Positions 1 to 53,128 of a stretch of DNA of 53,128 bases are shown piece after piece. Every line of letters begins with the position of its first letter. Positions within the stretch are counted from its first letter, which is position 1. A program made the translations under genes and the position numbers. The DNA lies in IMG/VR virus record IMGVR_UViG_3300043400_000014, positions 1 to 53,128 of that record; one strand, given 5' to 3'. The notes under the pieces were generated by a model. That model had not been told where the DNA came from, did not search any database, and saw nothing but the letters and a program-made list of their open reading frames with translations. Origin of the DNA: a virus.

Positions 1-216
1 AAGTGATTGAAATCATCTGGAAATCTTAACTTCCCTATCTTTCTTAACTTTAAAAGGGGGGGTAGTAAATTTAGATATACACGGGGCAATATAAAGTCAG
101 GTAAGTAAGTTAAGTAAGTTAAGATTGCCCTTTGGGCTCAAACACTTAGCCGTCTTAACTTAGCAATTCGAAACCCCGCTAAGTTAAGACGTTAAGATAA
201 GAAATCACAACAAGAT
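1..216. repeat. Right-hand part of 269-bp repeat copy A (copy A = 52949..53001 + 1..216 across the circular junction); CGTCTTAAC/TCTTAAC motif array, G7 tract at 56..62
   Basis: 1..216 aligns gap-free to 26114..26329 with one mismatch (128 C vs 26241 T). Confidence 0.95.
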
Positions 217-458
217 TATCCGTAGTCTTTTCCCGTGAGCCAACCATCACGCACCCAATCGAACCGTACTCTGCTGTTCATAACATAGTCTCTCCACCAT
301 GAAGCCAGGTCCATGTCGCAGACTTTTCTATGAAGTATTCCCATAACTTTTGGAAATCGGTCAAAGTAAGATTTTCTCAAAGCCTTGAACTTTGAATTCG
401 ACAACAACCTGCGAACTTCTGCTGGCGGGATCGCAAGCATCTTTTCAACTTCCGTCAT
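216..458 (-). CDS. hypothetical protein (80 aa), last gene of the early block
   Basis: ORF track 216..461. Codon at 461 is GTG. ATG at 458 shares one base with the upstream TGA (TGATG). The stop codon abuts the repeat boundary. Confidence 0.6.
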   Translation of the reverse strand: MTEVEKMLAIPPAEVRRLLSNSKFKALRKSYFDRFPKVMGILHRKVCDMDLASWWRDYVMNSRVRFDWVRDGWLTGKDYG

Positions 459-649
459 CACTTACACCTTCCACACTTTACGCGACCGACCGGGGCTTGT
501 GCCTCCAGGATCGCCAGCAGCCATATAATAACCCAAATACCGGCGGTGAGTGCCGTCAGTATAAGATGCAGCGCGTGATTGGGCTGTTTCACGGCAACCG
601 TTGTCAGTTCCCCACATTTCGAACAAGTTCTCAATTCATGTTTAATCAT
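458..649 (-). CDS. small membrane zinc-ribbon protein (CxxC, hydrophobic helix, CxxC; LITAF-like layout)
   Basis: MIKHELRTCSKCGE..LILTALTAGIWVIIWLLAIL..VKCGRCK. Start moved to ATG 649 (GAGG 9 nt upstream). The longest ORF (to 709) would overlap the upstream gene by 68 nt. Confidence 0.5.
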   Translation of the reverse strand: MIKHELRTCSKCGELTTVAVKQPNHALHLILTALTAGIWVIIWLLAILEAQAPVGRVKCGRCK

Positions 650-1247
650 CCGACAATACCTCAAATTGTAATTTAGGTGCAGCTGGTCGCGGCATCCATG
701 CTCGCGCATACTTTATTTGATTTTCTCTGTACCAATCGCCCACACCTTCACGTATCGTAACCGATCTGACATTATAGGTCCAAGTCGTTGGCGCATAATC
801 CGCAATCAAAAATTCTCCATGTTTCGGCGCGGTCGCAATAGGTCGCCAACCCTCCGACGCGGCTGGCGCTGCCGGTTCATAGTTATCTTTCAACGCGCCC
901 ATAATATCACTGATGTCGTATTCTTCGCGGCGGTCAAGCATCCCATGCTGTACAAAGAAATTCACGATTTTGTTGAACTCCCCATACAATACTTTTGGCG
1001 CTCCAGCAAACAACGGTTCAACGTCAAATTCGTCGTAATTGAACGTCATAGTTTCGCCCAAAGTCGCGGCCAGCCAGTAATTTTCGCCCTTGTATTTCCA
1101 GCGATAGGCAACAGCCTCACTTGCCACGCTTTCACGATAAGCGTCAACGGCAGCACGGGCCACAAACTCGGCATGTTCGTGAGGTTGATTGCCGTATTCC
1201 AGCAAGTGAAGCATCGCTTTTTCAGTCGCATCCACAACAGTTTTCAT
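642..1247 (-). CDS. hypothetical protein with DUF551-like C-terminal domain
   Basis: C-terminal GWRPIATAPKHGEFLIADY..AWMPRP resembles DUF551 phage proteins (recall only). ATG 1247 has GGAG 8 nt upstream. Confidence 0.5.
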   Translation of the reverse strand: MKTVVDATEKAMLHLLEYGNQPHEHAEFVARAAVDAYRESVASEAVAYRWKYKGENYWLAATLGETMTFNYDEFDVEPLFAGAPKVLYGEFNKIVNFFVQHGMLDRREEYDISDIMGALKDNYEPAAPAASEGWRPIATAPKHGEFLIADYAPTTWTYNVRSVTIREGVGDWYRENQIKYARAWMPRPAAPKLQFEVLSDD

Positions 1248-1252
1248 CACCA

Positions 1253-1642
1253 TCACTCCGTTGGTATAAAGATTTCATATTTGCCATCAGGTCGGTATCG
1301 ACCTTTGTAAAGTTGATCGGGTTTCAACCCTAACTTTTTTGCGTCATCTTCATAAATCGTTAATCCGTCGCTGGTATCTTTAACCCGCACTGTTACCCAA
1401 CCCGATTTTACAACGTCCGACTTTGCGGCTTTTCTCCAATATCCTCTATGATCAGAAGGATAACCATGTTCAAGCGCTCCAGCAACATCGTCCAGCGCCT
1501 GAAGGTATCCGCCCGAGAAGCCTTCAGAAGCTAACCCGGACGAAAAACCGCCATCATCACTTCTTGCGCTATGACCCGAGACTTCTTCAGCAACAACCGC
1601 TCTAACAAGTTTAATTCGCCGCAAAACGGTTTTCTTGTCCAT
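1253..1642 (-). CDS. hypothetical protein (129 aa)
   Basis: ATG start overlaps the upstream TAA by 1 nt (TAATG); fits the gap-free minus-strand gene series. Confidence 0.6.
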   Translation of the reverse strand: MDKKTVLRRIKLVRAVVAEEVSGHSARSDDGGFSSGLASEGFSGGYLQALDDVAGALEHGYPSDHRGYWRKAAKSDVVKSGWVTVRVKDTSDGLTIYEDDAKKLGLKPDQLYKGRYRPDGKYEIFIPTE

Positions 1643-2208
1643 TATTTCCTCTTCATTTCATCAACGATCAAGGTTACGATTTTCGTAACCAATTCTGACA
1701 GATTGTGTTCAAAAGCGTTTGGCGAAGGTACGGTCACAACCGGAACCAGTTCAGTCTGAGCGGGAATAGGTCGATATTCGATAATATCGTTACTACCGTA
1801 ACCAACTTTGGCATGTACCCAGTCCCACTTTAACCGGTCAATCTGATCAAAAGGAAGGGAAAGAGTTTTACCGTTCCGATATTTGACTTCAATATCTTGA
1901 AAATTTGAATCAGGGGTTGTCAATTCCGGTGGAATTTCCTCTCCGAACCCTTTCCAAAAAGTACGAAAACCGCTTTTTGGATCGGTATTCGCGCTCCCAA
2001 TCACCGTCGTTTCTTTACAAGCTTCCAGCGCAACTCTCCTTTCGTCTTCAACCCGTTTCACACGTTCCGCTGGAAAAGTGTAAATCGTACCATCTGGAAA
2101 TTTGACGCCAACCGAATCAACGGGGGCGGTTGGAAAACTTTCCGAAGTTAAGAACAGAATTCCACCGTGGACCGTAACAGGATCGCCAATTTTAAGTTTA
2201 CTATTCAT
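1642..2208 (-). CDS. hypothetical protein (188 aa)
   Basis: The track ORF begins with TTG at 2235. ATG 2208 overlaps the upstream TAA (TAATG) and has AAGGA 8 nt upstream. Confidence 0.55.
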   Translation of the reverse strand: MNSKLKIGDPVTVHGGILFLTSESFPTAPVDSVGVKFPDGTIYTFPAERVKRVEDERRVALEACKETTVIGSANTDPKSGFRTFWKGFGEEIPPELTTPDSNFQDIEVKYRNGKTLSLPFDQIDRLKWDWVHAKVGYGSNDIIEYRPIPAQTELVPVVTVPSPNAFEHNLSELVTKIVTLIVDEMKRK

Positions 2209-2414
2209 TACTCGCATCCTTTTAGAGCGTGCCAACGTTCATGCGCAGCCTTGCGCGCTTCATAAGCGGATCGCAAAAGTGATCCGGGTTTACCTTGACC
2301 CTCCGGCGTATCCCGGACGTCATCAGCTTTTTTCCCAAATTCAAGTTCAAGATGCCACCGCCAGGTTTTATCGGTCGCTTGCGCCAGCCTTTGGGCGCTT
2401 ACGAGAGCGTTCAT
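2208..2414 (-). CDS. hypothetical protein (68 aa)
   Basis: The track ORF starts at GTG 2459. ATG 2414 has GGGAGG 7 nt upstream. Confidence 0.45.
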   Translation of the reverse strand: MNALVSAQRLAQATDKTWRWHLELEFGKKADDVRDTPEGQGKPGSLLRSAYEARKAAHERWHALKGCE

Positions 2415-2542
2415 TGAAGAGCCTCCCAACAAGTATCGCGGCTGAACGATTGCTCGCACAATTCCATAGATTTGCTATGATCGGCAGCAATAAGCCACAA
2501 AATCATAACGACCGAACCACCCAACAACATCCATCTGAGCAT
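2411..2542 (-). CDS. 43-aa hydrophobic peptide, below the 60-aa ORF-track cutoff
   Basis: Hand translation gives MLRWMLLGGSVVMILWLIAADHSKSMELCEQSFSRDTCWEALQ. GGAG lies 6 nt upstream of ATG 2542. Its TGA overlaps the next ATG (ATGA). Confidence 0.4.
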   Translation of the reverse strand: MLRWMLLGGSVVMILWLIAADHSKSMELCEQSFSRDTCWEALQ

Positions 2543-2545
2543 AAT

Positions 2546-2812
2546 TCACTCCGCAGCTGTTTCGAGGTAGCTGATAACTCCCTCTATATCCATATTTTCC
2601 AAATCGCTTACCGCACTGTCCAAAGCGTCGCAAGCGGCGTCGGCCAACTGATAGCGTTCGGACTGCTGAAGATTTTCGGGCATATTATCCCGGTAATCTT
2701 CTTCATCGCTCTTGATACTTTCAACAGCGTCGCGAAGGTCGGACAACTTTCCAGCCAGTTCAGACAATTCACCAACCAATTTCAAAATTTCTTTACGTCG
2801 AGCAGCATTCAT
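2546..2812 (-). CDS. hypothetical acidic helical protein (88 aa)
   Basis: ATG with GGAG upstream; contains a ..DNMPENLQQSERYQ.. segment; no function assignable. Confidence 0.65.
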   Translation of the reverse strand: MNAARRKEILKLVGELSELAGKLSDLRDAVESIKSDEEDYRDNMPENLQQSERYQLADAACDALDSAVSDLENMDIEGVISYLETAAE

Positions 2813-2825
2813 CGTCGTTCTCCTG

Positions 2826-3044
2826 TCAAATTGTTACGATTTCGCCAGACCAAAGTTTTACTTTGGTTCCGGAAACCAGTTCCAACGTACCCCCGAAACC
2901 GGTAGCAATATATTTGCTACCGGTTTTAAAAACCGACGCAAAATATAATTTTGGATGTATTTCTGCCAAACAACCAATCGGTTGAGATTTCTGAAAAAGC
3001 TCAGTAAATTTTTTGTCGCTTAAAGCTGGTTTTACGTTCGTCAT
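2826..3044 (-). CDS. hypothetical protein (72 aa), first gene behind a duplicated promoter cassette
   Basis: ATG 3044 lies 7 nt after the GGAG of the conserved GAAATGGAGAAC leader. Confidence 0.65.
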   Translation of the reverse strand: MTNVKPALSDKKFTELFQKSQPIGCLAEIHPKLYFASVFKTGSKYIATGFGGTLELVSGTKVKLWSGEIVTI

Positions 3045-3048
3045 CGTC

Positions 3049-3116
3049 GTTCTCCATTTCTAATCCCTCAATCGGGTATAACTACAACTTAAAGGACAAC
3101 CGGGGATAAGTCAAGA
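3049..3116 (-). repeat. 68-bp promoter/leader cassette, copy 1 (pairs with 18790..18857)
   Basis: 67 of 68 bases identical to 18790..18857 (mismatch 3072 T vs 18813 C). Confidence 0.95.
3086..3114 (-). promoter_or_regulatory. sigma70-like promoter, -35 TTGACT (3109..3114), 17-nt spacer, -10 TAAGTT (3086..3091)
   Basis: Minus strand reads TTGACTtatccccggttgtccttTAAGTT, followed by the GAAATGGAGAAC leader. Confidence 0.6.
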
Positions 3117-3138
3117 ACTTTTTTTACGGTTCGGCAAA

Positions 3139-3996
3139 TTAAATTGGTCTGGGCGGCGCTTTTTCTCCTTTCCATTTTGAACTTTTCCAATCGTTCATCA
3201 ATTTCACACCGTCTGGACCGCACTTTTTAGCCAAATCGGTGATGTTTAACCACTCCCTTGAACCAGTGGTATAAACGCTTGAATCTTCGCTCATTTCATA
3301 AAACCAATCGTGAGTAGAACATGCGTCCCATAAAGTCGCCAACGGATTAATAGCGCCTTCTTGTTGAGGTTCCGTTATGTTGATATCCGCTGCAGCACGG
3401 GGCGGTTGCTGCTTCTCCTCCCTGGCGACCGCCCCACCCCCAAGCCTCAAATATCGATAGCATTTTTGAACGTACAGGGCTTGAGCCTGAGCGTCACTCA
3501 AAGCGTTGTGAGCAATTTCGGGCTTAACGGCTTCCACTTCAGGAGCCATAAATTTCATAGTTCGAACATCCAACACGTTGTAAAACTTCCAAGGGATTTC
3601 AAATCCACACCGCCGGTAAGCGTTTTCCAAAATAGGGATATCGAAACCCGCGCCGTTAGACCAGACTTTCAAATATTTCCAATCCGTAGGAAGTCGGTGA
3701 AAACGCCGACCGAATTCCTCGATTTTCTTCAACGCTTGACTAAGCAACTGCGGTTCTCGCCCAACAAGACCGGCGCGGGCGTTATCGTTTTGAGTCATCC
3801 ACCACATAATTGTACTGGCGTCAATCCGCAAACCGGCGTTGATACAAGCCTGAAGATCAACATGGATCAAAATACCTAAACTTTCGTCAATAGAATTGAA
3901 TTCGGGATTAAAAGGTTGGATACCAATCGACAAAATAGCAGCGTCACTTGCCGTGCTCATTGTTTCCAAATCAATCATTAAATGATTGTTGCTCAT
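3139..3996 (-). CDS. DnaQ-like DEDDh 3'-5' exonuclease
   Basis: N-terminal MIDLETMS (Exo I), central NGAGFD, and HNALSDAQAQA (H-x4-D, Exo III). Confidence 0.8.
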   Translation of the reverse strand: MSNNHLMIDLETMSTASDAAILSIGIQPFNPEFNSIDESLGILIHVDLQACINAGLRIDASTIMWWMTQNDNARAGLVGREPQLLSQALKKIEEFGRRFHRLPTDWKYLKVWSNGAGFDIPILENAYRRCGFEIPWKFYNVLDVRTMKFMAPEVEAVKPEIAHNALSDAQAQALYVQKCYRYLRLGGGAVAREEKQQPPRAAADINITEPQQEGAINPLATLWDACSTHDWFYEMSEDSSVYTTGSREWLNITDLAKKCGPDGVKLMNDWKSSKWKGEKAPPRPI

Positions 3997-4166
3997 ATCA
4001 GTTCCTTTTCTTTAGCCAACCATTCAGGCATCGTGACGGTTCCGTCGGTATTAATCTCAACTTGCGATTTTGGCAACCAAACTTCCCGTTCACCGTCCCA
4101 AACCATGATAGCCCGTTCGGTCGAATATCTGATTTCGACTTCGATGTCAACAAGTTTGGTCTTCAT
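3993..4166 (-). CDS. 57-aa protein, below the ORF-track cutoff
   Basis: Hand translation gives MKTKLVDIEVEIRYSTERAIMVWDGEREVWLPKSQVEINTDGTVTMPEWLAKEKELI. It has ATGA overlaps at both ends (4163..4166 and 3993..3996) and fills an otherwise empty 166-bp gap. Confidence 0.55.
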   Translation of the reverse strand: MKTKLVDIEVEIRYSTERAIMVWDGEREVWLPKSQVEINTDGTVTMPEWLAKEKELI

Positions 4167-5053
4167 TTTTTCAAAACCTTAGCCAACTTGTCAGGCGACC
4201 TGAGCGCTGCTTTCAAAGCCTCTTGCCAAGGTTCCAGGTCATCAATCTGCTCTTCCACATGTCGCAATTCGCGTTCCATGTCGTCAACCGTCATATTCTT
4301 CAAGTCGTTTTTGAACTCTCGAATAGCTGCCTCATCAACATCCCTTATCTTGCGTTCGAGCAATGTTTTCGCAAACGGGTTTGTTGAAAGTTGATGGTTC
4401 ATTACAACGATATGTCTGGCCGGGGACGTCATCAACACACTCATCAAATCCGGCGGTGAATAATTCGGACCCTTTTTGATCCGCCCCGCGCTGCTCATTT
4501 CGGGTTTACCGTCCGCACCGAGTTTAGACATATTGGACCGGTGAACTTCAGCCAGAGCCGCCAGCTTATAATGCCCCAATCCAAAAGCCAAATAGGTTCC
4601 ATCCGCCACATAAGTCATATCGGTCAAAGCGTCCAAACAAGCAACAATATCCTTTTCGATGATCGCTTCAGCCAACTCTGCCAATTCTTCCTGACAAAGT
4701 TGTAACCGGATAAGCATCAACGCGCCGCCCTCGTCACCCTGATCCAAAGCTACTTGAGCTATAAGCTTGAGATGACGGCCCCAAGAGGCGACAACCCCTT
4801 TGTATTCTTCAATCATGCGAATAGCGTATTCACCCATGAACGGCACCGCCGGATCGGTCGCAATCGGAATATCAAAAACCTTATTGAACTCCGCAACGCA
4901 ATCCAATCCCGCATCATAATAATGACCGCCAGACGGTTGAATTGAAATCCTGGTGCCGTGAGATTGAATTCGATAACCCGGCAACAAGGTCATCCCTTTA
5001 TTAATCTCATCAGCCAAATTTTTCGCAGCTTCCAGCGCGTAATCTTCATTCAT
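4163..5053 (-). CDS. MazG-like nucleoside triphosphate pyrophosphohydrolase domain protein
   Basis: Central LIRLQLCQEELAELAEAIIEKDIVACLDALTDMTYV shows the E-x2-E ... D-x2-D helix pair of all-alpha MazG/dUTPase-like NTP pyrophosphatases. Confidence 0.6.
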   Translation of the reverse strand: MNEDYALEAAKNLADEINKGMTLLPGYRIQSHGTRISIQPSGGHYYDAGLDCVAEFNKVFDIPIATDPAVPFMGEYAIRMIEEYKGVVASWGRHLKLIAQVALDQGDEGGALMLIRLQLCQEELAELAEAIIEKDIVACLDALTDMTYVADGTYLAFGLGHYKLAALAEVHRSNMSKLGADGKPEMSSAGRIKKGPNYSPPDLMSVLMTSPARHIVVMNHQLSTNPFAKTLLERKIRDVDEAAIREFKNDLKNMTVDDMERELRHVEEQIDDLEPWQEALKAALRSPDKLAKVLKK

Positions 5054-5090
5054 TGTAGTTCTCCATTTCTCAGGGTCGTTCCCTATGCAT

Positions 5091-5119
5091 AACTTATCCC
5101 CGGTTCTTCACCGGGGCAA
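5091..5119 (-). promoter_or_regulatory. sigma70-like promoter, -35 TTGCCC (5114..5119), 17 nt, -10 TAAGTT (5091..5096)
   Basis: Minus strand reads TTGCCCcggtgaagaaccggggaTAAGTT, then the GAAATGGAGAAC leader. The spacer holds a CCCCGG/CCGGGG hairpin. Confidence 0.55.
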
Positions 5120-5130
5120 GTGATCGTTCA

Positions 5131-7488
5131 TTAAAACGGCATGTCTGTATTGGTTTCAATTTCCGGTTCCATAATATCGACATCAGGCCATGGGTAAGGA
5201 CCGCCGAACCGTTCATCAAAATGCTCCCGCGCTTCTTTCAAGTTCGGAAATTCATAAAACCAAACCTTTGCCCGGCGGATATGTTCGTGACCGTATTTGT
5301 CCGTGCTGGATATATCGGCCATTCTTTGGAATGTCCTGGGCCAAAGTGTAGGTAAAGCTTTCTTGAGAAACTTGCCCAAAGCAGTCGGGGAAACGCGGCG
5401 CATAATCCGCTGGCGTTCGGTATACGAAATATAATCGCGTTGAAGATCAACCTTGGCCACTTCACCCGTCCAACCGTCGTTGGTCAGGTTGCCGTCGTTA
5501 AGTTTTTCAAACCACCACTGTTCTTCCGGCGTCATTGACAAAACTTTCTGCTCTCGCAGCGCGTCGGTCTTGGGGAAATTCCTCACTTCAAACGCGCTTA
5601 AGTCGCGGGTCAGCAGAAAGTGTAAAAGCGCTTCGCGTCCGCCGTTATCCATTTCCCTTTGAATTGAAGCGAAGTATGCGCCGTTTTGCATCTTACTATC
5701 GCCAACGTCCACAATAAAATAGCGGCGCTCATCAGCCCCGGCAGGAACAACCCAATCATCGTTAGAAGCCATCCCAAGATGAACAAAATTTGGAGCCGCT
5801 TCAGCGTCCACGCCTTTAGCTTCCACCATCAGAAAATCTTCAGTCACGAGCGTTTTCATAATGCTTTCATGCTTTTTGTCGCCAGCATAAAACGCTTCAT
5901 CGCCGAACAACACAACGCAATCTCGCAAGTGAGCGTTGAACGATCCAACCAGATGCTTCGGATCGGACACGTGAAGATAATGACGTCCCCAAAGCGATCC
6001 GAAATGTTTGAACACGACGCCCTTACCAGTTCCCATTCGACCACGTAACACGACGGCAACTTGTCCCGGTGAATCGGGCTGTTGAACTGCCCGCGCCATC
6101 CAGTTAATCAAATATTCACTGTGAACCTCATTACCCCGGCAAACGTTTTCGCGAACGTGGTTCAAAAACAAATCGCACTTTCCCGGTCGCGCCTCGCACG
6201 CAAACCCTTGCCAAAGGTTATAAGCATCGCCGACTTCGCGACCCGGCGCAAACACGATTGTGCGGTATTGTCGCCGGTTCGGATTTTGAAGCCACCACTT
6301 ACCGAGCGGCATTTTGACCTCGTTACCGTCCTTATCCGTTCCGACAACGACCGTGATATGCATATAACGGTTTCGGAAATCATCAAACGACTGACGGGAC
6401 AACCGGGGACGTTTTAGAGCATAATCCATAACCTCACTCACAACCCGACACTTGCCTCCGATATCCTCAATAACGGCGTGTTCTTCATTGAGTTTGCGCA
6501 GCCAAGGATCAATCGCATCTTCTTTCGCGCGCTGGATTTGTCGCGCCGCGTACTGTTGTGGCCGGGGCTGGTCGAGAACGTGCCCAGAAATGCCGTAATC
6601 AGGGTCTAGGATAATCGCTGCAATCTGATCATCATCGCAACCCGCGCGCACGAGTTCGCACAAGACGTGCCAAAGGGCTTCCGACCGCGAACCGAACTTG
6701 GTCGGATCGTCGGGATCGTCCCCGTTAACGATCAGAGATTTCGTCCGTGCAGTGACTTTGTTCGGCAGATCGTCCAAATCTAGGGACGGAAGATTGCCGC
6801 TGATTTTAACTTCAGGTCCACCCCCGGCTCCAGGACTTTGAACCCTTGCTGCCGGAGTAAATTGCTTCAGATCGTAAGTCCGGTCCCAATCGACCTCAAC
6901 GACGGAAGCCAGCGCGGGTTCGCGCCCCTTTTTACGCTTTTTCGCGTTGGGGACGTTCACAGTTCCCGGCAGTCGCATAATCCGGTCGATATTGTGACAA
7001 GCGTCGGCTTGGGTCAAGACTTCAAGCTGTAAGTTATACGCCTCCAGTTCCACAGATCGGTCTTGATTGCCGTCGGTTCTCTGCTCTTCATTCAGCAGCC
7101 AGAAACCCTGATATCCGCCGCCGCTATCAATAATGACGGTCGGCTTGGGCTTGAAGTCTTGAAGTATTTTGAGCGCCCGTTTGCGTTCAGCTTGGAGTTC
7201 CTCTCCAGGTCGAGGGTCGATATCGACGTGAAGCGCAACCAAGCCGCGAATATGTTCTTTCTTGGCTTTCACGTTCATTGGCTTGATCAACGGGTTAACC
7301 GTAAAATACAAGTTTTCACGGCCTTGTCGATCATCAATCCAAGCTCTTGCTTCCTTGGCTTGGTCCGACCGGAAGGTTACAGTAGTGATTTTACCGTCTG
7401 GAACGATAGCCGTAAGTTGCCAGTTACCGTCTGGCGTCCAACCTTGAAGAAATTGAATAGCAGATGACGTGTCGCCTTTAATAATCAT
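5131..7488 (-). CDS. primase-polymerase / SF3 (D5-like) helicase fusion
   Basis: N-terminal RepB'/prim-pol-like LYFTVNP..LHVDIDP..DSGGGYQGFW; Walker A GRMGTGKG; Walker B VVLFGDEA; 785 aa. Confidence 0.8.
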   Translation of the reverse strand: MIIKGDTSSAIQFLQGWTPDGNWQLTAIVPDGKITTVTFRSDQAKEARAWIDDRQGRENLYFTVNPLIKPMNVKAKKEHIRGLVALHVDIDPRPGEELQAERKRALKILQDFKPKPTVIIDSGGGYQGFWLLNEEQRTDGNQDRSVELEAYNLQLEVLTQADACHNIDRIMRLPGTVNVPNAKKRKKGREPALASVVEVDWDRTYDLKQFTPAARVQSPGAGGGPEVKISGNLPSLDLDDLPNKVTARTKSLIVNGDDPDDPTKFGSRSEALWHVLCELVRAGCDDDQIAAIILDPDYGISGHVLDQPRPQQYAARQIQRAKEDAIDPWLRKLNEEHAVIEDIGGKCRVVSEVMDYALKRPRLSRQSFDDFRNRYMHITVVVGTDKDGNEVKMPLGKWWLQNPNRRQYRTIVFAPGREVGDAYNLWQGFACEARPGKCDLFLNHVRENVCRGNEVHSEYLINWMARAVQQPDSPGQVAVVLRGRMGTGKGVVFKHFGSLWGRHYLHVSDPKHLVGSFNAHLRDCVVLFGDEAFYAGDKKHESIMKTLVTEDFLMVEAKGVDAEAAPNFVHLGMASNDDWVVPAGADERRYFIVDVGDSKMQNGAYFASIQREMDNGGREALLHFLLTRDLSAFEVRNFPKTDALREQKVLSMTPEEQWWFEKLNDGNLTNDGWTGEVAKVDLQRDYISYTERQRIMRRVSPTALGKFLKKALPTLWPRTFQRMADISSTDKYGHEHIRRAKVWFYEFPNLKEAREHFDERFGGPYPWPDVDIMEPEIETNTDMPF

Positions 7489-7898
7489 GATCGTTTGTAC
7501 TTTGCAAGAAAATTAGCAACATCGCGCGGGTGTTCGAAAACCCTGAGCGCGTGACGGGTAAGTTCCTGTTTAGTCTTTGGACCTTTCCAAAGAGCATAAA
7601 CTATTAAACCTTCGAACAATAACCACTCACTCCCAACGCGGATGAGCAGAAAACAAATCCCTCCAGCAATCCAGCGCCGATATAACCAAGCAATTTGCTC
7701 TTTCGTCGGTGGGTGAGGTAACTGGATTTGACCGTCTCGGATCGGCCAGCGGTTGGTATGTTTCAGTTCGATCCAACCTTCTTTGTAGTTGACGTCGGGC
7801 GTACCAGGATGCGCCGGGTTTTCCACCCTAACCGGGTCCAGCCGTTCTGCCATCATATAAGGTCGCAGCGCCGTCCACATACCGCTTTCATTCGACAT
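7485..7898 (-). CDS. VRR-NUC / PD-(D/E)xK nuclease
   Basis: GTPDVNY..GWIELKHT..TKEQIAWL matches the D..ExK..Q core. Start set at ATG 7898 (GAGGT 5 nt upstream). Confidence 0.6.
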   Translation of the reverse strand: MSNESGMWTALRPYMMAERLDPVRVENPAHPGTPDVNYKEGWIELKHTNRWPIRDGQIQLPHPPTKEQIAWLYRRWIAGGICFLLIRVGSEWLLFEGLIVYALWKGPKTKQELTRHALRVFEHPRDVANFLAKYKRS

Positions 7899-8307
7899 GA
7901 GTAACCTCAACCCCGCAAAGTTGAAAGATTTCCGCCGCGTCAGCAACGCTGGCAACAATCTCAGGATCGTCTCTCCAAGGTCCAGCCGGACAAACAACCT
8001 TTTTAATTCCCGCCGACGCGATAATAGGCGCGCAAGCCCGACAAGGATGATGAGTGACGTACATCGTCGCCCCGCGCGCGCCTAAACCTATTGACAGTAA
8101 CGCGCGAACTTCCGCATGAACGACGGCCTTGTATTTCTTGGAACGGTCAAACCACCATTCATTCGGAATACCGAGCGGAAAATCGTTTATTCCGCTAGAC
8201 GTCGCACCATCAACATCTACAACATCAATAATGCAACCAACTTTTGTAGATGGGTCTTTGGATACTTTCGCTATTTTTTTAGCGTATTCAAACATATAAT
8301 TGGTCAT
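7888..8307 (-). CDS. dCMP (deoxycytidylate) deaminase
   Basis: VHAEVRAL zinc motif and HHPCRACAP (PCxxC). Start set at ATG 8307 with GGGAGAA upstream. Confidence 0.85.
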   Translation of the reverse strand: MTNYMFEYAKKIAKVSKDPSTKVGCIIDVVDVDGATSSGINDFPLGIPNEWWFDRSKKYKAVVHAEVRALLSIGLGARGATMYVTHHPCRACAPIIASAGIKKVVCPAGPWRDDPEIVASVADAAEIFQLCGVEVTHVE

Positions 8308-8363
8308 TATTCTCCCTTTCTGGATGTTCACTTTATCCCCGACGATTTGCCGGGTCAACCGTA

Positions 8364-10376
8364 TTACATTGACTCGCCCCAACTTGGGCCCATTTCAACG
8401 TCAACCTTCATTGGTACGCTAAGTTGAACGACGTTTTCCATTATTTCAGCCCCCCGTCGCGCATCTTCCGGCGTCATTGAACCGTCAATTTCATCGTGAA
8501 CCTGAAGCTGAACATACAAGCCTTCATCGTCCATAGCCACAAGAGCCATTTTGGTTTGGTCTGCGGAACCGCCTTGAATTCTGCGATTAAAAGCCTTGTG
8601 TAACCAGTCAAAAGTCCCATCGTCTTTTTTGGGAAACCGACACCGGCGACCTGACAAAGTTTCGATATAACCTTGTTTTTCTGCTGTATCCTGCATATAT
8701 TGCGCCATTCGACGGACGAATGGAACCCGTTTATCAAACGTATCAGTAAGAGTTTGACCCTCTTTTCCAGCCACTTCCCAAAATCGGACCTGATAGCCGG
8801 CTTCACGTCCAGCGTTTGCCTTAGCAGCGCATTCCTCGCGCGTTTCAAAATCCCTAGACTTTCGCTGGCGACCTTGACCCCATTGAAGTCTCCAGGCCGT
8901 CGGCAAACCCAAATCGCGGCAAAGTTTAGCGCCGCCCATACCGTAAGATAGACCCAGGAATATGTTTTTGGCCGGTTTGCGTTTAATCCCTGCCATATCG
9001 GCCATCATTTGATGAAAGTCCATCGTTGGATCGTCCCGGTAACGTCTTGCCGCTTCCAACGCGCTTTCATAAGCCGCTTGTCCAATTGCTTTGGGACCGG
9101 ATTCAATCGCAGAATGAACGGCTTGTCTTGGTTCCTGCTGGCTGTAGTCGAGTGCTGCCCATTGACAACCGTCTTCAACGAAATCGGGAACATAAATCGA
9201 ACGCCACATCGGTCCGATTTCCTCATCTCGTGCAGGTTGGTTTTGAAAATTGAAATTGGCTGAACTTAGCCGCCCAAAAGCAGCGCCTTCTGTGTCGCCG
9301 CTGCCGTCATCTTTTTGCCGCCGGAGTTGGTTAAAGGTGCAGTGTGCCCGACCGTTTGTAAGATGATGCTTAACGCCGTCCACAAACGTGGATCGCAACG
9401 TGCTCATCTTTTTGGCCCGTCGTAAATGATCCGCAACTGGATGATCTATGCTGTCCAGGATCGCGCCGGTGACGCTGTCTTTCCCGGTCTTTGTTTTGGG
9501 CAGTTCAATCCCAATCTCGCGTAATACTCTGGCAACAACATTAGTATTGGTGATGTCGTGAAAACCCAAACGGTGACCCGTCAGGACTTGATTGGCTGCG
9601 TCGATAGCTAGCTGTTGTTGTTCTTTCGACCAGCGTTCAACTTGATCCAACCGATCTTGAGAAACGGCGACGCCCCGGCGACGCATTTTTACCAAAACGG
9701 GTAACACGCGACTTTCTAAATTGTAAACGCCCCACAAGTCTTGAGCCTCAATTTCGCGCTCTTGTCGCCGGAGAATAGCTAAGGGCAACCTGGCGTCTTG
9801 TTCCCCATACGGTCCAACGTGTTTAGCCGGAAGCGCCCAAATACCGCTCTTGGCGGTTTTATCCTTGTAACCGTAAGCTGAAAGCGCCTCTCTTAATAAG
9901 GTTTCGTCCTTCCCGGTTATCGACCAGCGTTCACTGATTGCTTCCATGCTGTAATTAAAATGCAACTCGTTGATTAATGGATCGGCAACTTGAATATCCC
10001 GAAACCATTTAACATTTGGAAAAACGATTTTTTCTTCAGCCAGAAAATCCAAATCATAACCGAGATTAGCCCCGCACAATATTCCATCAAATCGGGCAGC
10101 GCAATCACGAACATAATTCAAAACGGCTTCCGGGTCCATATTTCCCCCGCCGCCGTGACGGATTGGGAGATAAAAACTAGGACCATCTTCAATCGCAAAA
10201 CTGATACCAACAATATAAGCCCCCCGCCGAACGCCTGGACCTAGTTTGGTTAAAAGTTCATCCCGCGTTTCACAATCAATTCCAACGCGACCTGAACCCC
10301 AAGTGGTTGGAAGGTCCGATATTCGGGGGGCAATCCAACCACTATCGGGTTCAAAAAGCGGTAGTTGTGAATACAC
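8364..10376 (-). CDS. polA: family A DNA polymerase with 3'-5' exonuclease domain
   Basis: Exo I GIDCET; motif A LDYSQQEPR; motif B RKPAKNIFLGLSYGMG; motif C QVHDEI. GTG start with GAGGT 8 nt upstream. Confidence 0.95.
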   Translation of the reverse strand: MYSQLPLFEPDSGWIAPRISDLPTTWGSGRVGIDCETRDELLTKLGPGVRRGAYIVGISFAIEDGPSFYLPIRHGGGGNMDPEAVLNYVRDCAARFDGILCGANLGYDLDFLAEEKIVFPNVKWFRDIQVADPLINELHFNYSMEAISERWSITGKDETLLREALSAYGYKDKTAKSGIWALPAKHVGPYGEQDARLPLAILRRQEREIEAQDLWGVYNLESRVLPVLVKMRRRGVAVSQDRLDQVERWSKEQQQLAIDAANQVLTGHRLGFHDITNTNVVARVLREIGIELPKTKTGKDSVTGAILDSIDHPVADHLRRAKKMSTLRSTFVDGVKHHLTNGRAHCTFNQLRRQKDDGSGDTEGAAFGRLSSANFNFQNQPARDEEIGPMWRSIYVPDFVEDGCQWAALDYSQQEPRQAVHSAIESGPKAIGQAAYESALEAARRYRDDPTMDFHQMMADMAGIKRKPAKNIFLGLSYGMGGAKLCRDLGLPTAWRLQWGQGRQRKSRDFETREECAAKANAGREAGYQVRFWEVAGKEGQTLTDTFDKRVPFVRRMAQYMQDTAEKQGYIETLSGRRCRFPKKDDGTFDWLHKAFNRRIQGGSADQTKMALVAMDDEGLYVQLQVHDEIDGSMTPEDARRGAEIMENVVQLSVPMKVDVEMGPSWGESM

Positions 10377-10653
10377 GTTGCAATACCTCTAAACGGTTGT
10401 CAAAATCTTTATCTTTATCGCACAGTTCGCAAATCTTCCGGTAGGCGTGTCTCATTGTGGTGCGGTCGCGACCGAAAACACGCCCTAACTCACTCCAACT
10501 AATGTCGGGAATGTTGCTGTAACACATATAGACGGCGACTTGTCGAGCATGAGCAATATCGCGCGAGGATCGGGTGGATGCCATAAGTTGATACCGGGTA
10601 ACCCCCAACTCTTTTTGTATAAAGTCCAGGATGTTTTCAATCTCCGGTTTCAT
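10351..10653 (-). CDS. stand-alone DnaA domain IV (DnaA C-terminal DNA-binding domain) protein
   Basis: TRSSRDIAHARQVAVYMC..SWSELGRVFGRDRTTMRHAYRKI aligns to the E. coli DnaA segment [39 protein letters not shown]. No AAA+ domain is present. Confidence 0.8.
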   Translation of the reverse strand: MKPEIENILDFIQKELGVTRYQLMASTRSSRDIAHARQVAVYMCYSNIPDISWSELGRVFGRDRTTMRHAYRKICELCDKDKDFDNRLEVLQRVFTTTAF

Positions 10654-11038
10654 CAATCCACGCCTCCAAATCTTCGATAATCTTTTCAAGGTCTTCGCGA
10701 ATTTTCCAACCATCAATCCGTTTAGTCAAATCGGCTTCAACCAAATTGAGATTAGCGTACGTAACGTAGCTGTAAAGTTTTGAACCTGAGCGCCCACTTC
10801 GCCAACCAGCTGGAACTTCAGAGGTAACGCGAACCTCGCCAAAGTGAACAGCAATCAGCTTTTTGATATAGCTTAAAGCTTTTTCAAGGTCTTTTTTACC
10901 GCCCTTATTGCGCCAGCGTCCGATATACTTGGTTGCGTTGCCTTCCAAGTATCCCAATCCGGTTTCAGCTACCCAATCCCAATGACCGTATTGGGATTGG
11001 TAATGGTCGCCGCCGACCTGTTCAACAAAAGTTCGCAT
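10637..11038 (-). CDS. DUF3310 (SaV-like) family protein
   Basis: GGDHYQ..GNATKYIGRW..KDLEKALSYIKKLI signature recalled from DUF3310 phage proteins. Confidence 0.6.
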   Translation of the reverse strand: MRTFVEQVGGDHYQSQYGHWDWVAETGLGYLEGNATKYIGRWRNKGGKKDLEKALSYIKKLIAVHFGEVRVTSEVPAGWRSGRSGSKLYSYVTYANLNLVEADLTKRIDGWKIREDLEKIIEDLEAWIDETGD

Positions 11039-11463
11039 CACTGGCTCCCAAGAAGTTCAATCAACTCATTGATTGAAGTTGCAATTTCAACGTCGGGTAA
11101 CGCTGTGAAAACGCTTTCATGTCCGACCGGCAGGTGATCGTGACCGCCCTTGGTCTCATTCATATTCAGAACTGCAATACACCGCTTGCCCAGAGCGTGC
11201 GCCATCCCGAACTCAAACCAGCGACCACCGCCCCGGTTTTCGGATGCTTGCGGTTCACCGAAAAATACCAGAGTATCAGCGCGGCGAACGTCTTCAACGT
11301 CCATAATCGCCGCTTCCTGGATCGTGCGACATTTTTCTTCAGCGTCCCAAAGCCATTGAGATGTGACTTCAAAACCTGAAGCTTGAAGTTGTTCCCCCAG
11401 TTCCCTGAGACCTTCCTTGCGCCGCGCATACCGGGCGGCCAAATAAACACTTTTAGTCTGCAT
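11038..11463 (-). CDS. nucleoside 2-deoxyribosyltransferase-like / deoxynucleotide N-glycosidase-like protein
   Basis: VYLAARY..DVEDVRRADTLVFFGE..GRWFEFGMAHALGKRCIAV matches the Rossmann-like NDT/Rcl layout. Confidence 0.55.
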   Translation of the reverse strand: MQTKSVYLAARYARRKEGLRELGEQLQASGFEVTSQWLWDAEEKCRTIQEAAIMDVEDVRRADTLVFFGEPQASENRGGGRWFEFGMAHALGKRCIAVLNMNETKGGHDHLPVGHESVFTALPDVEIATSINELIELLGSQ

Positions 11464-12601
11464 AACTCACTCCGTCATCTGATTGTTTCTTCAATGCGGC
11501 TTCCCGATTGGAAAGCCAAAGTACGGCTCCTGCTTTCCAATCGTTGTCTGCCGGCACCTGGTCCAAAATTTCACGGGCATGTAAAATCCCATCCAGCCCG
11601 CCCCGGCGTTTGTACGCACGATGCGCCATGACCATAGGACAAGCGACTTTACGCAAAAAATTTGAACGAATGCCGACTTTGGCAGGGTCTTTCAAAAATG
11701 CGTCGATATCTTGAAAAACTTCGACATGATTTCCCATGTCACTAAACATCGGCATCGCTTTCACGGCGCGGGAACCGTAAGGATCAGCACCTTCATACCA
11801 TACCGGTGGGGCTTCGCCACCGGCGTCCTGTGAAACCATCCAAGGCCAGCTTTCCCCCGCTTTCCCGAGCGTGCTTAGATAAGCGTGGAAATTGTTCGCA
11901 ACTTGCCAATAAAACCCGACCGGAACGCCGACCGCAGCGGCGATAAACTCTTGCAGTACCGAAAAATGCACTGCATTGGCACCGTAAGCGCCCCAAACCA
12001 TATCGTTTGACCGATTATACACAGTCAGGTTCAAACGCCCGTCGGTGCCAATCGTCGGCAACGCGACCAGATTGCAAGGAACGTCTTTCCCCCCGTTATC
12101 TGCCGCAGCCATATCGGTTCTTGGGTCCCACATCTGAATAACCACGCGCCGGTCATTCGGATCAGCTTTCAATCTTTGAATTGCCCAAGATATCTGATCT
12201 AGATTGGAACTACGAGTTACACTCGACCCGCCCATCGTAAACGGTTGTTCGCGGTTGACGCTCTTAAAATGATTCCGCCAGCGCCAGCCGTAAGCCCCAG
12301 GTTGCGTCTTTCCCCCATCATCGCTGAAGTTGGACATATTTTTGACGTATTCTGTCAAAGGCGCTAGGTCGTTTCGACCTGCCAGCATCCAAAGGCTTTC
12401 ATAAAGGTGAAAGAAAGGGTTTGCATCGCGACCTGGATGTAACATTACCCGTTCGGTCGGTTTAAAATAAACTGTCGATACTGGACCCGGCGCGACCAAT
12501 ACCGGACCATTTCGACTTTCGCGCTCCACTCCAATTTCTCGTAGCATTCGCGCCCCGGCCCAAAGAGCGTCGTTAACGTTCCGTGATTCAATCGTGATCA
12601 T
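11453..12601 (-). CDS. thymidylate-synthase-fold enzyme, probable dUMP hydroxymethylase
   Basis: DVPCNLVA aligns to ThyA PPCH (catalytic Cys). VYNRSNDMVWGAYGANAVHF aligns to YQRSxDxxLGxPFNIASY with the uracil-specifying Asn retained. At 382 aa it is longer than typical ThyA. It sits directly upstream of the hypermodification genes. Confidence 0.75.
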   Translation of the reverse strand: MITIESRNVNDALWAGARMLREIGVERESRNGPVLVAPGPVSTVYFKPTERVMLHPGRDANPFFHLYESLWMLAGRNDLAPLTEYVKNMSNFSDDGGKTQPGAYGWRWRNHFKSVNREQPFTMGGSSVTRSSNLDQISWAIQRLKADPNDRRVVIQMWDPRTDMAAADNGGKDVPCNLVALPTIGTDGRLNLTVYNRSNDMVWGAYGANAVHFSVLQEFIAAAVGVPVGFYWQVANNFHAYLSTLGKAGESWPWMVSQDAGGEAPPVWYEGADPYGSRAVKAMPMFSDMGNHVEVFQDIDAFLKDPAKVGIRSNFLRKVACPMVMAHRAYKRRGGLDGILHAREILDQVPADNDWKAGAVLWLSNREAALKKQSDDGVSYAD

Positions 12602-12637
12602 AAGTTTTCCTTTCCTTGGATTTCTTCGACGGGGGGC

Positions 12638-13651
12638 TCAATACCCCCGCCCCGGAACGTACTTTGCTCTTGGGCGACCTTCCTCATTCAACACGCGAAG
12701 ATATTTGTCTGTTTCGCATAAACAGTTTTGAATATCGCTCAGTTCAATTTTGGGAACCCAAGGCGCTCTATAGCGGTCCTGCGTTTCCCAAATATATCGC
12801 ATTTCATGAAGTCCCTGCTCTTGGGACAAGTTAAAGTCAAGTGGGCGACCTGCCAAGCGGTTAAGTCCGCGACGCGAACCTGGACCGAGCGCTGCCCATG
12901 TGTTGATGTCTGGAGCGTTTCGGAGATAGCGGGTATGTCGAAGGTCAACGACAACCTGATACGCCATGAACGGTCCCCAGCCGATATAATGTTTGTCCTG
13001 CAACATCCTCCAAATTGTTTGCATTTCCAATTGATCGTGGAACATATTGCGCCAATGATGACGATCCTCCCAAAGACGTCCAATTACAATTTTGGCAATG
13101 TAACTCTGTTTACTCCAAGAATACCAAGGCTTGGTTTTATCGCTTTCGGCGCGGATCATGTACGCGCCGGTATAAATCTTTACGCCTTGCTCAGAAATCG
13201 CATTCAGAGCCTGACTAAGATAATCAGGCGTAAAATCAGGATGTGAAGGCCAACATGGTAACTCATCGCTATTCGACGCCTGTATGAGACGCTGAAGCGT
13301 GTCCGGCCAGTTGATCGTCCGGGCGATGGCAAGCATCAACCAAAGGTCAGGGTGATTCGCAAAGGGTTTTCGGATATTTTGATCAATCCACACCGTTACT
13401 CGGTCGAGTTCGCGGAATACGTTACAGAAGCGATACTGCTGTAAAATTTTACTCAACGTCAACGGTCCAAAACGGTCTTCATCCACAAACCGATTTGGAT
13501 CACATTCCTCCAGGTCCGCGTCTTTTGGAGCGTATGGCCAAGGATCGCCGGGATTTTCAAATCCGCCTTCCCTTATCCATTTGCGAATATAGATTGCATG
13601 ACGTTCATTTGCCCACTGCCAAAGAAGTTGAACGTTCAAATCACTTGACAT
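12638..13651 (-). CDS. aGPT-Pplase-like (alpha-glutamyl/putrescinyl thymine pyrophosphorylase family) protein
   Basis: QQYRFCNVFRELDRVTVWI signature recalled from the aGPT-Pplase family; overlaps the downstream P-loop kinase by 11 nt. Confidence 0.6.
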   Translation of the reverse strand: MSSDLNVQLLWQWANERHAIYIRKWIREGGFENPGDPWPYAPKDADLEECDPNRFVDEDRFGPLTLSKILQQYRFCNVFRELDRVTVWIDQNIRKPFANHPDLWLMLAIARTINWPDTLQRLIQASNSDELPCWPSHPDFTPDYLSQALNAISEQGVKIYTGAYMIRAESDKTKPWYSWSKQSYIAKIVIGRLWEDRHHWRNMFHDQLEMQTIWRMLQDKHYIGWGPFMAYQVVVDLRHTRYLRNAPDINTWAALGPGSRRGLNRLAGRPLDFNLSQEQGLHEMRYIWETQDRYRAPWVPKIELSDIQNCLCETDKYLRVLNEEGRPRAKYVPGRGY

Positions 13652-14243
13652 TGATAGCCTCCATCAAGTCAGCGTAAGCGGTTTCGTGATGCAGGGTTAT
13701 GGTGCGAATACCCGCACGATCGAACTTCGAACGCGTGGCTTCAATCGCCTTGATTTTGTCGCGCACCAAATCAACTTTGATATCTCGGGCTTCCCCCTTG
13801 GCTGCGATTTGTCGAGCAGTGATCCGCTCCAAACACAATTCCAACGGCGTGTCGAGATAAGCAATCAGAACCCCGCCCGGTCCAAACCGTTTAAAGAACT
13901 CCAACCATGATCCCGCGACCGTTGAAGCCAACACTCCCTCACAAATCACATGCTTGACCGGTTCCCCCGAAAGATTGTGCCAGCCGTCCGCGACCAAAAC
14001 CGCGTCTTGTTGAAGTTCGAACGATAGAATAGTGTCCATACCGCCGCAACCCTGTTTGTACGACCCGACGGCTAAAAAGCCTCCTGGTTTTCCCCAACCT
14101 TCAACAAATCTCTGCCGGTTCGGTTCTTTCTTTGTGGGCGACGTATATTGAACCAGATCAATCGGAGTTGCGTCGGGTCCAATCAACGACCGCGCAAGAT
14201 GAGTTTTTCCAGAACCGTTTGTTCCACGAATATTGATGATCAC
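13641..14243 (-). CDS. P-loop kinase, candidate 5-hmdU DNA kinase
   Basis: Walker A GTNGSGKT at residues 7-14. GTG start with GGAG 7 nt upstream. Flanked by two aGPT-Pplase-like genes. Confidence 0.5.
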   Translation of the reverse strand: MIINIRGTNGSGKTHLARSLIGPDATPIDLVQYTSPTKKEPNRQRFVEGWGKPGGFLAVGSYKQGCGGMDTILSFELQQDAVLVADGWHNLSGEPVKHVICEGVLASTVAGSWLEFFKRFGPGGVLIAYLDTPLELCLERITARQIAAKGEARDIKVDLVRDKIKAIEATRSKFDRAGIRTITLHHETAYADLMEAINVK

Positions 14244-14269
14244 ACTTGTTCTCCTTTTCTAATTCCTCA

Positions 14270-14298
14270 ACCCTATCCCCGCCGGGGATATCAGTCAA
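14270..14298 (-). promoter_or_regulatory. sigma70-like promoter, -35 TTGACT (14293..14298), 17 nt, -10 TAGGGT (14270..14275)
   Basis: The spacer contains the perfect palindrome ATCCCCG-C-CGGGGAT (14275..14289). Confidence 0.45.
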
Positions 14299-15101
14299 GC
14301 CTTAGTGTATTGGTAAGCCGCCAGAAGGTCTTGCGCATCCCATTTAACTAATTCCGCCAAATGGTCGCGCGTATCCAAACCTATCCAATAGTGCCCCCGG
14401 CGTGCTGATTTCCATTTGCACAAAACAGTTTCAATTTCCTGGATATTGACCAACCGGGCTGAGTTCCCACCATAACCTGGAGCAAGCATTCCGCCATAAG
14501 CGTCAAGCATTTCAACGACAACTTGCTGCGTATTGGAACCCAAACCCATAATGGCCGCAGCCATTTCCGCGCCTTCTTTTGGGTCTTTGTAAAGGGTGAT
14601 CACTTCATCTGGAAAATCGATCCCGACGCCCAAAACGCGCTCAAGCATATCTGCAGCCTTGAATGCGATCCAAGGACCGAATTGCGGCCAATTCATCAAC
14701 TGATTGACGTCGTTCAATGACCGGGCAACCTCCAGCGATATCACGGCTTCCTCGGGATGACGAAAACGAGAACTGAGTGCCCAGACGCTCTCAACGCACT
14801 TTTGACCGCGCCAGTGACGACGCTCATGCGCTCTGGGCCAACGACCGCCGATTGGAGCCGGTTTTTCGTTAATTGCGGCAGTTTCCAACATGTCCCAAAA
14901 ACGAGAGCCTGAGTATTGGCTGATGTACCAACTTGCGCCGACTGAATAGCAACACCAATAAGCAAGCAGAAAACGGCGCAACCTCGCGCCCTTCACGTTC
15001 CAATGAGTCAAACCTACGTACAGCGGGTCATGATCATTGGTTAAAATGAGCTGCCGACCCCATTCAACAGGATCATCAATTCTGGGTTGGTTATCCTTCA
15101 C
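14295..15101 (-). CDS. second, divergent aGPT-Pplase-like protein
   Basis: DPLYVGL..RRFLLAYWCCYSVGASWY..AHERRHWRG resembles other aGPT-Pplase clades (recall only). GTG start with GGGAGG 7 nt upstream and a GTGA overlap with the radical SAM gene. Confidence 0.45.
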   Translation of the reverse strand: MKDNQPRIDDPVEWGRQLILTNDHDPLYVGLTHWNVKGARLRRFLLAYWCCYSVGASWYISQYSGSRFWDMLETAAINEKPAPIGGRWPRAHERRHWRGQKCVESVWALSSRFRHPEEAVISLEVARSLNDVNQLMNWPQFGPWIAFKAADMLERVLGVGIDFPDEVITLYKDPKEGAEMAAAIMGLGSNTQQVVVEMLDAYGGMLAPGYGGNSARLVNIQEIETVLCKWKSARRGHYWIGLDTRDHLAELVKWDAQDLLAAYQYTKA

Positions 15102-16510
15102 GGTTTTACCTCCCTATCATAAGCGCTTTTTCGAAAATCAGGTAATCGGTTCGCTTTTGCTGCCCCAAATACCAATGAACCACAGGCTCCCCGACCTTCC
15201 GGTGATTTGTCTCCACAACTCAAGCAGCCAGAAGGGGGACACTGTGTAACTTCGCTGAAGGGGACCGATGTATCAAACCGGGTAAACATTGGAACCCGTT
15301 GGCCATGACACTGGTCTGACGTTATAAATTTAGACCCAATCGAACGGGTTTGTTTATTTAGCAGTGCCCCGGTTTTTGGATCGCGATTGATATACTCGTA
15401 TTCATAGCAGGTGCTGTAGGTCATCCCCAACTTGGTAGCATAGGGTTGAAGGCGACGATGAGCCTCCATCCTCCAGGCTTCATCAACACACTTTTGACCT
15501 CCCATATTATCAGTAAAGAGAGATTCAAAAAACTTGCCCCGGTTTTCACCAAATCGCTTCTTGATACGTTCAACCATAGTACCGGCCCAAGCATACCCGG
15601 CTTCCACAAACTTGATAATAACATGGTTGTTTCCAACCTCTGCCAACATTTCAAACAGTTGTTCAATTTCCTCCAAAGAAGTAACGCCCGGAACAATCGG
15701 GTTTACCTGAATTGAAGTATAGATACCTTGACGCCGTAATTCCCCCACCTGGGCAATATGATCCAAAAGAGGCATAGCCCCAGGACTAAGCTTTTTCCAA
15801 TCTTCTGGATCGGAAGTATTTATCGACTTTTGGGCATAACTGTATTTATTCTTCTTGAGCAAATCAATAGCCCAACCGGGGTAACTCATCCGGCTGAGAA
15901 AGAAAATTGGCAAGCCGCGATCCACAAAAGCGTTTGCCCCTAATTCAGTGTTATGGTACACATCTTCCAAAGGTAAAAAGGGATCGGTAAAACTTGAAAA
16001 ATAACCAGCGGATGAGGTTTTCATAGTATCCAGCTGCTTGGCTACGTGAGCGCCGTAATCAACAGGAACCGTAATCAGACCGCTGCCCCGATAACCTTTC
16101 AATCCGCTGTTGATATAGCAGAAAGCGCAACCCACTGTACAAAATCCGCCGTAAGGTTCGGTCAGAATTGCGTCAGTCATGCAAGGACGTTCCCGACCGG
16201 TTCCGCCGACCAGACCTTTACCTTGATACCAACCCTGAAGGTCTTTTCCCTTTTCAAGACGAATATGAGGGGCGTAACTGCGACCGTCGAAACCGATATA
16301 AACCTTGACTTCTTTTGAAGGATCGGCCCCCCGGATCATGGCAACCCGAGCCATACGAAACTTAGCGGTTAATCCAGTAAGCGGATCGCGCTCTTCTTCA
16401 ATTGGTCCAAGAAACTCTCGCATATCAGGATCAGGACGCATGAAAAATTTATAAGCGTCTTGAGCCGGTTCGTCTGACTGCCCAAGCAGCCAATCTTGTT
16501 CATTTTGCAT
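15098..16510 (-). CDS. radical SAM enzyme (spore-photoproduct-lyase-like size), Cys-rich C-terminus
   Basis: CTVGCAFC is a CX3CX2C cluster motif. C-terminal CPPSGCLSCGDKSPEGRGACG. Start set at ATG 16510 to avoid overlapping the PLP gene. Confidence 0.85.
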   Translation of the reverse strand: MQNEQDWLLGQSDEPAQDAYKFFMRPDPDMREFLGPIEEERDPLTGLTAKFRMARVAMIRGADPSKEVKVYIGFDGRSYAPHIRLEKGKDLQGWYQGKGLVGGTGRERPCMTDAILTEPYGGFCTVGCAFCYINSGLKGYRGSGLITVPVDYGAHVAKQLDTMKTSSAGYFSSFTDPFLPLEDVYHNTELGANAFVDRGLPIFFLSRMSYPGWAIDLLKKNKYSYAQKSINTSDPEDWKKLSPGAMPLLDHIAQVGELRRQGIYTSIQVNPIVPGVTSLEEIEQLFEMLAEVGNNHVIIKFVEAGYAWAGTMVERIKKRFGENRGKFFESLFTDNMGGQKCVDEAWRMEAHRRLQPYATKLGMTYSTCYEYEYINRDPKTGALLNKQTRSIGSKFITSDQCHGQRVPMFTRFDTSVPFSEVTQCPPSGCLSCGDKSPEGRGACGSLVFGAAKANRLPDFRKSAYDREVKP

Positions 16511-16520
16511 CCTAGTTTCC

Positions 16521-17354
16521 TTATCCAATGTTCCAAAAAAGCGCTTCACGGTACTTAGCGCGACCTTCCCGCATCCACCAGCGAAAAGCTTTAAGGTCGT
16601 AGTACACGTTGCACGGCCACAAGGGATCGGGACCAGGTTTAGCTACGTCGCCATAGCTGTAACCCTCGTTAATAAATTTTATCCGGATCGCAGAAGTTTG
16701 AGCCATTTTTTCAATATACTTGTAAATTGCAGCCTCCGAACGGTCATAACCTTGATGAATAATAAATTCTCGTTCAAAGTCCCCGGCGTCGCGAAACCCC
16801 TTGATAACTCCGGCTGCAATAGTTCCGCTGCTGGCAGCTATGACCACCGGCATGTGTTTAGGTAACGGTATGGACGCGAGTGTGTACAAAACTTCCGCAG
16901 CTGTTTCGGTGATCATTTCCGGCAGTTTCAAAGCATTCGGCATCATATACGCGCCCGGATATTTTTCTTGCAGTAACTTTTTGGCCTGGTGGTATAAGAT
17001 CGCTGAACGACCGGCCTGAAGTGGAGTAATCTCAGCACCCAAGTCGTAAGCCATACATTGCTGCAACTGCCAAGCGTAATCTTCTCGGTTCCGATCTGCT
17101 TTGCGCAACGGGTAAAAATTGACCGCGCGTTTACCAAGCAATTTACAAGCTTCAGCGACGGCGTGCCCCGCCTGGCTGTGATAAGTATCGAGAACTCCGA
17201 TCACCATTTCAGGTCGGGCTTTAATATGTGAAAATACGCCACGAGTTTTACTGAATGGTGGTCCAGGCGGAAGGCAACTAAGGTCTTCACGCTTCACCAA
17301 AAGTCCAAAATTGCTCAGATAATCTTGGACGGGGGTCATTGACTGTAAGGGCAT
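16521..17354 (-). CDS. PLP-dependent enzyme, fold type II (Trp-synthase-beta / ACC-deaminase-like)
   Basis: LVKREDL....PFSKTRG places the Lys as in the KREDL..GSxKxR PLP motif. AASSGTIAAG is a glycine-rich phosphate loop. Confidence 0.6.
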   Translation of the reverse strand: MPLQSMTPVQDYLSNFGLLVKREDLSCLPPGPPFSKTRGVFSHIKARPEMVIGVLDTYHSQAGHAVAEACKLLGKRAVNFYPLRKADRNREDYAWQLQQCMAYDLGAEITPLQAGRSAILYHQAKKLLQEKYPGAYMMPNALKLPEMITETAAEVLYTLASIPLPKHMPVVIAASSGTIAAGVIKGFRDAGDFEREFIIHQGYDRSEAAIYKYIEKMAQTSAIRIKFINEGYSYGDVAKPGPDPLWPCNVYYDLKAFRWWMREGRAKYREALFWNIG

Positions 17355-17382
17355 TAAGGTCTCCTTAAAACTTGAGAATTAA

Positions 17383-17568
17383 CTATCGAAATTCCGCAAT
17401 CTCAGCTTGTTCGTTGATCCGTATTTCGCCCGGACTTACCCAAACCGCATAACCCGCGCTGACTGCGTCATGAGCCGCCGCTTCCCAAGTGTCTCGCAAC
17501 GGCGATTTAAAACCCCGACCATCAATTTGAAATTGATATTTCGGATAATTTTGCTCTACGGTTTTCAT
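17383..17568 (-). CDS. hypothetical protein (61 aa)
   Basis: ATG start immediately after the upstream stop; fits the gene series. Confidence 0.55.
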   Translation of the reverse strand: MKTVEQNYPKYQFQIDGRGFKSPLRDTWEAAAHDAVSAGYAVWVSPGEIRINEQAEIAEFR

Positions 17569-17569
17569 C

Positions 17570-17848
17570 TCAATACCAATCTACTTCAACTTCGGACCAG
17601 TCAAATTCAATTCCCCGACGCTTTAATTCGTCGTTATATTTGTCAAATTCTGCAGCCCCGACGTACCCGGTTCCTCTTTTGTGAGCCCATTTATAAGCTT
17701 CGGCAGCCAGCTGCGCACTTGTAAATTCTTCCGGCGGGATAGTTGGCCAACCGTTTTCTCGCGGAACGTCCAAACTCGGTGCTGCGACGTCATAAACCGG
17801 GGTTATGATTGATTCAGGTTTGAAAAATTTCAGTAATTTCTTAAACAT
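17570..17848 (-). CDS. hypothetical protein (92 aa)
   Basis: ATG 17848 has GGAGG 5 nt upstream. The longer track ORF (ATG 17905) has a weak RBS. Confidence 0.5.
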   Translation of the reverse strand: MFKKLLKFFKPESIITPVYDVAAPSLDVPRENGWPTIPPEEFTSAQLAAEAYKWAHKRGTGYVGAAEFDKYNDELKRRGIEFDWSEVEVDWY

Positions 17849-17849
17849 A

Positions 17850-18014
17850 TTACCTCCATTGATAAAAATTTGAGTGATCAACACCCAGGCCAACCCCTGC
17901 TGCATAATACGCTTTCTTGATCAATTCTAGATCGGGATGATCTGCCGGAACCACCGCAAAAGAAACGATTGGAACTTCAGAAACTTTATGAAACCTTTTA
18001 TTCCACTTTACCAT
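17850..18014 (-). CDS. 54-aa protein, below the ORF-track cutoff
   Basis: Hand translation gives MVKWNKRFHKVSEVPIVSFAVVPADHPDLELIKKAYYAAGVGLGVDHSNFYQWR. GGAG lies 7 nt upstream. Its TAA sits inside the RBS of the next gene. Confidence 0.4.
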   Translation of the reverse strand: MVKWNKRFHKVSEVPIVSFAVVPADHPDLELIKKAYYAAGVGLGVDHSNFYQWR

Positions 18015-18058
18015 CTCAGTTCTCCACTTGTGTAATCCTACCAGTACGGAAAGGGGGG

Positions 18059-18081
18059 GGGCGCGTTCAAGCGCCCTTTTT
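18059..18081 (+). terminator. GC hairpin GGGCGC-GTTCAA-GCGCCC followed by TTTTT on the plus strand, preceded by a G9 tract (18053..18061)
   Basis: Read directly. The loop contains the stop codon of 18067..18783. The U-tract lies on the antisense side relative to the genes. Confidence 0.5.
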
Positions 18082-18783
18082 AGTAATATGGGGAGCCGGT
18101 GACAGTACGCCAGCAGGGAGCACCAGATGGTAGCAATCCTCTGTGCCGCGCTTGGTTGTGCGGATACCGTAACCCTTAATTTTGTTCATGTCCCAATTCA
18201 ATCCGGACTTAACCGTGACTTCCTTCCAAGGCTTCGAACCGCCGCTCATAGCGCTGAGCAATTCAGCCATAGTCGCGCCCTGTGGTCGGTTGAGCATATC
18301 AACCAGCAAAGCCTGTTTGGAACCCTGACGGCAAGGGTAAATCTTGGAAAGAGGAGCCAAATTGATACCAGTTCCGCGACGCGAAGCAACAGGGGGCGTA
18401 TCTGTAAACTTCGCTGGAGCCGCCCGGTCGCGGGATTTGGTTTCGATCAGTTTGATAAGTGATTTTGGCGGGGCAGGGTTTTCCGCCATCATTTCCTGGG
18501 AAACCGTAGTAGCGTTCATCAAATCCTGAATATTCGCCCAAAGACGCTTCACACCTGCCTCCTTGGTCGCAAAGCGCGCGACCGGAGAAAGCCCAGTATC
18601 CAATTCCAACGCAGTTGCGTTATAAAGAGCGACAATTTGCGGGCCGGTCAAATCAACGTCACCCAAATCTTCAATCCCGGCGACATACAACAAATCTTCT
18701 TTTTCAGCTTTCGCCTTAGCGAACGCGCGATCAGCGAAGAATTCAACCTTCAGGTTGGCGATATCAATAAGCGTCACAGTCAT
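18067..18783 (-). CDS. DUF3489-type winged-helix protein
   Basis: C-terminal SKQALLVDMLNRPQGATMAELLSAM..GYGIRTTKRG..YHL resembles DUF3489. Start moved to ATG 18783 because the ATG at 18798 lies inside the conserved GAAATGGAG Shine-Dalgarno leader. Confidence 0.55.
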   Translation of the reverse strand: MTVTLIDIANLKVEFFADRAFAKAKAEKEDLLYVAGIEDLGDVDLTGPQIVALYNATALELDTGLSPVARFATKEAGVKRLWANIQDLMNATTVSQEMMAENPAPPKSLIKLIETKSRDRAAPAKFTDTPPVASRRGTGINLAPLSKIYPCRQGSKQALLVDMLNRPQGATMAELLSAMSGGSKPWKEVTVKSGLNWDMNKIKGYGIRTTKRGTEDCYHLVLPAGVLSPAPHITKKGA

Positions 18784-18789
18784 TTTAGT

Positions 18790-18857
18790 GTTCTCCATTT
18801 CTAATCCCTCAACCGGGTATAACTACAACTTAAAGGACAACCGGGGATAAGTCAAGA
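18790..18857 (-). repeat. 68-bp promoter/leader cassette, copy 2 (pairs with 3049..3116)
   Basis: 67 of 68 bases identical to 3049..3116. Confidence 0.95.
18827..18855 (-). promoter_or_regulatory. sigma70-like promoter, -35 TTGACT (18850..18855), 17 nt, -10 TAAGTT (18827..18832)
   Basis: Same sequence as the promoter at 3086..3114. Confidence 0.6.
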
Positions 18858-18886
18858 GGGCTAGAGCAATTATTTTGCTCTAGCCC
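18858..18886. terminator. perfect palindrome GGGCTAGAGCAA-TTATT-TTGCTCTAGCCC between the nrdJ stop and the next promoter
   Basis: 12-bp arms read directly. The T-rich run (TAATTATTTTTATTA) lies on the plus-strand 3' side. The minus-strand 3' side is only UCUUGACUU. Confidence 0.5.
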
Positions 18887-18898
18887 TAATTATTTTTA

Positions 18899-21022
18899 TT
18901 ATGCGCAATCCCGGCGACCCGTAACCGGGTCAATTGTGCAGGATAACTCAGGTTCTTCCTTGGGTTCCGTCTTGGTTTTTCCGGTCAACAACGCCATACG
19001 TTTTCCGTCGATGTTGAAAGTCGTGCAACCTTTCGCACCACCTTCCCATGCCGACCAATACAAACCCTTGAAATCTTCCCAACTCATGGACCCGTCCATG
19101 TTACAAGTTTTTGAAACTGCTGAATCAACCCATTTTTGAGCCGTCGTCAACACTTCAACATGTTCTCGGGCCGTAACTTCAGAAGCCCGACGGCCCCGAA
19201 CGCCGAAAGTAGCAACTCCAAAATCTTCGACTTCAACAATTTCAACGCCTGTTGGAGTGTTTACCGGTCGGCTGGTAGTGTAATCAAAAACTGGCTCACA
19301 ACCGGAACTGACATTATCGGCGCACAAACTGATTGTTCCGGTCGGGGCAATCGACGTCAGATGAGAATTGCGAATACCGTGAGCCTTGATCAAGTCGCGA
19401 ACGTCGTCAGGAAGCTTTTTGATAAAAGGAGCGTCCAGATAACGTTCATCGTAAAGAGGGAATGGACCCTTTTCAGCAGCAAGCAAAGCACTGGCGCGAT
19501 AACTTTCAACTGCGATCAATTGCAAAACAGTATCAACCCAACCCAAAAACCTTTCCGAGCCATAGGGATAACCGAGCGCTTCACCAGCGTTCGCAAGACC
19601 CGTGACCCCCAGTCCCATTCGGCGCTTGGTTTCAGCTTCATATTGCTGTTGACCTAAAGGATAACGCGCACGATCCACCACGTTATCCATCGCCCGAACC
19701 ACGTGTGGAATATCGGCCTTGAGGCGATCATAATCAAAAGTCCAATGACCGGACGCCGACATGTAGACATATTGAGCCAGGTTGAATGAGCCCAACAAAC
19801 AAGCGCCGAACGGTGGAAGTGGCTGCTCACCGCAGTTGTGAACCAAAACGCCGTCATTTGTTCCAAGAGCGACAAAAAAGCGATTAAATTCATCGACGGT
19901 TCCACAATACACGTCCTCAACATAATCAAGAACTTCGACTGAAACGACCTTGTGCGGGTTCCATGCACTTGCGATGCTCATACCAGGCTGAAGTCGAGAA
20001 GCTTCCATCTGACCGCCACCGCGCAAGAAAAACATATGTTCCGGCGTACACCGAACTTGCGTTCCGTTATCGAACGAAACTTTAACAAGTTTCGCAGCCT
20101 TTTGGGTGACCCGAATATTAGTCATTGGACGATATACGGGCAAGCCTTCCCAATTTTGGGTTAGAACTGAAACTGTCTGCCCAACGAGGTCTTTAAATGC
20201 TTTGTGACCGTGTTCCGTCCAAACTTTAGTATCCCCTGTAAAACAAGGGTTAGTCGCCGCAATGGTTTCACAGTAATACAAGTTGTTGAGACGGTTGATA
20301 GTGTCGATAAATAGGACGCCAGGTTCTGCCCAATCCCAAGTTGAGCGCATGATTGCTTCCCAAAGCGCAGCGGCGTCAACTTCGCGATAAATTTCACCGC
20401 CCCAGCGAAGGAAAAACGGTTGTCGGTCGCGAACCGCAATCATAAATTCATCTGTAACTGCAATCGACAAATTGAAACCGGTAAGTTGATCCATATTTTG
20501 TTTGGCATGAAGAAATTCTTCAATGTCCGGGTGATCCACTCGCATAACGCCCATTTGAGCGCCCCGACGATGACCGGAAGATGCCACGCATTTGCAAACG
20601 GCGTCGAAAATATTCATGAACGAAATTGGACCAGACGAATGAGAATGCAACTTGCGTATGGCTGCTCCTCTTGGGCGTAATGTACTGAAATCATAACCGA
20701 TCCCGCCGCCCATCCGCATGGTAGCTGCGGCTTGCGTTGCCCGCTCCATAATGTTGCCTTCACCCTCGACAAAACTGTCTTCAATCGTTCCAGAAACGTA
20801 ACAGTTGTAAGGCGTTGTGGCCCGTGCTGCCCCCATAGCGCTTTGAATTCGACCCCCCGGCATAAATCGCAGCGATCCGGTTATTTCCCGAAACGTTTGA
20901 TAATGCTCATCACTATCGCGCAAGGCGGAAGCCACCCGGTTGTTCGCTTCCCGAAAGCTTTCTCCCTCGCCCCGGTACTTCATTGAATGAAAATATTCAC
21001 CTACTCTGGTCTTTGGTCCCAT
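18899..21022 (-). CDS. nrdJ: class II (adenosylcobalamin-type) ribonucleotide reductase, intein-containing precursor
   Basis: The extein junction restores TNP|CGEQPLPP (NPCGEQ active-site motif). Also has the NCYV finger and C-terminal KGCTTFNIDG. 707 aa including the 137-aa intein. Confidence 0.85.
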   Translation of the reverse strand: MGPKTRVGEYFHSMKYRGEGESFREANNRVASALRDSDEHYQTFREITGSLRFMPGGRIQSAMGAARATTPYNCYVSGTIEDSFVEGEGNIMERATQAAATMRMGGGIGYDFSTLRPRGAAIRKLHSHSSGPISFMNIFDAVCKCVASSGHRRGAQMGVMRVDHPDIEEFLHAKQNMDQLTGFNLSIAVTDEFMIAVRDRQPFFLRWGGEIYREVDAAALWEAIMRSTWDWAEPGVLFIDTINRLNNLYYCETIAATNPCFTGDTKVWTEHGHKAFKDLVGQTVSVLTQNWEGLPVYRPMTNIRVTQKAAKLVKVSFDNGTQVRCTPEHMFFLRGGGQMEASRLQPGMSIASAWNPHKVVSVEVLDYVEDVYCGTVDEFNRFFVALGTNDGVLVHNCGEQPLPPFGACLLGSFNLAQYVYMSASGHWTFDYDRLKADIPHVVRAMDNVVDRARYPLGQQQYEAETKRRMGLGVTGLANAGEALGYPYGSERFLGWVDTVLQLIAVESYRASALLAAEKGPFPLYDERYLDAPFIKKLPDDVRDLIKAHGIRNSHLTSIAPTGTISLCADNVSSGCEPVFDYTTSRPVNTPTGVEIVEVEDFGVATFGVRGRRASEVTAREHVEVLTTAQKWVDSAVSKTCNMDGSMSWEDFKGLYWSAWEGGAKGCTTFNIDGKRMALLTGKTKTEPKEEPELSCTIDPVTGRRDCA
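19835..20245 (-). mobile_element. 137-aa mini-intein (no homing endonuclease domain) in the nrdJ active-site motif
   Basis: Residues C260..N396. Block A CFTGDTKVW, block B TPEH, block G VLVHN followed by +1 Cys (CGEQ). Confidence 0.85.
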
Positions 21023-21242
21023 GGTTTATTTCCTCTGTTGAAACCTTCACTTTAGCACCGCTTGAATCGACCGTCAATAACGACCTAATGATGGCAGCGG
21101 CTTCTTCAAGACGGGACAACGACTTTTCAAGAATTTGTCGATTGCCCCGACGTTTTTCAATCGTCCAACCTAACTGACCGCAAACCTGCGCAGCCAATTT
21201 ATGAGCGCGTTCTATATCATCCCCCGCTGACAATGCAAACAA
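20997..21242 (-). CDS. hypothetical protein (about 78-81 aa) with a non-ATG start
   Basis: The ORF has no ATG. Candidate TTG starts are at 21242 and 21233 (GAGG 9 nt upstream of the latter). It fills the 194-bp gap between the helicase and nrdJ and overlaps nrdJ by 26 nt. Confidence 0.35.
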   Translation of the reverse strand: MFALSAGDDIERAHKLAAQVCGQLGWTIEKRRGNRQILEKSLSRLEEAAAIIRSLLTVDSSGAKVKVSTEEINHGTKDQSR

Positions 21243-22476
21243 CCTCTGCGGCGCGAGTGATTGCTGTATACAACCATTTGCGGCGCGTGTCTGGGTCTTT
21301 GAAAACAGACGATTGATCGATAATTAAAACGTTGTCCCACTGTGATCCTTGCGATTTATGAACTGTGAGCGCATAACCAAACGTAAACTCTTGAGCGTTT
21401 CGCCGGTCCCAATGTCCAATATTATTCGGATCGCCGCCGAAATGCTCAGGATGCGCCGGGACAAGCAAAGGTTCAGCGCCTGGCGTATCTTCTGGACGAA
21501 TACGCAAATTCACGTAGCCGCCCAATTCTTCGCTGTCCGTCAGTACCGTATGAAGCGTACCATTGAGCAAGCCGTGCTCTTTATCGTTTCGCAAACAAAC
21601 CAGTTTTTCACCTTCCATCGGAAAACGATTGGTAAACTGCTTAAGCTGACGTACCCGGTCATTCGTGGATATGCGAGTTGAGTTTGTCCCCACCAATATT
21701 TGATTCGCAGTCAAAGCCAACTCAGGAGTTGCCCGATTAATCACAGCGCTGGAACCGTAACGACCTTGCTGAAGCCGTTCGCGCGATCTGACGCGGGTAG
21801 CTAAATCAATAATTGGGTTGTCGCGTGCCTGACGATGAATTTCGGTCAACATAACGTTAGGTTTAGCGTTGGTAAAAAATCCAGTTCCCATTACAGGTGG
21901 AAGTTGTTCAGGATCGCCCAAAACAAGGACGGGAACGCCGAAACTCATGATATCTCCGGCCATTTCCTCATTAACCATAGAACATTCGTCAACAACCAAC
22001 AAACTCGCGTTTCGAAGTGAACTTTCAACGTTGAGAGAAAAATCAGGACGGGCATGATTGCGCTCTTCAACCCGCAAATCCCCGCGAAGCTTTTGAAGCC
22101 GGTCTTCAAGTTTTGCGTTTCCGGTCCATTCGGGTCCATACTCGACCCGCTCTTCATGAAGCATCAATTCAATTTCTTGAATTTCGTCTTTGATGTCGTT
22201 GTAACGCTCTTTGGAACGGTCTTTCGGAAGATAGATCAAGCTGTGAAGTGTTTGAGCGTTCACAGCGCCCGATTTACGTAAAACGGATGCAGCTTTTCCG
22301 GTATAAGCAGCAAATATAACCTCTCCCCCGACCCCTTCCGCAAGATGTCGAGCCAGAGTGGTTTTTCCAGTTCCTGCGTACCCAAACAACCGGAACAACT
22401 GTTGATCACCAGGGTTTTTAAGCCACTGGCTAACTTTACGCAAAGCTTCATCTTGTTGAGGCGACCATTGAGACAT
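21217..22476 (-). CDS. RecD/Dda-like SF1 helicase
   Basis: Walker A GYAGTGKTT, Walker B LLVVDECSMV, motif VI-like YALTVHKSQGSQWDNV. Start set at ATG 22476, downstream of the GAAATGGAGAA leader. Confidence 0.85.
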   Translation of the reverse strand: MSQWSPQQDEALRKVSQWLKNPGDQQLFRLFGYAGTGKTTLARHLAEGVGGEVIFAAYTGKAASVLRKSGAVNAQTLHSLIYLPKDRSKERYNDIKDEIQEIELMLHEERVEYGPEWTGNAKLEDRLQKLRGDLRVEERNHARPDFSLNVESSLRNASLLVVDECSMVNEEMAGDIMSFGVPVLVLGDPEQLPPVMGTGFFTNAKPNVMLTEIHRQARDNPIIDLATRVRSRERLQQGRYGSSAVINRATPELALTANQILVGTNSTRISTNDRVRQLKQFTNRFPMEGEKLVCLRNDKEHGLLNGTLHTVLTDSEELGGYVNLRIRPEDTPGAEPLLVPAHPEHFGGDPNNIGHWDRRNAQEFTFGYALTVHKSQGSQWDNVLIIDQSSVFKDPDTRRKWLYTAITRAAEVVCIVSGG

Positions 22477-22492
22477 TTTATTCTCCATTTCT

Positions 22493-22534
22493 CGAAACAA
22501 AACGGCTGGTGTGCGACGACAACCACCAGCCGTT
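22493..22534 (-). terminator. canonical rho-independent terminator on the coding strand
   Basis: Minus strand reads AACGGCUGGUG-(12-nt loop)-CACCAGCCGUU, followed by UUGUUUCG. Confidence 0.7.
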
Positions 22535-22559
22535 CTTCATCCAACCAAGTTAAACGAGG

Positions 22560-23408
22560 TCAGAATGGAGGGTCTTCAAGGTCTTGCTGACGACCGCCGC
22601 CAGAGTTTGATGCGCCGGTATCAGGCTGATCCAACCCAGAACTTTCCTGGGCCATCTTCAATTCGCCGGACGATTTCTGACGTACCATTTCAGCACCCAT
22701 CAAGACGGCAGGATGTTCTGCCGGAAGTCGAGCGCCGGTAGCGCCTTTGTCTTCACTGTCGAATTCAGCCGTATAAAGGAACCAGGATTGAGCACCGTCG
22801 ACTTTTTTGACCGTTCCGATCCGCCAGACGTGACAGAACCAAGGAGCCTTGAACTTGCGACCACCAGCGCCCATAAGCATGATGCTGTCCGAACGATTGA
22901 CAATCGATTTGTAGGTTTTGATACGGGTTGAAGTAAACGACAAAACAACGGGCTTGGGATCAAGCTCATCGTCACCAACTTCAGGAAGCAAGACGCCGAA
23001 CAGATAAAACGTTTCAACCAGATCATTACCGTTGCGAAGCTTGATTTTACCCCGCTGAGATTTGGCCCATTTTGCGATATCGCTGTCCATTGTGTAAGAA
23101 CCGACCAAACCGCCGCCGGTTTCAATTGGAACCCATTCGACAAAAGCGTGTTCGCGAACGGCTGGAACGAAACGAATACTTTCATACAATTTCTGCGTCG
23201 CAGTATCAATAATCATACCAGGTCGAGCGCCGGGAACACTTTCAATTTCAGGGCTGGTTTTTTCCAACACCTTCAAAAATGGGACCGACCGATCCGAACT
23301 GTCCAAATCATTGAGACCCTGACCGGCGTAAGCCTCAAGACCTGCGTATTCCGCTGGAAGTCCAGCTTGAGATTGCACCACGACGTCAGTTTTCTCTTTT
23401 GCGACCAT
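22560..23408 (-). CDS. putative ssDNA-binding protein with SSB-like acidic C-terminal tip
   Basis: Gly/Ser/Gln-rich tail ending DLEDPPF (compare bacterial SSB ..DDDIPF). Located among helicase and recombination genes. Confidence 0.4.
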   Translation of the reverse strand: MVAKEKTDVVVQSQAGLPAEYAGLEAYAGQGLNDLDSSDRSVPFLKVLEKTSPEIESVPGARPGMIIDTATQKLYESIRFVPAVREHAFVEWVPIETGGGLVGSYTMDSDIAKWAKSQRGKIKLRNGNDLVETFYLFGVLLPEVGDDELDPKPVVLSFTSTRIKTYKSIVNRSDSIMLMGAGGRKFKAPWFCHVWRIGTVKKVDGAQSWFLYTAEFDSEDKGATGARLPAEHPAVLMGAEMVRQKSSGELKMAQESSGLDQPDTGASNSGGGRQQDLEDPPF

Positions 23409-23597
23409 AAGTCACACTCCTTTGTTGAGGCGGTTTACGCGCACCGGCTCTCTGCGCTTTTCCCACAGCGTGAAAAGTCTCACCACTAACCCAGGTGACG
23501 GGAACTTGAACCAACTCGCAGCAAACCGGTTTCCCGATAGCGGGGCGCGGTTGGTAGCCTCCCCGATAAGCTCAGACGCAATTAACAGATCGTCAGT

Positions 23598-24143
23598 TTA
23601 TCCCTTTGGTTTGACGTCAGCTTGTTTCCAGATATGGACGCCCAACAAATCGAGCGGGACGTCATCGCCCCGAGCGAGCATTTCGCGCACCAAACTTCCA
23701 AGCGTTTGCCAATGAATACTTTCTTTCGTTCCAGCCCGGATACCCTGCGCACTGAGCGCTTCGACCGCTGCCTGAACCTTATCATCCGACGCGCGACCCA
23801 AATCAGCTTCAAGCTTCGATTTAATAACGCCGCCCTGTCCCTTTGACCGCAACCAAGCAAAAGCTTCAACCTCGTTATCTTTCGAAGGTTGGCCGCGAAC
23901 GTTTTCCTTGATTGAAACCTTCAAACCGTCAATCGTGGTCAATTCGGTTTGTCCCGCTTCAGCCATAAGTTCGGGCAAAACATCTTCTTGAAGAGAACGT
24001 AACAGGTTTTGCTGAGCCTTCAATTCTTCTTCAGCCCTTGCGACGGCTTCCCGAGCGGCGATAATATCACGCGCCGTTCCAGCAATCTGAGCCAGAATAT
24101 TATCACCAAGAGGCTGTTGGGCAAGTTGTTCGTATCCAGTCAT
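23598..24143 (-). CDS. hypothetical coiled-coil protein (Gp157/Gam-like architecture, unverified)
   Basis: N-terminal heptad-rich AAREAVARAEEELKAQQNLLRSLQEDV; no diagnostic motif. Confidence 0.5.
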   Translation of the reverse strand: MTGYEQLAQQPLGDNILAQIAGTARDIIAAREAVARAEEELKAQQNLLRSLQEDVLPELMAEAGQTELTTIDGLKVSIKENVRGQPSKDNEVEAFAWLRSKGQGGVIKSKLEADLGRASDDKVQAAVEALSAQGIRAGTKESIHWQTLGSLVREMLARGDDVPLDLLGVHIWKQADVKPKG

Positions 24144-24168
24144 GTAATTCTCCTTTTCTGATTTTCAA

Positions 24169-24197
24169 AACTTATCCCCGTATCGATCAGTTGTCAA
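24169..24197 (-). promoter_or_regulatory. sigma70-like promoter, -35 TTGACA (24192..24197), 17 nt, -10 TAAGTT (24169..24174)
   Basis: Minus strand reads TTGACAactgatcgatacggggaTAAGTT, then a GAAAAGGAGAA leader. Confidence 0.55.
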
Positions 24198-24537
24198 TAT
24201 CAAACACTTGGGCTTCAACCGGAGTATAACGTTTTTGACGCCCATTCCATTGAAGAAACCGGATATGTCCGAAATTAATGCTGGCCGCAACTGCTGTTGC
24301 TAATCCGCAAAGCACTGGATTGCCCACCATAAGCAGATAATCGTCTTTCCCGAACGTTTCTAAACCTTCCCAAAGGTCGGCTATGACGCTTTCCGGTTTC
24401 CAAGGTGCCGCCGTCGGGGTCAAAAGGTATTTGAGTTCACCAAATTCGGTCGCCGGGGTCAAATCGTGCACACTCACATATTCGCCTGTTTCGTTATCGT
24501 ACCGGCGACTGTCTTGTACAACATAAACGGTGCTCAT
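24187..24537 (-). CDS. hypothetical protein (116 aa)
   Basis: The track start at 24543 is TTG. ATG 24537 forms an ATGA overlap with the helicase stop. Confidence 0.6.
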   Translation of the reverse strand: MSTVYVVQDSRRYDNETGEYVSVHDLTPATEFGELKYLLTPTAAPWKPESVIADLWEGLETFGKDDYLLMVGNPVLCGLATAVAASINFGHIRFLQWNGRQKRYTPVEAQVFDIDN

Positions 24538-25988
24538 AGCCAATCCTTAATCTTGTCTCCAAGAATTACAGAAGCAACTTCATTTTTCGCTTTCAACGCT
24601 TCAATCGCAACTTCATCGCGCGTACCAGGACAAATTAAATCAAAATAAGTCACGTTGCGAGTTTGTCCAATTCTATGGTTGCGATCTTCAGTCTGCTTGC
24701 GATCTAATAATTTGTAACTGTTGTTGTAATAAATAGTAGTGGTTGCTTCATTCAGGGTCAACCCCTCACTCATTTGGGAGTTTGCTACAAAGTCGGTTGC
24801 TCCCCCCTTCTTGAATTCATCTTTCGACCGGGCACGCTCATCGTCGCTCAACTTCCCATCATAACGCACCGGATTGCGGCCCATAGACCGCAAAACTTCC
24901 ATGATCATATCAATATCTTTTGTCCACATTGCCCATATAATCGTTTTTCCGTTCACATCCTCCATTAAATCGCGCAACAATTTCAAACGTGGATTGTTTT
25001 CCCGGTCAATTAATTCGGTCGGCTGTTTATCACCATCTACAGGAACATAACCGCATAGCACTTGTTGCATTCTCAACAATTTTGTCATAGCTAACGGGGC
25101 GGATATTAATTCTCCAGTATCGAGAAAGGCCATAAAGTCGCGCTCCAGATCGTCATATATCCGGCGCTGCGCAGCGGTCATGTCGTAATAGCGCTTTGAA
25201 TACAATTTAGGTGGAAGGTCCAAAACATTTTCTTTCAATACCCTGGAGGATATAAGTTTTACCGCAGCGGCAAGATGTTCCAGGTTTTGGTATCCGACCA
25301 ACTGATCATACTCTTTTTTAACTACAGCATTCCAACCCTTGTCCCAAACTCCGAAAAACGACTTGAAAGCGGTGTAACTGTCGATATCTAGTTCCCTTGC
25401 CCAGAAATTGGGATCGAGAAACTTGACCTGCGTGTACATGTCAAACGGTCCTTGAGTGATCGGAGTACCGCTGAGAATGCGCCGAAAGGGAGCATGACGC
25501 CCTCCAGCCAGTATTGACAAAGTCCGTTTAGCGGTAGGTGTTTTAATGCGATGGCTTTCATCAAGCACCAAAAGACATTGGCGCTTTTTCATCATCTGCC
25601 AAACGGCTTTCTTTCCCGCAACCGTCATCCACGCGTCATAACTGATCGCCAACAAAGGTAAACCGGAATACCCGGCTAATTCAGCCACCGCAGCTTGATG
25701 CCATTTTGAACCTGATGCGTCAGATTTATACGCAAACGCCTGCATTGGAATGTCTGGGCTCATATGCGTAGGCAATTCGTCGGTGACCCAATTCCGGTGA
25801 ACCCCGTTCGGTGCCACTATGATTGCAGCGTTTACCTTCTGCTCTGTCCAAAGATGTCCCAAGGTATCGATAGTGAGTTTGGTTTTCCCCGTGCCCTGCT
25901 CCCAAAAAGCGGCAAAGCTTTCCAGATCGCGTGACGCTTCCCAAGTTTCAAGTTGATGTGCAAACGGTTTTGTGTGTGGTCTATACAT
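24534..25988 (-). CDS. SNF2-family helicase
   Basis: FWEQGTGKT (motif I), LVLDESHRIK (DExH), C-terminal helicase domain with QTEDRNHRIGQ. Start moved to ATG 25988 because ATG 26000 lies in the GAAATGGAG leader. Confidence 0.9.
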   Translation of the reverse strand: MYRPHTKPFAHQLETWEASRDLESFAAFWEQGTGKTKLTIDTLGHLWTEQKVNAAIIVAPNGVHRNWVTDELPTHMSPDIPMQAFAYKSDASGSKWHQAAVAELAGYSGLPLLAISYDAWMTVAGKKAVWQMMKKRQCLLVLDESHRIKTPTAKRTLSILAGGRHAPFRRILSGTPITQGPFDMYTQVKFLDPNFWARELDIDSYTAFKSFFGVWDKGWNAVVKKEYDQLVGYQNLEHLAAAVKLISSRVLKENVLDLPPKLYSKRYYDMTAAQRRIYDDLERDFMAFLDTGELISAPLAMTKLLRMQQVLCGYVPVDGDKQPTELIDRENNPRLKLLRDLMEDVNGKTIIWAMWTKDIDMIMEVLRSMGRNPVRYDGKLSDDERARSKDEFKKGGATDFVANSQMSEGLTLNEATTTIYYNNSYKLLDRKQTEDRNHRIGQTRNVTYFDLICPGTRDEVAIEALKAKNEVASVILGDKIKDWL

Positions 25989-26060
25989 ATGGTACTCCAT
26001 TTCTTAAATCGGAATTTACGACGGGGTATCAATTTGGGAAAGCCCAGAGTAATGTTCCAT

Positions 26061-26329
26061 CGTCTTAACGTCTTAACTTAGCACTTCCACTTACCTTGTA
26101 AGTTAAGACGGCTAAGTGATTGAAATCATCTGGAAATCTTAACTTCCCTATCTTTCTTAACTTTAAAAGGGGGGGTAGTAAATTTAGATATACACGGGGC
26201 AATATAAAGTCAGGTAAGTAAGTTAAGTAAGTTAAGATTGTCCTTTGGGCTCAAACACTTAGCCGTCTTAACTTAGCAATTCGAAACCCCGCTAAGTTAA
26301 GACGTTAAGATAAGAAATCACAACAAGAT
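26061..26329. repeat. 269-bp repeat copy B: 10 CTTAAC hexamers (5 per orientation), five CGTCTTAAC 9-mers, two inverted repeats, AT-rich core, G7 tract (26169..26175)
   Basis: Direct alignment to 52949..53001+1..216 with 1 mismatch. IR1 is 26069..26080 with 26099..26110. IR2 is 26264..26277 with 26291..26304. Confidence 0.95.
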
Positions 26330-26330
26330 A

Positions 26331-26600
26331 CTAAGAGGGGGATTGAACGACGCGGGTGCGGCTTCGAACCGTTACCGGGTGATAATGTCTGCGTTTTGAT
26401 TCGATTGAGACGGAAAGGGATTGAATCATCTGTCGGCCAGATTGTACTGATTGAACGCAATTTTTAAATTCATGTTGAAGGTTTTCGATTTCCCGTTCGC
26501 GTTCCAAAACAACTTCTTTTGGTTTGCGTCCAGATAAAAATTGTTTTAACGCTTCAAACATTTCAACGTTCCGGCGTATGAATGAGGGCGGATATGACAT
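26331..26600 (-). CDS. hypothetical protein (89 aa), last gene of the late block
   Basis: ATG 26600 with GAGGTG upstream; the stop abuts the repeat boundary. Confidence 0.5.
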   Translation of the reverse strand: MSYPPSFIRRNVEMFEALKQFLSGRKPKEVVLEREREIENLQHEFKNCVQSVQSGRQMIQSLSVSIESKRRHYHPVTVRSRTRVVQSPS

Positions 26601-26784
26601 TTTTCACCTCTGTAGCAAGCACGCTCATCTCTTTCGCGTCTTTCAATCGGGCTTCATGAAGATTATCTTTGTCTTTTTCAGCCAGTCTCCACTGCTTAAC
26701 GACCCAGACAAGGGCCAAAAGGAGAGAAACTACAATAAATATATCAAGTCGCCCCTCCTCAAGGAACTTTGTCAAATCAGTCAT
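26563..26784 (-). CDS. small single-pass membrane protein (73 aa) distal to the spanins
   Basis: Hydrophobic segment IFIVVSLLLALVWVV; 8-nt overlap with the o-spanin. Confidence 0.55.
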   Translation of the reverse strand: MTDLTKFLEEGRLDIFIVVSLLLALVWVVKQWRLAEKDKDNLHEARLKDAKEMSVLATEVKNVISALIHTPER

Positions 26785-27106
26785 TTTTCTTTAACCCGTC
26801 ATACCATGTGGAGCAGCGTTTGATTCGTAAATTGGCTTGATTGAGCGCTTGATCCGTTTTCAATAACGCTAAATCCAGGCGATCCCCTTCATTTACTCCA
26901 GACGTTTGCCAACGCCGACAATCGTTTGGGTAAACAGGAAAAACTTGCGTATTCAAAGCAGTAGAAACCAAACCAGCTTCAGTTTTCAAGCTTACTGCTT
27001 TACCCAATCTGGACTGATCAGTTATTGCGCAACTGTTCAAACAAAGAGTGATCAACGATACAAGACTTATTAACCGGAGTAGAGAGGAGTTCAGATAATT
27101 GCCCAT
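26777..27106 (-). CDS. o-spanin (outer-membrane lipoprotein)
   Basis: Signal peptide with lipobox L-N-S-C (..ITLCLNSCAI); start lies inside the 3' end of the i-spanin gene. Confidence 0.75.
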   Translation of the reverse strand: MGNYLNSSLLRLISLVSLITLCLNSCAITDQSRLGKAVSLKTEAGLVSTALNTQVFPVYPNDCRRWQTSGVNEGDRLDLALLKTDQALNQANLRIKRCSTWYDGLKKND

Positions 27107-27386
27107 TGGCGTTCTCCAGATCGGTTTGAGCTTGTTCTAAATTATCGGCGAACCGGGTGTTGGCAACGTCTAAAGCTGCAGCCCGTCCGCGTATTTCCGC
27201 GTTGATTTGCTCCAGAGCGTGGACCTTCGCTTGGGCGGCTTCCAATTCAGCGCCTACGATCAAATTTAACACAGCTTTACGAACTGTCTGACTTTTATCA
27301 AAATGAACCCAAACCCCGATAATCAATATCAACCAAATAGGGATATTGATTCCAATCGTACCAATTCGAAGAACGAGCGCCCACAT
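27018..27386 (-). CDS. i-spanin
   Basis: N-terminal TMD IPIWLILIIGVWV followed by a coiled coil. ATG 27386 shares one base with the holin TGA. Confidence 0.7.
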   Translation of the reverse strand: MWALVLRIGTIGINIPIWLILIIGVWVHFDKSQTVRKAVLNLIVGAELEAAQAKVHALEQINAEIRGRAAALDVANTRFADNLEQAQTDLENANGQLSELLSTPVNKSCIVDHSLFEQLRNN

Positions 27387-27595
27387 CACAGGTTTGACCG
27401 GCGACGGCGAAGCCATTCAGTAGCAACCCCGCTCAAAAGCAGCCAAATCGGAACCCATTCGACTGGAATAACGGCAGTCACCAGACTTGGATCAACAAAC
27501 GTTACCAGCCCAAAAAGTGCGGCAACCATGACCTGAAGCCGTGCCCAAAAAATGGTTTCGCTGAATTTGAAAAAACTTTTCACTTTATTCCACAT
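27386..27595 (-). CDS. holin (69 aa, two predicted TMDs, basic C-terminus)
   Basis: MWNKVKSFF..ARLQVMVAALFGLVTF..VPIWLLLSGVA..WLRRRRSNL. AAGGAG 7 nt upstream of ATG 27595. Lies within the longer track ORF 27386..27820. Confidence 0.6.
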   Translation of the reverse strand: MWNKVKSFFKFSETIFWARLQVMVAALFGLVTFVDPSLVTAVIPVEWVPIWLLLSGVATEWLRRRRSNL

Positions 27596-27606
27596 TGAGG
27601 GTCTCC

Positions 27607-28311
27607 TTACCGAGTGCTGTCCAGGTTGCCCGATCCGGCGGAACCTTTCAAAGCTACATAATGTTGAAACGGGAAAGTCAAAGGCCAGCGAAAAGCCATA
27701 AATTTTGAAATTGGAAAACTGGTGATGTTGATAGAATTGGATTGATTTCCCCCGAGCAGATTTACCCGGTCGCCGGTAACTCCAGCAACGATACCGACGT
27801 GACCGCTGGTTGCAGACCATTTAATCACACCGATAGCCCCAACAACGGGTCCGTGAACGTCTTTACCGAATTTGGCCCAAGCCTGAGCGAAAAACGGATT
27901 AGATGGCAAAGGTTCGGATGGGAGCGTTTTGGCAATGCAACTTTCCACAGCGTCGCCGCACCAAGGAAGGTTTTTTGGATCGCCCAAGAACCGTCCGAAT
28001 GAGCGCAGCCAACTTGACAACGCTGCGTTGTCTTTTACCTCGTTGAGACCCATTTTGCGATGCATTTCCGCCATCCAGGGCGGCATTCGAGGTTCGCTCC
28101 AAAGAGGAACGGGTGCGGCAAAAGTCGATTTTGTCGGTTCCTGGCGCAAAGCTTCGATTGTGGCCGTACCCGCCACCCCCGTTTCAGGCAACCCTTGGGC
28201 TTTTTGAAAAGCTTGAAGGGCAATAATTGAACTGCGGCCCCAATCCCCGTCGGAACTGATTTGAGCGCCGTGAGCAATAAGGCGACTTTGTAGCCAATTT
28301 TCAAATTTCAT
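27607..28311 (-). CDS. endolysin: N-terminal peptidoglycan-binding domain plus NlpC/P60/CHAP-like (TIGR02594-like) domain
   Basis: DGDWGRSSIIALQAFQKAQGLPETGVAG (PG_binding_1-like); candidate catalytic Cys in LPWCGDAV and His in SGHVGIV. Confidence 0.75.
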   Translation of the reverse strand: MKFENWLQSRLIAHGAQISSDGDWGRSSIIALQAFQKAQGLPETGVAGTATIEALRQEPTKSTFAAPVPLWSEPRMPPWMAEMHRKMGLNEVKDNAALSSWLRSFGRFLGDPKNLPWCGDAVESCIAKTLPSEPLPSNPFFAQAWAKFGKDVHGPVVGAIGVIKWSATSGHVGIVAGVTGDRVNLLGGNQSNSINITSFPISKFMAFRWPLTFPFQHYVALKGSAGSGNLDSTR

Positions 28312-28322
28312 AATTCACTCCC

Positions 28323-28823
28323 TTAAGGCCAGTATTGATCGTCGGTATAATCAGGCGGGATCGGGTTCATTTTCTGCAGGTCAAATGAGGCCTGAAAGAT
28401 TGGCTGGCGAACCTCTCCAGCATGTAAAAGCACACTCTGCCATTCAAGCGCCGTTACAGTGGCAGGGCCGGTATCGGTCAGGACGCCAATCGTAACCGTT
28501 GATCCCAGGCCGAGATTGATTGCCGCATTGGCAACCACATTCACTTCATCCCAGTTTTTCCGGTCATCCTCCGTTGTGCCGATCCGATGGACGCCACGGG
28601 CATCACCAAAATTATAATCAAAGCCCAGCGCCAGACGGCGCTTGCGTTCAGCCGCCACCATGTCAATGGTAACGTTCTGCTCAGGCCCGATATAAGGTTC
28701 TGCGATACCCCCATCTGCGACCCACGCCAGATACTCGCGATAATCATTGTTCCGATCATCGGCAGGGATAGTGGTGTTGTCAGAGAGCCGGATAATCGCA
28801 TCTGTGCGTGTCAATTTGTACAT
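28323..28823 (-). CDS. tail-fibre-associated protein (DUF4376-like, possible fibre assembly factor)
   Basis: Position after the fibre genes; AAERKRRLALGFDYNFGD.. segment. Confidence 0.45.
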   Translation of the reverse strand: MYKLTRTDAIIRLSDNTTIPADDRNNDYREYLAWVADGGIAEPYIGPEQNVTIDMVAAERKRRLALGFDYNFGDARGVHRIGTTEDDRKNWDEVNVVANAAINLGLGSTVTIGVLTDTGPATVTALEWQSVLLHAGEVRQPIFQASFDLQKMNPIPPDYTDDQYWP

Positions 28824-28826
28824 TAG

Positions 28827-29972
28827 TTAAATCCTTGAAAAGAATTTGATATTTGAATACTGACCTCTGGCCATACTCGTGGTAGTCGTAAAGGTGAATG
28901 ACGTAAACGTGCATCCCGTAGGTCCAGTTGCAATACCTCCATCTGATGGCATGTTCCCAAGGTCAGCGTAGGTATATGTGACCGACGGTGCTGCTCTCAT
29001 GGTAGTGGGAAAGTTCATATTTTGCGTGACTGTAACAGGACCGGCACCGGCTGTCAGTCCTGCCAGAGTGACATTCTCCTCTTTTACAAAACAATACCTT
29101 TGGCATCTATGAAGCTGTTCCGAATAATTCAGATGCTCATATCCTGTGGCAACATCGCTTCTTTCTACTTGGACGCCAGTGACTGATATTGTTCCTGACG
29201 TAAAAGCCCCGCCATTATTCGGATAGACATTCAGATTAAGACCATTGGCCGCACCGGCAGGCAGATTGCCGGTGACAGCCGTAAATGTCTGTGCCGTTGT
29301 CGTCGCATTCCATGTCCCGGATGCGATAACCGTAACCCCGTCACCCCAGTTGTTTTCAACATTTGGGTGCTGCAATTCCCATTTGACTGTTTGTGCAGAG
29401 GAGACTTGTATGTTCGCTTGAATAGCGCATGGACGACCAACAAAATGACCGGTGTCCGCTGCTTCGATCCTTGTAGAGTAATTTGCTTGGGTATTTCCAG
29501 CGACCCCAGTCAGTCGTTGCGCTTTTCTGAAACCAGCCGGACCCGCAACTTGATTAACCGCAACAGCCGCCCCCTGCCAGGCAACAATCCAGCCATCAAT
29601 TGTATAAGACCCACTTGCAGGACTTGGAAAACTTGTCCCTGTCTGCGCAACACTCATGTCGCCGTTCAGAACGATATTTCTCTTGGATTTGGCATCCACT
29701 TCTGCTTTTGTGTACGTTGTCGCTGAATTTGCTTTCGCGGCAAGGGCATTGGTGATGGTTGTTGCAAAATTAGCATCATCGGCTAAGGCAGCAGCTAATT
29801 CATTAAGCGTATCAAGCGAAGATGGTGACCCGTCAACAATCAGAGCCGTAACCAAGTCAGCGACTTGTTGAATCGTTAATTTTTCAGTAACTCCGTCACG
29901 AGATGCTGGAAAACTATAATCAAGTGCCGGGGTTAAAGAGGCCGGTAATTCGCTGATTTTGATACCAACCAT
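28827..29972 (-). CDS. tail fibre protein
   Basis: N-terminal ISELP..SLDTLNELAAALADDANFATTITNALAAKA fibre motif; Gly/Thr/Ala-rich C-terminus. Confidence 0.7.
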   Translation of the reverse strand: MVGIKISELPASLTPALDYSFPASRDGVTEKLTIQQVADLVTALIVDGSPSSLDTLNELAAALADDANFATTITNALAAKANSATTYTKAEVDAKSKRNIVLNGDMSVAQTGTSFPSPASGSYTIDGWIVAWQGAAVAVNQVAGPAGFRKAQRLTGVAGNTQANYSTRIEAADTGHFVGRPCAIQANIQVSSAQTVKWELQHPNVENNWGDGVTVIASGTWNATTTAQTFTAVTGNLPAGAANGLNLNVYPNNGGAFTSGTISVTGVQVERSDVATGYEHLNYSEQLHRCQRYCFVKEENVTLAGLTAGAGPVTVTQNMNFPTTMRAAPSVTYTYADLGNMPSDGGIATGPTGCTFTSFTFTTTTSMARGQYSNIKFFSRI

Positions 29973-29975
29973 GTC

Positions 29976-30899
29976 TTACGTCCTTGCCCCCCAACCGATG
30001 TTAATATCAACGTCGCCTTGGCCCCAAACCATTAATTGATAACGACTTCTAACGTCAATACCAAAATTGAATTCCCCGGTATTATTGATAGTTTCCACAT
30101 CGTTAATCCATCGAATATACCCATCCGGTCTACGAGCAAAATTAAGGTCAATTATTGCACCTTGTGTAATAGATTGTCCACTCATTCCAAATCCGGCGGC
30201 TCCTTCAGCAACTCGATCACCGAGAGAACCCTTGGCTGCTACGTTTTCCCCAACTGCCCGTATATCGTGAGCATTTTTCAAATTTGTAATGGTAGCCACA
30301 TTCGATGAGTTTGTAATAACCCGAGAAACCAACATATCGTCGTAATGGGTATCAAAAGCCGGGTCTATTTCAAGAAGTCCAGACGTGTTATAAGTCCCAT
30401 TTGATAAATCATTCAAAGTGAACCCATTTGTTGGGTTCCATCGCAAATGATAAGTTTTATTCGCAACCGTATTAAAATCGGTTTGGGCGCTTGTAAACTC
30501 ATAAACACCTCTATGGATTACACTAACGCCGCCCGGAACGCGAATGACGCCTCCAGTTGGAGACGAAACGTTTAGCTTATTATCGGACCCGACTATTTCC
30601 GGATAAATGGGAAGACGCGCTCTTGCTTGAGACATCAACAAATATGTGGACGTATTACCGCCGCCAGTTGCGGTATCGATCATTGCTTCAACAGCTTTTC
30701 GCAATTGAGTGAGATCGCCATCTGAACCCACAAGTCCAGCAAACGAAATAATATTCCCGATTTCAGCTTCCAAGCGGTGGAACAAACCGTTAAACAATTG
30801 CAAATCAGCCGGACCGCAAGGGAAACCGTTGATTTTTTCGTCATTTGAAGGAGAACGTCTACCGGAATTTGATCCAAATGGAGTGGTAAAATCGGCCAT
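29976..30899 (-). CDS. tail fibre / baseplate-attached receptor-binding protein
   Basis: Position between baseplate and fibre genes; N-terminal NGFPCGPADLQLFNGLFHRLE. Confidence 0.5.
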   Translation of the reverse strand: MADFTTPFGSNSGRRSPSNDEKINGFPCGPADLQLFNGLFHRLEAEIGNIISFAGLVGSDGDLTQLRKAVEAMIDTATGGGNTSTYLLMSQARARLPIYPEIVGSDNKLNVSSPTGGVIRVPGGVSVIHRGVYEFTSAQTDFNTVANKTYHLRWNPTNGFTLNDLSNGTYNTSGLLEIDPAFDTHYDDMLVSRVITNSSNVATITNLKNAHDIRAVGENVAAKGSLGDRVAEGAAGFGMSGQSITQGAIIDLNFARRPDGYIRWINDVETINNTGEFNFGIDVRSRYQLMVWGQGDVDINIGWGART

Positions 30900-30913
30900 G
30901 AGTAAGATTTCCT

Positions 30914-31831
30914 TTAACAGTCGTAAGGTCGGACGTCGATTTCACACATCCAGGGTGCGCCTTGACGACACATCCAAGCAGCGTTCTCGGTTAAAGCTGT
31001 ACTATAAAGTGTTTGTCCAAACTCGTCAAGGATTGGTTCTCCGGTTTCAGTCAACAACGGTAAACCTTCAGTTTCCCAATTTTCGCAAAATCCGCCGTAG
31101 TCTCCGCAAAAACCAAATATTTTTCCGGTTCTTTGAAAAGCTTGAGTAGATTGCGTTACGTCAATTCGTTCTTCATTTAAACCGCCCCAACCTTCTCCAA
31201 ATCCAAAAACGCGAGTTTCTCCAAAATGAAAAAGAAGTCGAATGCCCAAAGCAACCGGAAGAACGCGGGGGTAAAGTTGTAAGATTAAAAGTTCAGAATT
31301 AGTCAAATCGCGACCAGGAGTAGCAACAACGCGTCCTTGGCCGGAATAAAGCACAAAAGCACTATCCCCAAAAAATTCTTTTAAACATTCTTCTAAACTA
31401 ACAAGATCGAACTGTTGATTAAACTGGCGAAGTCGAACGCGAAGAAACGATCTGTATAAATTATCGTCTGTTATACATATTTCGGATAAACCATTCGAAC
31501 ATTCTGCCCAAGATACCGGTAACGTTTCGCAAAAACCAGCAACCGGTCTTACGTTAATCCCCTCTGGGCAATCAAACCCAAATACCGGGTTCACATTACA
31601 AACGCAATGACAACGAGGCCAACCAAGACGTTTTCCCAGCAGTGTGAGTTGATCGCCGGAAGCTGAATTAATATCAAACAAATCCGGCAAATTGCAAATC
31701 TGAACGTGATTAGTCGATATCGAACTTAGATAAGTTCGAAGTACGTGAAGTAATTTCGGACTTTCTCGATATTGGGTAAGAACCCGATCAAGTCTTTCAT
31801 CCGTCATTTCAACAACTGTTGGACAGTTCAT
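30914..31831 (-). CDS. baseplate protein (DUF2612-like)
   Basis: LTQYRESPKLLHVLRTYL N-terminus; position after the baseplate J gene. Confidence 0.5.
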   Translation of the reverse strand: MNCPTVVEMTDERLDRVLTQYRESPKLLHVLRTYLSSISTNHVQICNLPDLFDINSASGDQLTLLGKRLGWPRCHCVCNVNPVFGFDCPEGINVRPVAGFCETLPVSWAECSNGLSEICITDDNLYRSFLRVRLRQFNQQFDLVSLEECLKEFFGDSAFVLYSGQGRVVATPGRDLTNSELLILQLYPRVLPVALGIRLLFHFGETRVFGFGEGWGGLNEERIDVTQSTQAFQRTGKIFGFCGDYGGFCENWETEGLPLLTETGEPILDEFGQTLYSTALTENAAWMCRQGAPWMCEIDVRPYDC

Positions 31832-32712
31832 ATTACTAGAACCTCCAAGTCTAGATTAGCTATTTCAGTAAAACCAATCAGAATGTCTTGATTTAAATTT
31901 AAAGGTCCGCCGTCTCGACTTGCGATAAACGATACAAACTCAACGGTTGAAAATAACCCTTCAATAATACTTCTTATTTGATAGGGTGTGACGTCCATTC
32001 CGTTTTGACGTCGTTGTTCCCAAGCTGATAAGGTTTGAGTCTTTATAGCAATAATAGAAGGCGGCGGACAACCATTTCTATCGCGCCGGAGACGAATATT
32101 AACAATCACCTCAACGTTAACTATAGTCGGTCTGATAATACTCACAGACCGACAAAAACCGTTAACGTTGGAATTTAAGACTACATTACCAAAAGTGCTT
32201 ACTCCTGGAACAATATATGACCTTAAAACTTCTGCAATTTCAGCGTCAGAACCTCCAATCACAGCGGCAGCAACAAAACCTCTTTGTAATTCCGCGTTTT
32301 CAGTTTCTCCTGAATCATTAACAAAAACTTGAGCGTAAGTTACACCACTTAAATTTTTCAAAGCTTGAGCTAAATCTTGAATATCAATTCGGGCTTGACC
32401 TAAATTGGTAATAGCCCGACGCAATTCAGCGTCTGACATTGAACCCCTGGAAATAAGGCGCAAACGTGCAAGAGTATCCAAACGTACCCCTTCAGCCTGA
32501 TCCGGGTCATACGATTGGTACAAGTCCAAGTTGCGTTCATCAATTTCAGCCAGAAGGTCGGCCATGAGACCGTTCAATTGCCCAAGAGGCGTTTGCGGCG
32601 TCTGGATAACTCCTGGACCGAATTCAGTGACCATAGCAGCTTCCAATTCAGCAAGAATAACGCTGATTGGTTTGCGCACATATCCGGTTGGTTGAATACC
32701 GTAATCGGTCAT
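31828..32712 (-). CDS. baseplate J-like protein
   Basis: Size, position and N-terminal GYVRKPISVILAELEAAMVTEFG; ATGA coupling at both ends. Confidence 0.65.
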   Translation of the reverse strand: MTDYGIQPTGYVRKPISVILAELEAAMVTEFGPGVIQTPQTPLGQLNGLMADLLAEIDERNLDLYQSYDPDQAEGVRLDTLARLRLISRGSMSDAELRRAITNLGQARIDIQDLAQALKNLSGVTYAQVFVNDSGETENAELQRGFVAAAVIGGSDAEIAEVLRSYIVPGVSTFGNVVLNSNVNGFCRSVSIIRPTIVNVEVIVNIRLRRDRNGCPPPSIIAIKTQTLSAWEQRRQNGMDVTPYQIRSIIEGLFSTVEFVSFIASRDGGPLNLNQDILIGFTEIANLDLEVLVI

Positions 32713-33083
32713 ATGTTTACCTCTTGTTCATATTCAGTAACGATGTCAATGTTGAAAGCGCTCAATCCACGAGTGGAATTATCAAACCGGACGCTGAATG
32801 AACTTATATCGGTTACGCCGTCCGTGTCTAGTATTTCGGCTTTCAAAACGCTCTCAGCCATAATCGGATCGTATTGATGACCAACAATATCCCGTATCCA
32901 AGGAACTCCAACTTGATTATCCAAAAACCATTCACCCTCGTACGTCATCAAGCGGACCCGAACATGTTGGCCGACGGCTTCTGCATTTTTCACTACAGCA
33001 AGAGAACCGAATTCATCCAGATAAAGGTCGGCTGGAGCAGAACCGTCACGCCGTAGGGCTAATCCAAATCGTTCAATAGTCAC
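32709..33083 (-). CDS. small baseplate wedge protein (Mu gp46 / gpW-like)
   Basis: QHVRVRLMTYEGEWFLDNQVGVPW motif; GTG start with a GTGA overlap. Confidence 0.5.
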   Translation of the reverse strand: MTIERFGLALRRDGSAPADLYLDEFGSLAVVKNAEAVGQHVRVRLMTYEGEWFLDNQVGVPWIRDIVGHQYDPIMAESVLKAEILDTDGVTDISSFSVRFDNSTRGLSAFNIDIVTEYEQEVNI

Positions 33084-33745
33084 AGCGCCATACTCCTCAA
33101 CTTCCCAGCAATTTCCGAATATTGGGCTTGTTTTTCGAGAGCGTGTCCAGTTCCCGCTGAAGAACCATAGTTGATTTGAAGCGTATCAGCAGCAAGTAAC
33201 TCAACAACTTGTGTGAGAAGGTCAAACCAATTTCCTTGCGCCCCTACAATTTTGAATTTTCCATCCTCGCTCATTTCAATTTTGAAATCGCCTGAAGCGC
33301 TTCGAATTTCCATATTTGAAGCATTAAAATTTGAAATAGGTTCACTGATCGGTTCCCCGCCGTCTAAAAAAGCTTCCATGTCGGATAAACTGAAACTCCG
33401 ACTATCGTTTTTGGAAGTGTACTCGCCGCCGGTATGGTATTCCTCACTGGAACGCATCTGCGGACGCAAAGTCACCTTATCTCCAGGTTTAATTGGAGAC
33501 GTGATTACAAAACCCCCCGCGCGAGTAAACCGCACCGGAACCTCTTCAAGTTGAGGCATGTCAATTGGTTCGCCGTTATGTTTGGGTTTATAATTCGGTT
33601 GGATCGACGCAGTTTGCGTTGTTGGGTCAAATGATACAACAGTTCCAGAAATCTCACCCCATTGGGTTTCGCGTTCAGCTTGGGCCTGGGTTGCCACGAC
33701 TTCCCGGCGCGAGTTGGTAGTTTTTCCTCTGTAACCAAGGCTCAT
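33080..33745 (-). CDS. baseplate central spike (gpV / gp138-N-like OB fold)
   Basis: GTVVSFDPTTQTASIQP..VPVRFTRAGGFVITSPIKPGDKVTL. Confidence 0.55.
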   Translation of the reverse strand: MSLGYRGKTTNSRREVVATQAQAERETQWGEISGTVVSFDPTTQTASIQPNYKPKHNGEPIDMPQLEEVPVRFTRAGGFVITSPIKPGDKVTLRPQMRSSEEYHTGGEYTSKNDSRSFSLSDMEAFLDGGEPISEPISNFNASNMEIRSASGDFKIEMSEDGKFKIVGAQGNWFDLLTQVVELLAADTLQINYGSSAGTGHALEKQAQYSEIAGKLRSMAL

Positions 33746-34623
33746 TTTTTAATACCCTCATCAACTTTTCCGCCAACAAGCGACTCACCGGAAATGTCCA
33801 TAACAAAATCACCTTCCCGGTTATCACCGGAAAAGTCAAGTTGGCTAATTCGATAAGTTCCACCTTCCGCGTTCATTTGAAGAACTTCACTTTCAACAAT
33901 TACTTGCCGATTTGGTCTTGCTTCCGGGTTTAAAAGCGCTTTGACTTTAACCCCGTTATCTGTAATTGTTGGCGCGCCGATCATCCCCGTTTGAGCGTTG
34001 ATTAAAATAGCCCCCTCCAGATAACCGTCGCCTGGAATAATCTCCATTGTTTCATTCTGAATATTCCAGTAAAATCCGTTACCTCTGCCCAAAACGTCAA
34101 GTTCTCGCGTACAACTGCCGCACATACTGTATGGTCTTTTCAAGGTTCTAATATCATCTGGAAATTTCCATTCTCCCCTACTAATACCTTGTTTTTCCAT
34201 TTCTTTGTAAAGTTCTTCAACAACTTTTGGAATGGGTGTGTTTTTCGGTATCGTCTTACTAATTGTTGCGCGGCGATATGCTCCATCGCCGTCACCACAA
34301 CTCACGGTGCTGATAATATCAGGTCCGTCTCGGTCGTGTTGAAAATCCCGTATCCGACCTTTAGCAATAATGCCCAAATTACCGCCACCTTCTGGCGGAA
34401 CGTAACCAGCTTCGATTTGAACGATATCAAGTTCCCGCCCTAACGCTGCGCGGTGGTCAGGAGACAGGTTAAAGAGTTTTATGGAAAAGGTATTGGGCGA
34501 ACCTGAAATTCCACGAGAAACGTCAAACTGAACACGTAGTTCATGCGTGTCAACCGTATTGCTTGGGTTGACCGTAAATCCCCCCGGAAACGTAACCCGG
34601 ACTTTACGTAACCACTGACGCAT
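33742..34623 (-). CDS. baseplate hub-like protein
   Basis: Position before the spike. Start moved to ATG 34623 (GGAGG 6 nt upstream) from the longer track ORF. Confidence 0.45.
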   Translation of the reverse strand: MRQWLRKVRVTFPGGFTVNPSNTVDTHELRVQFDVSRGISGSPNTFSIKLFNLSPDHRAALGRELDIVQIEAGYVPPEGGGNLGIIAKGRIRDFQHDRDGPDIISTVSCGDGDGAYRRATISKTIPKNTPIPKVVEELYKEMEKQGISRGEWKFPDDIRTLKRPYSMCGSCTRELDVLGRGNGFYWNIQNETMEIIPGDGYLEGAILINAQTGMIGAPTITDNGVKVKALLNPEARPNRQVIVESEVLQMNAEGGTYRISQLDFSGDNREGDFVMDISGESLVGGKVDEGIKK

Positions 34624-34927
34624 CAATTTCCTCCTGTGTTGTATGGTACAGTTTAACCGTACCCAACGGAAGTCCAGAACGGTCGGGGATGCTGTCTCGA
34701 ACTTCAGACAGTGCAAAAATTACACCAATTCCAAATGAAAAAGCAGCTAACAAATCAACTCCAGTTACAATTTTACGACCGTGCAAAACAGGTGCGCCAT
34801 CAATAGCTAAATCCATAGACCAACGCTGCGTTGTAACGCTATACCAGATTTGAAACGTTACGCGCCGGTTATTCAAAACCGTGCTAAATTTCTGTTTAGG
34901 TTCATCCAAGATACGAAATTCAATCAT
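34604..34927 (-). CDS. tail/baseplate-associated hypothetical protein (107 aa)
   Basis: ATGA coupling to the upstream gene; position in the tail module. Confidence 0.55.
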   Translation of the reverse strand: MIEFRILDEPKQKFSTVLNNRRVTFQIWYSVTTQRWSMDLAIDGAPVLHGRKIVTGVDLLAAFSFGIGVIFALSEVRDSIPDRSGLPLGTVKLYHTTQEEIDASVVT

Positions 34928-35490
34928 TGGCTAATCCTGCTCAAGAGGGATTGAGTTTTAGCCGGATTTACGGAAGTTGTCGGGTTGTCTCCAGCTTGGA
35001 CGGTTGAAGCCGCCCGGTCGGCGGTAATTGAATTGTTTGCTGAATGTTTATCAGGTTTGACCGATCCCCGGCTATTCGCGCCACCAGGTTTGCCAGAGGG
35101 TTGTTTTCCGCCTTCCGCTGGAGCAGAACCTGTGGAAACGATTATAACTTGCCTACACGTGACGGTAGCTTTGAGAATGGTTGAATGAGTTTTGTCTCGC
35201 GTTGCGTCGATTGATTGAATCAACATATCTTTATAAACTGTCAGTCCAGTTACCAAATAAAACGGCACCCGACTTTCTTGAAATCGTATCAAAATATTGA
35301 ACATAGCCGCAGCATTGCGGTCAGCAATTTCAAGAACGACCTGTTTGGGTCTTACGTATGAGTGATCGTTTACTTCAGCCCCGGTTTCAATCGGATTGCT
35401 CGTGATTTCGATTTCCGAAGTGTGTTGCTCACTCAGAATGCAATTTACGGGAATTGGCCCAACGGCTCTTGAAAAAGCGATAACTGACAT
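34924..35490 (-). CDS. tail protein distal to the tape measure (188 aa)
   Basis: Start shares one base with the tape-measure stop; position. Confidence 0.55.
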   Translation of the reverse strand: MSVIAFSRAVGPIPVNCILSEQHTSEIEITSNPIETGAEVNDHSYVRPKQVVLEIADRNAAAMFNILIRFQESRVPFYLVTGLTVYKDMLIQSIDATRDKTHSTILKATVTCRQVIIVSTGSAPAEGGKQPSGKPGGANSRGSVKPDKHSANNSITADRAASTVQAGDNPTTSVNPAKTQSLLSRISQ

Positions 35491-37325
35491 CAGAAATGAG
35501 GTTCCGTTTCAATTTGAGAGCGTTGATTGGCGACGGCCCCCCGAACCGCTTGCCCCGTCGCTTGGGCAGCTTGCCCTGGAGCATTCGACGGTTGCGAAAC
35601 TGTCTGGTTGACGGTCACGTTATTGGTTTGAGAAATTACACGGGCATCAGTTTGATTAACCACAGCAGATTCAGCGCTTTTCTGAACGTCGGTATTGCCT
35701 TGATAGTTTCCATATATAGCGCGCATTTTCTCGTCAATCGGCGTCGAACTTTTATCCCCCGGTTGAGTAATACCCAGATTTCCGAACACCCCCCCACCAG
35801 CTTGGAAATCTTTTGCCCATTGAGGGATAAGACTTTCAAACCAAGCCCTGATCGCCCCGGTAACAGCATTCAGTCCAGCTAAAATACCGTTTCCAATGGC
35901 TTGTCCCATCCAAGCGAAATCTAAGCTTGCCCAGAGCGCTTTAAGATCGTTCCAGAAATACGCAACTAAGGCAGCTGCGACCCCGGCAAGAATTATTGCC
36001 CAACCGACGGGATTAGAAAGCAACGCGAAAGCTGCTGTAAATCCAGCTACTAAAGTTGAGCTCAAGCCGGTAAGACCAATCATCAAAGCCGGAACGAGCG
36101 CTGTTACTAAACCCGTCACTAATCGCAAAGCTATACCAGCAACCATAAACGGTTTCAATGTAAACGCTGCAACTAAAGCGACACCGACTGCAGCAGACAT
36201 TGCCGCTATAGCCCCGGCAACTTCATTTGACACGGGCACAATTTTTTGAATCCAGGAAATAAAGTTTCCGATTACACTTTCGCCGCCTTGAAAATAAGCG
36301 AAAAGATCATCAGCAGCCAACGCAATTAAAGAGAAAATCGTGACAAGAGGAAATGCGCGAGCAAAAAGAAAACCCAAAGCGACACCTAGTGCGGTTGCAA
36401 CTGGTTGAAGGGTTTCCCAATTTTCTATAATTGTGTTAACGTTTTCAGCAATCCGGGTTGCGACGGCAACGAAAACGTCCAACGCAAAACTTAGAGCCGA
36501 TCCTAGAGCCGCTGCCCACTGGTCCAACTTACCTTCTGAATCAAGTCGAGCGATAGTTGCTAACAGTCCGGCTAGTTCATCGGTAACTTTCTGGAAAAAA
36601 CCTGAATCGCCAATCCGACGTTGAAAGTCAGTCCAACTATCTCCCAAGTTTGACATCATGCCGTTAAAGGTGCGACTTTGACGATCCATTGCTCCAGAAA
36701 AACGATCACCGAGCGTTTCAAGCAGAAAGGCTCGAACGTCAGTTGCGTTTTTCTTGATAGTTTCGGTGAGTTCAACCCCGTTTTTAGTCCAGGAGAACGT
36801 AACGTTGTCGCCAGCTTGAGTTGCACGAATACCAAATTCTTTTAGACGCTCAAACTCCATACCGGAAGCGTCAGCAAACATTTCAACGGCAGCATTGAGA
36901 GGTTTTCCCATAGCTGAAGCTGTATCACCGAGCGTTCGCAAAGCGTCGTTGGCAATGGGGTCGATCCCGTATGCCTTAAGTTTAACAAAAGCTTCAGTGA
37001 TTTGACTGACTTCATAAGGAGTAGTTTTAGCAAATTCACTAATCCAACCAAGCGCTTGTTTCGCTTTATCGGCGCTGCCCTCAATTGTTTCAAGAGTAGC
37101 TTGATACTGCTCAAACTGAGCATTGGTGTTGACAACCGAGCGACCAAGCAAGGCGAAACCGGCAGCAGCGGCTGCGGACGCTATCTTCAATCCGGTTCCA
37201 ATCGCATTGCCGACCCGTTCAGCCGTCCGCTCTAAACGCTTCAACGTATCTTCATAACGTCGAGCTTCGCTTTCACCGGTTAATTCAAAGCCCAACAGGG
37301 CGATTAGTTCATCAGCGATTGCCAT
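35490..37325 (-). CDS. tape measure protein
   Basis: 611 aa with a helical N-terminus, a long hydrophobic Ala/Gly/Leu-rich centre, and position after the frameshifted chaperones. Confidence 0.8.
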   Translation of the reverse strand: MAIADELIALLGFELTGESEARRYEDTLKRLERTAERVGNAIGTGLKIASAAAAAGFALLGRSVVNTNAQFEQYQATLETIEGSADKAKQALGWISEFAKTTPYEVSQITEAFVKLKAYGIDPIANDALRTLGDTASAMGKPLNAAVEMFADASGMEFERLKEFGIRATQAGDNVTFSWTKNGVELTETIKKNATDVRAFLLETLGDRFSGAMDRQSRTFNGMMSNLGDSWTDFQRRIGDSGFFQKVTDELAGLLATIARLDSEGKLDQWAAALGSALSFALDVFVAVATRIAENVNTIIENWETLQPVATALGVALGFLFARAFPLVTIFSLIALAADDLFAYFQGGESVIGNFISWIQKIVPVSNEVAGAIAAMSAAVGVALVAAFTLKPFMVAGIALRLVTGLVTALVPALMIGLTGLSSTLVAGFTAAFALLSNPVGWAIILAGVAAALVAYFWNDLKALWASLDFAWMGQAIGNGILAGLNAVTGAIRAWFESLIPQWAKDFQAGGGVFGNLGITQPGDKSSTPIDEKMRAIYGNYQGNTDVQKSAESAVVNQTDARVISQTNNVTVNQTVSQPSNAPGQAAQATGQAVRGAVANQRSQIETEPHF

Positions 37326-37961
37326 TTTGAGCGCGCACCTTATTTGCTTCAGCCGCCCGGAGGTTTAAAGCCTCATGGGCATCAAGTACATCAGCAATGG
37401 TGACCCACTCTCTAAGGTCACGTTGAGAATATATTGGAGGATCGGCAATAATCGGCCTCCAGAGAAAGAAATTAAGATTGGGCGCAATTCGTCCAACCTC
37501 TTTAACGGTCAGGCCCCCGCTTTGTCCAGAAACTTCTTGAGGTTTCCATTGACTTGGGAGCCTGAGAAAAAATCCCCAAGCACCTCTTGCAGAACAAAAA
37601 TAATAACCGGAAACAGATCGCCCTTCTTTTGAGTAAAGTCCTGGTCGATGTTGACAGTTTCCCAGGCCCCACTTGGATTGTTCAATTGAGCCATTTCAAC
37701 AATATCCGAAATGATTTGAGTGACAACATCTGGATCACATTTGCTGAAAATATCGCCCAAAGCGGCGACCGCCGCCGCGTCCGAAGCTGCCTTGGCTTCC
37801 GCGTCAACTTCCCCTTTTTTACCCATACCGGCCAAGATTGTAGGAAGCCGGTCAACGCCGCCCCCTACAATCTTCAACAAACGCAGCTGTAACTTGATTG
37901 CTTCTGTCGCAAGAACGTTACCGACGCGGAACGTTCTGCCCCCGATCTTTTTCTCAGCCAT
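37312..37961 (-). CDS. tail assembly chaperone fusion (GT-like) made by a -1 programmed frameshift at T_TTT_TTC (37566..37572)
   Basis: Hand translation shows the -1 frame is open for 84 codons from the heptamer to TGA 37312..37314, overlapping the tape-measure start. Predicted product 216 aa. Confidence 0.65.
37509..37961 (-). CDS. tail assembly chaperone (G-like, zero-frame product)
   Basis: 150 aa, between tube and tape measure; contains the slippery heptamer. Confidence 0.7.
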   Translation of the reverse strand: MAEKKIGGRTFRVGNVLATEAIKLQLRLLKIVGGGVDRLPTILAGMGKKGEVDAEAKAASDAAAVAALGDIFSKCDPDVVTQIISDIVEMAQLNNPSGAWETVNIDQDFTQKKGDLFPVIIFVLQEVLGDFFSGSQVNGNLKKFLDKAGA

Positions 37962-37974
37962 TTCAGTTCCTCAC

Positions 37975-38400
37975 TTAATTTAAATCAGGTACGTTCGGTG
38001 ACCAGTTTCCTGTCACCAGAACCCATTCCCGTACGGTCGCGTTGGTTCCCTTTGTATCGTCGGGTGCAGTCTGAACGAAACAGTCTGTACCGTTGCCGCC
38101 TTCATTGCTACCGCTGTCGATAATATCAAACGGAAACCCGCGCAACAAACCAGCGCGTTGCGCACGCCATTTTTCAGTCAACTGTCGATGAGTTGGTGAG
38201 TTGGGTTTCAGTCGAAGCGTGATCATCGCAGAACGATCTGCCGATTGACTGAATAGTGGCGTACCATCGGCCCCAATCAACATTGTTCCAACATCAGCGC
38301 CAGGAGAAACTTGGATTGCGTTGTCACCATCCATAAGCCCAACAACCCGGCGACCGTCGAGAGTGGCCGTGACGTTGAGCATAGAGTAAGCAGTTGTCAT
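37975..38400 (-). CDS. tail tube protein (DUF3277-like)
   Basis: 141 aa immediately after the sheath-like gene. Confidence 0.55.
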   Translation of the reverse strand: MTTAYSMLNVTATLDGRRVVGLMDGDNAIQVSPGADVGTMLIGADGTPLFSQSADRSAMITLRLKPNSPTHRQLTEKWRAQRAGLLRGFPFDIIDSGSNEGGNGTDCFVQTAPDDTKGTNATVREWVLVTGNWSPNVPDLN

Positions 38401-38411
38401 GGTTTAACTCC

Positions 38412-39566
38412 TTAGAAAGTCATCGTGTAATTGATGGTGGTGTAGTGAACCGCTCCTGCATAACGGAAGCGAACGGAAATGGCTGGCGCAATCCGGGCTT
38501 TGCGCTGGCTTTCAGGCACGTCGAAGACGGACGGAACCGTAATCGAGAACGACGGTTCATACTCGCCCGTAAGCGGGTTGATGTCCGTTGCGACGATACC
38601 GGCGCGGATCGCTTGGGCCATAATCCCACGAGGCACGGAAGCCAGCTGCTGCATACCCTGATCTGTGAACGGGATACGGGCGTTATTCAAGAACATCGCC
38701 AACGCCTCTTCTTCAGTGCGGGCAATGATCCAATCGGTCGCATGTATTTCGTCCAGGAATACATTCTGAGTGAGCGTTGAACCTTCGACCAAGAAGTTCT
38801 GATCGCCAATATCGATCAGAGCGTTGGCGCAATGACCTACGCTCTCGCTCTGTCCGGTTCCTTCAACAAAACCAGTAATTGCAGTCAGAGCGGCGGAACC
38901 GACGTTCAATGCTGGAATACCCGGCATCTTTTTGAATTTCAGCGTGTAGGCGCTGTCAGCATCGTCAAATACACGAGTTGACATATAGCCCGCTGCCGAC
39001 GCAGCGAGATAAGCGGTTGTGGTTGCGTGATAAAAAACAGACGTGCGTTCAACATCGCCTTTATGACGTGCGGCGATATTGGTGGTATCGGCAGCAGTTT
39101 GCATAAGAACTGCGTTGCTGTCGATCATTGCAACCTTCGATTGGGCTTCGATCCATTCCACCAGACCGTCGAGATAAGGTTGATCCCGCAACGCCGCATC
39201 CAGAGTGATCATATACCAACTCTGATCGTAATTCAAAATTGCATTGAGAGAGGTAATGAAATCAGCTTTTTTGGCTGCGTCGTTGGCTCCTACTGGCGTT
39301 GCTGCGTAGCCGACCTTGAGACGTACCGGGCGCGGATTTTGAGAAAACGCACTAAGCGCTGCAGCGTACACCGATGTGTTGGCTGGATAATCCGCAGCCA
39401 CTTCATCAATTGACGCGTACAGCTTTGTGCGAGTTGTTGCGTCCACCTTACCAGCAACCGCCGTATGGGTGAGAATCAGTTGCGTGCCGAAACCCCGGCG
39501 TGTCGGAAAATTATCATTGCGCGACACGCTAACGTTTACAACCCGGCTGTATGGAAGCTTTGCCAT
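38412..39566 (-). CDS. tail sheath-like protein (DUF3383-like)
   Basis: 384 aa; N-terminal LPYSRVVNVSVS; gene order sheath, tube, chaperone, tape measure. Confidence 0.55.
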   Translation of the reverse strand: MAKLPYSRVVNVSVSRNDNFPTRRGFGTQLILTHTAVAGKVDATTRTKLYASIDEVAADYPANTSVYAAALSAFSQNPRPVRLKVGYAATPVGANDAAKKADFITSLNAILNYDQSWYMITLDAALRDQPYLDGLVEWIEAQSKVAMIDSNAVLMQTAADTTNIAARHKGDVERTSVFYHATTTAYLAASAAGYMSTRVFDDADSAYTLKFKKMPGIPALNVGSAALTAITGFVEGTGQSESVGHCANALIDIGDQNFLVEGSTLTQNVFLDEIHATDWIIARTEEEALAMFLNNARIPFTDQGMQQLASVPRGIMAQAIRAGIVATDINPLTGEYEPSFSITVPSVFDVPESQRKARIAPAISVRFRYAGAVHYTTINYTMTF

Positions 39567-39568
39567 GA

Positions 39569-40057
39569 TCAGGCCCTTTCTCCTGTGAAGTTGAAACTGT
39601 GTTCTTCAATGACGTCAACGACAAAACCGTTACTGGATTTTCCGCGCACAGTTATATTCACCTGAGTTCTGGGTTCCCATTTCTCGCCCATTAACTCAGG
39701 AATGCTGTTTGCTGCTGAAACCTCGTGAATTGTAAGGTTCGGACGCAGAGGTTCCTGAAGTTGAGACAAGTGGACCGCCGATTGAAGGCGACGCATCAGG
39801 TTCTCTCCTGAAGGACCGTAAATGAAAAATATAAAGACCCATTCAATTTCAATGTCCGGGGTTGCGATAACGTCATCGCCTGAATCAACATAAACAAACT
39901 TGTCTACGTTTTGCGATAAGTCGCGCCAATTTGAAAGATCGACCATTCCATAAGGTAACGTAGGACGATCAGCTTGCTGACGGTCTTTGATGACCACGAT
40001 AGACAAAAGTCCACCAAGCCATTCAATCAGCTGTTCATGTACCTCGTTATTGGTCAA
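39569..40057 (-). CDS. tail terminator / neck protein (tentative)
   Basis: Position before the sheath; TTG start with a TTGA overlap. Confidence 0.4.
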   Translation of the reverse strand: MTNNEVHEQLIEWLGGLLSIVVIKDRQQADRPTLPYGMVDLSNWRDLSQNVDKFVYVDSGDDVIATPDIEIEWVFIFFIYGPSGENLMRRLQSAVHLSQLQEPLRPNLTIHEVSAANSIPELMGEKWEPRTQVNITVRGKSSNGFVVDVIEEHSFNFTGERA

Positions 40058-40389
40058 CCTTGCGCCCTTTTCATCGCAAACTTGGTAAACCCATCAGATG
40101 GCCTGGGCCATGTGTGAATCACCCGATAAGTTTCGTTAGCATAAACGACTTCCCACTTGAAAGCAACTGTTGTTCTCGACCAACCAACCATTGATACTTC
40201 TGCCCGTAAACCTTCAGGAAGGTCTTGAAGCATTCGACCTGAAACTGGTTGAATAGCCGCCATACCTGAAATTGGAGCAGGAACCACGCCAGGAACAGCG
40301 TTTCCCTTTGAATCATAAGTAGAGACAGCCGGGGGCTGAAACGTCACCAGAACGGCTTCTGCGTCAATTGCTAATGCTACATCAGTCAA
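40054..40389 (-). CDS. head-tail joining protein (tentative)
   Basis: TTG 40389 has GGGAGG 7 nt upstream and a TTGA overlap; position in the neck module. Confidence 0.45.
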   Translation of the reverse strand: MTDVALAIDAEAVLVTFQPPAVSTYDSKGNAVPGVVPAPISGMAAIQPVSGRMLQDLPEGLRAEVSMVGWSRTTVAFKWEVVYANETYRVIHTWPRPSDGFTKFAMKRAQG

Positions 40390-40832
40390 GGTTTTACCTC
40401 CCAAGTAACTTTTGATCGCATTTCACCAGTATCAATCAAAGGGTTGCTTGAACCCTTAGCAGCAATCGTGGAAGGAGCGTTCGGGGGCGTGCGTAGGTTT
40501 GTGATTTCCTGCTGCACGTCTCCTTGGGCTACTATACCAAGTTTACGCATAGTTTGATCTAGGGTCGCTTGACCCTTCAAAATAGCGGCTCCAGCCGATT
40601 TCAAAGCAAATAGATATTTAGAGCGATTGTTACGCATAGCGTTGAGCAAAAAAGGGCGCGGCGGGATACCGCGACTTGTTCCATAATGATTCCAAATCGC
40701 GCGATCAATCACGCTTCCATCAACCTTACCGGCGGGAAAGCCGACTTTGACTTTTGTTGGACCTGAAATTGATTTAGGCAACTTGATATGTCGCCGCCGG
40801 ATAACCCGGCTACTCAAATTACACCAGCCCAA
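40386..40832 (-). CDS. HK97 gp10-like neck / tail completion protein
   Basis: C-terminal NPLIDTGEMRSKVTWEV motif. Non-ATG start (TTG 40832 or 40817). Confidence 0.5.
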   Translation of the reverse strand: MGWCNLSSRVIRRRHIKLPKSISGPTKVKVGFPAGKVDGSVIDRAIWNHYGTSRGIPPRPFLLNAMRNNRSKYLFALKSAGAAILKGQATLDQTMRKLGIVAQGDVQQEITNLRTPPNAPSTIAAKGSSNPLIDTGEMRSKVTWEVKP

Positions 40833-41223
40833 TGGCGGGGGAATTCAACTTTAACAGCTGAAAAAATCTCCGACCATACACTGTAAGCCCAAGAGAACCG
40901 GAAAGACTAGCGGACGAACTTCCGGCAGATGAACCGGTTTGCGCATATTGAGTTGTAACATCTCCAACTTTGCGCATAAGAACTTCGCGACCGGCTCCAG
41001 CGGGTAACGGTAACTGATTGTTGGAGGCTCTCGCGGGATAACCCTCCATTGAAAGGGAATGAGCGGTGAAAGCCATAATAGCTGGTTTTTGATCGTTTAT
41101 TTCCCAACCGTCGTCAACGATTGACAGTCCCTCTGCAATCATAAGCGTTACAAGACTATCGTCTACCGCTGTAAACTCTGGATAGCGCGTCTTGAACTCG
41201 ATTGCAGAGGGAATAGAAACCAT
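40819..41223 (-). CDS. head-tail connector protein (DUF4054-like)
   Basis: N-terminal FKTRYPEFTAVDDSLVTLMIAEG. Confidence 0.5.
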   Translation of the reverse strand: MVSIPSAIEFKTRYPEFTAVDDSLVTLMIAEGLSIVDDGWEINDQKPAIMAFTAHSLSMEGYPARASNNQLPLPAGAGREVLMRKVGDVTTQYAQTGSSAGSSSASLSGSLGLTVYGRRFFQLLKLNSPAIGLV

Positions 41224-41226
41224 GGA

Positions 41227-41994
41227 TTACGCGCCTTTTTTGTCGGCAATCATTTTCTTGAGTTTTTCAACACCAGTGTTGATATTCGGGTTCAAGCCCA
41301 AATCGCGGGCTTCTTTCAAAAGCGCCTCGCGGTCGCCGGTCTTGGCAGCTTCTTCAGCTTCCAAGATGGCGTTGAGCAGATCATCGTCCGAAATATCAGA
41401 CGGGAACGCAACACCCAAACCGGTAGCCTTTGATTCAAGAAGTTCGCGTTCGGTCGGGGGATTTGTATTTTCAACAGGCGTTACCGCTGTGTCCGAAACG
41501 ATCAAACCCTGCTCCAACCAAAGTTTGGCAGCATTACCTAAACGCCATTTGTCGAAAACGTTGGAAGCGATTTCGACTGTTGCGCCAGGTCGAATATCGG
41601 TTCCAACGTTTTCAACACCAGTGTTGATATTCGGGTTCAAGCCCAAATCGCGGGCTTCTTTCAAAAGCGCCTCGCGGTCGCCGGTCTTGGCAGCTTCTTC
41701 AGCTTCCAAGATGGCGTTGAGCAGATCATCGTCCGAAATATCAGACGGGAACGCAACACCCAAACCGGTAGCCTTTGATTCAAGAAGTTCGCGTTCGGTC
41801 GGGGGATTTGTATTTTCAACAGGCGTTACCGCTGTGTCCGAAACGATCAAACCCTGCTCCAACCAAAGTTTGGCAGCATTACCTAAACGCCATTTGTCGA
41901 AAACGTTGGAAGCGATTTCGACTGTTGCGCCAGGTCGAATATCGGTTCCACCAACATTCAAAATACCGGTATAATTGTTTGTCACTTTTGTCAT
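41227..41994 (-). CDS. capsid-module protein with a perfect 115-aa internal duplication; HeH/Rho-N-like C-terminal motif in each unit
   Basis: The unit GTDIRPGATVEIASNVFDKW...LLKEARDLGLNPNINTGVE occurs twice. Confidence 0.7.
   Translation of the reverse strand: MTKVTNNYTGILNVGGTDIRPGATVEIASNVFDKWRLGNAAKLWLEQGLIVSDTAVTPVENTNPPTERELLESKATGLGVAFPSDISDDDLLNAILEAEEAAKTGDREALLKEARDLGLNPNINTGVENVGTDIRPGATVEIASNVFDKWRLGNAAKLWLEQGLIVSDTAVTPVENTNPPTERELLESKATGLGVAFPSDISDDDLLNAILEAEEAAKTGDREALLKEARDLGLNPNINTGVEKLKKMIADKKGA
41264..41950. repeat. in-frame tandem duplication, period 345 bp
   Basis: 41264..41605 is identical base for base to 41609..41950 (342 of 342). Confidence 0.95.
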
Positions 41995-42028
41995 TATCTT
42001 CTCCTCATAAAAACTGTTGACTTCTGAC

Positions 42029-42065
42029 GCCCCGACCCCGCACCCTTTTCAGGGGCGGGGCTTTT
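42029..42065 (+). terminator. 10-bp GC stem (GCCCCGaCCCC / GGGGCGGGGC) followed by TTTT on the plus strand, downstream of the capsid gene
   Basis: Read directly. In the coding (minus) sense it is preceded by AAAA and not followed by a U-run. Confidence 0.5.
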
Positions 42066-42081
42066 GGGTAACGCTTGCAAT

Positions 42082-42104
42082 GCGACGGTATCAGATACCG
42101 TCGC
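42082..42104. other. 9-bp-stem hairpin GCGACGGTA-TCAGA-TACCGTCGC enclosing the capsid stop codon
   Basis: Read directly. Confidence 0.6.
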
Positions 42105-43029
42105 TATAACGCACTTCTTTGGGCAGACGAATATCTAACGGTCCCAGACGGAAGATGCCTGGGATTTTGTACATCAGACCCTCAACCTGAACTGGCAGGA
42201 AGCGGTGACGCATTGGAATATGAGCCTTCAGAACTTCTGGAGACTTGCGGTAAGCAACCATACGGGCAGTTGATCCCGCGCCAGCTGCATTCAATCCGCG
42301 TGAACCGCGAATTGTCAACTGGTTGCCGGTTTCAGCTGTGTACACGTTTGCCTGCTGAAGAAACTGCAGAATAGTCAAAGCGCCGTTGCCGTCACCAAGA
42401 CGTCGAGACGCAATATACTGCAATTTGGTAGCTGGGAGCAGAAGAGTATCAGCCATCGCGATTTCATTGGTTGCTGTGTAAATTCCACCCAACAACTCGT
42501 TGACGTCGCTCAGAATTTGATCTTCAGTGGCAGTAGCCCAAGCGCCATGTGTCGCTGAAATAGCAGTCACTGAAGCGTTGTTGTACAGACCCTTCCAACC
42601 TTTTTCAACGTCGCCGGTAAACATAATATTGTCAACCGTGCGTTCATAAACCAGTCGCGCCGCCGCCGCTTTTTCACCAGCCAGGTTCATGCCGAGCATG
42701 AGCGCCTGATTGACTTCTTCAAGGCCGTAATCGTAACCGATACCAGCCATCTGAACCGACGTTTCGGACTGTTCCATTGAAGTTCCAACAACCGGAACAT
42801 CGCTTGTGCGGTCGCCAATCCAAGCAGCCTTACCAGAGATATCCATGCTGTAGTAAGTGATTGTCTTGATCCACTCCGGTGCGGAGTAATCAACAGGAAT
42901 CAAGCCCGGATAGCGAATTGCCGGAAACCGGCTGCGGTAAACGCCAGCTTCCACGTATGCGGTCTGCGATTCAACAAACCCAAGGTTTGCCTGCATCGCG
43001 TCACCGACCATGAGTTGATTGTTGTTCAT
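42091..43029 (-). CDS. major capsid protein (DUF2184-like)
   Basis: 312 aa. Order is scaffold, decoration, capsid. N-terminal LGFVESQTAYVEAGVY..LIPVD recalled from DUF2184 coat proteins. Followed by strong hairpins. Confidence 0.7.
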   Translation of the reverse strand: MNNNQLMVGDAMQANLGFVESQTAYVEAGVYRSRFPAIRYPGLIPVDYSAPEWIKTITYYSMDISGKAAWIGDRTSDVPVVGTSMEQSETSVQMAGIGYDYGLEEVNQALMLGMNLAGEKAAAARLVYERTVDNIMFTGDVEKGWKGLYNNASVTAISATHGAWATATEDQILSDVNELLGGIYTATNEIAMADTLLLPATKLQYIASRRLGDGNGALTILQFLQQANVYTAETGNQLTIRGSRGLNAAGAGSTARMVAYRKSPEVLKAHIPMRHRFLPVQVEGLMYKIPGIFRLGPLDIRLPKEVRYSDGI

Positions 43030-43048
43030 GTTCGAAGGCTCCTTGAGG

Positions 43049-43546
43049 TTACGCGCCAGCTACAGCTGGAACGTCGAAGTTGACACGCATCCGTGCGATA
43101 GCGCCGTTGGCACCAGCACTTTCCCAACGGCAACCCGGCAAGCGAATACCGCCGCTGGAACCAACGTCAGCGTTGCTGAATGTACCATCGGATTTTTTCA
43201 GCCAGACCGGATCACCAGCAACAACGCCACCGACGTCCGTTACCTTGACCGCAATGACGCCCTGACGCATCACAGCAATCGTATCACCGATTGGATACGT
43301 ATCCGGGTTGACCGCGCGTGCGCCGGTCGCCTGAGACAGCACGGTGATACCGCCAGCGTTGACCTGATCCAGAGTAGCTGCTGAAACGTCTGGAGTGACA
43401 ATATGTTCGCCCGAACCGCGAACCATTTTGCCGAAACCGACCGCAGCAGCGGCTGTACGGGAAACGATGACAGCTGGAGAAGTATCAACAATCTGACCCT
43501 CAACCAGAGCAACCGGATCAATGTTATAATTTTCAGAGTATCCCAT
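43049..43546 (-). CDS. capsid decoration / cement-like protein
   Basis: 165 aa between the scaffold and capsid genes. Confidence 0.45.
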   Translation of the reverse strand: MGYSENYNIDPVALVEGQIVDTSPAVIVSRTAAAAVGFGKMVRGSGEHIVTPDVSAATLDQVNAGGITVLSQATGARAVNPDTYPIGDTIAVMRQGVIAVKVTDVGGVVAGDPVWLKKSDGTFSNADVGSSGGIRLPGCRWESAGANGAIARMRVNFDVPAVAGA

Positions 43547-43557
43547 TGAAGTGTTCC

Positions 43558-44715
43558 TCAGTTACCAAGCTCAGAGCCGGTCTGGTCAAAGTGAAGCAGA
43601 GCATCAAATGCCTGCTGGCGAACCCGCTGCGCGTCGCTCATATTGGCCACGTTGATTGGGCGCGTACCGGGCGGGGTGATGCGGGCGTCGCGAAACGTAT
43701 CAACGGTTTTTCCTGCATCTTCAGCGAGAATGTCAAACCGGGCGTCAATATACGCCTGATCAGCAAACCGATCCGCTGGAAGCTTATCGCCAAGCTTTGC
43801 CTTGACAACGGCAGTCTTGAGCGCAGCGTCCGAAAGACCAAGAGGCTTGACGTCTTTTGCGATAAGAGCCGCGCGGGCTTCCAAAGCAACGCGATCTGAA
43901 ACCAGCTTATCGATAGCCGACTGATCGAGAACCTTGCCCAAAGCGTCGTCAAGTTTGGCCTGAAGCGCCGACAAATCAGCATCCTTCTTGGCCAACTTCT
44001 TATCCATTTCCTCTTCTTTCTTGGCCATGTCCGCAATAATACGGGCCTGGTCTTTCTGAAGCTTGTCGATGGCCTGGGCACCCTGATCCGTGGTTTCCAC
44101 GGATAGCCCATCCACCATTACAGTGCGCAAGTTCATGACTGTCTCCTTATCTTGCACGTTGGTGATCGGGGCTGTGCCCCACTTGAACGCATCGTCTCCA
44201 ATGCGAGCATCTGAACCCGCCCGACCGCGCTGAACGATAGCGACATGGTTGGCGCGAATGTTTGTTTGAATAGCGTCGTAAGACAACCCGTTGGGCGTTG
44301 TTCCCTTTTCCCATTTCAGGTCGCAGGTATAACCGGCGCTCAATTCCCGTTTACCAGCTTGAACTTTTTGAATCGTCGCAGCGTCCGCCACCATAAGTGG
44401 GATACGCAGAAAGTCGCCGTCGCGCTTGATATCTCCGTCCGTCTGTCCAACCGATAATTGTTTCCAGTTGTCTGCTGTTACCGCAACCGATGGATGATCG
44501 TCCGTTACCGGGCGGTGCGCAAACGATGCCATTGAATCAGTCGAAAACACTTCTGATTCAGGACGGTAAACATCAACCACAGCAAGTTCCGGGCGACCGA
44601 CTTCACTTCCAAGATAACGCTGAATGCCGATGCGTGCGACTTTTGCGTCAACAACCAAGTACCCATCGTCACGGACGCGGGTGCCAGAGATTGTAACTTT
44701 GTCGGTAAACTGCAT
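43558..44715 (-). CDS. scaffold / prohead maturation protein (DUF2213-like)
   Basis: N-terminal YLVVDAKVARIGIQRY..VYRPESEVF; coiled-coil centre rich in A/K/D/L. ATG 44715 (the track start at 44718 is TTG). Confidence 0.6.
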   Translation of the reverse strand: MQFTDKVTISGTRVRDDGYLVVDAKVARIGIQRYLGSEVGRPELAVVDVYRPESEVFSTDSMASFAHRPVTDDHPSVAVTADNWKQLSVGQTDGDIKRDGDFLRIPLMVADAATIQKVQAGKRELSAGYTCDLKWEKGTTPNGLSYDAIQTNIRANHVAIVQRGRAGSDARIGDDAFKWGTAPITNVQDKETVMNLRTVMVDGLSVETTDQGAQAIDKLQKDQARIIADMAKKEEEMDKKLAKKDADLSALQAKLDDALGKVLDQSAIDKLVSDRVALEARAALIAKDVKPLGLSDAALKTAVVKAKLGDKLPADRFADQAYIDARFDILAEDAGKTVDTFRDARITPPGTRPINVANMSDAQRVRQQAFDALLHFDQTGSELGN

Positions 44716-44885
44716 CAACCCCGCCTTTTGAGAAATTCCATTACTCGCTTGGTGCCCTCAACCGTGACGGCAGCTACGTCTTGGGCTCCTGTCTTAGCGA
44801 CAAACTTGGCCGACGTCAAGACCTTTGTTGGTTGTTTCACGGCAACAACAATTGCTGCCCGTCTTTCTGCGCAACGACAAGACAT
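44715..44885 (-). CDS. 56-aa protein, below the ORF-track cutoff
   Basis: Hand translation gives MSCRCAERRAAIVVAVKQPTKVLTSAKFVAKTGAQDVAAVTVEGTKRVMEFLKRRG. TAATG and TGATG couplings at its two ends. Fills a 166-bp gap. Confidence 0.45.
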   Translation of the reverse strand: MSCRCAERRAAIVVAVKQPTKVLTSAKFVAKTGAQDVAAVTVEGTKRVMEFLKRRG

Positions 44886-45691
44886 TAAAACTCCACCACT
44901 CCTTGAGCATTACACCGGCACTGGATTGGTTGCCCAGGGGGCAGTCCTTCCTCCGCACCTGTGGGTTCGCCGTAACGATATTTTGTTCCTTCAAGTTTCG
45001 AATGACGGGGGCGCACGCGCTCATCCTGGCTGGTGCGCCAAATATAACTTTCAACTCCGGCTTGTTGATGCCTTTTCCGGTTCAAGTCGCTAGTCAACTT
45101 TGATGTCTGGTCGCGAGCAATCAACCGGGCACGGCTATCATTAATCTCAAGTTGCTTCTTGAGACGCACTTGAAGGTTGCTAACGCTATCGCCAGCTAAC
45201 AGGGCGCTGGTTGTTTCTTGAGCGACGCGCTTAAGTAAATCGTCACCCATTCCCTTTATCAAGGAAGCATTGCGAACTGATACGACCTCAAGAAAATCGG
45301 TTAAATCTTCCTCTTTAACAACGGAAGATAGGTCCACGCCAAAAGCTTTGCGGGCTGAAGTCATCCACGCTTTGGTGTGACGATCCCCCTCAAGCTTTAA
45401 TAGTTGAGCGATTTGATTATTGACCGACCGTATCATGGCTGCTGTAATTAATCGAAGCGCTTCAGTCGCTGATTCATCAGCGTCAACGGTCAACGCATCA
45501 GAGAGTTGAGCAATCCGGCGCTGATATGCCGGGATTATAATCTCACGGATACCGCGAGCAACTTCTTGTCCAATCCGACGGGCTTGCGCCAAATAAGACC
45601 GTTCGAAACCTGGTGACTCACTGATGATAGGCATCAGCGCTGACGTTCCAGATCGCCGGTTGCGGATCATATTGGATAGGTCATACTTCAT
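44885..45691 (-). CDS. Mu F-like (SPP1 gp7 family) head morphogenesis protein
   Basis: YIWRTSQDERVRPRHSKLEGTKY motif. Confidence 0.8.
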   Translation of the reverse strand: MKYDLSNMIRNRRSGTSALMPIISESPGFERSYLAQARRIGQEVARGIREIIIPAYQRRIAQLSDALTVDADESATEALRLITAAMIRSVNNQIAQLLKLEGDRHTKAWMTSARKAFGVDLSSVVKEEDLTDFLEVVSVRNASLIKGMGDDLLKRVAQETTSALLAGDSVSNLQVRLKKQLEINDSRARLIARDQTSKLTSDLNRKRHQQAGVESYIWRTSQDERVRPRHSKLEGTKYRYGEPTGAEEGLPPGQPIQCRCNAQGVVEF

Positions 45692-47036
45692 TCAGCTTTG
45701 CCTTGGGCTCAGGATTTTCCAAAGCGTTAACACTGACTTCGCTTGCCCGACGTTCCAGATCAAATTCTGGCAGTTGTTCGCCGTTCTTTTTAAGCAAGTC
45801 GCCAAGACCTGGATAAAAAGAGGATTCAATCAACTGGTTGCCTACAACCTCGCGCAATTCTTCTGGCATGAACAATCCAGTAGTGGTGAGAACGTTTGCC
45901 GTGTCCGCGTTCATCTTACCGATTTCAGCCAGTTCCTTTTCGCTCATCTGTTCCAAAGGAGCCCAAGTATAGAAAATTTCATCGGGCCGATTGCCCAAAG
46001 CCGACCGGATCAGCGCTTCATCCAACTTGTATAGGGCTGGACCGATTTCAAGAGCCTGGATAGACGCGATCCGGTCATAATAGTTTTTCATATCGTGTTC
46101 GCCGGTGGACGACAAACCGGAAGGTGATTGCCCAAGCAAACGGGTCAGCGGAATATCCGCCGCCCCGGATACCAGAATGAGGAATTGTTGTAACACATCC
46201 GGCAAACCAGTAAAGGCGATCTGCTTGCGGTCGTATTCTTCATCACTGTCAGTGATCAAAGCCTTTGTGACCGATTTGCCGATGTTGGCAAGCGTGAAGC
46301 GATCAATCAGCTTGGTGCGATACGCAGCGCTGCTCATGTGCTCCATAAGGTCTTGAATTTTGTACACATCTACATTGGCTTCGAAAACCAGCGACGCGAT
46401 ATTTGAAGCTGTGGCGTCGGCGTTTGTCACAGCAGACCAAACCGACTGTAATGAGCTATCGCCCCAACCGACGTTTGTGCTGACGTTCCAAGGATCGGGA
46501 TGAAGTTCACCAATTTGCAACACGATCCGAGACGGGTGAATATCAAGGAAGGTAAGACCGTTGCTAACTTGATAAGAAATAGGCCAACCGTAATTTTCTG
46601 CCGTCGGGTCTTGATTCAATTCGCCAGCGACAATTTCCCGACGGCTCATCACCGTGAGATATTTCAAGCCGCCCTTTTTGATGCTTTCCGGTTCCCAGGG
46701 TTTCGAAGCGTCGCCCCCGTCACCAATATACATAACCGCCCCGCCCCAAAGCCGGGCAAGGGTCTTACACCACAACATCTTCTGCTTCAAGCCCAAACGA
46801 CGTTCTTCAGCCTCAATCATTGTGATTTGAGATTGATCAGCTTGCCACTCACGCCATTTCCGCAAAGCGTCCATAGCTGGAATGTTGATAATCTTTTTCG
46901 CCAACCACGTGTTGCGATACGCATTAAGCAGTTGTTGGTCGCTGAGAAACGTGTGACCGTACGACAAAGACGCAGCTTTGTCGATGCTTGGATCACCCAT
47001 CCCTGTAATCAATGAACGCAAGCTGTCGTTATTCAT
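45681..47036 (-). CDS. portal protein (DUF1073-like)
   Basis: 451 aa; N-terminal LAKKIINIPAMDALRKWREW; precedes the MuF-like gene. Confidence 0.8.
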   Translation of the reverse strand: MNNDSLRSLITGMGDPSIDKAASLSYGHTFLSDQQLLNAYRNTWLAKKIINIPAMDALRKWREWQADQSQITMIEAEERRLGLKQKMLWCKTLARLWGGAVMYIGDGGDASKPWEPESIKKGGLKYLTVMSRREIVAGELNQDPTAENYGWPISYQVSNGLTFLDIHPSRIVLQIGELHPDPWNVSTNVGWGDSSLQSVWSAVTNADATASNIASLVFEANVDVYKIQDLMEHMSSAAYRTKLIDRFTLANIGKSVTKALITDSDEEYDRKQIAFTGLPDVLQQFLILVSGAADIPLTRLLGQSPSGLSSTGEHDMKNYYDRIASIQALEIGPALYKLDEALIRSALGNRPDEIFYTWAPLEQMSEKELAEIGKMNADTANVLTTTGLFMPEELREVVGNQLIESSFYPGLGDLLKKNGEQLPEFDLERRASEVSVNALENPEPKAKLNEV

Positions 47037-47494
47037 TTGTTTTCCCTGTTGACCAACAGCAGTGCTGTGTCAGTAACGTGGCCGAACCGATCAAAAACGC
47101 GCCGTCCGCACGCATGAAGGAACCCGGCGCTAAGTTCGTGACAAAACCAACTGTCGTCTTCGCGCCAGTCCCGGTCCGGCGATAAAGAGACGCCGAACGC
47201 CCCGCGCCAGTCGTATCCCTTGCCAACTTGCGCCTCTACCCAAGAGACGCCAGCCGCTTTATCAGGCACAACAAAAGGACGCATGCAGACAATATCCTGC
47301 CCCTGGATGGCTTCTGCCCACGGTTGTTTGACTACGCCATGCAACATTGTGGCTTGATAAACCGTTCCGTCCACGAGGATCATGGAATGACTTGCCCGCG
47401 CCCACTTAAACCGGGAAACAGGAAGCGCCCACCGGATCAACCATGAAACGGGGTTCCATGATCGCTTGGTGAAAACGATGGTGACGTTATTCAT
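47033..47494 (-). CDS. permuted papain-fold (YiiX/YaeF C92-like) peptidase/amidase (tentative)
   Basis: ASHSMILVDG (His first) then WFCHELSAGF (Cys second), the order seen in permuted NlpC/P60 enzymes. Confidence 0.45.
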   Translation of the reverse strand: MNNVTIVFTKRSWNPVSWLIRWALPVSRFKWARASHSMILVDGTVYQATMLHGVVKQPWAEAIQGQDIVCMRPFVVPDKAAGVSWVEAQVGKGYDWRGAFGVSLSPDRDWREDDSWFCHELSAGFLHACGRRVFDRFGHVTDTALLLVNRENK

Positions 47495-47868
47495 CACGCT
47501 GTCTCCGCAACATATCCAGCGGCAACCGGATCATCCACGTCGACAAGTTCAAGCCGTGTGCCGGGCAACTCCTGAACTAGAGGCGCGAGACGGAGGATGC
47601 CCTGCAGCGGCCCTGTCCCGAGCATCTGGTCAGCAATGACCCGACCATCATCACCGACATGAGTGTGAAGGCTGTCGTAATCAAGCCACCACAAGCCCGG
47701 TATTGTCTGATGTGCCTGCCAGATTGACGCGTCATAGGGCGCGGTGACATAATTTGGATCGGTGGACAGCCAGCGCAGACGCGACCATGTATTCAGCTGG
47801 TCCACCGTCAATTGTTTGAGTTGTTCGGCTGGAGGATTTGGAACACATACAAATTGAAGAATGCGCAT
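47494..47868 (-). CDS. hypothetical protein (124 aa)
   Basis: ATG start; coupled to the downstream gene (TGATG). Confidence 0.6.
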   Translation of the reverse strand: MRILQFVCVPNPPAEQLKQLTVDQLNTWSRLRWLSTDPNYVTAPYDASIWQAHQTIPGLWWLDYDSLHTHVGDDGRVIADQMLGTGPLQGILRLAPLVQELPGTRLELVDVDDPVAAGYVAETA

Positions 47869-47879
47869 GTGGTTTCTCC

Positions 47880-50123
47880 TTATGAGATAGCGATGCCATA
47901 ATAGGCACCTTGATCGGCGGTAAGCATGCTATGCTGTGCGTCTGTAAGGGCTGTGTCAAACAGAATAGTTTCTGCACCAGTACCCCAGAGGGAACGACTA
48001 TTCTGCCCATTACCAAGAGCGTGGAAGATGTCAGTTACTAGAGGGGCAAGGGTAACCGCTAGTGGTGCTGAAGCTAGACCGTTTGCGTAAGCTATTGCCG
48101 TAGCATTTGGCAAGACCCTACCAGCAGCAATGCAACCCTCACCTAGCGCTGGTCCGACGGCAGTTACGGTTGGAGCACCGACTTGTACCCTTGAGTCCAT
48201 TCTAGTATCAATTGTACTCGATACAAGAGCAAGTCTTGTTCCAGTGCTTCCTACCAATCCAGTTCCACAGTAAAAAGAAGAAACCGCTGGAGACCTGTTT
48301 CCAATTCTCTTCCCAACAAAAGACATATAAGCTTGGGTATAGCCAAGCAAGTTGTGCGCAGTAGTGAGTCTCTTTAACAAACCATCTACAAACATCGCGG
48401 GGCGGCTATTAACAAGATTCAAGACACCATTGGTGATAATTTCTGGTTGATTCGCTGCGGTTGCTTGTACGGCATCACGTCCATTACCTGTTGCGGCTGT
48501 TCCAGTTGTACGAGTGTAAGTCGCAAGAGTTGACCCAATGTTTAATTGCGGGGCAGCTATTCGCAATGTGAAGTCAACTGCGACACCAACAAAATTTGCG
48601 TTGAATCGCATAGTTAACGTTCCATTGGTGTCTCCGACGTTTTGGTTTTGGATTATTGCACGAGTCAATAATCCGGTAGGTGCAATGATTGCCTGCCCGG
48701 TTCCACCGCTTCCAATACGCAGAGTCAATGGCGAAATATCGTTGAGAGAACCTGCTACAAGCTTGAAGCCCGCAGCTGCACTGTATGCGGTTCCGGGAGT
48801 TGCAGCTATTCCTGGCGAGAAACTACTAAATATTCCTCCAGTGGCTGTAGATGTACCAACCCACCTAACGTCAACATAATCATATCCATCTTCAGTGCCA
48901 GTTCCGACAATTTGCCAAGAAAGGCCATTAGCGTTTCCAAACGACCACCCTGTCGGTTGCGTTCCCGGAACTCCAATAGCAGCCCCAACACATGCGCTGT
49001 TTGGTATCAAATTTTGAGCGAATGTACCACTCTGATCATACCATGTGGTCACAAAGCCACTTGGCAAAGTGCCTGCATAGGTGATTCCATGATACATCGC
49101 TTGTGAAGCTTCAAGCGAAACTCTACCAAAAGCCGAAAGTGCAGACGGGAACACAATAAACTCAGACAGCAAGCCCCAAAAAAAGTTTTGTCCAGGAGTA
49201 CGACCATTGCAGCCAATACCGAGCTGGTCAAGAGTCAATGCCCCAGAAATATTTGCCGTCTGCGAAACTCCACCGTCAAGTCGCGCATTGAGAGTTGTTT
49301 GATTCCACACAGCAGAGTAGGTGTGCGGGTTAGTATCACCGCCGAGAGAAGGAGTTGTTACTAGCTGCGAAGCATCATTTCGCATACGAAAACTGAAGCC
49401 GCTGGTTCCGCCATCATCAAGTAGAGGAGTTTGGGTCGCTGTATTACGCCAATCGAACATCTGATTCTGGCCAACAAGCCCAAGACGGGAAAAAACCGCA
49501 GCAAATGAAGCGCCAGTAATGCCCGTAGCAGTTACCATGCTAAGCAAATACGTATTTACAAATCTGATGCTTGGCTTTCCGCCTACCGTCTCAATAACAC
49601 CAGCACTGACAATTCGAGGCTGACTCGCAGGAATTACCTGCAAAGCGTGTTTGTTATTGCCAGTCTGATCATACCAAGTGGTAATGAATCCATTGGCCGA
49701 ACCGACAAAAGCAAGCAGCTCAGTTGTGTTCAGACTGCCATCGGTGTTGAATCCAATGTCAGCTTCCACATTGTCAGTTGATCTACGAACTCGAATAGCT
49801 GGGCCAGTATAAGCCGTCCGCAAACTGCGAAGCGAAAAAGCAGCCGCCGCACCTGCCACAGAATCAAGAGGTCTTTTCGGAACGCCACAGAAATTCAGCA
49901 GTGCGTCAACGTCGAGACTACCTGTTGAATCAAACCCAATATCCTGCTCCATATTGTCGCTTGACCGACGCACGCGAGCAGCCGCCCCAGAATACAAACG
50001 TCGTAACTTGCGAAATGAAAATGCAGCCGCTGCTGATACCCCGATTTGATCAAGGATAAACCCGCCGACGCTTGTCAACATGGTAGACGATAGCAGTGTT
50101 GCTGTGAGCGTCAGAGTTCTCAT
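47880..50123 (-). CDS. 747-aa repeat-containing, probably carbohydrate-binding / fibre-like structural protein
   Basis: Two N-terminal ~50-aa repeats (AAAAFS.R.LR..Y.G.A.RVRRS.DN.E.DIGF...GSL....LL.F.G) at residues 31-80 and 91-141. Two TTWYDQxG modules. Gly/Thr/Ala-rich beta-type composition. Confidence 0.55.
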   Translation of the reverse strand: MRTLTLTATLLSSTMLTSVGGFILDQIGVSAAAAFSFRKLRRLYSGAAARVRRSSDNMEQDIGFDSTGSLDVDALLNFCGVPKRPLDSVAGAAAAFSLRSLRTAYTGPAIRVRRSTDNVEADIGFNTDGSLNTTELLAFVGSANGFITTWYDQTGNNKHALQVIPASQPRIVSAGVIETVGGKPSIRFVNTYLLSMVTATGITGASFAAVFSRLGLVGQNQMFDWRNTATQTPLLDDGGTSGFSFRMRNDASQLVTTPSLGGDTNPHTYSAVWNQTTLNARLDGGVSQTANISGALTLDQLGIGCNGRTPGQNFFWGLLSEFIVFPSALSAFGRVSLEASQAMYHGITYAGTLPSGFVTTWYDQSGTFAQNLIPNSACVGAAIGVPGTQPTGWSFGNANGLSWQIVGTGTEDGYDYVDVRWVGTSTATGGIFSSFSPGIAATPGTAYSAAAGFKLVAGSLNDISPLTLRIGSGGTGQAIIAPTGLLTRAIIQNQNVGDTNGTLTMRFNANFVGVAVDFTLRIAAPQLNIGSTLATYTRTTGTAATGNGRDAVQATAANQPEIITNGVLNLVNSRPAMFVDGLLKRLTTAHNLLGYTQAYMSFVGKRIGNRSPAVSSFYCGTGLVGSTGTRLALVSSTIDTRMDSRVQVGAPTVTAVGPALGEGCIAAGRVLPNATAIAYANGLASAPLAVTLAPLVTDIFHALGNGQNSRSLWGTGAETILFDTALTDAQHSMLTADQGAYYGIAIS

Positions 50124-50132
50124 CCAAATACC

Positions 50133-50696
50133 TTACGAATATGCGGCCACTGCACCGCTGGTCAGCGTGTAAGCTGTGAATGGGCCAATCAGCAAAGTGC
50201 CAGCCGGAAGGGAAACACCAGTCAAAGAACCTGTTCCATTCGTCCGGGTCAGCGCTGAGAAGGTTGTAGCTGTCAGGCAGTGAATTTGTGCGAACGAGCC
50301 GCCCGTAACGGGGGTTGTATCGGTTGTGTATCGAACCGCGCCAGAGCCGTTTGTGTCGCGGGCAGCAACCGCTGCCTGATCCGACGCAATAACCACCGCC
50401 AATGATGCAGCAGACGTCTTTGCCCCGAGTGACGCCGGTATCCGGCCAATCAACGTTGTCCAATTCTGAAGGCCGCGCTTAATCAAGGCTATAATCGAGA
50501 ACGTTCCCGCGTCGGTTGTAGCAGCCGCGTCGTTTGGCGCACCGATACCAGCTTTGACGAGAAGCTGCGTTGCTTCTGTTGCGCCGGATGAACCGCCACC
50601 AATATCTTCAGGGTTCAATATCACAACGCCTTGAGCAGTGTGCGTTAAGCCGTCGGCGTTGTACGAAACCACGTCGTTATTGGGGGTAACAGTCAT
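50133..50696 (-). CDS. Ala/Gly/Thr-rich hypothetical (structural?) protein (187 aa)
   Basis: Composition and position next to the 747-aa protein. Confidence 0.5.
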   Translation of the reverse strand: MTVTPNNDVVSYNADGLTHTAQGVVILNPEDIGGGSSGATEATQLLVKAGIGAPNDAAATTDAGTFSIIALIKRGLQNWTTLIGRIPASLGAKTSAASLAVVIASDQAAVAARDTNGSGAVRYTTDTTPVTGGSFAQIHCLTATTFSALTRTNGTGSLTGVSLPAGTLLIGPFTAYTLTSGAVAAYS

Positions 50697-50708
50697 ACAG
50701 GTCTCCTA

Positions 50709-52379
50709 TCAACCAACGTTTTCCAAGGTGTATCGGCTCATTACTGGCCAATAAGCCATTACAACGGCATCAGCCATATTTGGCGACCTTGTCCCTTCCG
50801 GGTTTTTGTCCACCATTAGCTTTAACCGACCGGGCGACAAAGAGGAAGTGGCTTGGGACAATTCTTTTATGAGTTGTGCCAAATCCTCTTTCTTGAAGCC
50901 AGAACTATCAATGCTGATCAATTCGTCCGTGTCGTAGTCAATCCCTTCCGTCACAGCGCGGTAAGTGCGCCAAAACCGGGCGCGTAGTTCCCACCAAGCT
51001 TGAGCCTTGAGATTTAAATAATGATCTTTGTTGATCGGACTGGCCTTGTCGCCTTTGATAATCCGCTTTTCAGGGAATAGGACTGCTGCCCCAGCATTCC
51101 AGGGTTCAACCCTTAGCCCAAGGGGGAAGCGGAAATCGATACGCTCTCCAGCTTCTTGCGCAGCCCTCAACCGGTTGACCTCGCTCTTGACCCCGGCTCC
51201 CACGCCAATACAATCATACATCAAAGCTGTTTCAGCCGGTCGGACCAACTTTTGAATTGCTCGTCGGGTTGTGACGCCCGTATCGACCGCGCCCCAAGCT
51301 TCGACTTGTTTCAGGATAACGCCCCGGCGTTGCGCCAAAGCGTTCTTGTCCCCGCCGCCGTCGGCAACGTCAAGCGCTGCGATCCATTTACCTTCCTCAA
51401 GAAATTGAAGTTTGACGTGCGCATCAATCGCAGCCCGGACCCATTCGCTTGAGATGATGATACCTTCGACCGAACTGCTGTAATCGCGGTCCACTTCTTG
51501 GGCAAAGATGTGAAGCAAACCCTCATCCTCTGCCTTCTTTCGGCGTTCATCGTACCAGGCTTGCGTCTTTTCCGGATGATGGGTCCAGTCGAATACAAAC
51601 ACGTTCGCCTTACCTTTGACAACGGGTTGCCCCGGCTCCCACTCCTGTCCGTTTTCCCGTCTGCGATGAAAAACGTTGCCGGTGCCATTTACTGAGCTGA
51701 TATCAATCTGGACACGGGTATTATCGCCCAAGGCGGCTTCAATCAGGTCGGGGCGCTCATAATGCGCACTCTCGTCTTTGAAGTAAATGCGCTTGCGACC
51801 GCCGCGACCGATATTTGAACCCGCTTCACCCGTGATACTGGCCCCGTTTTCCGGGTTCAACACGCGCATATAGGTCATATGATCTTTTTCGCTGAAACCT
51901 TTTGGATGAAACTCAACCGGCAGATTTCGGATCACCGCTCTGATTTTCTCGAAAATGCTGTCCATGTCCCCGAGTTTATCAACCAGCTGCTCTTTTCGCG
52001 ATCCCCATCCAATCGAGATACCATCATAAAACCGCCAGAGGTGGACCGAGACTGCGACGGCATCCCAAGTTGCCCCGGCGTCACGGCACTTCTCAACTAA
52101 GCCGTCCGCCTCACCCTCTAGGCAAGCGTAGATGAACCGGGTAAGATCACGCTGGCGCTCGAACATTACAAACGGCATACGGGTGATCTTACCCGGCACC
52201 CCGGCGTTGCGTGGATCGTAAGTATCAATCCAATCACAGATGAACTCGACCGGGTGCGTCCGATAGTAAATAAGCGCCGCCTTAAGCAAGTTCGGGTTGG
52301 ACCGGAAAGACAGCAGCTGTTTTTGCCGCCACGCAAACAGGCTCACATAATCAGGCGGCCAAGAGGCGCTCTCGGTCAT
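50709..52379 (-). CDS. terL: terminase large subunit
   Basis: 556 aa; VEKCRDAGATW resembles the terminase K-x-R-Q-x-G-x-T/S ATPase segment; ATGA coupling to terS. Confidence 0.85.
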   Translation of the reverse strand: MTESASWPPDYVSLFAWRQKQLLSFRSNPNLLKAALIYYRTHPVEFICDWIDTYDPRNAGVPGKITRMPFVMFERQRDLTRFIYACLEGEADGLVEKCRDAGATWDAVAVSVHLWRFYDGISIGWGSRKEQLVDKLGDMDSIFEKIRAVIRNLPVEFHPKGFSEKDHMTYMRVLNPENGASITGEAGSNIGRGGRKRIYFKDESAHYERPDLIEAALGDNTRVQIDISSVNGTGNVFHRRRENGQEWEPGQPVVKGKANVFVFDWTHHPEKTQAWYDERRKKAEDEGLLHIFAQEVDRDYSSSVEGIIISSEWVRAAIDAHVKLQFLEEGKWIAALDVADGGGDKNALAQRRGVILKQVEAWGAVDTGVTTRRAIQKLVRPAETALMYDCIGVGAGVKSEVNRLRAAQEAGERIDFRFPLGLRVEPWNAGAAVLFPEKRIIKGDKASPINKDHYLNLKAQAWWELRARFWRTYRAVTEGIDYDTDELISIDSSGFKKEDLAQLIKELSQATSSLSPGRLKLMVDKNPEGTRSPNMADAVVMAYWPVMSRYTLENVG

Positions 52380-52891
52380 CTTGCCTCACGGGTCTGCGCA
52401 TACAAGTCTGCGGCTTCCTCCGCGGTCATTTCCTTTGTGATGGACTGAACAGGACCGCCGCCCGGACCGCTGATCTCGGTACGATCCGCCAATCCCAAAT
52501 CGCGGCTGATAATACTCGCGTTGAGCATACCGGCAGCGGCAGCAACAAACTTCTGATCCCTGATTGTTTTCTCAGCCCATTCGAGGACCGGAAGTAAATC
52601 TTGTCGTTCAGTGCGCCAGGATCGCCACTGCCGGTCGGTGATGTCAATGAACAAAGTAAGACCGTTGATGGTGAATGCTCGCAGTTTCGGAACTTCTTCA
52701 ATCGTGCTCTGCCCCTCATAAGAAACCAACTTGGCTTCCATCAAAGGATGTTCTTCACACCAGTTGAAATAATCCTCACAAGCCTCCAGAAGCATGCGCG
52801 CGCCTTCCGCGCCTTCCGGAAACTTAGGCAACCGCCCATGACGGCTACGCGCCTTCCAAAACTGATTCGTATTGCCGTTTGGATTACTCAT
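52376..52891 (-). CDS. terS: terminase small subunit
   Basis: KLRAFTINGLTLFIDITDRQWRSW HTH-like segment typical of gp3-type small terminases. ATG 52891 has GGAG 7 nt upstream (track start 52897 is TTG). Confidence 0.7.
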   Translation of the reverse strand: MSNPNGNTNQFWKARSRHGRLPKFPEGAEGARMLLEACEDYFNWCEEHPLMEAKLVSYEGQSTIEEVPKLRAFTINGLTLFIDITDRQWRSWRTERQDLLPVLEWAEKTIRDQKFVAAAAGMLNASIISRDLGLADRTEISGPGGGPVQSITKEMTAEEAADLYAQTREAR

Positions 52892-52917
52892 ATTCAATCT
52901 CCATTCTCCATGGCCCG

Positions 52918-52946
52918 AATATAAGCCCAGAACGACTTCCGGGCAA
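52918..52946 (-). promoter_or_regulatory. sigma70-like promoter for the late block, -35 TTGCCC (52941..52946), 17 nt, -10 TATATT (52918..52923)
   Basis: Minus strand reads TTGCCCggaagtcgttctgggctTATATT, immediately downstream of repeat copy A. Confidence 0.5.
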
Positions 52947-52948
52947 GC

Positions 52949-53001
52949 CGTCTTAACGTCTTAACTTAGCACTTCCACTTACCTTGTAAGTTAAGACGGC
53001 T
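52949..53001. repeat. Left-hand part of 269-bp repeat copy A
   Basis: 52949..53001 is identical to 26061..26113. Confidence 0.95.
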
Positions 53002-53128
53002 AAGTGATTGAAATCATCTGGAAATCTTAACTTCCCTATCTTTCTTAACTTTAAAAGGGGGGGTAGTAAATTTAGATATACACGGGGCAATATAAAGTCA
53101 GGTAAGTAAGTTAAGTAAGTTAAGATTG
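53002..53128. other. 127-nt terminal redundancy of the window (identical to 1..127 and to 26114..26240), indicating circular closure of the assembly
   Basis: Base-by-base identity. 127 nt is a common maximum k-mer for de Bruijn assemblers, so this is most likely an assembly overlap and not a physical terminal repeat. Confidence 0.85.

Follow-up and report, generated by a model that had tools for sequence, protein, structure and literature searches.

An M6-type gene cassette for a predicted thymidine hypermodification, probably 5-NedU, in a Pam3-like metagenomic phage genome

A row of six minus strand genes in this phage raises the question of which DNA base their products build. The earlier note had recognized a thymidine hypermodification cassette with an enzyme set like that of phage M6, but took its two divergent pyrophosphorylase-like genes to set it apart from M6 and considered that the final base could not be predicted. 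The window (the whole stretch of 53,128 nucleotides that was analysed) is a complete 53.0-kb metagenomic phage genome of the Pam3/RHph_I65 type. The six genes have one-to-one homologues in M6 and YuA, which bears out the assignment of the cassette and its M6-like enzyme set. Judged from sequence and by analogy with M6, they very probably encode a pathway that would turn part of the phage thymidines into 5-(2-aminoethyl)-2'-deoxyuridine (5-NedU), the base identified as the hypermodified one in M6 virion DNA (PMC5889632).

Organization and products of the cassette

The ORF check placed all six genes on the minus strand with precisely the coordinates given earlier, and the quoted motifs were located in them, among which YRFCNVFRELDRVT was confirmed at residue 73. 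Each of the 6 ORFs matches its guessed family in Pfam and PHROG profile searches. Translational coupling, claimed for the whole row, fits three junctions: the PLP enzyme and radical SAM genes are spaced by 10 nt (provided that the latter starts at the ATG at 16510), the radical SAM and transferase (ADDT) genes overlap by 4 nt, and the kinase and HMUDK_hel genes by 11 nt. It does not extend to the ADDT/kinase and HMUDK_hel/thymidylate synthase (TS)-like junctions, which are gapped by 51 nt and 36 nt, respectively. The row continues downstream of the TS-like gene, which overlaps by 11 nt a gene coding a 141-residue nucleoside 2-deoxyribosyltransferase-like protein (11038..11463, minus strand; PF05014 8.4e-7, 29.6 bits for a cutoff of 28.8).

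The TS-superfamily protein (11453..12601, minus strand) is a predicted dUMP hydroxymethylase producing 5-hmdUMP and is homologous to M6 gp58 (44% identity), YuA gp17 and an RHph_I65 protein (62%). It matches PF00303 Thymidylat_synt (2.7e-20) and phrog_5131 (1.4e-114), with the motifs DVPCNLVA at residue 173 and YNRSND...GANAVHF at 195–213. Among PDB sequences it is matched best by the CMP 5-hydroxymethylase MilA (8.4e-18), ahead of the best thymidylate synthase (2.7e-10). In the alignment with MilA the catalytic cysteine is shared and an asparagine of the window protein lies opposite an aspartate of MilA, in agreement with the earlier view that the pyrimidine-specifying residue is Asn. Scores on the NCBIfam thymidylate synthase equivalogs (39–73 bits) are well below every cutoff (108–405 bits). 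The protein is closer to a hydroxymethylase than to a thymidylate synthase, although methylase and hydroxymethylase chemistry are not told apart by sequence.

The kinase (13641..14243, minus strand), predicted to convert 5-hmdU in DNA to 5-PmdU, matches the P-loop family PF18748 5-hmdU DNA kinase (1e-8, 35.3 bits, cutoff 27) and has a conserved Walker A motif, GTNGSGKT, at residue 7. It is 34% identical to M6 gp54 and 62% to Pam3 gp49. The ADDT, an amino acid:DNA transferase formerly named aGPT-Pplase2 (14295..15101, minus strand), matches PF18724 (2.6e-20), is 36% identical to M6 gp51 and has a Pam3 homologue annotated aGPT-Pplase2. PDB sequence matches include the PaMx11 glycinyltransferase (8z2m, 7.5e-50) and YuA Pplase2 (25qc, 8.2e-48). 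The catalytic residues E224, T225 and C228 are conserved relative to YuA, and so are all six glycine-pocket residues (D25, E93, K148, K229, Y238 and D243), positions taken from the YuA Pplase2 crystal structure of a single structural study. Two pocket residues, K248 and Y257 in YuA numbering, suffice to make glycine the preferred donor (PMC13458397), and both are kept in the window protein. These residues suggest that glycine is the donor, the putative reaction being glycine transfer to 5-PmdU to give N-alpha-glycinylthymidine.

The all-helical HMUDK_hel protein, or aGPT-Pplase clade 1 protein (12638..13651, minus strand), matches PF18723 HMUDK_hel (3.5e-45), and its homologues are annotated aGPT-Pplase1. 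Identity is 52% to M6 gp55, 57% to the Pam3 'aGPT-Pplase1' and 27.5% to PhiW-14 gp72. The AF2 model is all-alpha (pLDDT 90.5), and C312, E313, D315 and K316 are among its invariant residues. Both ORFs assigned to aGPT-Pplase families therefore do have significant profile matches (3.5e-45 and 2.6e-20), so that the refutation which the earlier note had envisaged, a lack of such matches, fails.

The radical SAM enzyme (15098..16510, minus strand), a predicted isomerase of N-alpha-GlyT to C-alpha-GlyT, has a longest ORF of 15098–16549. Translation probably begins at the ATG at 16510, giving 470 residues, in line with the RHph_I65 alignment and with the gene called on an identical contig. It matches phrog_9252 (4.5e-208) and only weakly Pfam Radical_SAM (19.2 bits, below cutoff), and shares 63% identity over 458 residues with M6 gp53 and 83% with RHph_I65 EVC13_002. 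CTVGCAFC is found at 137 and a C-terminal Cx4Cx2Cx10C from 437. The invariant cysteines (C124, C128 and C131 of CxxxCxxC plus C424, C429, C432 and C443 in the 470-residue numbering) fit the two 4Fe-4S clusters reported for M6 gp53 (PMC8989533). The adjacent gene (16521..17354, minus strand) codes a fold type II PLP-dependent enzyme of the PALP family (2.8e-8, 33.9 bits, cutoff 35; phrog_7093 1.1e-75), 52% identical to M6 gp52, whose function was assigned in PMC8989533, and 65% to Pam3 gp43. FSKTRG occurs at residue 34, and M6 and Pam3 both retain Lys36 of PFSKTRG. The enzyme is the predicted decarboxylase of the last step, from C-alpha-glycinylthymidine to 5-NedU and CO2. Note that the Radical_SAM and PALP scores lie just under the Pfam gathering cutoffs, and that PALP is near-cutoff in YuA too.

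Relationship to characterized clusters

The closest characterized system is the 5-NedU cluster of M6/YuA (gp51–gp58; Lee et al. 2018 PNAS, Lee et al. 2021 NAR), whose homologues (TS-like gp58, HMUDK_hel gp55, kinase gp54, ADDT gp51, radical SAM gp53 and PLP enzyme gp52) are 34–63% identical to the window proteins. The logic of seven families is the same with one family fewer in the window, and in both cases the cassette lies between the RNR and PolA genes. The ADDT gene is found between the radical SAM and kinase genes in the window but upstream of the PLP enzyme gene in M6/YuA. M6 and YuA also carry Nmad5 (gp56), absent from the window, and the position of the M6 HD hydrolase (gp59) is occupied in the window by the deoxyribosyltransferase-like gene.

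The backbone of the window is like that of the myophage Pam3 and unlike that of Yuavirus, and its GC content of about 48% is a further difference from M6/YuA. Pam3 (a Pseudanabaena phage, ON014755, genes 43–52) has the gene order of the window (PLP enzyme, radical SAM, aGPT-Pplase2, kinase, aGPT-Pplase1, TS), with an inserted HNH endonuclease and small ORFs, Nmad5 and an HD 5'-deoxynucleotidase as extras. Together with the Rhizobium phages RHph_I65, I72 and TM26 it shows 54–83% protein identity to the window and a related structural module. The RHph_I65 region examined differs by the insertion of a PNK/phosphatase gene and small ORFs. Among IMG/VR loci, L009 and L069 are examples that have the order of the window. 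The Pam3 GenBank record already names both Pplases; the Pam3 genome paper (PMC9382816) makes no mention of hypermodification or of these cassette genes. The PaMx11 5-AcNmdU cluster (gp46–gp49) has in common with the window the kinase, an ADDT that transfers glycine (8z2m, 7.5e-50) and, at 34% identity, a homologue of the clade-1 protein, but tailors N-alpha-GlyT by a FAD-dependent lyase and an acetyltransferase (PMC8989533) where the window has radical SAM and PLP enzymes. A FAD-type module of the PaMx11 kind is present on the backbone of the window in the sister IMG/VR contig L012.

The two pyrophosphorylase-like genes do not distinguish the cassette from M6, as had been proposed, because the same pair is present in M6, YuA, Pam3, PhiW-14 and ViI. 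In M6/YuA, gp51/gp10 is the ADDT and gp55/gp14 the HMUDK_hel protein. Two aG/PT-PPlases each are given for PhiW-14, ViI and M6 in Table 3 of Lee 2018, and both are listed for the M6 cassette in the SN1 genome paper. The cassette is an ordinary further copy of the characterized M6 gene set, in which two "pyrophosphorylase genes" are standard. Its differences from relatives, the missing Nmad5 gene and the deoxyribosyltransferase-like gene in the HD hydrolase position, are minor. Metagenomic contigs with M6-like clusters 'likely to make 5-NedU' were already reported (Lee 2021).

Predicted pathway and competing readings

Before replication, a dCMP deaminase (7888..8382, minus strand; PF00383 4.9e-15, 41% identity to M6 gp65) would likely supply dUMP to the hydroxymethylase, a role assigned by comparison with the model of the dapT pathway (PMC13458397). 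The TS-like enzyme would convert dUMP to 5-hmdUMP, and 5-hmdU would enter DNA through the action of host kinases and of the family A DNA polymerase of the phage (8364..10376, minus strand; 57% identity to YuA gp21, DNA_pol_A called on an identical contig), which presumably incorporates 5-hmdUTP. The post-replicative steps are modelled on the M6 enzymes, whose functions were established experimentally (PMC8989533). By homology to these reconstituted enzymes, the kinase would phosphorylate 5-hmdU in DNA to 5-PmdU. The ADDT would flip the base, Cys228 attacking it and phosphate leaving to yield an exocyclic methylene to which the glycine alpha-amine would add, forming N-alpha-glycinylthymidine. 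The radical SAM enzyme would isomerise this to C-alpha-glycinylthymidine, and the PLP enzyme would decarboxylate the latter to 5-NedU. Since the ADDT catalytic residues and the whole glycine pocket are kept, the product is predictable. The view that the final base is beyond prediction was too cautious, all four post-replicative enzymes being homologues of biochemically characterized M6 enzymes.

A thymidine hypermodification other than 5-NedU, arising from a non-glycine ADDT donor or from a stop or branch at another intermediate, is unlikely. Counted against the 5-NedU reading are the mere 34–36% identity of transferase and kinase to the M6 enzymes (36% for the ADDT), the absence of Nmad5 and the swap of the HD hydrolase. 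Pplase2 donors moreover vary (glycine, serine, putrescine, 1,3-diaminopropane), even inside one similarity cluster, and sister contigs have a different tailoring module on the same phage backbone (the FAD oxidoreductase in L012). Against this stand the six of six pocket residues identical to YuA, including the two specificity-switching positions, and the fact that in M6 the intermediates handled by the radical SAM and PLP enzymes derive from glycine, these two proteins being the best conserved of the set (63% and 52%). That the ThyA-fold gene codes an ordinary thymidylate synthase, its neighbours not modifying the phage's own thymidines, is highly improbable: the Pfam match and the PHROG label 'thymidylate synthase' are outweighed by the sub-cutoff NCBIfam scores, the hydroxymethylase as nearest PDB relative, homology and synteny with the M6/YuA gene annotated dUMP hydroxymethyltransferase and a position adjoining the 5-hmdU-specific kinase and transferase.

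The proposal that the two divergent Pplase-like proteins append different groups, or act stepwise in undescribed chemistry that makes the cassette functionally unlike M6, is improbable too. The clade-1 protein shows high conservation, its Cys312-Glu313 is invariant, its DIQNCLCE motif resembles IQEIETVLCK of the ADDT, and no defined clade-1 activity was found in the literature on these cassettes. The shared occurrence of the pair in the five phages named above nonetheless argues against it, as does 5-NedU being the sole hypermodified base named for M6 virion DNA in the literature found (PMC5889632). In M6 lysates gp54 and gp51 are enough for glycine transfer, N-alpha-GlyT forming without gp55 (PMC8989533). 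Neither profile-profile nor fold searches linked the HMUDK_hel protein significantly to the ADDT. In Pfam the clade-1 family is now classed as the 5-hmdU DNA kinase helical domain, and SP10 gp186 is a one-protein fusion of a kinase and an aG/PT-PPlase-like domain. The kinase gene is directly upstream of the clade-1 gene in 66 of the 76 IMG/VR loci having upstream sequence. The HMUDK_hel gene is a conserved partner of the kinase gene, and the HMUDK_hel product, going by the M6 lysates, would be dispensable for glycine transfer; the role of the clade-1 protein is a question for the whole family and not for this locus.

The downstream neighbour

The deoxyribosyltransferase-like protein, possibly a nucleotide-pool accessory, has no homologue in the M6, Pam3 and RHph_I65 regions examined. 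Its gene occupies the slot of the HD-domain 5'-deoxynucleotidase of M6, Pam3 and most relatives, a replacement also found in the IMG/VR loci L012, L019, L021 and L022.

Composition of the modification cassette

The six ORFs proposed in the earlier note as a thymidine hypermodification cassette lie on the minus strand, precisely at the positions reported there, and their products carry all the motifs it quoted. Profile searches assigned each protein to the family that had been guessed. The TS-like gene (11453–12601) codes for a Thymidylat_synt protein (PF00303, E = 2.7e-20; phrog_5131, 1.4e-114). It is adjacent to the gene of the clade-1 protein, HMUDK_hel (12638–13651), which belongs to the "5-hmdU DNA kinase, helical domain" family (PF18723, 3.5e-45; 155 bits for a cutoff of 25) and spans positions 26–278 of the 281 in the model. 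Further along are the genes for the 5-hmdU DNA kinase (13641–14243; PF18748, 35.3 bits, cutoff 27) and for ADDT, the "amino acid:DNA transferase" (14295–15101; PF18724, 2.6e-20). The radical SAM enzyme (rSAM; 15098–16549, with the ATG at 16510 as the probable start of its gene) is matched weakly in Pfam and at 4.5e-208 by phrog_9252. The PLP enzyme (16521–17354) scores 33.9 bits against PALP, just under the cutoff of 35, and matches phrog_7093 (1.1e-75). The names aGPT-Pplase1 and aGPT-Pplase2 are GenBank labels carried by homologues of the PF18723 and PF18724 proteins, respectively. A NCBIfam scan of eight proteins gave no family for five of them and only weak matches, far under the cutoffs, for rSAM and the kinase; PDB sequence searches with rSAM and the PLP enzyme gave nothing useful. 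Translational coupling was attributed to the whole row, yet the genes overlap or nearly touch at only three of its five internal junctions; at the remaining two they are separated by 36 and 51 nt. The row extends beyond the TS-like gene, which is overlapped by 11 nt by a gene coding for a 141-residue protein.

Direct blastp comparison of the window proteins with those of phages M6, Pam3 and RHph_I65 gave identities of, respectively, 63, 67 and 83% for rSAM (M6 gp53), 52, 57 and 60% for HMUDK_hel (gp55), 44, 57 and 62% for the TS-like protein (gp58), 36, 58 and 59% for ADDT (gp51), and 34, 62 and 54% for the kinase (gp54). The PLP enzyme is 52% identical to M6 gp52 and 65% identical to its Pam3 counterpart, with no match within the region fetched from RHph_I65. 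The gene order is that of Pam3 (PLP, rSAM, aGPT-Pplase2, kinase, aGPT-Pplase1, (Nmad5), TS), whose cassette differs by some extra small ORFs; the aGPT-Pplase1 and aGPT-Pplase2 names are already used in the Pam3 record, and DNA modification is not mentioned in the Pam3 genome paper (PMC9382816). In phage YuA, whose Pplase2 (ADDT) is 97% identical to that of M6, the genes coding ADDT (gp10), PALP (gp11), rSAM (gp12), HMUDK (gp13), HMUDK_hel (gp14), Nmad5 (gp15) and the TS-like protein (gp17) lie between those of the ribonucleotide reductase (RNR) and PolA, and the window cassette is likewise flanked by RNR and PolA genes. The differences from M6 are all minor: the ADDT gene occupies another position, the Nmad5 gene found in M6 between the clade-1 and TS-like genes (gp56) is missing, and a Nuc_deoxyrib_tr-like gene takes the slot of the HD-domain 5'-deoxynucleotidase of the relatives.

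Predicted product of the pathway

The M6 pathway was reconstituted by Lee et al. 2021 (PMC8989533). In this system gp54 phosphorylates 5-hmdU in DNA and gp51 transfers glycine, yielding N-alpha-glycinylthymidine (315 u), which is isomerised by gp53, a radical SAM enzyme with ~9 Fe per protein; decarboxylation of the isomer by gp52 gives 5-(2-aminoethyl)-2'-deoxyuridine (5-NedU, 271 u). The gp55 protein was present in the lysate mix and is dispensable for formation of the 315 u product (PMC8989533). 5-NedU had been identified in virion DNA of M6 (Lee et al. 2018, PMC5889632).

The window enzymes retain the features of this route. In a PDB sequence search ADDT matched the solved glycinyltransferases PaMx11 gp46 (8z2m, 7.5e-50) and YuA Pplase2 (25qc, 8.2e-48). 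The glycine pocket of the latter is formed by D24, E96, K159, K248, Y257 and D262, and a diamine transferase became glycine-transferring once K and Y had been introduced at the last two of these specificity positions (PMC13458397). Alignment shows that these six residues are invariant in ADDT of the window, Pam3 and RHph_I65, as are the catalytic C247 and the metal-binding pair E243/T244 (YuA numbering); the nine positions correspond in the window protein to D25, E93, K148, E224, T225, C228, K229, Y238 and D243, all identical to YuA. In alignments with M6 there is likewise no change in the CxxxCxxC motif of rSAM or its four additional C-terminal cysteines, in Lys36 of the PLP enzyme (the PLP lysine, within FSKTRG), or in the lysine of the kinase's preserved Walker A motif. 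Because of the ADDT matches and of this conservation of pocket, cysteines and lysines relative to M6-type enzymes, the product of the window cassette is, with good probability, predictable as 5-NedU. A PaMx11-type cluster, which has an FAD-dependent lyase and an acetyltransferase beside ADDT and the kinase and would lead to 5-AcNmdU, finds no counterpart here: the six cassette ORFs fall in other families and the flanking ORFs scanned gave no FAD or acetyltransferase match.

The first enzyme of the set was also assessed against an ordinary thymidylate synthase identity. Among proteins of solved structure the closest to it in sequence is the CMP 5-hydroxymethylase MilA (8.4e-18), ahead of the top-scoring thymidylate synthase (2.7e-10). 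The catalytic Cys aligns with that of MilA, and the Asn in GANAVHF stands opposite the MilA Asp at the pyrimidine-specifying position. At this position of thymidylate synthases and dCMP hydroxymethylases Asn specifies uracil and Asp cytosine; the view that the substrate of the ThyA-fold enzyme is dUMP rather than dCMP therefore stands. The protein is rejected as a ThyA equivalog, every NCBIfam thymidylate synthase cutoff being missed by far (73.3 bits at best, for a cutoff of 174.55; 39–58 bits for the others, with cutoffs of 108–405). The annotation of its homologue in YuA is putative deoxyuridylate hydroxymethyltransferase, and we infer hydroxymethylase chemistry for the window enzyme.

M6-like clusters "likely to make 5-NedU" were already reported in IMG/VR contigs by Lee et al. 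2021, who described a modular, combinatorial gene pool (PMC8989533). The window cassette is a further member of this known M6-type set, and its importance lies almost wholly in correct annotation. With it, one more complete Pam3-like phage genome from a metagenome joins those for which 5-NedU is predicted, a base to bear in mind in cutting, cloning or sequencing such DNA.

The clade-1 protein and the pairing of its gene with the kinase gene

The earlier note took the presence of two divergent pyrophosphorylases as a feature that sets the cassette apart from M6. This reading is not sustained, as the same pair is listed in M6 (gp51, gp55), PhiW-14 (gp72, gp109) and ViI (gp160, gp247), each with two aG/PT-PPlases (Lee et al. 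2018, Table 3, PMC5889632). Gp186 of SP10 is a kinase-PPlase fusion in the same table, and the SN1 genome note describes an M6-like cassette with both aGPT-Pplase1 and aGPT-Pplase2. By tblastn the window clade-1 protein has matches in 134 phage records, including M6 ORF055 (52%), PhiW-14 gp72 (27.5%), PaMx11 (34%) and Dickeya phages. In a large protein database 3,428 relatives were counted at E ≤ 1e-5, many on contigs of ~51–55 kb, and PF18723 was found in all 120 of those listed. The sole real gap that the window touches is the role of this widely conserved "Pplase", usually encoded just downstream of the kinase gene.

Gene order was surveyed in 79 IMG/VR loci recovered with the clade-1 protein, 76 of which have upstream sequence. 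There are two main orders: the M6 type, ADDT-PLP-rSAM-KIN-HEL-(Nmad5)-TS-HD, and the window/Pam3 type, PLP-rSAM-ADDT-KIN-HEL-(Nmad5)-TS-(HD or NDT), where KIN is the kinase, HEL the clade-1 protein and NDT the Nuc_deoxyrib_tr-like gene. The position of ADDT shifts between them while the kinase-HEL pair stays: in 66 of the 76 loci, the next gene upstream of the clade-1 gene is that of the kinase. In about ten loci (L058, L070, L072, L074, L078–L082) the clade-1 gene is followed by the TS and HD genes, and neither a kinase match nor a Walker A motif was found within 1.2 kb upstream of it. Either the pair has been split in these more distant loci (31–52% identity), or their kinase has diverged beyond detection. 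The kinase-HEL pairing fits the name now used in Pfam and the fusion seen in SP10, and suggests that the clade-1 protein is a partner of the kinase.

Catalysis by the clade-1 protein itself, in place of a passive helical role beside the kinase, was also considered. Conservation in the family is strong, C312, E313, D315 and K316 being invariant together with the FCNVFRELDRVT block, and AlphaFold2 gives a confident model (pLDDT 90.5) that is entirely helical. Foldseek comparison of this model to the PDB gave no match under E = 1; the only similarities, both faint, were with 7ugk, a queuine salvage enzyme (TM 0.33), and with 7ou3, the AGOG glycosylase, and the solved Pplase2 8z2m is absent from the 50 matches listed of 78 with E up to 10. 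A PDB sequence search gave nothing useful (only E 0.76). Profile-profile alignment of the clade-1 protein and ADDT (hhalign) was not significant (E 0.2), the sole stretch aligned being DIQNCLCE over IQEVETVLCK; homology between the two is not claimed. With its invariant Cys-Glu pair and a confident helical model that has no solved structural relative, the clade-1 protein may itself be an enzyme, a reading that we consider unlikely. As such it could, for example, convert the non-hypermodified share of phosphorylated 5-hmdU (5-PmdU) to plain thymidine, or choose which 5-hmdU sites are modified. The route from 5-hmdU to thymidine in such phages was stated as not known by Lee et al. 2018 (PMC5889632). 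A catalytic role, if true, would characterise the family as a whole, M6 included, rather than the window locus.

Genome context and exchange of accessory genes

The window, 53,128 bp in length, is a contig from a JGI metagenome, and its positions 1–127 are repeated exactly at 53002–53128. This 127-bp terminal direct repeat indicates a complete, circularly assembled genome of ~53.0 kb (about 53,001 bp). The minus strand carries almost every long ORF, and the cumulative GC skew falls monotonically. Proteins similar to Pam3 gp32, gp33 and gp34 are encoded, and the structural and replication modules have ~66–68% nucleotide identity to Rhizobium phages RHph_I65/TM26/I72 and to Pseudanabaena phage Pam3. 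A host-genome segment or prophage was rejected in view of the terminal repeat, the one-strand coding and the Pam3-like structural genes, which point to a complete phage genome. A Logan contig holds an identical copy of the cassette.

Nmad5 (M6 gp56, YuA gp15, Pam3 gp51) was searched in the window by tblastn and HMM in all six frames and nothing was found (E > 1). Its gene is present in some IMG/VR relatives and missing in many, with both gene orders (L001, L003 and L004 among those cited), and therefore behaves as an optional accessory that is not treated as a defining feature of the M6-type cluster; the cited pathway literature reports no requirement for it. The nucleoside 2-deoxyribosyltransferase-like gene (11038–11463, minus strand), which overlaps the TS-like gene, occupies the slot of the HD-domain 5'-deoxynucleotidase gene of M6 (gp59), Pam3 (gp53) and most IMG/VR relatives. 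The same swap is found in four IMG/VR loci (L012, L019, L021, L022). The gene looks like a non-orthologous replacement of the HD gene, possibly clearing competing dNMPs.

Sister contigs with the Pam3-like backbone of the window carry ADDT-kinase-HEL-TS without an rSAM or PLP gene (L012, IMGVR_UViG_3300034072_000552; probably L019, L030 and L031). In L012 a FAD-dependent oxidoreductase (4160–5035) is encoded directly upstream of ADDT, a PaMx11-type tailoring module. The swap between rSAM+PLP and FAD modules that distinguishes M6 from PaMx11 therefore recurs on this backbone, and the window and its sister contigs illustrate this exchange in a myophage-like context.

Downstream of the polymerase gene the minus strand codes for a Rv2179c-like 3'-5' exoribonuclease (3139–3996), a MazG/PRA-PH-like pyrophosphohydrolase (4163–5053), possibly a dTTP/dUTP-clearing enzyme, and a dCMP deaminase (7888–8382). 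Roles of the latter two in rewiring the nucleotide pool would fit, and together with RNR and PolA they form a plausible nucleotide-supply set. The RNR gene, of class I/II type (18899–21022, minus strand), carries a mini-intein (insert ~19835–20242; Intein_splicing and Hint matches at residues ~256–362). The YuA RNR aligns to it in two blocks separated by a ~136-residue insert, and the protein has 707 residues compared to 584 in the sister contig L012, where the RNR domain match is a single continuous stretch.

Follow-up and report, generated by a model that had tools for sequence, protein, structure and literature searches.

The two 269-bp repeats of this viral genome are best explained, with about even confidence, as a duplicated hub of promoter and operators, placed at the head of each gene block, that gene conversion keeps alike and to which a phage protein, probably the one carrying a DUF3489 domain, binds. 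Each copy would then be a control element at a module junction, one heading the packaging, structure and lysis block and the other the replication and nucleotide block, with one reading direction around the circle common to the two blocks. The upstream tandem triplet of sites would act as a host sigma70-type promoter firing into the block behind it, as homology to phage YuA suggests, and the remaining sites would be operators for a phage-encoded DNA-binding protein, most likely the DUF3489 winged-helix protein (18067-18798). With the same sites available in both copies, this binder would time or limit the transcription of both halves together, and it may also block read-through around the circle. 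That the promoter is active in this phage, which protein binds the sites and which way the regulation goes are proposals.

Genome layout and anatomy of the repeated unit

The window (the whole stretch of DNA analyzed, 53,128 nucleotides) holds a circular genome of 53,001 bp, with bases 1-127 identical to 53002-53128 (assembly overlap), and all plausible genes are on the minus strand. In minus-strand order, copy A is followed by terS (GP3_package), terL, portal, head, contractile tail and lysis genes, and then by copy B. After copy B come the genes for the SNF2 helicase, a Dda-like helicase, ribonucleotide reductase, the DUF3489 protein and thymidine-hypermodification homologs, then those for a protein with DnaA domain IV only, DNA polymerase I and a primase-helicase of the RepB-primase/D5-like type (Pfam), followed by small ORFs and copy A again. 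The features of the repeats and their surroundings are:

26061..26329, minus strand: junction element, copy B, flanked by the structural/lysis block, which ends with a stop at 26331, and by the SNF2 helicase start (26000/25988)
52949-53001, minus strand: copy A, first part, upstream of terS (bases 53002-53128 are the overlap repeating 1-127)
1..216, minus strand: copy A, second part, up to the stop codon of the ORF (216..461) that is last in the early block
26264..26312, minus strand: Module I, first on the coding strand, an inverted pair CGTCTTAACTTAGC-N13-GCTAAGTTAAGACG with one extra site (copy A 151-199)
26242..26260, minus strand: conserved non-site block AAGTGTTTGAGCCCAAAGG (copy A 129-147)
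26207..26237, minus strand: Module II, tandem 9-mers TCTTAACTT ACTTAACTT ACTTACCTG, then TGACTT (copy A 94-124)
26235-26207, minus strand: putative sigma70 promoter in Module II, directed towards lower coordinates, with -35 TTAACT at 26235-26230, a 17-nt spacer and -10 TGACTT at 26212-26207 (homology to YuA)
26163..26210, no strand: AT-rich core of 48 bp with TATATT/GTATAT motifs and a G7/C7 tract at 26169-26175 (copy A 50-97)
26137..26162, minus strand: Module III, 9-mers in the opposite orientation (AGTTAAGAAAGATAGGGAAGTTAAGA), mirroring Module II (copy A 24-49)
26061..26110, minus strand: Module IV, an inverted pair CGTCTTAACTTA-N18-TAAGTTAAGACG with an overlapping extra site GTTAAGACG (copy A 52949-52998)
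25995..26004, minus strand: AGAAATGGAG, a putative ribosome-binding/leader motif before the SNF2 helicase (sequence conservation)
52918..52946, minus strand: predicted unique proximal terS promoter directly after copy A, TTGCCC-N17-TATATT (promoter scan)
18067..18798, minus strand: DUF3489 two-domain protein with a winged-helix-like C-terminal domain, candidate binder of the 9-mers (Pfam, covariation, AF2 model)

Sequence comparison bore out the preliminary description of two near-identical direct repeats, which are 269 bp each, differ only at repeat position 181 (C in A, T in B) and have start-to-start spacings of 26,113 and 26,888 bp. A recount of the sites returned the same figures as before, with 10 CTTAAC per copy (five on each strand), nine TCTTAAC and five CGTCTTAAC. 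Genome-wide, 18 of the 19 TCTTAAC and 20 of the 28 CTTAAC occurrences are inside the two copies. With up to one mismatch, TCTTAACTT has 37 matches in the genome against 11.4 ± 3.6 in shuffles, none of the 100 shuffles reaching 37. The GC content is 36% in the repeat and 49% in the genome. The placement of the repeats between an upstream stop codon and the SNF2 helicase or terS start also agrees with the earlier account, the stop codons of the upstream genes (216..461 and 26331..26600, minus strand) being 0-1 nt from the repeat ends and the next start codons (terS 52897/52891; SNF2 26000/25988) 51-72 bp beyond. The sequences flanking copies A and B are unique and unrelated to each other.

Read on the minus strand, a copy consists of an inverted pair, three tandem 9-mers, the AT-rich core, the mirror 9-mers and a second inverted pair. 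The two inverted repeats claimed previously were recovered (arms of 12 nt around an 18-nt spacer, and arms of 14 nt around a 13-nt spacer), as were the AT-rich core and the G7 tract at the positions listed. Inverted pairs equivalent to Module I occur in relatives, and 16 stretches of viral contigs match the Module III pattern, among them the two copies of each of three related contigs. The core has a GC content of 30-33% in the window and is conserved in close relatives; in high-GC relatives the stretch between the site arrays is GC-rich. Between genomes, the sites of five distant copies are 91-98% identical and the non-site positions 62-74% (Fisher p<=1e-4; for example 98% vs 74%, Fisher p about 1e-6), in alignments that the repeated sites themselves help to anchor. 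In the two closest relatives the difference between sites and spacers is not significant (p = 0.07-0.2).

The unit as a whole carries terminal inverted repeats of 20 nt that match perfectly (26063-26082 and 26291-26310) and is a near-palindrome, with a 64-nt arm pair of 78% complementarity and an RNA fold of the 269-nt unit of -97.6 kcal/mol (z = -11). Measured against mononucleotide shuffles, global palindromy is weak or absent in the relative Pam3, the helicase copy of YuA and the related locus L008. It is treated here as a by-product of the mirrored site arrays, and a cruciform or global hairpin mechanism was not adopted because the palindromy, strong in the window, is not conserved.

Conservation and concerted evolution of the two copies

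Among cultured phages, the nearest relatives are Pseudanabaena phage Pam3 and the Rhizobium phages RHph_I65, I72 and TM26, in which TerL is about 69-70% and SNF2 about 68-73% identical. A search of related genomes for site arrays, as had been suggested, found the same duplicated element upstream of terS and of the SNF2 helicase gene in at least eight of them, including Pam3, RHph_I65 and IMG/VR contigs. The helicase-upstream and terS-upstream sequences form a 225-bp repeat of 91.6% identity in Pam3 and a 161-bp repeat of 80% identity in RHph_I65, and TCTTAAC is confined to the repeats in both phages. Four IMG/VR genomes have the same two-copy pattern with 82-91% identity between copies, and further fragments have single copies. 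On the strength of the unique flanks and of these relatives with the same two copies at the same places, the possibility that one copy is an assembly artefact is rejected.

The same two junctions are occupied in phages whose SNF2 is only 43-75% identical, with within-genome copies of 80-92% identity. In divergent genomes, each copy is matched best by its partner in the same genome, and in closely related genome pairs the orthologous copies match slightly better than those within a genome. This pattern is that of ancient paralogs under concerted evolution, the window representing a very recent homogenization by gene conversion. The near identity of copies A and B would be due to recent gene conversion between ancient paralogs, so that of the explanations first offered for it, gene conversion is retained and a recent duplication is not, the duplication being ancient.

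The Pseudomonas phages YuA and Ab18 also carry a duplicated element, and only the replication module is common to them and the window. When every window gene was compared by tblastn with both phages, the replication/nucleotide module was matched; packaging, head and tail genes had no match in YuA at E<=1e-3, and the same search gave two weak matches in Ab18 (one tail and one lysis gene). Because YuA and Ab18 keep the element before their own terS while sharing only replication genes, it belongs with the early module.

The Ab18 copies (84-388 and 31598-31294) are 86.5% identical and inverted relative to each other, and all genes of this phage are in the same direction. Its sites, of the ACCTAAGTCGC and CTCGAGT types, differ from the window motif. 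Because a single oriented promoter cannot serve both blocks in Ab18, the inversion argues against a one-way promoter cassette, and this independence of orientation favours a symmetric protein-binding hub or an origin. No other point weighs as heavily against a cassette of this simple, one-way kind.

Contigs with TerL about 60% identical have arrays of other 7-9-mers (ACTACGC, CTGGAGC, GTAATAAC, GCAAATAGT), which in most of these contigs are on both sides of a TATATA-rich center upstream of terS, and in three of them a NusG-like gene is found between the array and terS. Additionally, an SNF2 relative of 49% identity has TCTATCA sites upstream of the helicase. This widespread architecture with lineage-specific motifs fits a phage-encoded binder, and the NusG-like gene and terS behind the arrays of the sister clades suggest a transcription-control setting. 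The two-copy rule rests on three lineages, with the second copies of the other-motif sister clades left out. A scan of the genome collection gave mostly single chance matches, real arrays being present only in two contigs of one MAG, and no relatives integrated in isolate genomes or present as their plasmids were found. P106B, a TerL relative, was dropped as a comparator since it shares only TerL.

Promoter homology and candidate binding proteins

Phage YuA, with an SNF2 43% identical to that of the window, has GGTAAGTAAGTTAAGTAAGTTAAG upstream of both the helicase (618-651) and terS (33157-33189). Its GenBank record (NC_010116) has promoters at 489-568 and 33014-33160, annotated with 'medium activity (1000 MU), clear -35/-10', which stem from a promoter-trap study. 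For one sigma70-like promoter of YuA, an ONT-cappable-seq study reports agreement with the promoter-trap result (PMC10914365). In an alignment of 16 sequences, Module II is in register with the YuA promoters P1 and P2 and with Yuavirus-like contigs. In the Yuavirus-like locus L220, the sites are CTTGACTT.

Similarly to the YuA promoters of gp02 (helicase) and gp50 (terS), the two copies of the window are at the heads of the replication and packaging blocks, and tandem CTTAnnTTA 9-mers followed by TTCGCCC, with a GGTAAGTAAGTTAAGTAAGTTAAG array nearby, are a further likeness to YuA. The two YuA copies share 34 bp at 97% identity, whereas the window duplicates the whole nearly palindromic 269 bp, and the AT-rich tract, which in the window is enclosed by the arrays, follows the mirrored array in YuA. 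The YuA record annotates the promoter fragments alone, not the site arrays or the duplication. The repeats are not mentioned in the literature on Pam3, the Rhizobium phages, P106B, HMSP1-Susan, Ab18 and the Mesyanzhinovviridae, and in the literature searched, which did not include the original YuA paper, the arrays, the two-copy rule, the concerted evolution and the link with DUF3489 are not described. In kind, the element is placed with phage control regions or iteron arrays.

In copies A and B alike, Module II is on the minus (coding) strand and faces the downstream genes, and its homology suggests a host sigma70-type promoter firing into the downstream block. The putative hexamers (TTAACT-N17-TGACTT) are weak, with about 6/12 consensus matches. 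A consensus promoter scan found none inside the repeat and only the unique terS promoter outside copy A, a silence that carries little weight because the same scan misses the annotated YuA promoter. Among the three roles envisaged at the outset, a duplicated origin, a pac or terminase-binding region and a regulatory hub, the last has the most support, part of the repeat being homologous to YuA regions that are annotated as sigma70 promoters of experimentally shown activity. The terminator that had been included in this role did not hold up, as a scan of 25800-26700 found no classical intrinsic terminator. Against the hub reading, ten sites per copy are many for a simple operator, and the symmetric layout and AT-rich core suit an origin at least as well.

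Other signals are found next to the repeats. A TTGCC-N17/18-TATAnT sequence, as in the predicted terS promoter, follows most of the A copies examined (L022, L023, L024, I65_A and Pam3_A), not c0353_A. The leader motif before the SNF2 helicase is conserved as GAGAAATGGAG in Pam3, I65, YuA and IMG/VR relatives, and the true start codon of this gene is likely the ATG at 25988. The genome also has a second repeated promoter, 99% identical, at 3086-3116 and 18827-18857, the -35 box of which, TCTTGACTT, differs from the 9-mer site by one base.

Of the three proteins proposed earlier as binders, the one with the DUF3489 domain is weakly favoured, by covariation in one contrast, and the DnaA-domain-IV protein and TerS are disfavoured. 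The DUF3489 protein occurs in Pam3, RHph_I65 (two paralogs) and YuA, and its C-terminal domain is 54-80% identical across the captured relatives with the AAGTTAAG motif. A C-terminal motif reads KPWKEVTVKSGLNWDMNK-KGYGIRT in the window and KPWTEATVRSGFGWDM-KLKGYGVRS in Yuavirus-like relatives. The Ab18 homolog shares only 24% identity, and its recognition region is unlike that of the others; the Ab18 motif differs too. The protein is favoured because conservation of its recognition region goes with conservation of the AAGTTAAG motif, the region having diverged in Ab18, the single lineage contrast of a covariation test that covered three lineages and left out the DUF3489 gene of the TCTATCA lineage L033. 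The AlphaFold2 model is confident (pLDDT 85.9) and has an N-terminal domain and a C-terminal helix-helix-helix-hairpin domain; a Foldseek search of this model against the PDB returned nothing below E = 0.8, with weak winged-helix look-alikes only, and the PHROGs entry for the protein is of unknown function. On these sequence comparisons, it is the best current candidate for the binder of the 9-mers, weakly favoured.

The DnaA-domain-IV protein is absent from YuA and Ab18, and since YuA shares the motif, its lack there disfavours it as a binder. Several base-contact positions of E. coli DnaA are also changed in this protein. TerS is disfavoured since YuA and Ab18 keep the element with unrelated TerS and TerL, the window TerS belonging to GP3_package and those of YuA and Ab18 matching no Pfam family. 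Additionally, the primase-helicase is about equally diverged from YuA and Ab18 in every segment, and no region of it co-varies with the motif.

Alternative roles and significance

The main alternative, possible though doubtful, is that the repeats are a duplicated iteron-type origin, in which the 9-mers would be iterons for a phage initiator on both sides of an AT-rich unwinding core. The internal promoter would then provide transcriptional activation or an R-loop primer, and the copies would fire at roughly opposite points of the circle or form a bipartite ori. The hub and origin readings are not mutually exclusive. The inverted site arrays flanking the 48-bp AT-rich core with its G/C run, the encoded RepB-primase/D5-like primase-helicase and the seeming irrelevance of orientation, given the inverted Ab18 copies, are in line with an origin, as is the fact that the element travels with the replication module and not with the packaging module. 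However, a DnaA-box cluster is lacking, a search for such boxes giving 9 box-like matches vs 10.5 expected and none in the repeats, and the inter-array stretch of the high-GC relatives is GC-rich, not AT-rich. The candidate initiators also speak against it, with no region of the primase-helicase co-varying with the motif and the DnaA-domain-IV protein absent from YuA, and the strict position at the head of each block together with the homology to active promoters is more simply explained by transcription. GC skew has no sign change at either copy, the cumulative GC and AT skews only changing slope near both, a result that is uninformative because all genes are on one strand.

Comparable origins include the ori/crr of P4, bound by the alpha primase-helicase, oriF and oriG of T4 (promoter plus DUE) and the ori of SaPIs. 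Like P4, the window has two separated clusters of one short repeat and encodes a primase-helicase fusion; unlike P4, its clusters are 26 kb apart and not 4.5 kb, both of them head gene blocks, and no covariation with the motif is seen in the C-terminal part of the primase-helicase. Like the T4 origins, it has a putative promoter reading straight into an AT-rich stretch and several copies per genome; the flanking mirrored arrays of protein sites are found only here, and R-loop priming here would be conjecture. The precedent for two origins in one phage is SPP1, in which oriL and oriR each have direct repeats together with an AT-rich DUE and are both bound by gp38 (PMC6316719). Similarly to the window, SPP1 has two dispersed copies in one genome of roughly 45-55 kb, with repeated sites beside an AT-rich stretch and one copy intergenic among late genes (PMC6316719). 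The arrays are mirrored here, whereas direct repeats are beside the DUE in SPP1, and its gp38 initiator and DnaB-type helicase have no identified counterpart in the window.

An improbable extension unites the hub and the origin. DUF3489 protein on about ten sites per copy would couple the two copies, the complex serving as promoter switch and origin for both halves, and by recombining with each other the copies could divide the 53-kb circle into two of ~26 kb or, in phages of the Ab18 type, flip one half, giving a facultatively two-part or isomerizing chromosome.

A role at the RNA level, with the inverted pairs as stem-loops that terminate, stabilize or process the transcripts of the upstream block, or with the whole unit as a structured RNA, is also improbable. 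The stable fold of the unit and a 14-bp stem that begins about 25 nt past the stop codon of the upstream gene would suit it; against this, neither a U-tract nor a match to an intrinsic terminator was found, the whole window gave 0 matches in Rfam and tRNA scans, and the global palindromy is absent in the Pam3, YuA helicase and L008 copies. The stems consist of the conserved site itself, so covariation cannot be assessed.

The hexamers of P1 pac flank the cut site, and SPP1 has a pac of the pacL/pacC/pacR type. The layout of the window element recalls both, with short motifs flanking a central segment and one of the copies beside terS, and a pac/cos signal, in which TerS would bind the repeated sites and TerL cut in the core, could also account for copy A being directly upstream of terS and for the other-motif arrays upstream of terS in phages with TerL about 60% identical. 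Such a role is nevertheless very unlikely and the terminase-binding function suggested at first is disfavoured, since the element persists with unrelated TerS and TerL in YuA (with the same motif) and Ab18, without similarity of these proteins at E<=1e-3; YuA matches no structural gene of the window by tblastn, and the TerS families are not common to them. Unlike the pac sites of P1 and SPP1, the element is passed on together with the replication module and has a second copy, adjoining the helicase, 26 kb from terS, and in several sister clades a NusG-like gene is located between the array and terS.

Sites for chromosome organization or partition, at which a phage protein would bridge the copies or which would be centromere-like sites of a plasmid-prophage, are likewise highly improbable. 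A scan of 30 window proteins revealed no ParA/ParB domain, the literature regards YuA, which belongs to the family, as virulent, and the genome scan found no integrated or plasmid-borne relatives in isolate genomes; in their favour are the two many-site clusters almost opposite on the circle, sites in either orientation with variable spacing that suit a monomer-binding protein, and the dispersed sopC sites of N15 as a parallel. A MITE-like element or assembly artefact, to which the perfect terminal inverted repeats and near-identical copies might point, has a negligible probability and is effectively refuted by the comparative data, with no target-site duplications, unique flanks, no transposase seen and the same two junctions occupied across divergent phages (SNF2 43-75%) by copies that have diverged to 80-92%.

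If the promoter-plus-operator hub is correct, the repeats would represent a cis-regulatory cassette shared by Pam3-like myoviruses of cyanobacteria and rhizobia and by Yuavirus/Abidjanvirus siphoviruses of Pseudomonas, some of them under study for phage therapy. This cassette would travel with the replication module and be set before unrelated packaging modules, and its binder would give a function to the uncharacterized DUF3489 domain. It would also explain how two large gene blocks, with the genes on one strand, can be coordinated without an RNA polymerase of the phage's own, and it may offer a compact promoter-operator pair for phage engineering. Additionally, long direct repeats of this kind, inverted in Ab18, are a built-in source of deletions and inversions, which matters for the stability of these genomes and for their assembly.

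Assembly ends, repeated segments and a region missing from Pam3 and RHph_I65

The first 127 bp of the window (1-127) are repeated exactly at its end (53002-53128). This terminal overlap is located within copy A of the 269-bp repeat, and it shows that the assembly has been circularised, with a length of 53,001 bp. Away from copies A and B, the genome has a single exact TCTTAACTT at 2145-2153, on the coding strand of an ORF (1642-2235), with no other sites nearby.

The stretches 41264-41563 and 41609-41908 (300 bp each, 345 bp apart) are 100% identical and are both contained in a single minus-strand ORF of 255 aa (41227-41994), which has weak similarity to a protein encoded downstream of the capsid gene in Pseudanabaena phage Pam3 and Rhizobium phage RHph_I65; the pair may correspond to an in-frame duplication of a 115-aa domain, or else to an assembly problem. 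Additionally, the interval from terL to the portal gene includes about 3.6 kb (47033-50696) without a counterpart in Pam3 or RHph_I65. Among the four ORFs that lie here is one for a protein of 747 aa, which has an arabinofuranosidase-B-like catalytic domain and, internally, a repeat of 42 nt (49027-49068 and 49660-49701).

Putative regulators and a repeated consensus-like promoter

The small protein encoded at 10351-10716 is essentially DnaA domain IV alone, and its recognition helix reads GRDRTTMRHA, compared with GRDHTTVLHA in E. coli. Since the equivalents of R399, P423 and H434 are altered, the target of this protein, judged from its sequence, is probably something other than a DnaA box. 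Pseudomonas phages YuA and Ab18 lack it. For the DUF3489 family, which includes the candidate binder of the 9-mer sites, RHph_I65 has two adjacent paralogues (1848-2438 and 2542-3384), and in one of them the winged-helix domain is followed by a long insertion.

The DUF3489 gene of the window and a small ORF are each preceded by a 68-bp repeat (3049-3116 and 18790-18857, 99% identity; also 14249-14281 and 24148-24180), which contains a consensus-like predicted promoter, TCTTGACTT...N17...TAAGTT, and the leader AGAAATGGAG, a motif present five times across the genome. This repeat is similar to one in YuA, CTTTACTTCTTCGG-N6-CACTATA, for which the annotation gives a sigma70 promoter requiring a phage cofactor.

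In phages with related TerL, a NusG-like protein is encoded between the lineage-specific repeat array and terS, which suggests that their late operon is under antitermination control:

NusG-like genes in contigs with related TerL
L117, 1116-1754
L112, 1106-1699
L127, 521-1234

CTTAAC arrays were also found in two contigs (L237 and L259; 68-70% GC) of MAG CALMPI01, labelled Flavobacteriales, one of which encodes an SNF2 74% identical to that of the window; both have the appearance of phage contigs that ended up in an unrelated MAG during binning.

Inverted elements and possible DNA modification

The junction element, the duplicated putative control region heading both gene blocks, is present in Ab18 as two mutually inverted copies (84-388 and 31294-31598; 86.5% identity over 310 bp), despite all genes being oriented in one direction; recombination between them would invert half of the genome. 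The window also encodes, at 12638-15101, homologues of aGPT-Pplase1, aGPT-Pplase2 and adjoining genes of Pam3, suggesting that the phage DNA contains hypermodified thymidine, in which case the T-rich 9-mers would carry the modification in the virion.
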